Assembly: GCF_017813355.1 (NCBI RefSeq) | Contig: NZ_JAGIYZ010000006.1 | Location: forward strand, 1 to 24,000 | Reading direction: 5' to 3' | Source of the DNA: Roseomonas nitratireducens | GTDB taxonomy: Bacteria; Pseudomonadota; Alphaproteobacteria; Acetobacterales; Acetobacteraceae | Length of the DNA: 24,000 nt | Shown: positions 1-24,000 of the stretch, piece after piece | How the letters are laid out: each line of letters opens with the position of its first letter | How positions within the stretch are numbered: the stretch's first letter is position 1 | Translations under genes and position numbers: made by a program | The notes under the pieces: model-generated | Told to the model about the DNA's origin: nothing | The model's input: the letters and a program-made list of their open reading frames with translations, nothing else | Databases searched by the model: none

Positions 1-1
1 C

Positions 2-1060
2 GCGCCCGTCGTCACGCCCGCGCCCGCCGCCGGGCCCGCGGCAGGGGAACGCGGCCCGTCCTCGGCCACCGAGGCCGCCGCGGCGGCGCGGCGGGAGGAA
101 CAGCGCATCCTGTCGACCGACCCGACGCTCGCGCGCGTCGGCGGCGTGCTGACGCCGCGCGGCGCGCTGTCCGTCGAACCCACCCTCGAATACGGCTATG
201 GCGAGAACACCCAGGCGACGGTGAACGGCTTCTCGATCGTGCCGGGCATCACCTTCGGCACGGTCGACATCCGGCAGAACACGCAGCGCGCGACGACGGC
301 CTCGGTCACGCTCCGCTACGGCATCACCGACCGCTTCGAGATCAACACCCGCATCCCCTACGTGTTCCGCAACGACACGATCGAGACCGGCCCGGCCGAC
401 GTGAACGCGAGCCCGATCCTGATCAGCCCGCGCGGCAACGGCATCGGCGACATCGAGTTCGGCGCCTCCTACCAGATCAACGCCGGCATGAACGATTGGC
501 CGATCTTCATCGCCAACCTCCGCGTCAAGTCGACGACCGGCCGCAGCCCCTTCGAGGTGCCGATCTACACGACGAACGACCCGCAGGGCGGCTTCATCCG
601 CGGGCTCGAGCGCGAGCTGCCGACGGGCACCGGCTTCTGGTCGGTCGAACCCGGCGTGACCGTCGCCTGGGCGTCCGACCCGGCGGTGTTCTTCGGCGGC
701 ATCCGCTACATCTGGAACATCGCGGATACGGTCGACCTGCAGAATCCGTCCGGTGGTCCCGCGACGCGCACGCGCCTCGACCCCGGCGACGCGATCGGCG
801 TGAACTTCGGCGTGGGCTTCGCGATGAACGAGCGCACCTCGATCAGCCTTGGCTACGAGCATGTCTTCGTCATGCGGTCGAGCCAGGAGGGGCGTGCCAT
901 CGCGGGGTCCACGGCCGATATCGGGACCTTCAACTTCGGCCTCGCCTATCGCGTCTCCGACAGCGTCAGCGTCAATCTCGGCGTGGGCATCGGCGTGACG
1001 GATTCGGCGCCGGATGCGCGGATCATCCTGCGCGTGCCGGTGCGCTTCAACCTGATCTGA
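2..1060 (+). CDS. Outer-membrane beta-barrel protein, 5'-partial (FapF-like / MetA-phenol-degradation-type transporter barrel, tentative)
   Basis: The frame is open from the window edge. In-frame residues ...EAAAAARREEQRILSTDPTLARVGG precede the GTG at 146, so the true start is off-window. The sequence has an amphipathic beta-strand pattern (TLEYGYG, ASVTLRYGITDRFEINTRIPYVFRND, GIGDIEFGASYQIN, SVNLGVGIGV) and a terminal strand RVPVRFNLI. The family call is from memory of PF13557-like barrels and was not searched. Confidence 0.7.
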   Translation, partial: APVVTPAPAAGPAAGERGPSSATEAAAAARREEQRILSTDPTLARVGGVLTPRGALSVEPTLEYGYGENTQATVNGFSIVPGITFGTVDIRQNTQRATTASVTLRYGITDRFEINTRIPYVFRNDTIETGPADVNASPILISPRGNGIGDIEFGASYQINAGMNDWPIFIANLRVKSTTGRSPFEVPIYTTNDPQGGFIRGLERELPTGTGFWSVEPGVTVAWASDPAVFFGGIRYIWNIADTVDLQNPSGGPATRTRLDPGDAIGVNFGVGFAMNERTSISLGYEHVFVMRSSQEGRAIAGSTADIGTFNFGLAYRVSDSVSVNLGVGIGVTDSAPDARIILRVPVRFNLI

Positions 1061-1087
1061 CGCGGCCTTTCGTGCCGCTGGGCGGAG

Positions 1088-1110
1088 GCCGCGGCGTGTT
1101 GCGCCGCGGC
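1088..1110 (+). terminator. GC-rich hairpin after the barrel gene (candidate intrinsic terminator, no U-tract)
   Basis: GCCGCGGCG (1088-1096), loop TGTTG, CGCCGCGGC (1102-1110). This is a perfect 9-bp stem starting 28 nt after the stop at 1060. Confidence 0.4.
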
Positions 1111-1159
1111 ATGATGCGTCATGCACGCGATTGGTGTGGAACGCCGCGTCCTGCACCTG

Positions 1160-1175
1160 TTAACCACCCGTTAAC
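1160..1175 (+). promoter_or_regulatory. Full CtrA-box match TTAA-N7-TTAAC
   Basis: The sequence reads gTTAAccacccgTTAACc. An additional GTTAAC half-site lies at 1210-1215. The box is an A/T-rich island in very GC-rich intergenic DNA upstream of the repeat-protein gene. Confidence 0.55.
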
Positions 1176-1478
1176 CTTTACGCCGTGAACACGCGCCGTG
1201 TGTGTCGGCGTTAACGATTCGCCGGGCGCCGCTTCATTCGCTGCTCGCGCAGGCCAACGGCCGCGCGGCGGAAAACCTCGCATCGCACGACGTCCCGCAA
1301 ACGCCCGCGCCGTGGCACGCGCGTTGCTCTCTCCGACATGCGCGAAGAAGAGTGTTGGGGAAGGAAGTCGGTGCATGGCTCGCCAACGCGTCTGGCGACG
1401 CCTTCCTCCCGCTCCGCAGTGCGCAACCCCGCCGCGACGCCGCGGCGGCACGTGACAACACGGGACGAGGAGAGAGAG

Positions 1479-2474
1479 ATGCGTGCACTTCTTCTTGCGG
1501 GTGTCGGCATCGTCGCCTTCGGCGGCGCCGCCATGGCCGAAGGCGACCGCGGCAACCACCATCGACGCTACCAGCCCGCGATCATGGACCACTACGCGGC
1601 GGCGCTCGGCGTCAACATCGGCGAGGTCCGGGGCAATAGCTCCACCACCGGCCGTGGCCAGGCCGTCGGCGTCACCACGACCGGCAGCTTCGGCGGCGCG
1701 CGCGGCGTGATGAACGTGAACCAGAACGCCGGCGCGAACAGCGCCCAGCAGAACGCCGTCGCCATCGCCTACATCGAAGGCTGCGACTGCCGGGTCGAGT
1801 TCAAGTATGGCGACGGCAACGCCAACGCGGTCGCGGGCAATGGCGGCCAGGTCGTCGGCAACAACAGCGCGAACGGCGAATACTCGCGCCGCCACCACCA
1901 CGGCGACGACGGCACCAGCGCCAGCGCGACGCTCGCCGGCAGCTTCGGCAGCGCCACCGGCATCGCCCAGGTCAACCAGAATGCCGGCGCCAACAGCCTG
2001 CAACAGAACGCCACGGCGGTTGCCTACATCGACAACGTGTCCGGCACCCGCAGGCAGGACCGCGACGCCTGGGCCATCGCCGGCAATGCCGGCCGCGTGA
2101 CAGGTTCGGGCAACAGCTCGGACGACTACCGCCACCGCGCGAACGGGTCGATCGAGGGCGCCTTCGCCGGCTTCACCGGCGTCGCCAACGTGAACCAGAA
2201 CGTCGGCGCGAACAGCCTGCAGCAGAACGCCGCGGCGCTGTCGGCGGTGGAGTACTGCAACTGCGCCACGCGCGACCTGTCCACGGTCGTGGCGGCCGCG
2301 GCCAATCTCGGCTCCGTCTCCTACAACCGCGCCGATGCGGATCGCGGCGCCGCCTTCGCGACGATCGGCGGTTCGTTCAACGGCATCACCGGCATCACGC
2401 AGGTCAACCAGAACGCCGGCGCGAACAGCCTGATGCAGAACTCCGTGGCGGTCGGCGCGGTCTACAACCGCTGA
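1479..2474 (+). CDS. Secreted Q/N/G/A-rich repeat protein, putative major fibre (amyloid-like) subunit
   Basis: The ATG at 1479 is preceded by GAGGAGAGAGAG. The Sec signal peptide is MRALLLAGVGIVAFGGAAMA|EGD. There are four copies of a 30-aa core, G-[SA]-F-x-G-x-x-G-[VI]-x-x-V-N-Q-N-x-G-A-N-S-x-x-Q-N-x-x-A. The upstream extension to 1338 in the ORF track has no signal peptide and is Arg-rich. Confidence 0.85.
   Translation: MRALLLAGVGIVAFGGAAMAEGDRGNHHRRYQPAIMDHYAAALGVNIGEVRGNSSTTGRGQAVGVTTTGSFGGARGVMNVNQNAGANSAQQNAVAIAYIEGCDCRVEFKYGDGNANAVAGNGGQVVGNNSANGEYSRRHHHGDDGTSASATLAGSFGSATGIAQVNQNAGANSLQQNATAVAYIDNVSGTRRQDRDAWAIAGNAGRVTGSGNSSDDYRHRANGSIEGAFAGFTGVANVNQNVGANSLQQNAAALSAVEYCNCATRDLSTVVAAAANLGSVSYNRADADRGAAFATIGGSFNGITGITQVNQNAGANSLMQNSVAVGAVYNR
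1683..2459 (+). repeat. Four in-frame 90-nt (30-codon) imperfect coding repeats
   Basis: The cores lie at 1683-1772, 1938-2027, 2157-2246 and 2370-2459. Their sequences are GSFGGARGVMNVNQNAGANSAQQNAVAIAY, GSFGSATGIAQVNQNAGANSLQQNATAVAY, GAFAGFTGVANVNQNVGANSLQQNAAALSA and GSFNGITGITQVNQNAGANSLMQNSVAVGA. They are spaced 85, 73 and 71 codons apart. Confidence 0.9.
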
Positions 2475-2488
2475 TCCTGTCCTGACGG

Positions 2489-2519
2489 CGCCGGCGGCCC
2501 GCCCAATGGGCCGCCGGCG
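2489..2519 (+). terminator. Strong intra-cluster hairpin (candidate attenuator/partial terminator)
   Basis: CGCCGGCGGCCC (2489-2500), loop GCCCAAT, GGGCCGCCGGCG (2508-2519). This is a perfect 12-bp G/C stem starting 15 nt after the stop of the repeat-protein gene. No U-tract follows. Confidence 0.45.
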
Positions 2520-2551
2520 TCCCCCTGCCCAAGCAGAACGAGGACGACGCC

Positions 2552-2884
2552 ATGAAGATCGCGACCATCGTCACCGCAGCGCTGCTCGGCACGGCGGCCT
2601 CGGCGCAAACCGTCCATGCTTCGGACCCCGCCGCGCTGTTCGAACGCCTCACCCCCGTGGGGCAGGGCGAACTGGCCCGTTCCTCGGGCCGCGCCGGCTT
2701 CGACCAGGATTCGGCGAACCTCGCCAATGTGCACGGCAACCATGTCGGGTCGCACAGCGTCACCGGCAGCAACAGCATCTCGGGCTCCCTCAGCGGCAAT
2801 GCGGGCGTGACCACCGTGTTCCAGAACACGGGCAACAACAGCGTGTTCCAGTCCGCGACATCCATCACGATCAACATGCGCTGA
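2552..2884 (+). CDS. Small secreted protein with a single copy of the fibre repeat (putative minor subunit/nucleator)
   Basis: GAGGA lies 9 nt upstream of the ATG. The signal peptide is MKIATIVTAALLGTAASA|QT. The C-terminal core at 2783-2872, GSLSGNAGVTTVFQNTGNNSVFQSATSITI, aligns with the 30-aa repeat of the upstream gene. Both proteins end 3-5 residues after the last repeat (..VYNR* and ..NMR*). Confidence 0.8.
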   Translation: MKIATIVTAALLGTAASAQTVHASDPAALFERLTPVGQGELARSSGRAGFDQDSANLANVHGNHVGSHSVTGSNSISGSLSGNAGVTTVFQNTGNNSVFQSATSITINMR

Positions 2885-2893
2885 GACGCGCCG

Positions 2894-3670
2894 ATGCTGC
2901 CGCCGCGTATCGCCGTGCTGATGCTCCCCGCGCTGCTCGCCGCCTGCGCGGCCGGGCGCGGCGACGCCACGCTGCCGGTCGAACCGATGCGCGCGGGGCA
3001 GGTGGAGCTCTCCCTGCCGGACCTCGACACCGGCGGCGCCAACCTCTCCGTTCCGGTGCGTAGCGTGCTCGCCCGCCGCTTCGCGCGCACGATCAAGCAG
3101 CGCTTCGACTTCTCCTGCGGCTCGGCCGCACTCGCGACGCTGCTGACCTTCCACTACGGCATGCCGACAGGGGAGGAGGCGGTGCTGCGCGACATGATCG
3201 AGCATGGCGACGTGGAGCGCATCCGCAGCGCGGGCTTCTCGCTGCTCGACATGCAGTCCTATCTGGCGCGGCGCGGGCTGCGGTCCAACGGCTACCGCCT
3301 GCCGCTCGACAGGCTGGCGGAAGTGCGCGTGCCGGCGATCGCGCTGATCGACACGAACGGCTATCGCCATTTCGTCGTCGTGCGCGGCGTCACCGCCGAC
3401 CGCGTGCTCATCGGCGATCCGAACCTCGGCACGCGCACTATGCCGCGCGTGCGGTTCGAGGAGGCCTGGAACGGCGTCCTGTTCGTCATCCTCGACCGCC
3501 CGGACCTGGGCCAGGCGAGCTTCGGCCTGGCCGAGGATTGGGGCGTGCGGTCGCGCGCGCCCGGCCTGCTCGTGCGCGACCAGATGGACCGGGGCATATC
3601 CGGCCTCGGCATGCCGGCGCCGCTCGTCCTCAATTCGGGCGTGCCGCCGACGCGTGGCTTTCTTCCCTAA
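2894..3670 (+). CDS. Lipoprotein peptidase C39-family cysteine protease (FapD-like position)
   Basis: A lipobox is present: LPALLAAC. C39 hallmarks are intact. These are the oxyanion Gln and catalytic Cys in KQRFDFSCGSAALATLL, His in GYRHFVVVRG, and Asp in LIGDP. No ABC-transporter domain is fused. Confidence 0.85.
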   Translation: MLPPRIAVLMLPALLAACAAGRGDATLPVEPMRAGQVELSLPDLDTGGANLSVPVRSVLARRFARTIKQRFDFSCGSAALATLLTFHYGMPTGEEAVLRDMIEHGDVERIRSAGFSLLDMQSYLARRGLRSNGYRLPLDRLAEVRVPAIALIDTNGYRHFVVVRGVTADRVLIGDPNLGTRTMPRVRFEEAWNGVLFVILDRPDLGQASFGLAEDWGVRSRAPGLLVRDQMDRGISGLGMPAPLVLNSGVPPTRGFLP

Positions 3671-3701
3671 CGCCTGCCTTGAAGGGAGAGGAGAAGCTGT
3701 C

Positions 3702-4313
3702 ATGACCCGAGGGACCGTGTTCCAGGCGTCGCTTCTCGCCATCACGCTCGCCGGCGGCGCCGCCATGGCGGCCGATGCGCCGGGGCGGCGCGACATGGCC
3801 GATGCCTACGCCCGCGCGCTCGGCCTGGACATCGGCGGGCAGGCGGAAGCGCTGGACATCGTGGCCGCCGCGGTGCCCGAGGAGGAACTCGGCGACATGC
3901 GCGGCGGCTTCGCGCTGCCCGGCGGCCTGTCCGTCGCCTTCGGCTTCGACATCGAGACGCGACTCGGCGGGCAGGTTGTGCAGCGCCTGACCCTGCCGGC
4001 CTCGGTCCTCGGCCCCGGGGGGCGCATGGAGGCGATCCGCATCGTCGAGGGCAGCGCGACGCGGCTCGCCGATCCCGCCGCCGGCCCCGCGGTGGCCGAG
4101 GGCGTCTTCAACGGCGGCGCGACGCGCATCGTGACGCAGGCGGGCATCGGAACCGTCCTCGGCGTCGTGCAGAACAGCCGGGACGGGCAGGTCGTGCAGC
4201 AGCGGTCGAACCTGCAGGTGGACATCTCCGGCATGGGGCGGCTGCTCGACGCGACGTCGAACCGTCGCGTCATGGACCAGGCGCTGCCGCGGCGCGGCGG
4301 GTGGGCACGGTGA
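3702..4313 (+). CDS. Secreted protein of unknown function (cluster accessory)
   Basis: The ATG at 3702 is preceded by GGGAGAGGAGAAG. The signal peptide is MTRGTVFQASLLAITLAGGAAMA|AD. I recognise no family. Confidence 0.7.
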   Translation: MTRGTVFQASLLAITLAGGAAMAADAPGRRDMADAYARALGLDIGGQAEALDIVAAAVPEEELGDMRGGFALPGGLSVAFGFDIETRLGGQVVQRLTLPASVLGPGGRMEAIRIVEGSATRLADPAAGPAVAEGVFNGGATRIVTQAGIGTVLGVVQNSRDGQVVQQRSNLQVDISGMGRLLDATSNRRVMDQALPRRGGWAR

Positions 4314-4612
4314 GGCGCGTCCTTCTCGCGTCGCTGCTGGTCGCCGCGGCGCTGGCCGCCGCCGCGGGCGGCGCGCGCGCCTTCGAGCCCGAGCCCGGGG
4401 CGATCGCGCGCATCGGCGGGCTCGAGGTGCTGAAGCCGCTCGATGCGCAGGATCTCGGCCGCCAGCGCGGCGGGCGGCTGCCCGCGGTGACGCCCGGGAT
4501 GCAGGCGCCCGCGCCGATGCTGCGGCTGTGGGACGAGATCGGCCGGCCGACCCGCCCGCAGGACTCCGGTTCCCAGGGCGTCGTGACTTCGACCCATCGC
4601 GGCGCGCGCTGA
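4310..4612 (+). CDS. Small secreted protein of unknown function
   Basis: The GTG at 4310 overlaps the upstream stop (GTGA), which suggests translational coupling. An alternative GTG lies at 4301. The signal peptide is VRRVLLASLLVAAALAAAAGGARA|FEP. Confidence 0.55.
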   Translation: MRRVLLASLLVAAALAAAAGGARAFEPEPGAIARIGGLEVLKPLDAQDLGRQRGGRLPAVTPGMQAPAPMLRLWDEIGRPTRPQDSGSQGVVTSTHRGAR

Positions 4613-4640
4613 AAACCACGCAACAGGAGGAAGTTCGCCC

Positions 4641-5093
4641 ATGAGGATGTCCGCGACGCTCGCACTCGGCCTGCTGGGCCTGCTCGCCGCCGGCTGCGCC
4701 CAGCCGGGACCGGAGACGGTCGCCGCCCCCGCGCGGCTCGAGCCGGAAGTCACGGGTGGCCAGCGGATGAGCGGCGAGGAGTTCCGCGCGGCGGTCTTCG
4801 GCAACACGCTCGACCGCCGCCTGCCGAACGGTGCGCGGCTGACGATGCATGTCGCGGCGGACGGGTCGCAGCGGCTGCGCCTGACGGCGCCGGGCGGCCA
4901 GCGTGGGGCCGATCGTGGCCGGATCGAGATCCGCGGCAACGAGATTTGCTCCTCATGGGAACGGATCGACCAGGGCCAGCCGACCTGCTTCGCCTATTTC
5001 CGCCTGGGCGCCTCGCTCGTCGCGATCGACCTCGCGGGGCAGATCGAGCCGACTCGCTTCGAGGTGCTGCGCGGCAATCCGGAACGGATCTGA
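4641..5093 (+). CDS. Lipoprotein (possibly DUF995-like), last gene of the same-strand cluster
   Basis: AGGAGGAAG lies upstream of the ATG. The lipobox is LLGLLAAGC. Conserved-looking Trp/Cys positions occur in IRGNEICSSWERIDQGQPTCFAYF. The family guess is from memory. Confidence 0.7.
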   Translation: MRMSATLALGLLGLLAAGCAQPGPETVAAPARLEPEVTGGQRMSGEEFRAAVFGNTLDRRLPNGARLTMHVAADGSQRLRLTAPGGQRGADRGRIEIRGNEICSSWERIDQGQPTCFAYFRLGASLVAIDLAGQIEPTRFEVLRGNPERI

Positions 5094-5115
5094 CGGCGGC
5101 GAGGCGCTTGCGCGG

Positions 5116-5139
5116 CGGCGCGGGCCGGTGCCCGCGCCG
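5116..5139 (+). terminator. GC hairpin ending the cluster (candidate terminator, no U-tract)
   Basis: CGGCGCGGGC (5116-5125), loop CGGT, GCCCGCGCCG (5130-5139). This is a perfect 10-bp stem starting 23 nt after the stop at 5093. Confidence 0.45.
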
Positions 5140-5333
5140 GCGTAGTGGCACCGCGACACGGATTTGCTTCCATCCTGGCGCGGGATGCTCTATGAACTGC
5201 GCGTCAGCTTTTCTTGGTATCGCCGCGCTCTCCTTGCTCCTGATCGAGCGCCGAGCCCGCAAGCCCTCCATCGGAAGATTGATCGGACGCGCCATCGGGC
5301 GCGGCCGTCGCACGACGCTCGAACGGAACAATC

Positions 5334-5540
5334 ATGTCCACTGGCACCATCAAGTGGTTCAACGCCACCAAAGGCTACGGCTTCATCCAGCCTGACGACG
5401 GCACGAAGGATGTGTTCCTGCACATCTCCGATGTCGAACGCTCCGGCATCGCGTCGCCGCAGGAAGGCGACAAGCTCGAATACGACATCCAGCGCGGTCA
5501 GCAGGGCAAGATGTCCGCGACCAACCTGCGCAAGGCCTGA
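5334..5540 (+). CDS. CspA-family cold-shock protein
   Basis: MSTGTIKWFNATKGYGFIQPDDG..DVFLHIS contains the RNP1 (KGYGFI) and RNP2 (VFLHI) motifs. The length is 68 aa. Confidence 0.97.
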   Translation: MSTGTIKWFNATKGYGFIQPDDGTKDVFLHISDVERSGIASPQEGDKLEYDIQRGQQGKMSATNLRKA

Positions 5541-5583
5541 CGGGCCGCGGCGCGCATCGCGCGCCGCCCCATCGCACCGAACG

Positions 5584-5610
5584 CGGCGCCGCCCTTCAGG
5601 GACGGCGCCG
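5584..5610 (+). terminator. Hairpin downstream of the cold-shock gene
   Basis: CGGCGCCGCCC / TTCA / GGG-A-CGGCGCCG forms 11 bp with one bulged A. It lies 44 nt after the stop. Confidence 0.45.
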
Positions 5611-5632
5611 CCAAGAAGAACGAACGAAATCC

Positions 5633-5767
5633 ATGACCATCACCATCACCAGCCCGCGCGCCACCCCGGCGCGCGGCGCCTCCATCCCGGCACCGAAGTC
5701 CCCGCGCCCCGGCACGGGCCTCTCGGCCGCCGAGATCCGCCAGATCGTCCTCGATATCCTTGGATGA
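5633..5767 (+). CDS. Candidate 44-aa small protein (absent from the ORF track)
   Basis: The product is MTITITSPRATPARGASIPAPKSPRPGTGLSAAEIRQIVLDILG*. By hand count, 40 of 44 codons end in G/C, which is the coding signature of this genome. The Shine-Dalgarno is weak and I recognise no family. Confidence 0.35.
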   Translation: MTITITSPRATPARGASIPAPKSPRPGTGLSAAEIRQIVLDILG

Positions 5768-5817
5768 TCCGGCGCCAGCCAGCCACGCCCACTGACGAAG
5801 GACAGCAGTAAGCAAAG

Positions 5818-6273
5818 ATGCAAGGTTCGAAGCGCGACGACTTCAACACCCGCCGCGAGACCGCGGCGCTCGCCAAGCAGGCGATGATCGAGCGGTTCCG
5901 CACCCAGCCGCGCCCGGATGATCCCGTGGTGCAGGAAAGGCTGGCCGCGCAGCGCGCCTTCGCCGAAGCGCGCGACCAGCGCCGCGCCGAACGGGTCGCC
6001 GAGCGCGCGGCCCAGGCCGAGGCCGCCGCCGCCGAGGCGAGGCGCCTTGAGGCCGAGGAAGCCGCGCGCCAGGCCGAGCTCGCCCGCCTCGCCGCGGAGG
6101 AAGCGCAGCGCCAGGCCGAGGCCGCCCGCCAGGCCGCCGAGGCGGCGATGGAGAGCGAACAGCGCGCCGTGCTGCTGGATGCCGAGAAGAAGGCCCGCGC
6201 TCTTGCGCTGGCCGCCGAGCAGAAGGCGCTGCGGGACGCGCGCTACGCCGCGCGCCAGGCCCGCCGCAAGTAG
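5818..6273 (+). CDS. Ala/Glu/Arg-rich coiled-coil protein, DUF6481-like
   Basis: The N-terminus FNTRRETAALAKQAMIERFRTQPRPDDPVVQERLAAQRA.. is followed by a long AEEAARQAE-type helix. This matches my memory of the DUF6481 family. Confidence 0.7.
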   Translation: MQGSKRDDFNTRRETAALAKQAMIERFRTQPRPDDPVVQERLAAQRAFAEARDQRRAERVAERAAQAEAAAAEARRLEAEEAARQAELARLAAEEAQRQAEAARQAAEAAMESEQRAVLLDAEKKARALALAAEQKALRDARYAARQARRK

Positions 6274-6354
6274 AACAGGGCGGCGGCGCCCCAGGGCGCC
6301 GCTGCTTCATCCGGGTGGCCGGTCCACGGCCGCCTTCGAACAGGACCTCCCCCC

Positions 6355-6540
6355 ATGGCACATCCCGCCATCGACGCCGCATCGGCCAAGCCGGACGCCA
6401 TGACGGACGAAGACGTCGCGGTGCTCGCGAAGCGGCATCGCATCTCGCCCGCCATCGTGCGGGAGATCATGCGCCGCACGGGCACGACCGACCGTTCCCA
6501 GGTGGAACGGGAGATCGCCAAGGGGAAGGCGCGCCGCTGA
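6355..6540 (+). CDS. Small hypothetical protein (61 aa; weak DUF3606-like resemblance)
   Basis: Third-position G/C is high (about 54 of 61 codons by hand count). The region DEDVAVLAKRHRISPAIVREIMRRTG looks helix-turn-helix-like. Confidence 0.5.
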   Translation: MAHPAIDAASAKPDAMTDEDVAVLAKRHRISPAIVREIMRRTGTTDRSQVEREIAKGKARR

Positions 6541-6682
6541 CATCGGCTGCCACGCGCGCATCCCCGCGCGCCGGCGGCATTCCTATCGTCACGAAGGCAC
6601 GCATGGCCGGCTGAACGCCGCGCCGTGCGATGCCGCGTTGCGTCCCGCATCGGCGGGGCAGTGGCTGGGATGATGGGAAGGG

Positions 6683-6756
6683 TGGCTGGGGGACCTGGAT
6701 TCGAACCAAGGCTGCCCGGGTCAGAGCCGGGAGTTCTACCGCTAAACTATCCCCCA
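6683..6756 (-). tRNA. tRNA-Gln (anticodon CUG)
   Basis: The reverse complement folds as a cloverleaf: TGGGGGA TA GTTT-AGCGGTA-GAAC T CCCGG-CTCTGAC-CCGGG CAGC CTTGG-TTCGAAT-CCAGG TCCCCCA G CCA. U1:A72 and G73 are typical of tRNA-Gln, and the CCA end is encoded. Confidence 0.95.
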
Positions 6757-7023
6757 ACGGGTCCCGATCTCTGTCGGGAGCGGGCACATAGCAAAACCGG
6801 GCGCCGCCGGCAACCTCCGCCATGCGGGACGCCTCCCGCGCCGCCGCCGTCACCGCGCCGGCCCGCGGCGCGCGGGCCCGCCGGCCAAGGTTCCTCGGCC
6901 CCCGCTCGGCGCGCCGATCCGCCGCCACTGGCCACGTACCGTGGAAAGCGCTTGCCCCGCGCCCCACATGTCCGGATCATTCTGCGGCGACCCGCGCCTC
7001 CCGTCGCCGGTCCGGATTGCGAG

Positions 7024-8082
7024 ATGCCCGAGATCCTGCCCCGTTGCGCGACCGATGCCCCGCCCGAGCGGCCGGCGCGCGCCGAGCATGCGCCGCCGGC
7101 CTTCGCCGCGCTCGACCTCGGCACCAACAATTGCCGGCTGCTCATCGCTGCGCCCGGCCCGGGCGGGTTCCGCGTGCTCGATTCCTTCAGCCGGATCGTC
7201 CGGCTGGGGGAAGGGCTCGCCCAGACGGGGCGGCTGTCCGACACCGCGATGGACCGCGCCGCGGCGGCGCTGCGCGCCTGCGCCGACAAGCTCGGCCGCC
7301 GCCCGGTGCGGCGGCTGGAGGCGGTGGCGACCGAAGCCTGCCGCCGCGCGGAGAACGGGCCCGCCTTCCTCGCCCGCATTGCCGAGGAGACGGGGCTCCG
7401 CCTGCGCATCATCTCGGCGCGGGAGGAAGCGGAACTCGCGATGGAATCCTGCGCGCCGCTGCTCGAGACGGTGGACCGGCGCGCATTGCTGTTCGACATC
7501 GGCGGCGGCAGCACCGAGATCGCCTGGATCCGCGTGCCCGCGGGCGCGGCCGATGGCGCGCCGCCGGACCTGATCGGCTATGTCTCGCTGCCGCTCGGCG
7601 TCGTGACGCTCGCCGAAAGGGCAGGGCAGGACTGCTTCACCGAACGCGGCTTCTTCGAGGTGGTGGAGGAGGTTGCGACGCATCTCGCCGAATTCGACCG
7701 CATCCACCGCATCGGGCAGGAGATCCGCGCCGGCGGCGTGCGGCTGATGGGCACCTCCGGCACCGTGACGACCCTCGCCGGCGTGGCGATGGCGCTGCCG
7801 CGCTACCGGCGGCCGCTGGTCGATGGCAAGACGCTGGATTGCGAGGCGGCGGACCTCGCCCTGGGAGACCTGTTCGCGCTCGGTCGCAAGGGGCTCGCGG
7901 AACATCCCTGCGTCGGGCCTGACCGGGTGGAATTCGTGCTGCCGGGCTGCGCGGTGTATGCCGCGATCCGCCGGGTGTGGCCGACGCCGCGCCTGACGGT
8001 GGCGGATCGCGGGCTGCGGGAAGGGATGCTGACCCGCATGATGCGGGCCGAGCGCGCCGCGCCGCGCCGCCGCGCACGATAG
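7024..8082 (+). CDS. Ppx/GppA-family phosphatase (exopolyphosphatase-like)
   Basis: AALDLGTNNCRLLIA (phosphate-1 motif), LFDIGGGSTEI and GTSGTVTTLA are ASKHA-fold motifs. The start is set at ATG 7024 because the track's 6625 start runs through the tRNA gene. Confidence 0.85.
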   Translation: MPEILPRCATDAPPERPARAEHAPPAFAALDLGTNNCRLLIAAPGPGGFRVLDSFSRIVRLGEGLAQTGRLSDTAMDRAAAALRACADKLGRRPVRRLEAVATEACRRAENGPAFLARIAEETGLRLRIISAREEAELAMESCAPLLETVDRRALLFDIGGGSTEIAWIRVPAGAADGAPPDLIGYVSLPLGVVTLAERAGQDCFTERGFFEVVEEVATHLAEFDRIHRIGQEIRAGGVRLMGTSGTVTTLAGVAMALPRYRRPLVDGKTLDCEAADLALGDLFALGRKGLAEHPCVGPDRVEFVLPGCAVYAAIRRVWPTPRLTVADRGLREGMLTRMMRAERAAPRRRAR

Positions 8083-8095
8083 AAGGAAGCGAGGA

Positions 8096-8776
8096 ATGGC
8101 GAAGAAGCCGCCGGCCGCCGGGCGCGGCATGGCGACCCGCCTGCGCACGGCGGAGGGCCGCAGCACCGCGTCCCAGCGCTGGCTGACGCGGCAGCTGAAC
8201 GACCCCTATGTGAAGGCCGCCAAGGAACGCGGGCTGCGGTCCCGCGCCGCCTTCAAGCTGCTTGAGATGGATGAGCGGCTGAAGCTGCTGAAGCCCGGGA
8301 TGCGGGTGGTCGACCTCGGCGCCGCGCCGGGCGGCTGGACGCAGGTGGCGGTGAAGGCGGTCGGCGCGCGCGGCCAGGTCGTCGCGATCGACATCCTGCC
8401 GATGGACCCGGTGCCCGGCGCCACGGTGCTGCAGGGCGACTTCCAGGAGCAGGAGGCCGAGGAGCGCACCATCGCCGCCATGGGCGGCAAGGCCGACCTG
8501 GTGCTGTCGGACATGGCGCCGAACACCACCGGGCACCAGGCGACGGACCACCTGCGCATCATGGCGCTGGCCGAGATCGCGCTGGATTTCGCGCGGCGCG
8601 TGCTGGCGCCGGGCGGGGCCTTCGCGGCGAAGGTGCTGCAAGGCGGCACGGAAGCCGAGATGCTGGCCGTTCTGAAGCGGGATTTTTCGACCGTGCGGCA
8701 CGTCAAGCCGCCGGCCAGCCGGAAGGACAGCGCCGAGATGTACGTGGTGGCGACGGGCTTCCGCGGCGGCGCCTGA
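8096..8776 (+). CDS. rlmE: 23S rRNA (uridine2552-2'-O)-methyltransferase RlmE/FtsJ
   Basis: SQRWLTRQLNDPYVKAAKERGLRSRAAFKLLEMDE..VVDLGAAPGGWTQVA..VLSDMAPNTTG is a canonical FtsJ signature. Confidence 0.95.
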   Translation: MAKKPPAAGRGMATRLRTAEGRSTASQRWLTRQLNDPYVKAAKERGLRSRAAFKLLEMDERLKLLKPGMRVVDLGAAPGGWTQVAVKAVGARGQVVAIDILPMDPVPGATVLQGDFQEQEAEERTIAAMGGKADLVLSDMAPNTTGHQATDHLRIMALAEIALDFARRVLAPGGAFAAKVLQGGTEAEMLAVLKRDFSTVRHVKPPASRKDSAEMYVVATGFRGGA

Positions 8777-8782
8777 CCGCGG

Positions 8783-9394
8783 CTATTTCCGCCGCACGAT
8801 CCAGCCCGACATCTTTCCGGTCTTGAACCGTATCGTCCCCGCGCTGAGTTCCGTCGGGTGCACGTCCCCGTCGCCGGGGTCGTTGATCATGGCGTAGCTC
8901 TTGCCGCCGAAGTCGGATGTTTCGTCCACCAGCACGAAATGCGCGCCGCCGCCGTCCCACATGACATGCGCGATGCAGGGCGCGCCGGCTGCGACCGCGC
9001 CCTTGATCGCCGCCCCCATGCCCGCTTCGCCCGCCCAGTGGCATTCCCACGCGCCGAGGCCGAGCTTCGCCAGCACCTCGGGGTGCTTCTTGGCGTTGGT
9101 GTAGGACGTGCCGTCATAGGTGCTGCCGATCACCTCGCCATAGATCTTGTAGACCTCAGGCTCGGACTTCACGGCGTAGTCGATCGCCGACTTGGCCAGC
9201 GTCGGTCCGATGTACTTGCCCACGATGGGCACGACCGACACCTGCGCGCCGGCCGCCATGCCGGCGAACATCATCCCCTTCTTCATCTTGAAGTTCGCCA
9301 TCAGGATGCAGGCGATGCCGCAGGAATTCACGTTCTCCTGCTTGTGCACCACATGGGCGGTCAGGAAGCGCGTGAAGCGGATGAACCAGGCCAT
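8783..9394 (-). CDS. Leaderless C39-like (papain-fold) cysteine peptidase domain protein
   Basis: HKQENVNSCGIACILMA carries the Gln-x5-Cys-Gly motif. GGGAHFVLVDE carries the His and MINDPGDG the Asp. There is no signal peptide. The protein is Lys-rich and the gene looks less GC-rich than its neighbours. Confidence 0.7.
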   Translation of the reverse strand: MAWFIRFTRFLTAHVVHKQENVNSCGIACILMANFKMKKGMMFAGMAAGAQVSVVPIVGKYIGPTLAKSAIDYAVKSEPEVYKIYGEVIGSTYDGTSYTNAKKHPEVLAKLGLGAWECHWAGEAGMGAAIKGAVAAGAPCIAHVMWDGGGAHFVLVDETSDFGGKSYAMINDPGDGDVHPTELSAGTIRFKTGKMSGWIVRRK

Positions 9395-9424
9395 GGCGGG
9401 TGCGTCCCATCGGGTCAGCCTAAC

Positions 9425-10165
9425 CTAGGCCATTTTCGTCTCTGCGCCATGAAGCGTTGCAGCGGGGCGCCGAAGGAAGGACAGCGTGCCGCGCTCCGGC
9501 GCGTCGACGCGCTCCCGCGCGAGGGTGTGGGTCGGCGCGAGCAGCGCCTCGATCGCCGCGCGATCCGCGAGGCTGTGGTATTCGAGGTGGACCGTCCCGA
9601 CCTCGGCGAGCAGTCCGCCGAGCGCGCGAAGGATGGGCAGCTCGGCGCCTTCCGTGTCGATCTTCAGCAGGTCGAAGCCGGCGCAGCCGATGGCCGTGGC
9701 GGCTTCCTCGGCGAAGCGGCCGGCATGGCGCAGTGCGACGTCGACGCGCTCATTCGCGATGCCGGGCGCCGGAAGGTCGTAGAGCGTGCTGACGACCGAG
9801 ATCGAGGAGGAGGCGAAGGGCGCCTGCCCATCCCGGTCGAGCAGCGCGACCTGGTGCGCCGTGCAGCGGCCGATCCGCCGCGCATTCTCGGCGAGGATGG
9901 GGAAGGTCGCCGGGTCGGGCTCGACGCAGACGATCGTCGCCTCCGGATAGGCCAGCCGGAAGAAGGCGGCGGTGATCCCCTGGTTGGCGCCGACATCGAG
10001 GATGGCCCGCGGCGCGGCGGCGCCGGGAATCGGGGCGTAGGTCCCGTGCTCGAACACTTCCCGCAGCACGAGCCTGGAGCTCGTGTCGTTGCGCAGCTCG
10101 ACCTCGAGCCGCGCGGCGTCGTTGGAGATCGCCACCGGGACCTTCGCTGCGTGACGGAAGGACAT
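9425..10165 (-). CDS. FkbM-family SAM-dependent methyltransferase
   Basis: ILDVGANQGITAAFF..VCVEPDPATFPILAENA and FDLLKIDTEGAELPIL are FkbM hallmarks. The start is chosen at ATG 10165 (MSFRH..), which has AGGGG upstream. The track's longer form up to 10267 was rejected. Confidence 0.85.
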   Translation of the reverse strand: MSFRHAAKVPVAISNDAARLEVELRNDTSSRLVLREVFEHGTYAPIPGAAAPRAILDVGANQGITAAFFRLAYPEATIVCVEPDPATFPILAENARRIGRCTAHQVALLDRDGQAPFASSSISVVSTLYDLPAPGIANERVDVALRHAGRFAEEAATAIGCAGFDLLKIDTEGAELPILRALGGLLAEVGTVHLEYHSLADRAAIEALLAPTHTLARERVDAPERGTLSFLRRPAATLHGAETKMA

Positions 10166-10216
10166 GCCAACCCCTGATCCGGCCTGTTCCGGGCGCCCCG
10201 GCGGCCCCGCGCGTGA

Positions 10217-11908
<1,692 letters not shown>

Positions 11909-11978
11909 TCGCTGCTGACCTGTTGGCGAGGCCGCATCTTCTCGGCCATGCTGCGAATCGGGTTGGGGGTTCGCACGC

Positions 11979-12656
11979 ATGTCCGCGCCTGAAGCGGTCA
12001 TTTTCGATGCCTATGGCACGCTGTTCGATGTGAACGCGGCGATGGAGGCGCATGCGCGTCGCCTCGGCGACCGCTGGCCGCGCCTGTCCGAGGAATGGCG
12101 CGCGAAGCAGCTGGAATACACCTGGGTGCGCAGCCTGACCGGCGCCGCGTACCACGAGGATTTCTGGCTCTGCACGCGTGACGCGCTCGATTTCGTCTTC
12201 GCCCGGCATGGCATCGACGACCCGGCCCTGGCGAAGGACCTGATGGAATCCTACCGGAAGCTGCCCGTCTATCCCGAGGTGCCGGCGACGCTCGCCGCGA
12301 TCCGGGAACAGGGGATCGCGACCGCAATCCTGTCCAACGGCACGCCGGGGATGCTCGAGGCCGCGGCGCAGGCGGCCGGCATCGCATCCCTGGTGGACGA
12401 GATCCTGAGCGTGGAGGAGGTCGGCACCTTCAAGCCCGACCCGCGCGTCTATCGCCTCGCCACGCGGCAGTTCGGCTGCCCGCCGGACCGGCTGCTCTTC
12501 GTCTCGGCCAATGCCTGGGACACGCAGGCGGCGCACGCCTTCAACATGCGCGTCGCGCGGGTGAACCGCGCCGGCGCGCCGGACGAATATGGCCTCGGCG
12601 CCGCGGGCGTCGCCGTGCTGACGGACCTGTCCGGGCTGACAGACCTCCTCGCGTGA
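11979..12656 (+). CDS. Haloacid dehalogenase type II (HAD superfamily)
   Basis: VIFDAYGTLFDV (nucleophile Asp motif), EWRAKQLEYTW, ILSNG and SANAWD. Confidence 0.85.
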   Translation: MSAPEAVIFDAYGTLFDVNAAMEAHARRLGDRWPRLSEEWRAKQLEYTWVRSLTGAAYHEDFWLCTRDALDFVFARHGIDDPALAKDLMESYRKLPVYPEVPATLAAIREQGIATAILSNGTPGMLEAAAQAAGIASLVDEILSVEEVGTFKPDPRVYRLATRQFGCPPDRLLFVSANAWDTQAAHAFNMRVARVNRAGAPDEYGLGAAGVAVLTDLSGLTDLLA

Positions 12657-12681
12657 CCCTTCCACACAACGGGCGCGCGGC

Positions 12682-14007
12682 ATGACGCCCTCCGGCCGCG
12701 TCGCGGCAGCCATCGCCCTGCTCGTCGAGCTGGAGGCGCAGTGTTTCGCGCCAGACGCACGGCGCCGCCCCGCCGATGCGGTGGCGAGCGACTTCTTCCG
12801 CGCCCGCCGCTTCATCGGCGGGGGCGACCGTCGCGCCGTGTCCGAGCTGGGCTGGGGCGTGGTGCGCCAGCGGCTGCGGCTCGACTGGCACATCGCGCGC
12901 ATCGGGCTCGTCCCGACGCCGCGGCTGCTCGTGATCGCCTACCTGCTGCTGGTCGAACGGCGGCCGCGGCAGGAGGCCGAGGCGCTGTTCGACGACACGC
13001 ATTTCGGCCCGGCCGCGCTCGATGCCGTGGAACGGCGTGCCGCCGCGGCGCTGGCCGGGCGCGCGCTGGTCGATCCCGCCATGCCCGAGGGGCCGCGGCT
13101 CAACCTGCCGGACTGGGTGCTGCCGGGCTTCGCGACGCGCTTCGGCGCCCGCCTGGCCGAGGAGGCGGCGGCGCTGGAGGGCGAGGCGCCGCTCGACCTG
13201 CGCGCCAACCTGCTCAAGACCGATCTCGCCGCCGCTGCCGTCGCCCTGGCGGCGGAAGGGATCGAGGCGCAGGCCACGCCCTTTTCCCCCTGGGGCCTGC
13301 GCCTGCCTTCCCGCCGGCCGGTCACCGGCGCCAAGGCCTATCGCGACGGGCTGGTCGAGGTGCAGGACGAAGGCAGCCAGCTCATCGCGCTGCTGGCCGA
13401 TGCCCGGCCCGGCATGCGGGTCGCGGATTACTGCGCCGGCGCTGCGGGCAAGACGCTGGCCATGGCCGCGACCATGGGCAATCGCGGGAAGATCACGGCC
13501 TGCGACACCTCCGCCGTGCGGCTGGAAGGGGCGGGCAAGCGGCTGCGGCGCGCGGGCGTGGACAATGCCGAGCGGCACCTGCTGGAGCCCGGCGATCGCT
13601 GGGCGAAGCGGCGCGGCGGGACCTTCGACCGGGTGCTGGTGGATGCGCCCTGCACCGGCACGGGCACCTGGCGGCGCAATCCGGATGCGCGGCTGCGCAC
13701 GCGAATCGAGGATCTTCAAGAACTTACCGCGGTGCAGCATGACATTCTGCGGAGGGCGGCGGAATTGGTGCGCCCCGGCGGACGGTTGATCTACGCTACC
13801 TGTTCCCTCCTGCCTCAGGAGAATGAGGAGCAGATGGCCCGCTTCCTGGCGCTCGATGCGCGCTTCGCCCCGGTGCCGTTCGATCGGCTCTGGCCGGCGC
13901 TGCGCCCGGGCGTGCCGGCGCCGTGCGAGGGGCCATGGCTCGCGCTCTCCCCCGCCGCTCAAGGGACGGATGGCTTCTTCTGCGCGGTGCTGGAGCGCGC
14001 GTCGTGA
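12682..14007 (+). CDS. rsmB: RsmB/NOP-family rRNA cytosine-C5 methyltransferase
   Basis: GLVEVQDEGSQL, DYCAGAAGKT, VLVDAPCTGTGTWRRNPD and LIYATCSL are present. The symbol is tentative. Confidence 0.85.
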   Translation: MTPSGRVAAAIALLVELEAQCFAPDARRRPADAVASDFFRARRFIGGGDRRAVSELGWGVVRQRLRLDWHIARIGLVPTPRLLVIAYLLLVERRPRQEAEALFDDTHFGPAALDAVERRAAAALAGRALVDPAMPEGPRLNLPDWVLPGFATRFGARLAEEAAALEGEAPLDLRANLLKTDLAAAAVALAAEGIEAQATPFSPWGLRLPSRRPVTGAKAYRDGLVEVQDEGSQLIALLADARPGMRVADYCAGAAGKTLAMAATMGNRGKITACDTSAVRLEGAGKRLRRAGVDNAERHLLEPGDRWAKRRGGTFDRVLVDAPCTGTGTWRRNPDARLRTRIEDLQELTAVQHDILRRAAELVRPGGRLIYATCSLLPQENEEQMARFLALDARFAPVPFDRLWPALRPGVPAPCEGPWLALSPAAQGTDGFFCAVLERAS

Positions 14008-14567
14008 TCAGCATCCGCCGCGCGCGGCCCGGCGACGCCGTGGCGATCGGCGCGATCCACGCCGCGGTGTGGCGTTCGACCTATGCGGGCATCCTGCCGG
14101 ATGCCTTCCTGTCCGCCCTGTCCGAGGCGCGGCTGGCCGGCTTCTACCAGCGCGCCATCCTCGACCGGCGCGAAGGCCATGCGGTGTTCGTCGCGGTGGC
14201 CGGAGGCGCCGATTCCACGGGCGGGCCGAAGGTGGTGGGCTTCGCCTCCGGCGGGCGGGCCCGGCGGCAGGGCATCGCGGAGGGCGAGGTCGAGACGCTC
14301 TACCTGCTCGAGGATTGGCGGGAGCGGGGCGCGGGGCGCCGCCTGATGCGCGCCATGGGGGCGCATCTGCGCGCGGTGGGCTGCCGGTCCGCCATGCTCT
14401 GGGTGCTGCGGGACAACCCGACGCGGTGGTTCTACGAACATCTCGGCGGGCGGGAGACGGCGCGGGAGACGATCCGCGTCGGCGGCGAGGCGGTGGAGCA
14501 GGCGGCCTTCACCTGGGACCCGATCGAGGCGCTGCTGGCAGCGACGGCGCCGGCCGGGGAAGGGTAG
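14004..14567 (+). CDS. GNAT-family N-acetyltransferase
   Basis: The GTG at 14004 overlaps the rsmB stop (GTGA). IRRARPGDAVAIGAIH.. and the acetyl-CoA loop WRERGAGRRLM are present. Confidence 0.8.
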   Translation: MISIRRARPGDAVAIGAIHAAVWRSTYAGILPDAFLSALSEARLAGFYQRAILDRREGHAVFVAVAGGADSTGGPKVVGFASGGRARRQGIAEGEVETLYLLEDWRERGAGRRLMRAMGAHLRAVGCRSAMLWVLRDNPTRWFYEHLGGRETARETIRVGGEAVEQAAFTWDPIEALLAATAPAGEG

Positions 14568-14630
14568 GGGCAGGGCCGCCGCGCGCGACGCGAAGGCCGC
14601 CCCCGTTCCGGCCCGGGTCGATCCTGGCCA

Positions 14631-15596
14631 TCAGGTGCGGATCCGCGCCAGCAGCGCCAGCGTCGCCCCCCAGCCCAGCCGCAACGGCCGCCAGAAGCGC
14701 AGCCCCAGCAGCGCCGGCAGCAGGATCGTCCAGAGCGTCCCGAGCATCAGCACCAGCTCGCCCTCCGGCGGGGCGAGGCCGATCGCCGCGGTCCAGAGCA
14801 GGCTGACATTCCGCACGGCGCCGCCCAGGGCGAAGCTCGCGACGAATCCCCGCGCCATCATCGCGGCCGACAGCATCCCCAGCGCCGCGCCGACCAGGGA
14901 TGCCAGGAACAGCCCCACCATCGCCTCGCCCAGGACCGCGGGCATCACAGCGAGCCGCGGCAGGCCGGCGGCGAGGGAGAGCGTGATGCCGCACAGCGCC
15001 ACCACCCCCAGCCCGCGCATCGGTCGCGCCAGCACCGCCCGCCGATGCTCGCCCAGCAGCCGGCACATCAGGAAGCCGAGCAGCGCGGGTGCCGCGACCA
15101 TCAGCACCACGCGCCACAGCAGTTCGAAGGGGCTGACCACCTTGCCCTGCAGCACGAAGCCGGCGACGAGCGGCGCGGTCAGCGGCAGGGCGAAGAAGCA
15201 CAGCAGCTGGCTCAGGAGCAGCGGCCGGACCGGCAGGCGCAGCAGCGAGGCGACCAGCACCGCGCCGCCGGAGGCCGGACAGGCCGCGACCAGCACCAGC
15301 CATCCGCCGGCCTCGTCCAGCCCGGTGGCCAGGGCGATGCCGTGGACCAGCAAAGGGGTGCCGAGCAGGTTGCAGGCCGCGAGCAGCAGCACGGGCAGCC
15401 ATTCCCGGCCATGGATCCTGCCCGGCTCGGCCAGGCCCACGCTCATGGCCTGCAGCAGGATGACGCAGGGGATCAGGACCGCTTGGCCGAGCAGCGCCAG
15501 CGGCGGCACGGCGAGACCGAGCACGAACACGACCGGCGGCGCGAAGAGCCCGAAATCACCGATGCGGCCGAGGATGCCCGCCAGCGCGGCCCTCAA
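14631..15596 (-). CDS. Polytopic membrane transporter, bile acid:Na+ symporter (BASS/SBF-like) family
   Basis: There are about 10 hydrophobic segments. The ACPASGGA and GGAVRNVSL motifs resemble the two BASS signature regions. The start is a TTG at 15596 and is uncertain. Confidence 0.6.
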   Translation of the reverse strand: MRAALAGILGRIGDFGLFAPPVVFVLGLAVPPLALLGQAVLIPCVILLQAMSVGLAEPGRIHGREWLPVLLLAACNLLGTPLLVHGIALATGLDEAGGWLVLVAACPASGGAVLVASLLRLPVRPLLLSQLLCFFALPLTAPLVAGFVLQGKVVSPFELLWRVVLMVAAPALLGFLMCRLLGEHRRAVLARPMRGLGVVALCGITLSLAAGLPRLAVMPAVLGEAMVGLFLASLVGAALGMLSAAMMARGFVASFALGGAVRNVSLLWTAAIGLAPPEGELVLMLGTLWTILLPALLGLRFWRPLRLGWGATLALLARIRT

Positions 15597-16168
15597 TGGT
15601 CGCGGCCGGGCGGGATCGCGACAGGTGACGCAGCCGCATCGGCGGCCGCCTTGCCCGACCGCGCCGGGGCGAAGGCGGGGCGGTATGGCCGGCCGGTGGC
15701 GCCGGGCACCGTCGCCGGGCGCGGGGGTGCGGACGACGCGCCTCCCACGATCGCGGCCACGACGACCGCGGTCCGTTCATCGCGCGCGCCGAGGCGGCGC
15801 ATACCGGCCGGCCAAGCGACTGTGCCGGCACGCGCCGGCATGGCGCGCGAGGCCAAGGGATGATGCGCGTGGCGCGAAGAGGGCCTGGTCAATCCGCGGC
15901 CCCGGGGCTTTCCGCGCCGGGGCGACGGAGGCGGATCACGGACGAGGCGTCCGACCGCATGGCTCGCCTCGCTCCCACGGCACTCTCCGTCGCATGGCGC
16001 AGTGTCGCGGCGGGCTGCCACGCGCGCGCCGCAGCCGGCCTGGTGGCGCGCGGGTGAGCTTCGGGCCGCGAGGCCCGGCCTTCTATGTCGATTGCGAAGA
16101 TCGCGGACCGATCGCGCAGACATCGCGTCCGCGCGCCGCGGCGCGCGAACGCGCCGGCCGGATCGGGA

Positions 16169-17236
16169 TCAGTCCGTTCGGCGCGGCCGCGGCGGTGGCA
16201 GGCGGAGATCCCCGACGGGGCTCTCGCCATAGGCGGCACGGTACATGCGCGCGAAGCGGCCAGGATTGGTGAAGCCGAAGCGCAGGGCGAGCTCCGTGAC
16301 CGTGCCGCGCGCCTCGCCCGAGCGGAGGGCCTGCCGCGCCGCCTCGAGCCGCGCCCGGCGAATGGCCTCCAGCGGCGTCATGTCGCGGAATCGCTGGAAG
16401 CCTTGTTGCAGGCTGCGCACGCTGCAGCCCGCCGCGTCGGCGACGTCGTGAAGCGCGATCGGTGCCTCGACATTGGCCCTGATGTACGCTTCCGCGCGCT
16501 TCACGGTGGCGGGGATGGCGGGGCTCGACGCCTGCAGCAGGCGCTGCGAATGGCTGTGCGGCACGGCGTGCAGCAGCGTGTAGACGAGCAGGTCGGAGAA
16601 GGACCGGCTGGCGATCGCGTTGCCGGCGAAGGGCAGGGGCGACGCCATTTCCTCCGCCATCAGCCGCAGCACGCGCTGCAGGCTCTGCGCCGGGCCGGTG
16701 GACCAGTCGAAGACGGGCTCGAAGGCCAGGTCCTTCCCGACGGGACCACCCAGCGCGGCCGACAGGCGCTGGACCAGCGCCGCGGCGGGGATCCAGATCG
16801 CCAGCCTCTCGTGATCGCCGGTGGCGGCAAGGCTCGTGCCCGGCACGCCGCGGTAGATCAGCCCGAGCTTCTCGTCGATCCGGGGCAGCGACTTCGCGCC
16901 GGGAATGCCGGTGCAGTCAAGCGCGCCGCGGCGCACCGCGGTCAGGCAATAGTCGGGCAGGCCGTCATTCGCGATCATCAGCTTCGCGGCCAACCGGTCC
17001 GCGATGTAGGCGACGTCGAACTCCCCCACGCCGCTCGCGCCGCGGAGGGCGACGGTCCCGCCGGGGGCGTCGAGCGTGCCGGCGCGATCCTGGATGCGAT
17101 ACCGCAGCGACTTGAACTTCGGCGCGAGGAAGTGGGGCTCGAGCTGCGGCCAGTAGACGCCGCTCTCCAACTCCCGCAGGTCGCCGATGCGCGCGGCCTT
17201 GAACCCCTGGGGCGGGCTGGCGGTCTCGCCGTTCAT
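16169..17236 (-). CDS. AraC-family transcriptional regulator
   Basis: The C-terminal double helix-turn-helix reads [22 protein letters not shown]...[28 protein letters not shown]. The N-terminal region looks like an AraC-type effector-binding domain. Confidence 0.9.
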
Positions 17237-17591
17237 CCTTGGCCGCGGCCCGCTGATCGGCGGCTGCGCGCGGGCCGCGCATCAGGGCACGGCCGAGGCG
17301 GGCGCGCCCGGAGCCGCGAAGACTGTCGCCACGGGATCGGCTTTGGCATCGGCAAGCCCCCCAGGGCGCGATGCCGCCCGGAAGTCCGGGCCGGCGCGCC
17401 ACCACACAGGCGCGATGATGGCGCTTCGCGGCCCGGCGCAAAAGCGGTTCGCGCGATCCTTCCGCGCATGGGCTGTTCCGGGGGAGGCGGGTGCCCGATG
17501 CGGCCTGGTCCGGCGGGAAGCAGCCCGGCCTGCGGGCGGGGGAAGGCGGGGTCGGTCTTGCCCGCGCCGCGCCTTCATGCTTCACGCCGCC

Positions 17592-19172
17592 ATGGCCGAC
17601 CAGATCGCTGATTCCGTCCTCCGGCACGACCGGATCCTGATCCTCGACTTCGGCAGCCAGGTGACGCAGCTCATCGCGCGCCGCCTGCGCGAGTCCGGCG
17701 TCTATTGCGAGGTCTGGCCGTTCCACCACGCGCCGGAGGAACGCATCCGCGCCTTCGCGCCCAAGGGCATCATCTTCTCGGGCGGGCCGGCCTCGGTCAC
17801 CGAGGGCGCGAGCCCCCGCGCCCCGGACTGCGTGTTCGAGATGGGGCTGCCCATCCTCGGCATCTGCTACGGGCAGCAGACGCTGGCGCACCAGCTGGGC
17901 GGCACGGTGGAAGGCGGGCACGCGGCGGAATTCGGCCGCGCCTATGTGGAGGTGACGGGCGACTGCGCGATCACCCAAGGCGTCTGGGCGCCGGGCGCGC
18001 GCGAGCAGGTCTGGATGTCCCATGGCGACCGCATCACCGAACTGCCGCCGGGCTTCCGCGTGGTGGCGAGTTCCGAAGGCGCGCCCTTCGCGCTGATCGC
18101 CGACGACAAGCGCCACTACTACGGCACGATGTTCCATCCGGAGGTGGTGCACACCCCGCATGGCGCGGCGCTGCTGCGCAACTTCACCCACCTGGTCTGC
18201 GGCTGCACCGGCGACTGGACCATGGGCGCCTTCCGCGCCGAGATGATCGAGCGCATCCGCGCCCAGGTCGGCTCCGGCCGCGTGGTGTGCGGGCTTTCGG
18301 GCGGCGTCGATTCCTCGGTGGCGGCGGTGCTGATCCATGAGGCGATCGGCGACCAGCTGACCTGCATCTATGTGGACCACGGGCTGATGCGCGCGAACGA
18401 GAGCGCGCAGGTCGTCGCCACCTTCCGCGACCGCTTCAACATCAAGCTGGTGCACCGCGACGCGTCCGACCTGTTCCTCGGCCAGCTGTCCGGCGTCACG
18501 GACCCCGAGGTGAAGCGCAAGACGATCGGGCGGCTGTTCATCGAGGTGTTCGAGGAGGAGCAGAACAAGATCGGCGGCGCCGACTTCCTGGCGCAGGGTA
18601 CGCTCTACCCCGACGTGATCGAGAGCGTGTCGGCCACCGGCGGGCCTTCGGTGACGATCAAGTCGCACCACAATGTCGGCGGCCTGCCCGAAGGCATGCG
18701 GATGAAGCTGGTCGAGCCGCTGCGCGACCTGTTCAAGGACGAGGTGCGCGAACTGGGTCGCGAACTCGGCATCCCCGAGGAGATCGTCGGCCGCCATCCC
18801 TTCCCGGGGCCGGGGCTGGCCATCCGCATCCCCGGCGAGGTGACGCGTGAGAAGGCGGATGTGCTGCGGCGCGTGGACACGATCTTCCTCGAGGAGATCC
18901 GCGCCGCGGGGCTGTACGACGCGATCTGGCAGGCCTTCGCGGTGCTGCTGCCGGTCCGCACGGTGGGCGTGATGGGCGATGGCCGCACCTACGACCAGGC
19001 CTGCGCGCTGCGCGCCGTGACCTCGACCGACGGCATGACGGCCGATGTCTATCCCTTCACGATGGAATTCCTAACGCGCGTGGCGAACCGCATCGTGAAC
19101 GAGGTCCGCGGCATCAACCGCGTGACCTACGACATCACGAGCAAGCCGCCGGGGACGATCGAGTGGGAATAA
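17592..19172 (+). CDS. guaA: GMP synthase (glutamine-hydrolysing)
   Basis: [20 protein letters not shown], the GATase GICYGQQ motif, the ATP-PPase SGGVDSSV motif, and the C-terminus KPPGTIEWE*. The start is ATG 17592 or 17577, both in frame. Confidence 0.95.
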
Positions 19173-19200
19173 TTTGTGCCCATCCGAGGGTATCCGAAAC

Positions 19201-19270
19201 TACGCCGGAATACGCTCTAATACACTGAAAAACAAAAATAAATGAGCCAAGGTCTATCGAGGTCTATCGG
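19201..19270 (+). repeat. Short phased and tandem direct repeats in the att-proximal A/T-rich region
   Basis: TACGCcggaa TACGCtctaa TACACtgaaa (19201-19230) has a 10-bp period. The tandem pair GGTCTATCGA / GGTCTATCGG lies at 19251-19270. Confidence 0.6.
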
Positions 19271-19335
19271 TGGGCATAGAACGCGTCTGTCGGGTCTGGT
19301 GACGGACCCGCCCCCCGTTGATCATCCGGAAAATC

Positions 19336-19380
19336 GAAAGTACCGTCAGAGCGACCGAGGCCAATGACGGTACTTTTTTC
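19336..19380 (+). terminator. Canonical rho-independent-type terminator hairpin with T-tract
   Basis: AAAGTACCGTCA (19337-19348), a 16-nt loop, TGACGGTACTTT (19365-19376), followed by TTTC. The stem is a perfect 12 bp. The structure is unusual for this genome because it is A/T-containing and U-tailed. Confidence 0.6.
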
Positions 19381-19466
19381 AGCCTTACACGCTGAAATTA
19401 AACAGATTTCTCCGCCTGCAGCCTCCAAAAACCGCGTGACGGTCCTTTTTCCGCGAGGAGGCCCAA

Positions 19467-20723
19467 ATGTTGACGGACGCAGCACTCAAGTGCCTGAAAC
19501 CAAAAGCCAAAATGTACAAGGTGACCGATCGTGACGGCATGTATGTGCGCGTCGCGCCGACAGGCGGCATCTCGTTCAGGCTCGACTACCGGCTGAACGG
19601 CAGGCGGGAGACCGTCCATCTCGGCAAGTATGCCCGAGATGGGATCTCACTCGCCCGGGCGCGCGAGCTGTGCCTGGACGCGAAACGGATGATCGCCGAG
19701 GGGCGGTCCCCCGCCATAGAGAAGCAGCGGGAGAAGCGCCGGATCAAGGAGGCTAAGAGCTTCGGCGAGTTCGGCGAGAAGTGGCTGACGGGCGCCCCGA
19801 TGGCCGACAGCACACGAGCCATGCGCCGCGCGATCTTCGAGCGTGAACTCAAGCCCGTCTGGCGAAACCGTTTGCTGACCGAGATCACGCCTGACGACCT
19901 GCGCGCCCACTGCGCCAAGATCGTCGAACGGGGCGCGCCGGCGACGGCCATCCATGTGCGGGATATCCTGAAGCAGATCTACGCCTTCGCAATTCTCCAC
20001 GGCGAAAAGGTCGCGAACCCGGCCGATGACGTTGGTCCTGCCTCGATCGCCACCTTTACGCCGAAGGATAGGGCGCTGTCGCCGACCGAGATCCGCATCA
20101 TGCTCAAGCAGCTCGAGCATGTCGCGACGCTGCCGACGATCCGTCTCGGCATGAAGCTCTACCTCCTCACCATGGTCCGGAAGAGCGAATTGCAGGACGC
20201 GGTCTGGGATGAGGTGGATTTCGAGAACGCCGTCTGGACGATCCCGAAGGAGCGCATGAAGCGGTCGAAGCCGCACAATGTCTACCTGTGCCGGCAGACC
20301 CTCGACATCATGATTGCGCTCAAGACCTGCGCCGGCAATTCAAGGTATCTGCTGCCGTCCCGCTACGATGCGGATGCGCCGATGTCGCGGGCGACCTTCA
20401 ACCGGGTCACCTACGCTGTCGTCGAACAGGCCAAGAAGGAGGGGCTGCCACTGGAGCCTTTCACCGTGCATGACCTGCGCCGCACGGGCTCGACGCTGCT
20501 CAATGAGCTGGGCTTCAACCGCGACTGGATCGAAAAGTGCCTGGCGCACGAGGACGGGCGTTCATCACGCGGCGTCTACAACAAGGCTGAATATGAGGTT
20601 CAGCGTCGCCACATGATGCAGGAATGGGCTGACACCGTCGATGCCTGGGTCGAGGGCCGGAAGTATGTTCCGACGCTGCTGCCGACAGCCATGCCGTCTA
20701 TCGCGCTTGATCCTGCCCTTTGA
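19467..20723 (+). CDS. int: Tyrosine recombinase / phage P4-type integrase with N-terminal arm-binding (DUF4102) domain
   Basis: GAGGAGG lies upstream. LTDAALKCLKPKAKMYKVTDRDGMYVRVAPTGGISFRLDYR is the arm-binding domain. HDLRRTGSTLL..LAH..RGVYNKAEY carries the catalytic R, H-x-x-R and Y. Confidence 0.95.
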   Translation: MLTDAALKCLKPKAKMYKVTDRDGMYVRVAPTGGISFRLDYRLNGRRETVHLGKYARDGISLARARELCLDAKRMIAEGRSPAIEKQREKRRIKEAKSFGEFGEKWLTGAPMADSTRAMRRAIFERELKPVWRNRLLTEITPDDLRAHCAKIVERGAPATAIHVRDILKQIYAFAILHGEKVANPADDVGPASIATFTPKDRALSPTEIRIMLKQLEHVATLPTIRLGMKLYLLTMVRKSELQDAVWDEVDFENAVWTIPKERMKRSKPHNVYLCRQTLDIMIALKTCAGNSRYLLPSRYDADAPMSRATFNRVTYAVVEQAKKEGLPLEPFTVHDLRRTGSTLLNELGFNRDWIEKCLAHEDGRSSRGVYNKAEYEVQRRHMMQEWADTVDAWVEGRKYVPTLLPTAMPSIALDPAL

Positions 20724-20973
20724 CCGGGCGGGACTTGCGCTTGGTGACGTCGGGATGCTGTGCGCGAGGGATTGGCTTCGCGCGCCGCGCCAGCAACCAA
20801 GCGTGGACCTCGGCGAGGTCCCAGACGATGCAGCGCGGCGACAGCGCGAAGCGGCGTGGGAATTCGCCGCGCTGCTCCATCTCGTAGATTGTGCTGTCGG
20901 CTAGGGGCACCATCTCGCGCAGTTGGTGCCGCCGGATTGTCTTCCTGATCTCCAAAGGCTCGCGGTGACCCAT
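20698..20973 (-). CDS. AlpA/Xis-family helix-turn-helix protein (putative excisionase/regulator)
   Basis: The ATG at 20973 is preceded by TAAGGAG with a 7-nt spacer. LREMVPLADSTIYEMEQRGEFPRRFALSPRCIVWDLAEVHAWL matches the AlpA pattern. The track's 151-aa form was rejected. Confidence 0.85.
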   Translation of the reverse strand: MGHREPLEIRKTIRRHQLREMVPLADSTIYEMEQRGEFPRRFALSPRCIVWDLAEVHAWLLARRAKPIPRAQHPDVTKRKSRPVKGQDQAR

Positions 20974-21354
20974 ACCCAATCTCCTTAGCGGCTGTCGCTG
21001 GCGATTGAGAACGATAGGTGCCGATGCCGGAAGTCCCTCCCGAGTGGCGTGCGGCAATTTCGGGCTCTGGCGTAGAAAACGGCGGGTCATTTTCAGTCCT
21101 GACAGCGCGGCCGGACATCCGTCAGCCCACAGAATCTGCACGACTCGCCGCACGCGTTCCGCGCCGTAATTGCGCTGTTCAGATCACGCACCATTTACTG
21201 CTTTCACCGGCGAGATGCGATCCAGAAGTCCGCTAGCGACGTAGCAACAGTCGAATGTGTGACACCTAAGGATTTCGTGGGCGGCGGTAGCGAGGAGACG
21301 GAGAAGACCCATAATCTGATCGGAACAGTTCTCGGGGGCTGACGGGGCTACGTT

Positions 21355-21370
21355 TGCAAAGACCTTTGCA
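21355..21370. promoter_or_regulatory. Palindrome TGCAAAG-AC-CTTTGCA, candidate LysR operator
   Basis: Perfect 7-bp inverted arms end 16 nt upstream of the lysR GTG start at 21386. The palindrome is embedded in cgTTTGCAAAGACCTTTGCAtc. Confidence 0.4.
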
Positions 21371-21385
21371 TCATGGGGAACCATC

Positions 21386-22384
21386 GTGCCGAGATCGAAG
21401 ATCGAGCTACGCCATGTGCGTTACATCATCGCTGCTGCGGAAAGCGGCAGCTTCCGGCGTGCGGCGCAAGATCTCGGCGTCGAGCAGTCGGCGATCAGCC
21501 GCCGCATCCGGGATGTCGAGGATGAGATCGGCGCACAGCTGTTCCGCCGTCATACTGCCGGCGTCGACCTGACAGACATCGGCAAACAATTTCTGAATCA
21601 GGCCGCCCCTGGGGCGCGCCAGATCGGATCGGCGCTCTACGGCGCAAGAACGGTGGCGAACAGAGGACGGCATCTTCGGATCGGCGTGTTCGGGCCTCTG
21701 ACCATGGGCTTTCTGTCTGAGCTCTTCGGGGCCTTTCGGGGTGACCGCCCGGGGGTCAAGCTGCGGTTCAGCGAGGGCAGCTGTCCCGAACTCATCGCGG
21801 CCGTGCGGCGAGGGCAGCTTGATGTCGGTGTCGTCGCCGAAGCATCGCCCGGGAAGGGCTTTGACGTGACGCATTTGTGGGCTGAGCCCGTGTACGTGGC
21901 ATTGCCGGACGGCGACCCACTCGCCGATCAGAAGGCGCTCCGGTGGAATGACCTGCGTGATCGGCACTTTGTGGTGACTGATTTACCGACCGGCGATTTC
22001 GCGAAGGGTTACCTGATGCGAAACCTCCAGACTTCGACCGGAGACCTCCAGATCGAGCAATTGTCCGTCACTCGGGAATCTCTGATGCAGATCGTCGCGC
22101 ATGGGGACGGCGTCACCATCGCAGGCAGCGCGCATGTCCGTCACGGACTGCCAGGCATTGCTTTTCGCCGGATCGAGGATGCTGTTCTTCGCTATGGTGC
22201 TGTCCACCCGCGAGGGGAGCTCCATCGGAACCTCGAGCGCCTGCTGGCGCTGGCAAAGTCTTTCTCGGAGCGAGATGACGCTTGGTTCGCCCGGCAACGG
22301 CTCATGCGCCCTGAGCATCGGCGCGTGCCGCACGTTGACTCCCATCGCGGCGCGCGCGGGCGAACCCCCGATCGGTTGCAATGA
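21386..22384 (+). CDS. LysR-family transcriptional regulator (ICE-borne)
   Basis: LRHVRYIIAAAESGSFRRAAQDLGVEQSAISRRIRDVEDEIGAQLFRR is the N-terminal winged HTH. A periplasmic-binding-like effector domain follows. The start is GTG. The last ~28 codons overlap the convergent DUF2274 gene, so the functional C-terminus may be shorter in related copies. Confidence 0.88.
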   Translation: MPRSKIELRHVRYIIAAAESGSFRRAAQDLGVEQSAISRRIRDVEDEIGAQLFRRHTAGVDLTDIGKQFLNQAAPGARQIGSALYGARTVANRGRHLRIGVFGPLTMGFLSELFGAFRGDRPGVKLRFSEGSCPELIAAVRRGQLDVGVVAEASPGKGFDVTHLWAEPVYVALPDGDPLADQKALRWNDLRDRHFVVTDLPTGDFAKGYLMRNLQTSTGDLQIEQLSVTRESLMQIVAHGDGVTIAGSAHVRHGLPGIAFRRIEDAVLRYGAVHPRGELHRNLERLLALAKSFSERDDAWFARQRLMRPEHRRVPHVDSHRGARGRTPDRLQ

Positions 22385-22556
22385 AGCGCTCGAGCATGGG
22401 CACGATCAGCTTGGTCGGGTCGCCGATGGTCTGGCCTTGTTCGCGGCCGAGTGCTGCGGCGTAGGCGACAAGGTCGCGATGCAGTGGCGCAGGGAGTTCA
22501 ATCGTCACCTTCACCGGCTTGTCGTCGATGATCGGGCCGAGCTTCAGCTTGGTCAT
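22302..22556 (-). CDS. DUF2274-family protein (conserved tail gene of trb-type T4SS operons)
   Basis: MTKLKLGPIIDDKPVKVTIELPAPLHRDLVAYAAALG.. is present. The ATG at 22556 overlaps the trbI stop (TGATG). Confidence 0.8.
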   Translation of the reverse strand: MTKLKLGPIIDDKPVKVTIELPAPLHRDLVAYAAALGREQGQTIGDPTKLIVPMLERFIATDRGFARARRDGSQRAARADAQGA

Positions 22557-23755
22557 CACAACCCTCCATAAGGTTCGAGCACGAGGTCGCGGGTGACGAT
22601 GACGCGCACAGGGAACCCCGGTCTGATCGTCAGGGTTGGCGCGACATTGAGTTGCCGACGGATGATTTGCTGGCCTGCGTCGTTGATGGTGTCCTGCCCG
22701 CCGTTGCGGATCGCCCGGAGCAGCCGATCCTGATCGTCAACGGCGAGTTCGGCGCCGACTGACAGCAGTGTCGACAGGCCGGCAGCCTTGGCGAGATCCC
22801 ACCAATGATAGTCGACGCCATCCTGAAGACCCGCATAGCCTTGCGCGTCGGCTCCGGGTTGACGTTCCAGGACAATCGAACGGCCGTTCGGCAGAATGAG
22901 CCGCTTCCAGACCAGCAGCACCCGGCGCTGACCGAAGCCGACGTCGTTGCTGTACTCGCCGATGAGCCGCGTGCCCTGCGGGACGAGCAGGATGCGCCCG
23001 GTGGGGCTGTCGTAGACATGCTCCGTGACTTGCGCGGTGATCTGGCCCGGAAGGTCGGATCGGATGCCGGTGATGAGGGCCGCGGCGATGACGGCGCCAG
23101 TCTGAAGCACATAGGGCGATGCCGGAGCCATCACGCGATCGGGCGAGACGGTGCGGCGGTCCACGCCCGCATTCAGGAATGCGAGCTGGCGATCCTGCGC
23201 CGTTGGTGCGCTTGGCTGGCCCGGAAGGCCCAGACCGGCGAGGCTCGGGCTGCCCGGTCCGCCAGCTGTCGCAATCGGAGCTGCGGCGCGCGCCTCCGTC
23301 TGGAAGAAGACGCGGCTCGTTCGGGCAGCTTCTTCTTCCGCGCGCCTGCGCTGCTCAACCGGATCGACGGCGGGCGCTGCCGCCATCGGCGGCGTGACGG
23401 GCTGGCCACGATTCTGCGCATCGAGGATGGGGCGCCCCAGATCCCCAGGAAGCGGAGGCCCAAGCACCGGACCGGTATAATCGCGTGGCAGGCCGGCGAG
23501 CCCGTCCGCGGTTCGCCGGTTCTGCGTGGAGTAAAGCTCCTCACTGCCATGGCCAATACTGCGCGTCTGAAGCGCATAGATGAGCGCGCCACCGACCCCA
23601 AGGGCGGCGACGAGACTGATACCGCCCAGCACCTTTCTCGACAGTCGGGTGACCCGGGGCGGTTCGGCGCGCAGCCGCATTGGCGCAGCGGCGTCGCCGG
23701 GCTGTGTGCCGACCAGCGGTGCGTTGGTTTCGTTGGACGCGTCGCGCTCGCTCAT
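22556..23755 (-). CDS. trbI: Conjugal transfer protein TrbI (VirB10 family)
   Basis: The N-terminal transmembrane segment is LGGISLVAALGVGGALIYAL, followed by a Pro-rich linker. The C-terminal VirB10 domain reads LPGQITAQVTEHVYDS.TG..LLVPQGTRLIGEY...VLLVW.RLILPNG. Confidence 0.92.
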   Translation of the reverse strand: MSERDASNETNAPLVGTQPGDAAAPMRLRAEPPRVTRLSRKVLGGISLVAALGVGGALIYALQTRSIGHGSEELYSTQNRRTADGLAGLPRDYTGPVLGPPLPGDLGRPILDAQNRGQPVTPPMAAAPAVDPVEQRRRAEEEAARTSRVFFQTEARAAAPIATAGGPGSPSLAGLGLPGQPSAPTAQDRQLAFLNAGVDRRTVSPDRVMAPASPYVLQTGAVIAAALITGIRSDLPGQITAQVTEHVYDSPTGRILLVPQGTRLIGEYSNDVGFGQRRVLLVWKRLILPNGRSIVLERQPGADAQGYAGLQDGVDYHWWDLAKAAGLSTLLSVGAELAVDDQDRLLRAIRNGGQDTINDAGQQIIRRQLNVAPTLTIRPGFPVRVIVTRDLVLEPYGGL

Positions 23756-24000
23756 GACGCGGGCCTCCCATCGGTGCGAACGATCCGGACCGTCTGCTGG
23801 CGCTCGCCACTGCCGAGACGGAGCTCGGCGGCGCCGAACATGCGGTCGACGATCAGGATGTTCTGGTGGATCCGGCTGTTGGCGATCTGCGGTTCGCCAT
23901 CTGCGCCGATGACGAAGAGCGGCGGCATCTCACCCTGAACGATCCCACGCGGGAACTCGACATAGACGCGGCGCCCGTCGTCGTAGACCGAGATTGGCCG
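23752..24000 (-). CDS. trbG: Conjugal transfer protein TrbG (VirB9 family), C-terminal part; 5' end off-window
   Basis: My own translation gives ..RPISVYDDGRRVYVEFPRGIVQGEMPPLFVIGADGEPQIANSRIHQNILIVDRMFGAAELRLGSGERQQTVRIVRTDGRPAS*. The stop overlaps the trbI ATG (ATGA). The gene is absent from the ORF track because there is no start codon in the window. Confidence 0.85.
   Translation of the reverse strand, partial: RPISVYDDGRRVYVEFPRGIVQGEMPPLFVIGADGEPQIANSRIHQNILIVDRMFGAAELRLGSGERQQTVRIVRTDGRPAS

Follow-up and report, generated by a model that had tools for sequence, protein, structure and literature searches.

Genes and regulatory sites of the cluster

The stretch of DNA analysed here (the window, 24 kb) comes from the alphaproteobacterium Roseomonas (Neoroseomonas) nitratireducens PWR1 and opens with seven consecutive plus-strand genes for exported proteins. 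Both the seven exported reading frames and the alphaproteobacterial host had been proposed in a first-pass annotation made from the sequence alone, and both proposals held. The features are as follows.

2-1060, plus strand: fapF-like outer-membrane secretion barrel, 5' end cut by the window edge
1159-1215, unstranded: candidate upstream activator site, three GTTAAC (enrichment, conservation in L001)
1313-1327, plus strand: sigma-54 (-24/-12) promoter TGGCACGCGCGTTGC, zero-mismatch match
1479-2474, plus strand: major repeat subunit, FapB/C family, 331 aa (Pfam PF27129 on homologues, hhalign to FapB)
2552-2884, plus strand: small subunit, 110 aa, one C-terminal Fap-type repeat (hhalign)
2894-3670, plus strand: fapD-like C39 cysteine peptidase, predicted lipoprotein (NCBIfam FapD NF058616, Pfam Peptidase_C39)
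3702-4313, plus strand: putative divergent fapE homologue, 203 aa (hhalign, homologue hits to NF058559, gene position)
4310-4612, plus strand: p6, small exported protein, 100 aa, lineage-specific accessory
4641-5093, plus strand: p7, lipoprotein, 150 aa, lineage-specific accessory

Five of the seven reading frames match exactly, in both sequence and length, the NCBI products MBP0463806-MBP0463811 (Roseomonas sp. PWR1), among which GenBank names the peptidase 'C39 family peptidase' and the remaining cluster products 'hypothetical protein'. Signal peptides and lipoboxes were read by eye, directly from the protein sequences: Sec-type N-termini with A-x-A sites are carried by the products of 1479-2474 (AAMA/EG), 2552-2884 (ASA/QT), 3702-4313 (AMA/AD) and 4310-4612 (ARA/FE), and lipoboxes by those of 2894-3670 (LLAAC) and 4641-5093 (LAAGC).

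The promoter box, 152 nt 5' of the ATG at 1479, is the only zero-mismatch sigma-54 match in the window and is aligned and conserved in two related loci (L001 and L007). Of 83 related loci, 19 have an exact box on the coding strand 5' of the C39 gene, and 1 has one there on the opposite strand. The three GTTAAC hexamers at 1159-1215, the first two of which are spaced 11 bp, are the only ones in the window (expected 0.41; three were reached in 0 of 100 shuffles), and the arrangement TGTTAACC-N3-CGTTAA is kept at the same place in L001. These hexamers may constitute an upstream activator site for a sigma-54 enhancer-binding protein. A sigma-54 activator gene adjoins the cluster in three related loci (L001, L002 and L004) and flanks a Pseudomonas locus (L086). 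The fap genes of Pseudomonas answer to BrfA, an enhancer-binding protein (PMC13101488).

Similarity of the barrel, peptidase and repeat subunit to Fap components

Profile-HMM searches of the seven proteins returned FapF, FapD and, weakly, FapB and FapC, all under the equivalog cut-offs. The barrel matched the NCBIfam FapF model NF058560 (E 1e-49, 169.5 bits against a cut-off of 700) over profile positions 120-420 of 420, and in phmmer the PDB FapF sequence 5o67 over residues 52-348 (E 7.5e-38). It contains, within ELPTGTGFW, the PTG described as a conserved motif of FapF and COG4313 channels (PMC6173800). In its full-length orthologues, those of L001 (446 aa) and L004, a signal peptide is present and the N-terminal region looks by eye like coiled coil. 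The best Pfam match of the barrel is Phenol_MetA_deg PF13557 (1.3e-9), and the repeats of the cluster are Q/N-rich and curlin-like, as would be expected if this were a curli-type (Csg, type VIII secretion) system or a COG4313/MetA-type hydrophobic-compound uptake channel beside unrelated genes. However, the FapF model and the sequence of the FapF crystal structure fit far better than PF13557, barrel homologue and C39 gene occur together in 79 of 86 sequences (85 loci and the window), and by 2018 no C39 peptidases had been reported beside COG4313 uptake channels (PMC6173800). No Csg family was matched by any of the seven proteins in Pfam or NCBIfam, and the curli likeness first suspected was abandoned; as far as sequence tells, the family searches rule out both versions of this scarcely credible reading.

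The peptidase matched NCBIfam FapD NF058616 (E 5.4e-46, 156.6 bits; cut-off 330 bits), NCBIfam FilB (1.9e-31) and Pfam Peptidase_C39 (PF03412, E 3.9e-20), and a four-sequence alignment shows no variation at Q69, C75, H159 and D175, which we take to be the catalytic residues, bearing out its original assignment as a C39 enzyme.

The Q/N/G/A-rich repeats reported in the 331-aa protein are present (Q+N+G+A make up 48.6% of the mature protein), but the 30-aa unit given for them had to be revised. A 35-aa core repeat occurs four times, at residues 66-100, 151-185, 224-258 and 295-331 (nt 1674-1778, 1929-2033, 2148-2252 and 2361-2471), with 17-24 of 35 residues identical in pairwise comparison; a second, weaker conserved segment, A-x-A-G-N-x-G-x-V-x-G-N, alternates with the core, giving a true period of roughly 70-80 aa. 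TRF detected no repeats in the gene at the DNA level. Pfam PF27129 'FapBC' is precomputed on all 82 homologue clusters found, the identical protein included, and the protein itself matched NCBIfam FapB (9e-6; 25 bits against a cut-off of 190) and FapC (4e-5). In hhalign, the family aligned with Pseudomonas FapB over 156 columns (92%, E 6.2e-7), FapB's three repeats being in register with the family's, of which the PWR1 subunit has four. Pseudomonas FapC gave an E-value of 0.14, and PDB FapC had no sequence match to the protein. By these comparisons the subunit, initially taken as FapC-like, belongs to the FapB/C family and resembles FapB far more than FapC.

AlphaFold2 predicted a confident all-beta fold for the 331-aa protein (pLDDT 83.9, pTM 0.82), in agreement with the structural expectation of the first-pass annotation; this is a monomer model and holds no evidence on amyloid behaviour. 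The top-ranked PDB match of the model in Foldseek was the FapC fibril, at a non-significant level (E 5e-3, TM 0.10-0.16).

Judged by sequence, barrel, peptidase and repeat subunit are homologous to FapF, FapD and FapB/C, which upholds the Fap-type reading, the central claim. All NCBIfam scores lie far under the equivalog cut-offs; the PWR1 cluster is a divergent relative of the Pseudomonas Fap system rather than an orthologous fap operon.

Small exported proteins and double-glycine-type leader motifs

The C-terminal end of the 110-aa protein is, as originally described, one copy of the 331-aa protein's repeat, in register and with 10-13 of 35 residues identical. Profile-profile comparison with hhalign related this small subunit to the repeat-subunit family (95.2%, E 2.7e-8), the FapE-like family (95.6%, E 1.2e-8) and FapB repeat 2 (E 0.005, 39% identity over 33 columns); it had no match with a meaningful E-value in Pfam or NCBIfam. 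Almost all of the 85 fetched loci have a homologue directly 5' of the C39 gene, and the protein is a candidate for a FapB-like part as nucleator or primer.

The product of 3702-4313 was one of three partners initially called unrecognisable, and while p6 and p7 are still unplaced, it appears to be a divergent FapE on the basis of about 30 aligned columns, transitive hits and gene position. Its family aligned with Pseudomonas FapE (hhalign, 79.6%, E 1.5e-5) across the leader motif described below and the next strand, 5 of 116 scanned phmmer homologues matched NCBIfam FapE NF058559 (best E 1.4e-7), and the gene lies directly 3' of the C39 gene, as fapE does. The protein itself had no direct match in NCBIfam or Pfam; its C-terminal segment is Q/N-rich. 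The p6 frame has two possible starts, GTG 4301 (103 aa) and GTG 4310 (100 aa). No match to p6 was found in Pfam or NCBIfam, and hhalign related it to the small-subunit family through the leader motif only (E 2e-4).

This motif, of the double-glycine type (E-L-x-x-hydrophobic-R-G-G), stands behind the Sec signal in all three proteins: E-L-A-R-S-S-G-R in the small subunit (nt 2669-2692), with S-G-R at its end instead of R-G-G; E-L-G-D-M-R-G-G/F in the FapE-like protein (nt 3885-3908); and D-L-G-R-Q-R-G-G in p6 (nt 4451-4474), which also carries a conserved R-L-W-D-E-I segment. The strict form L...RGG was found in 73 of 85 FapE-like proteins (shuffle mean 2.0), 28 of 82 small proteins (0.1), 4 of 14 p6 proteins (0.1) and none of 39 major repeat subunits of the family. 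The position preferences (hydrophobic at -12, E at -8, L at -7, hydrophobic at -4, then G-G) are those of classical double-glycine leaders, and C39 peptidases cleave leaders of this type. None of the papers found identifies the substrate of FapD; the motif on three cluster proteins suggests what the peptidase of this system cuts.

Leader-like motifs on three small exported proteins, and a C39 domain of the sort otherwise met in bacteriocin ABC exporters (the NCBIfam matches of the peptidase include NHLM and bacteriocin ABC transporters), would also fit peptide export of the bacteriocin or signalling type. In that case the C39 peptidase would release short mature peptides, for example the last 45 residues of p6 with their L-W-D-E motif, for exit through the barrel, and the repeat proteins would be incidental. 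We regard this as very improbable. The PWR1 peptidase lacks an ABC transporter domain and, with its lipobox, is itself exported. The substrates carry Sec signal peptides, and therefore cleavage would be periplasmic, as has been shown for FapD (PMC5557850). Moreover, the cluster has no immunity or modification genes, and p6 occurs in only 16 of the 86 sequences, mostly alphaproteobacterial and after the fapE-like gene, whereas repeat-bearing proteins are nearly universal.

Distribution, gene order and proposed mechanism

The same six or seven genes are syntenic in Roseomonas HF4, Neoroseomonas eburnea, Caldovatus and a Stellaceae MAG. The PWR1 order (barrel, promoter, repeat subunit, small subunit, fapD-like, fapE-like, p6, p7) differs from Pseudomonas fapABCDEF, as first stated, and no FapA homologue was found among the cluster proteins by NCBIfam search or, for p6, by hhalign. 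Having the barrel first does not define a variant: in related loci it precedes the other genes, either on their strand or on the opposite one, or comes last, as fapF does in Pseudomonas, and separation of fapF is a common deviation already noted (PMC3792158). That 2013 survey did not report Fap in Alphaproteobacteria, so PWR1 places a Fap relative in a class absent from it. The system is divergent, but less 'undescribed' than was thought: a newer Pfam release already assigns such repeat proteins to FapBC, and fapD and fapF homologues lying together outside the classical Fap hosts were noted in 2018 (PMC6173800).

The small protein, the C39 peptidase, the FapE-like protein and the barrel form a four-gene core that recurs in almost all of the 80 best retrieved loci, which span Alpha-, Beta-, Gamma- and Deltaproteobacteria. 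The gene upstream of this core varies widely among the loci inspected, the cargo often being long, of low complexity and ending in a single Q/N motif (L067, L048 and L077), and such cargo, like the small and FapE-like proteins of these loci, had no Fap matches in NCBIfam. These loci raise the possibility of a generic outer-membrane secretion module with interchangeable cargo, the 331-aa protein being a non-amyloid beta-solenoid adhesin or surface protein, monomeric or cell-attached; the UniRef names 'Adhesin' and 'Heme utilization protein' within its family, and the ordinary beta-helix proteins that follow FapC among its Foldseek hits, point the same way. Against this, the cargo in the window matches the FapBC family and has four imperfect FapB-like repeats in register with those of FapB, and multiple imperfect Q/N repeats have been described as a hallmark of the amyloid subunits of Fap and curli (PMC9268375). 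We hold the generic module to be unlikely, if worth serious consideration. Our preferred reading, to which we assign a probability of roughly 0.7, is that the cluster is a divergent, sigma-54-controlled operon for secretion and assembly of a Fap-type fibre.

For such an operon we propose that an enhancer-binding protein, encoded just 5' of the window as in the orthologous locus L001, would bind the GTTAAC sites and activate the promoter at 1313-1327. Sec would carry all products over the inner membrane, as read from their signal peptides. In the periplasm, the membrane-anchored C39 peptidase would trim the leader from the FapE-like protein, the small subunit and p6, a step we infer because of the motif and the known specificity of C39 peptidases. 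Cleavage may then license export through the FapF-like barrel, by homology with Pseudomonas FapF, which is trimeric and plugged. Outside the cell, by analogy with Pseudomonas Fap, the small single-repeat and FapE-like proteins could prime polymerisation of the four-repeat subunit, and the cluster would form amyloid, its product being a stacked-beta, amyloid-like fibre that may act as biofilm matrix or adhesin.

p6 and p7 are lineage-specific accessories. Only 32 homologue clusters of p7 were found, none with a Pfam match of its own; the named homologues come from Roseomonas, Neoroseomonas, Caldovatus, Acetobacteraceae and an unclassified alphaproteobacterial MAG. AlphaFold2 predicts this lipoprotein to be a small eight-stranded beta-barrel (pLDDT 87.3), with weak Foldseek matches in the PDB to lipocalin-like lipoproteins (E 6e-3, TM about 0.5), and its gene closes the cluster in 9 sequences examined.

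Gene content and conservation of the cluster

All seven genes that the first-pass annotation had read as a Fap/curli-type functional-amyloid cluster were found on the + strand, in the order F, promoter, C-like, small, D, E, p6, p7.

2-1060, + strand, FapF-family outer-membrane barrel
1479-2474, + strand, 331-aa repeat protein (major subunit)
2552-2884, + strand, 110-aa small protein
2894-3670, + strand, C39 peptidase of the FapD family
3702-4313, + strand, 203-aa FapE-like protein
4310-4612, + strand, p6, a 100-aa exported protein
4641-5093, + strand, p7, a 150-aa lipoprotein

The lengths of five of the seven ORFs are exactly those of the NCBI gene calls, which name the C39 gene "C39 family peptidase" and the rest "hypothetical protein", the label that the cluster genes carry in GenBank to date; the first ORF, encoding the barrel, is cut by the window edge. 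Sec-type signal peptides were read directly from the sequence in four products and lipoboxes in two, a Sec or lipoprotein signal on every product being a trait shared with Pseudomonas Fap. No intrinsic terminator was detected after 5093. At 100% identity, the 1479-2474 product has the sequence of MBP0463806 / WP_209351195 from Roseomonas sp. PWR1; this strain, which also goes by Roseomonas or Neoroseomonas nitratireducens, belongs to the Alphaproteobacteria, order Acetobacterales.

Pseudomonas Fap, encoded by fapABCDEF, is a functional amyloid (Dueholm 2010/2013, Rouse 2017). The Fap reading of the cluster proved essentially right: the barrel, the peptidase and the repeat protein match the FapF, FapD and FapB/C families, and the cluster is a divergent variant of this known system, not a new kind. 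Unlike those of Pseudomonas Fap, all scores obtained here lie under the NCBI equivalog thresholds.

Table. Family and sequence matches of the barrel, peptidase and repeat protein
Barrel; NCBIfam FapF; E 1e-49, 169.5 bits, profile positions 120-420 (equivalog cut-off 700 bits)
Barrel; Pseudomonas sp. UK4 FapF crystal-structure sequence, PDB 5o67 (phmmer); E 7.5e-38
Barrel; Pfam; Phenol_MetA_deg only, 1.3e-9
Peptidase; NCBIfam FapD; E 5.4e-46, 156.6 bits (equivalog cut-off 330 bits)
Peptidase; Pfam Peptidase_C39; 3.9e-20
Repeat protein; NCBIfam FapB and FapC; 9e-6 and 4e-5 (weak)

Because its score falls below the 700-bit equivalog cut-off, we classify the barrel, on its sequence, as a member of the FapF family rather than an orthologue. 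It contains PTG, a conserved motif of both FapF and COG4313 channels (PMC6173800); a reading of the barrel as a COG4313 uptake channel was rejected in view of the matches to the FapF model and to the FapF of the PDB. The window barrel lacks its N-terminus, and its orthologues in Roseomonas sp. HF4 (locus L001) and in a Stellaceae MAG (L004) carry, by eye, heptad-like Q/R/E/L-rich stretches after the signal peptide, which may correspond to the periplasmic coiled coil at the N-terminus of FapF, where a plug helix also lies. Judging from the orthologous locus L001, the missing N-terminus and an activator gene would lie upstream of the window.

The peptidase residues Q69, C75, H159 and D175 were invariant in a four-sequence alignment, and the sequence points to a Sec-exported C39 peptidase of FapD type, predicted to be catalytically competent, as in Pseudomonas Fap. 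Its lipobox signal predicts a lipoprotein, unlike the Pseudomonas enzyme. The second-best NCBIfam families were FilB for the peptidase (1.9e-31) and FilC for the barrel (8.9e-21), and a periplasmic C39 peptidase with a FapF-like barrel is indeed what the cluster shares with the putative Acinetobacter Fil pilus system (FilB/FilC), as well as with co-localised fapD/fapF pairs. The window matches the Fap models better than the Fil models, and its other five proteins match no Fil family in NCBIfam. With curli (CsgA/B, CsgG/E/F, type VIII secretion) the resemblance that had been proposed holds for the general logic only, namely Sec-exported subunits with imperfect Q/N repeats, a putative nucleator-like minor subunit and a dedicated outer-membrane channel; the channel family differs, a peptidase takes part, and none of the seven proteins matched a Csg or curlin family when E values up to 1 were allowed in the Pfam and NCBIfam searches, so that the curli reading was rejected.

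A canonical Pseudomonas fap locus (L086), found by rebuilding FapF from a PDB alignment followed by a genomic-context lookup, contains fapA-F and a flanking sigma-54 activator gene. The gene set of the window, with a sigma-54 activator gene in front, was found in L001, in L004 and in a metagenomic genome (L002), and the same set was also present in Caldovatus sediminis and Neoroseomonas eburnea. As had been pointed out, the gene order departs from fapABCDEF, with the barrel gene 5' of the promoter instead of last; "barrel first" is not a defining trait, because across genomes this gene stands upstream, on the same or the opposite strand, or comes last. Departures from the fapABCDEF order in which fapF is separate have been described before (PMC3792158).

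An exact sigma-54 -24/-12 box (TGGCACGCGCGTTGC) was found at 1313-1327, 152 nt 5' of the major-subunit ATG. It is the only zero-mismatch sigma-54 site in the window and is kept in L001 and in a further related locus (L007); 19 of 83 related loci have an exact coding-strand box 5' of the C39 gene, against one of 83 with a box on the opposite strand. The only three GTTAAC hexamers of the 24 kb window, where 0.41 are expected, lie at 1159-1215 and are partly kept in L001; they are candidate activator binding sites. The sigma-54 box and candidate activator sites have a parallel in Pseudomonas fluorescens, where transcription of fapA is under direct control of BrfA, an enhancer-binding protein (PMC13101488); probable control by sigma-54 and an enhancer-binding protein is a further likeness to Pseudomonas Fap.

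A 2013 survey placed Fap in Beta-, Gamma- and Deltaproteobacteria only and called it evolutionarily young (PMC3792158). We found no paper describing Fap in Alphaproteobacteria in the literature searched, which takes in part of the genus list of the 2018 update. The cluster widens the Fap family to this class, with Roseomonas/Neoroseomonas, Caldovatus, Acidocella and a Stellaceae MAG as hosts, and its value lies in this host class, in the leader motif described below and in a variant set of parts, which lacks FapA, adds p6 and p7, and has a predicted lipoprotein as its peptidase and a leader-bearing subunit with one repeat.

Repeat subunits, FapE-like protein and accessory genes

The 331-aa protein comprises four 35-residue core repeats with pairwise identities of 17-24 of the 35 residues and the pattern G-S-F-x-G-x-x-G-[IV]-x-x-V-N-Q-N-x-G-A-N-S-x-x-Q-N, Q/N/G/A making up 48.6% of the mature protein, and the 110-aa protein has one copy, in register, at its end, which bears out the repeat architecture first proposed. 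Tandem Repeats Finder detected no DNA-level repeats in the repeat gene. A precomputed Pfam match, PF27129 "FapBC", is recorded on the identical repeat protein and on all 82 homologue clusters; this model comes from a newer Pfam release than the one searched, the older release having no matching model. In hhalign the repeat-protein family aligned with Pseudomonas FapB at 92% probability (E 6.2e-7, 156 columns), with repeats 2-4 of the major subunit in register with the three FapB repeats, while the comparison with Pseudomonas FapC was not significant (E 0.14) and phmmer of the repeat protein against the PDB did not find FapC. By sequence, then, this is a major subunit with imperfect Q/N repeats of FapB/C type, as in Pseudomonas Fap; unlike there, it has four repeats, and FapB is a nearer relative than FapC. 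The precomputed annotation of L086 records FapBC for Pseudomonas FapB and not for the adjacent FapC (5593-6426), which fits a closer relationship of the alphaproteobacterial four-repeat proteins to FapB; FapBC is recorded for every one of those found.

AlphaFold2, run with 39 homologues, predicted the repeat subunit as an all-beta monomer with long paired strands (pLDDT 83.9, pTM 0.82). Foldseek against the PDB ranked the FapC fibril 9u4u first, followed by beta-helix proteins and a CsgA, none of these matches being significant (E 5e-3, TM 0.10-0.16). The predicted structure is compatible with a stacked-beta fibre subunit and is not proof of one.

The small-protein family shares its repeat with the major subunit of the window (hhalign 95.2%, E 2.7e-8), and the 110-aa protein is weakly similar to FapB repeat 2 (E 0.005). 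This second subunit, possibly a FapB-like nucleator, differs from that of Pseudomonas in combining a single repeat with a FapE-like leader, which the FapB of L086 lacks. A FapB with a single repeat has been reported in Vibrio (PMC3792158).

Among the partners that the first-pass annotation could not place, the 3702-4313 product is probably a divergent FapE, although the link is weak, and p6 and p7 have no counterpart in Pseudomonas Fap. The 3702-4313 protein has no direct Pfam or NCBIfam match. The FapE assignment is made because of some 30 N-terminal columns, transitive matches and gene position. In hhalign a 43-member FapE-like alignment matched Pseudomonas FapE at 79.6% probability (E 1.5e-5) over the segment ELxxxRG[GR]F-x-x-P-G-x-x-VSFGI; a phmmer search over 1.84 billion representative proteins returned 118 homologues, and five of the 116 scanned matched NCBIfam FapE (best E 1.4e-7); and the gene lies directly 3' of the C39 gene, as fapE follows fapD in Pseudomonas. 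In a search of six sequences, a global FapE-like HMM scored Pseudomonas FapE weakly, at E 7e-4 and with a heavy composition bias. The small and FapE-like families are themselves homologous (hhalign 95.6%, E 1.2e-8). In iterative HMM searches the repeat-subunit, small and FapE-like families merged into one set, which could have been profile drift; separate alignments showed genuine segments in common, the leader and the Q/N repeat.

The two extra genes have narrower distributions. p6, with a conserved L-W-D-E segment, occurs in 16 of 86 sequences (85 fetched loci plus the window). For p7 only 32 clusters of homologues were found, every one from an Acetobacterales-like source; its structure was predicted with confidence (pLDDT 87.3) to be a small barrel of eight strands, with a weak likeness to lipocalin-like lipoproteins. 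One p7 homologue (P0233, 240 aa) carries a precomputed Peptidase_C39 Pfam match and is either a peptidase-lipoprotein gene fusion or a miscalled gene. No cluster protein matched the NCBIfam FapA model, and in hhalign p6 and p7 were unlike FapA. Since absence of fapA is the commonest variation among accepted Fap operons (PMC3792158), the missing FapA does not exclude membership of the Fap family.

A double-glycine-type leader motif and the putative substrates of FapD

A near-invariant motif lies behind the Sec signal of the FapE-like proteins, the window copy being E-L-G-D-M-R-G-G followed by F. The strict form L...RGG was far more frequent in the FapE-like, small and p6 families than in shuffled sequences, and was absent from the major-subunit family.

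Table. Proteins with the strict L...RGG motif, by family
FapE-like family; 73/85; shuffle mean 2.0 (maximum 7)
Small family; 28/82; shuffle mean 0.1
p6 family; 4/14; shuffle mean 0.1
Major-subunit family; 0/39; shuffle mean 0.3

The residues favoured at positions -12, -8, -7 and -4 are V/L, E, L and M/A/V/L/I respectively, followed by R at -3, glycine at -2 and -1, and F at +1. Classical double-glycine leaders, which C39 peptidases cut, show these preferences. The leaders of bacteriocin ABC exporters likewise have a hydrophobic residue at -12, E at -8, L at -7, a hydrophobic residue at -4 and G at -2 and -1, and a C39 catalytic domain is common to both systems. They differ in that the motif here is internal, behind a Sec signal and sometimes behind a long linker, and in that the peptidase would be free in the periplasm or lipid-anchored, without an ABC transporter, with predicted export across the outer membrane via a beta-barrel. 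At the aligned position Pseudomonas FapE (L086) has E-L-A-E-L-R-G-R followed by F, R-G-R in place of the textbook R-G-G seen here, and the small subunit of the window has E-L-A-R-S-S-G-R followed by A.

Published work has shown that secretion of FapC needs the catalytic cysteine of FapD, and that in whole-cell mass spectrometry FapE is the sole Fap protein without N-terminal peptides. The 2017 FapF/FapD study described Fap proteins as lacking canonical C39 sequences and left the target of FapD open (PMC5557850, PMC6173800). From the comparative data we infer that FapD-type peptidases would cut after the motif, their substrates being FapE-type proteins and, in the variant described here, p6 and the small subunit as well. 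It provides a precise cleavage-site prediction, by which the FapD-substrate question becomes a simple experiment, and predicts that FapD would license secretion by cutting FapE-like proteins.

A wider export module, and the rest of the window

Scanning species-representative genomes with the peptidase alignment turned up at least 590 related stretches. When ORFs were called in the 80 best loci and searched with iterated profiles, nearly all of these contained a common core of four genes. One encodes a small protein, some 110-150 aa long, that has ...G-[IL]-x-x-V-I-Q-N-[ST]-G-x-N-V-x-I-Q-N... at its end; the others encode the C39 peptidase, the FapE-like protein and the FapF-like barrel. The loci come from Alpha-, Beta-, Gamma- and Deltaproteobacteria, with Sphingomonas, Massilia, Paraburkholderia, Nitrosomonas, Oceanisphaera and Geotalea among the hosts. 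Co-localised fapD/fapF homologue pairs outside classical Fap hosts were noted in Rouse et al. 2018 (PMC6173800), and presumably this four-gene core underlies them. In the literature searched, neither the conserved partners (the small and FapE-like proteins) nor the leader motif that they carry was found described.

In the loci inspected, the gene 5' of the core varies widely; its product is often long and of low complexity, with a single Q/N motif at the terminus. In four such loci no Fap or Fil model of NCBIfam matched the cargo, the small protein or the FapE-like protein. The upstream protein is Gly-rich in a Paraburkholderia locus (L067, 6003-7262), Asp/Asn/Ser-rich in one from Nitrosomonas (L048, 6251-7375) and His-rich in one from Oceanisphaera (L077, 6930-7565), each ending in a single Fap-like Q/N motif, which suggests that the differing upstream proteins are interchangeable cargo for one export module.

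On the comparison of related loci and on the homology among the small, FapE-like and major-subunit proteins, the window operon is a branch of a large FapD/FapF-associated family, with multi-repeat FapB/C-type cargo, which is the Fap situation; the putative fibre operon seems to belong to a far larger family of export modules that combine a C39 peptidase with a barrel. A broader reading, to which we would tentatively give about two chances in five, is that the core is a widespread pathway of its own for secretion across, and assembly at, the outer membrane, in which leader removal licenses the export of varied cargo, Pseudomonas Fap being a specialised branch. Periplasmic removal of the double-glycine leader from the FapE-like and small 'primer' proteins would then license export, and the exported cargo would be many different proteins with one or more C-terminal Q/N strand motifs. 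If this pathway reading is true, the alphaproteobacterial operon, with its textbook R-G-G leaders, identifies the FapD substrates. The breadth of the module bears on how Gram-negative bacteria pass aggregation-prone proteins through the outer membrane.

The window also encodes a second, orphan C39-like papain-fold protein (8783-9394, - strand, 203 aa), without a signal peptide and with the motifs Q..C (QENVNSCG), H (GAHFVLV) and D (NDPGDG). It matched Pfam Peptidase_C39 barely over the cut-off (E 7.3e-6, 26.3 bits) and nothing in NCBIfam; its gene adjoins one for a methyltransferase of FkbM type (9425-10267, - strand), and nothing evident connects it with the Fap-like cluster.

Directly downstream of the cluster are genes for a cold-shock protein (5334-5540) and a DUF6481 protein (5818-6273). 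A tRNA-Gln(CTG) at 6683-6756 on the minus strand is overlapped by a + strand ORF (6625-8082), which probably starts in reality close to 7045, at the beginning of the Ppx/GppA domain. Right after guaA (GMP synthase, 17187-19172) the G+C content falls from about 0.70-0.75 to 0.60-0.64 (region 19000-24000). The low-GC stretch opens with a tyrosine integrase gene (19467-20723); other genes in it encode a LysR regulator (21386-22384) and, on the - strand, the conjugation protein TrbI (22556-23755). The stretch resembles a genomic island or an integrative conjugative element that has inserted beside guaA.

Follow-up and report, generated by a model that had tools for sequence, protein, structure and literature searches.

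A predicted divergent Fap-type gene cluster in Neoroseomonas nitratireducens that pairs a four-repeat protein with a small one-repeat protein carrying a double-glycine-type leader

At the start of a contig of Neoroseomonas nitratireducens, a gene for a protein with four copies of a repeat stands beside a small gene with a single copy, raising the question of which system the pair belongs to and what a protein with one repeat contributes to it. The first-pass annotation of the window, by which we mean the whole 24,000-nt stretch of DNA analyzed, had likened the pair to a polymerizing subunit and a nucleator or cap, as with CsgA/CsgB of curli and FapC/FapB of Fap. In Pseudomonas, the products of fapABCDEF include the amyloid subunits FapC (major) and FapB (minor), the FapD C39 peptidase, FapE, and the FapF barrel. 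Translation bore out the description of the two proteins (Table 1). All five repeat cores are in frame, at 1683-1772, 1938-2027, 2157-2246, and 2370-2459 in the large gene and at 2783-2872 in the small gene, the proteins end in AVYNR and TINMR, respectively, and both CxC motifs reported for the large protein are present.

Table 1. Coordinates of cluster features in the window, with the evidence for each
Feature	Positions	Strand	Evidence
FapF-like outer-membrane beta-barrel transporter (predicted)	2..1060	+	NCBIfam, phmmer, Pfam; N-terminus truncated by window start
Sigma-54 type -24/-12 promoter element TGGCACgcgcgTTGC	1313..1327	+	Exact match; 166 nt 5' of large-gene ATG
Large (putative major) subunit, 331 aa, four repeat units	1479..2474	+	Translation, Pfam PF27129, NCBIfam, AlphaFold2
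CxC motif CDC, turn after repeat unit 1, residues 102-104	1782..1790	+	Translation, conservation
CxC motif CNC, turn after repeat unit 3, residues 260-262	2256..2264	+	Translation, conservation
15-bp G+C-rich hairpin directly 3' of large-gene stop codon	2487..2521	+	Folding energy, conservation, compensatory changes
Small protein S, 110 aa, predicted secreted, one repeat unit	2552..2884	+	Translation, alignments, profiles
FapD-like C39 cysteine peptidase, 258 aa	2894..3670	+	Pfam, NCBIfam, alignment to 6MPZ
Protein X, FapE-like, Sec signal and leader	3699..4313	+	Alignment, hhalign
Protein Y, 103 aa, Sec signal and leader	4301..4612	+	Alignment, S-versus-Y leader comparison
Protein Z, 150-aa predicted lipoprotein (LLAAGC)	4641..5093	+	Co-conservation

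The proposed 30-residue repeat held as a conserved core but not as the full unit, which spans about 53-85 residues and three strands. In the large protein, a Sec signal (residues 1-20) precedes four units of about 66-77 residues, and the four copies were also seen in the DNA as 97-nt repeats with 66-75% identity and spacings of 255, 219, and 213 nt. A 31-residue repeat HMM derived from 82 homologs, which contributed 322 repeats, scored 49-58 bits on each of these copies. When 1141 six-frame ORFs from the window and five related loci were scanned, the only other matches under E = 0.05 were to the small protein, which was found at every locus (E = 9e-6 to 0.02). Recovery of all four copies together with the small protein indicates that the similarity is not due to chance, and the repeat register is conserved, with invariant columns in all four repeats of the homologs.

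We also observed the pattern of CxC motifs after repeats 1 and 3 in 57 of the 62 four-repeat homologs. Paired cysteines are not new to Fap subunits, as FapC carries a known C-terminal Cys-X-X-Cys (PMC3684753). His-rich linkers, likewise put forward as a trait of these proteins, did not hold for the family, in which mean linker His content is only 2.5%. A candidate link between acidophily and cysteine loss was rejected; the pairs are gone from Acidiphilium, yet Cys pairs persist in Acidithiobacillus.

Precomputed Pfam assignments placed the large protein and all 82 homologs in PF27129 (FapBC), and the NCBIfam FapB and FapC models matched the large protein at E = 9e-6 and 4e-5, both far below their equivalog cutoffs. 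Neither the large nor the small protein had a match in a local copy of Pfam, which predates the FapBC family, and a phmmer search of PDB sequences with the large protein returned only a spurious kinesin match and did not find FapC. The AlphaFold2 model of the large protein was all-beta (mean pLDDT of 79, pTM of 0.76), and its top Foldseek match in the PDB was FapC (9u4u), but this match was not significant (E = 0.02, TM of 0.14-0.27). Homologs of the large protein in UniRef are named "Adhesin" or "Heme utilization protein." A monomeric, beta-helical adhesin is another possible identity for the large protein, and this counts against the reading that we favor below.

Comparison of the pair with Fap proved to be more than analogy, with homologs of FapF and FapD adjoining the pair and the large protein belonging to FapBC. 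The barrel matched the NCBIfam FapF model at E = 1e-49, below the equivalog cutoff, along with FilC (9e-21) and Pfam Phenol_MetA_deg (1e-9). Residues 52-348 aligned to the FapF crystal structure 5O67 (phmmer E = 7.5e-38), including the LPTG motif. By eye, FapF orthologs at three related loci (L001, L003, and L004) have an N-terminal coiled-coil-like segment, a region that the truncated window copy lacks. The peptidase has an N-terminal signal/lipobox (LLAAC) and matched Pfam Peptidase_C39 (4e-20) and NCBIfam FapD (5e-46) and FilB (2e-31). Its predicted catalytic residues are the Cys in SCGSAA (3113-3130), the His in YRHFVV (3362-3379), and the Asp in IGDPN (3410-3424), all three in register with those of the double-glycine protease domain 6MPZ. 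Because NCBIfam Fap scores were far below the curated cutoffs (e.g., 25 versus 190 bits), the cluster proteins are not equivalogs. FapA had no NCBIfam match among the cluster proteins, and protein Z, which is co-conserved in the alphaproteobacterial loci, had no Pfam or NCBIfam match. From these sequence comparisons, we identify the cluster as a divergent Fap-type system, a predicted alphaproteobacterial relative of the Pseudomonas Fap fiber-secretion system.

The cluster is strictly syntenic. The homologous pair is strictly co-conserved: in 26 of 26 genomes, the large gene is followed directly by the small one, and the order large-S-peptidase-X was kept in all 26. In the window, the barrel gene is followed by the sigma-54 promoter element, the large gene, the hairpin, and the genes for S, the peptidase, X, Y, and Z (F-C-S-D-X-Y-Z), whereas the order in other loci is EBP-C-S-D-X-Y-Z-F. 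Protein Y was found at 11 of the 25 loci scanned and in the window itself, for a total of 12 of 26 genomes. A related cluster in Acidithiobacillia (loci L035-L037) has already been named Fap, and its FapF and FapD were detected by proteomics (PMC10853474). A 2013 survey placed Fap only in Beta-, Gamma-, and Deltaproteobacteria, and our search of the literature on Fap in Alphaproteobacteria found nothing relevant.

Two putative regulatory elements flank the large gene. The sigma-54 element is the sole exact match in the window, and 14 of 26 loci carry the same element 98-188 nt 5' of the large gene, compared with an expectation of 0.03 per 430 nt. A gene for a sigma-54 enhancer-binding protein adjoins the cluster in many loci. 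These observations suggest that the operon may be under sigma-54 control; a literature search on such control of fap genes yielded no relevant report. The hairpin has a minimum free energy of -45.3 kcal/mol (z = -3.8) and compensatory changes at 4 of 14 pairs. Counting only uninterrupted stems, since a metric of runs of opening brackets was too permissive and passed 25% of random windows, we found a hairpin of at least 11 bp at the same place in 26 of 28 loci but in only 9 of 560 random windows. The hairpin is a candidate intercistronic attenuator or mRNA stabilizer, and its conserved place 3' of the large gene fits a major/minor stoichiometry.

Protein S consists of a predicted Sec signal (about aa 1 to 19/23), a leader motif at aa 36-49 (nt 2657-2698; VGQGELARSSGRAG), and one complete repeat unit at aa 53-110 (nt 2708-2881). 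In profile-profile alignment, residues 53-105 of S matched residues 200-254 of the large protein (hhalign probability of 95.7%, E = 8.5e-9, 53 columns). S nevertheless scored 51.9 bits on the core of its own family versus 23.9 bits on the large-repeat HMM and is thus not a recent copy of a repeat of the large gene. The S profile matched 971 cluster representatives at E <= 1e-3, and of the top 150 matches, 120 were small proteins, most of them matched across nearly their whole length. Members are roughly 100-180 aa long, and in each, a Sec signal and a double-glycine-type leader accompany exactly one full repeat unit. Conservation within S is highest in the repeat unit, where five columns are invariant and others nearly so across 120 members. 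The profile also matched multi-repeat proteins, in up to 19 stretches. S-type and cargo-type units gave cross-scores of 17-27 bits and self-scores of 52-65 bits and constitute related but distinct classes. S-like genes adjoin C39 genes in Cupriavidus, Photobacterium, and Croceicoccus and accompany cargo proteins with a single C-terminal repeat. Judged by these profiles, S is a predicted member of an old, widespread, distinct, and unannotated family.

The small protein is not an ortholog of FapB or CsgB, the counterparts first suggested for it; no NCBIfam or Pfam model matched S. Searches of NCBIfam at E <= 10 with ten S and X orthologs, and of Pfam and NCBIfam with the 120 S-family members, yielded no relevant family, and the FapB model was not among the matches of the latter. 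The S family did not align significantly with single Aeromonas FapB, FapC, and FapE sequences in hhalign (FapB probability of 4.7%), and a relation of S to FapB, or to FapE outside the leader, was not detectable in these comparisons. The likeness to FapB fails in layout as well, as S has one unit rather than three, and its leader resembles an N-terminal motif of FapE that has not been described for FapB. The AlphaFold2 model of S alone was uninformative (pLDDT of 54).

Canonical double-glycine leaders read LSxxELxxIxGG, and we numbered leader positions from the cleavage site that this pattern implies. The S-family consensus was V-S-x2-E-L-x3-R-G-G/R. Among 120 members, position -12 was V, L, or I in 113, S was the commonest residue at -11, -8 was E or D in 72, -7 was L in 117, -3 was R in 90, -2 was G or A in 119, and -1 was R, G, or K in 89. 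The family departs from canonical C39 substrates in having R more often than G at -1 and a polar residue at -4. The leader of S in the window has an extra residue (GRAG). The X leader ends in EELGDMRGG↓F (aa 63-71, nt 3885-3911), ending at residue 70, and the Y leader ends in DLGRQRGG↓R (nt 4451-4477), with arrows at the candidate cleavage sites. In all three leaders, the hydrophobic and acidic positions ahead of a G-G/A/R pair are spaced as in the consensus, and motifs similar to the S leader were observed in X, Y, and Aeromonas FapE, although these shared-leader comparisons are weak (S versus Y, E = 9e-5). The protease-type leader of S suggests that S may be a target of the system's peptidase. 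The catalytic cysteine of FapD is essential for Fap secretion (Fap literature, 2013-2017), its substrate has been reported as unknown (Rouse et al. 2017), and in the published view, Fap proteins are without canonical C39 recognition sequences.

Protein X has a conserved N-terminal block and a degenerate repeat near its C-terminus, and its repeat core matched S at E = 3e-5. Forty N-terminal columns of X aligned with Aeromonas FapE (hhalign E = 4e-4, probability of 34%), and the Photobacterium X matched the NCBIfam FapE model at 5e-3. The window X had no NCBIfam match, and a homolog search from Aeromonas FapE returned Aeromonas proteins only. Pseudomonas FapE lacks about its first 70 residues in vivo (Rouse et al. 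2017). Protein Y has a conserved RLWDE motif.

Like Pseudomonas Fap, the cluster combines a homologous outer-membrane barrel and a homologous periplasmic C39 peptidase with a putative major subunit of the FapBC family that has N/Q/G/A-rich imperfect repeats and paired cysteines, a minor protein paralogous to those repeats, and, after the peptidase, a putatively FapE-like protein whose N-terminal segment is likely removed. It differs in having four units rather than three, two CxC motifs after alternate units rather than one C-terminal CxxC, and, instead of a three-repeat FapB, the one-unit S with its double-glycine-type leader together with Y and Z. The order is (EBP)-C-S-D-X-Y-Z with F at either side, in contrast to ABCDEF, and the hosts are Acetobacteraceae, Stellaceae, and Acidithiobacillia. 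The predicted logic is that of curli, which pair a multi-repeat beta-solenoid major subunit (CsgA) with a paralogous minor one (CsgB, the nucleator) and export both unfolded through a dedicated outer-membrane channel (CsgG/E/F export). Curli are unrelated in sequence, however, as none of the seven proteins matched a Curlin_rpt or Csg family in Pfam or NCBIfam. The curli channel is of another type, curli have no peptidase, and CsgB has five repeats without a cleavable pro-leader. In the double-glycine systems, where C39 domains of peptidase-containing ABC transporters process the leaders (class II bacteriocins and ComC; LahT and ComA), the peptidase aligns with ours, catalytic residues included, and leader spacing is similar. 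The 258-aa enzyme here, in contrast, is a free periplasmic protein, possibly lipid-anchored, rather than a cytoplasmic domain of an ABC exporter, a Sec-type signal precedes the leader in S, X, and Y, -1 is often Arg, and the cargo is a structural repeat unit rather than a bacteriocin or pheromone. The putative Acinetobacter Fil pilus system (FilA-F) includes a C39 peptidase (FilB) and a barrel (FilC) related to D and F, but D and F match FapD and FapF more strongly, FilA lacks a Fap-type repeat, and the Acinetobacter locus has no S-like gene.

We consider it slightly more likely than not that the cluster represents an alphaproteobacterial version of the Fap-type machinery that secretes and assembles functional amyloid, with S as a single-layer minor subunit, licensed by proteolysis, that primes or anchors polymerization of the major subunit. 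The sigma-54 promoter would drive the operon, and the hairpin after the first gene would hold the 331-aa protein in large excess over downstream products. The large protein would be the major fiber subunit, its four three-stranded units forming stacked beta-solenoid layers that stack end to end outside the cell, with local disulfides probably stapling the turn after every second layer. S would be a minor subunit of exactly one layer, synthesized in pre-pro form, its Sec signal followed by a double-glycine-type leader. We infer that the periplasmic FapD-like peptidase strips this leader, and probably those of X and Y also, and that leader removal licenses export via the FapF-like barrel. At the cell surface, single-layer S, together with X, would present an edge that templates the first stacking of the major subunit, making S a primer or anchor.

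More tentatively, and with doubts that outweigh our confidence, we extend this priming role to a widespread, unnamed family of single-layer proteins whose leader would be cleaved by FapD-type C39 peptidases, such that nucleation is proteolytically licensed and ELxxxRG(G/R), shared with FapE, is the FapD substrate site. Matches to the S profile, some of them multi-repeat, come from about a thousand 50%-identity clusters in Alpha-, Beta-, and Gammaproteobacteria and Acidithiobacillia.

S might instead prime secretion rather than nucleate a structure, its leader targeting the FapF channel, which C39 cleavage would open or activate, with S forming no lasting part of the fiber. The resemblance of its leader motif to those of X and Aeromonas FapE, weak as these comparisons are, is in line with such a role, as is the proposal by Rouse et al. 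that FapE has an initiating function with FapD acting on it. S-like genes also lie beside cargo whose only repeat is C-terminal, a setting in which there seems to be less need for a classical nucleator. We regard secretion priming as unlikely, however, because conservation peaking in the repeat unit argues for selection on a templating surface and not only on a targeting peptide, and because X already supplies a FapE-like component in the operon. A role as a cap or terminator, in which the single layer joins the growing end and its differing far edge (TVFQNTGNNSVFQ versus VNQNAGANSLQQN) blocks addition and sets fiber length, is in our judgment distinctly improbable. The clear separation of S-type from cargo-type units would suit a cap, as would a level of S below that of the major subunit, expected if the hairpin acts as a transcriptional attenuator, but nucleation is the role described for the known minor paralogs of curli and Fap, and length control does not explain the conservation of S beside single-repeat cargo. 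Primer and cap are equally compatible with the evidence, which counts against the favored reading.

We give least credence to the idea that the large protein is a non-polymerizing beta-helical surface adhesin, with S as a periplasmic edge-capping chaperone similar to FapA or CsgC. The UniRef names of the homologs, the ability of AlphaFold2 to fold the large monomer alone (pLDDT of 79), and the failure of the NCBIfam search to find a FapA homolog are all compatible with it. Yet S has its repeat unit at the extreme C-terminus, as exported proteins do, its leader is of the type found in the FapE-like protein, and in the only such system studied, the FapF and FapD homologs serve amyloid export exclusively.

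If S is a protease-licensed minor subunit as we favor, it would represent a minimal 60-residue, one-layer version of a fiber subunit and, thus, a very small model substrate, as well as a natural single-layer protein for studying beta-solenoid amyloid templating. The canonically spaced leaders of three neighboring proteins provide concrete candidate cleavage sites. The cluster extends Fap-type machinery to Acetobacteraceae and relatives, and such machinery also appears to serve cargo with a single C-terminal repeat. We also considered a strict C-terminal Arg signal and rejected it; in the alphaproteobacterial loci, the proteins end in Arg, His, or Lys, but across the S family at large, the last residue is Q, P, R, H, or K.

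Translation of the two open reading frames in Neoroseomonas nitratireducens (Roseomonas sp. PWR1), both annotated as hypothetical, exactly reproduced the five repeat cores, two CxC motifs, and both C termini reported in the first-pass annotation. A 31-residue repeat HMM, trained on 322 repeats from 82 homologues, matched the large-protein repeats at 49 to 58 bits per copy, confirming their proposed similarity, and the four copies are still detectable in the gene as 97-nt DNA repeats (66 to 75% identity; spacings of 255, 219, and 213 nt). When 1141 six-frame ORFs taken from the window plus five related loci were searched with this HMM, its sole other match, present in every locus, was the small protein, S. 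In a profile-profile comparison, S residues 53 to 105 aligned with residues 200 to 254 of the large protein (probability, 95.7%; E, 8.5e-9), indicating that S contains one complete three-strand repeat unit. Thus, the single shared repeat proposed for S stands, but its extent goes beyond the proposed 30-aa core. AlphaFold2 predicted an all-beta large protein (pLDDT, 79; pTM, 0.76), for which the top Foldseek match in the PDB was the FapC fibril, without significance; the model of S by itself was uninformative. A basic residue soon after a beta-strand forms the C terminus of the large protein, S, X, and Y and of most of their orthologues in the alphaproteobacterial loci. Across the wider S family, the final residue is more variable (Q, P, R, H, or K).

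Locations of features in the window and in related loci
Feature	Source	Coordinates	Strand	Remarks
F	Window	2-1060		FapF-like barrel
Large protein	Window	1479-2474		331 aa; typical Sec signal; ends ..YNR
S	Window	2552-2884		110 aa; Sec signal; ends ..NMR
D	Window	2894-3670		FapD-like C39 peptidase
Start of D	Window	2894-2960		Lipobox-like
X	Window	3699-4313		FapE-like; ends ..WAR
Y	Window	4301-4612		103 aa; ends ..GAR
tRNA-Gln (CTG)	Window	6683-6756	minus	
Lower-GC block	Window	19467-23755		GC 0.60-0.64
Tyrosine integrase	Window	19467-20723		
TrbI conjugation protein	Window	22556-23755	minus	
Tandem systems	L005, metagenome contig	8001-17659		
Single-repeat cargo	L006, Cupriavidus	4713-6248		
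Single-repeat cargo	L008, Croceicoccus	5423-6430		
Single-repeat cargo	L009, Photobacterium	4114-4710; 5266-5841		
Enhancer-binding protein	L009, Photobacterium	7403-8755		
Sigma-54-like element	L007, Aeromonas	5125-5139		
Second FapBC-like gene	L032, Acidiphilium type	3810-5243		
Second FapBC-like gene	L033, Acidiphilium type	4039-5235		
Second FapBC-like gene	L034, Acidiphilium type	3992-5077	minus	

F is a FapF homologue (NCBIfam FapF, 1e-49; phmmer against the FapF crystal structure, 7.5e-38, with the LPTG motif aligned), and D is a FapD-like peptidase (NCBIfam FapD, 5e-46) whose catalytic residues (Cys, His, and Asp) are in register with those of the double-glycine protease domain 6MPZ. 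Precomputed Pfam annotation assigns the large protein and each of the 82 homologues to PF27129 (FapBC), and the large protein also gave weak NCBIfam matches to FapB and FapC. Because all Fap scores fell far under the NCBI equivalog thresholds, an orthologous fap operon was ruled out, and by these scores the cluster is a divergent Fap relative. For comparison, FapB, FapC, FapD, FapE, and FapF were all recognized in a diverged canonical-type fap operon of Aeromonas. D and its orthologues in two other loci (L001 and L004) begin with lipobox-like sequences (LLAAC, LLAGC, and LSAC), suggesting that D in these bacteria may be a lipoprotein instead of a soluble periplasmic enzyme.

A conservation scan of one genome per species found 25 loci in Acetobacteraceae (Roseomonas and Neoroseomonas, Caldovatus, and Acidiphilium), Stellaceae, and Acidithiobacillus. 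The repeat register was maintained in homologues, with invariant columns in each of the four repeats. In 57 of 62 four-repeat homologues, CxC motifs followed repeats 1 and 3 and were never found after 2 or 4, the pattern noted for the window protein in the first-pass annotation. In seven-repeat proteins, a Cys pair follows each alternate repeat, and proteins with three repeats have a single pair. Spacing of these pairs varied (CxC, CxxC, CxxxC, and CxxxxC), at times within one protein, which favors putative local disulfides that would staple a turn over a fixed metal site or pairing across motifs. Paired cysteines have precedent in Fap subunits: FapC of P. fluorescens and P. aeruginosa is known to have a C-terminal Cys-X-X-Cys, for which intermolecular disulfides were suggested (PMC3684753). 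His-rich linkers failed as a family trait: linker His averages only 2.5% and the cores lack His, so that His-richness is a local feature. In the Acidiphilium-type clade, both CxC motifs are lost from the primary large-protein copy, and the loci carry a second, divergently transcribed FapBC-like gene with a long Gly/Ser/Thr-rich insert. One metagenome contig holds two complete systems in tandem, with large subunits of 552 aa (7 to 8 repeats) and 875 aa (11 repeats), each with separate S, C39, and X genes downstream.

S matched no Pfam or NCBIfam model. At E <= 1e-3, a profile built from 13 S sequences retrieved 971 cluster representatives (clustering at 50% identity). Among the best 150 of these, 120 were proteins of approximately 100 to 180 aa, most covered nearly end to end, and the others were multi-repeat proteins of up to 1653 aa with up to 19 matched stretches. 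The 120 small members had no relevant match to curated families, and those sampled, from Burkholderiales, Pinirhizobacter, and metagenomes, were all annotated as "hypothetical protein." The window S unit scored 51.9 bits on an S-family core HMM from which it had been left out versus 23.9 bits on the large-repeat HMM, and the large-protein repeats showed the opposite preference. These scores rule out S as a recent offshoot of the neighboring large gene and place it, at the sequence level, as an orthologue within an old family. An S-like gene lies between the C39 gene and a cargo gene in Cupriavidus metallidurans, Photobacterium, and Croceicoccus; the cargo in these organisms has a long low-complexity region and just one C-terminal Fap-type repeat, which suggests that one C-terminal unit may be enough for export or assembly. 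The low-complexity regions are Gly-rich or Asp/Asn/Ser-rich, with the repeat at the extreme C terminus; the Photobacterium proteins contain an adjacent CC pair.

The canonical double-glycine leader of C39 substrates is LSxxELxxIxGG. Within the S family, conservation is strongest in the repeat unit and next strongest in the segment between signal peptide and repeat unit, which has the spacing of this consensus. Numbered from the cleavage site that it implies, the 120 members have V, L, or I at -12 (113 members), E or D at -8 (72), L at -7 (117), R at -3 (90), G or A at -2 (119), and R, G, or K at -1 (89), with S the commonest residue at -11. Departures from the canonical leader are the frequent Arg at -1, a polar -4 in S, and one extra residue in the window S (GRAG). 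Similar motifs occur in X (EELGDMRGG/F, ending at residue 70, with the cut implied before F), Y (DLGRQRGG/R, cut implied before R), and Aeromonas FapE (GELAHLRGR). Leaders matched between S and Y (E, 9e-5) and between the S family and FapE (E, 1.3e-4), X matched FapE over the leader and following block (E, 4e-4), and S matched X over the repeat core (E, 3e-5). Rouse et al. (2017) quoted a different C39 consensus, lv-x-GG-kag-y-ga, and, given the lack of canonical C39 sequences in Fap proteins, considered the FapD substrate unknown; they also found that the FapD catalytic Cys is needed for secretion and that FapE in vivo is missing approximately its first 70 residues. From these findings and the leaders, we make the obvious inference that S, X, and Y are predicted substrates of the adjacent D peptidase. 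The main value of the Fap-type finding as a whole is that the FapD substrate question becomes a concrete experiment.

The large gene is preceded, at a distance of 166 nt, by an exact sigma-54-type element (TGGCAC-N5-TTGC), and 14 of 26 loci have this element at similar distances versus 0.03 expected. The large-gene stop codon is directly followed by a G+C hairpin of 15 bp (-45.3 kcal/mol; z, -3.8); uninterrupted hairpins of at least 11 bp occupied this position in 26 of 28 loci versus 9 of 560 random windows. Hairpin sequences differ among loci, some being followed by T runs, and compensatory changes occurred in 4 of 14 pairs, in one clade. Such a hairpin would be anticipated were the first product required in large excess, and it supports a putative major/minor relation of the large protein and S. 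In the Aeromonas operon, fapB is closely preceded by a sigma-54-like -24/-12 element, and in Photobacterium the cluster is followed by a gene for a sigma-54 enhancer-binding protein.

The pair had been read as a major subunit with a nucleator or cap. Our best reading is that the large protein would be the major fiber subunit and S a single-layer minor subunit, licensed by the protease and exported via the FapF-like barrel; together with the FapE-like X, S would offer a template edge on which stacking is primed or anchored. Rival explanations are that S acts as a pure secretion primer, as a cap or terminator, or as a periplasmic edge-capping chaperone for a non-polymerizing adhesin.

Fap itself is an established system, the large protein has already been assigned to FapBC by Pfam, and a related Acidithiobacillia cluster was named Fap in a proteomics paper (PMC10853474). 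What appears new is the unnamed S family, its predicted double-glycine-type leader resembling motifs in X, Y, and FapE, its single-layer architecture, and the putative sigma-54 and hairpin control. The alphaproteobacterial distribution also appears new because a 2013 survey confined Fap to Beta-, Gamma-, and Deltaproteobacteria and our literature search found no paper linking the fap operon with Alphaproteobacteria.

Elsewhere in the window, the lower-GC block (versus approximately 0.70 to 0.75 in other parts), with its integrase and TrbI genes, probably represents an integrative conjugative element with no relation to the Fap-type finding. The tRNA-Gln gene lies beneath several spurious long ORFs in a high-GC region.
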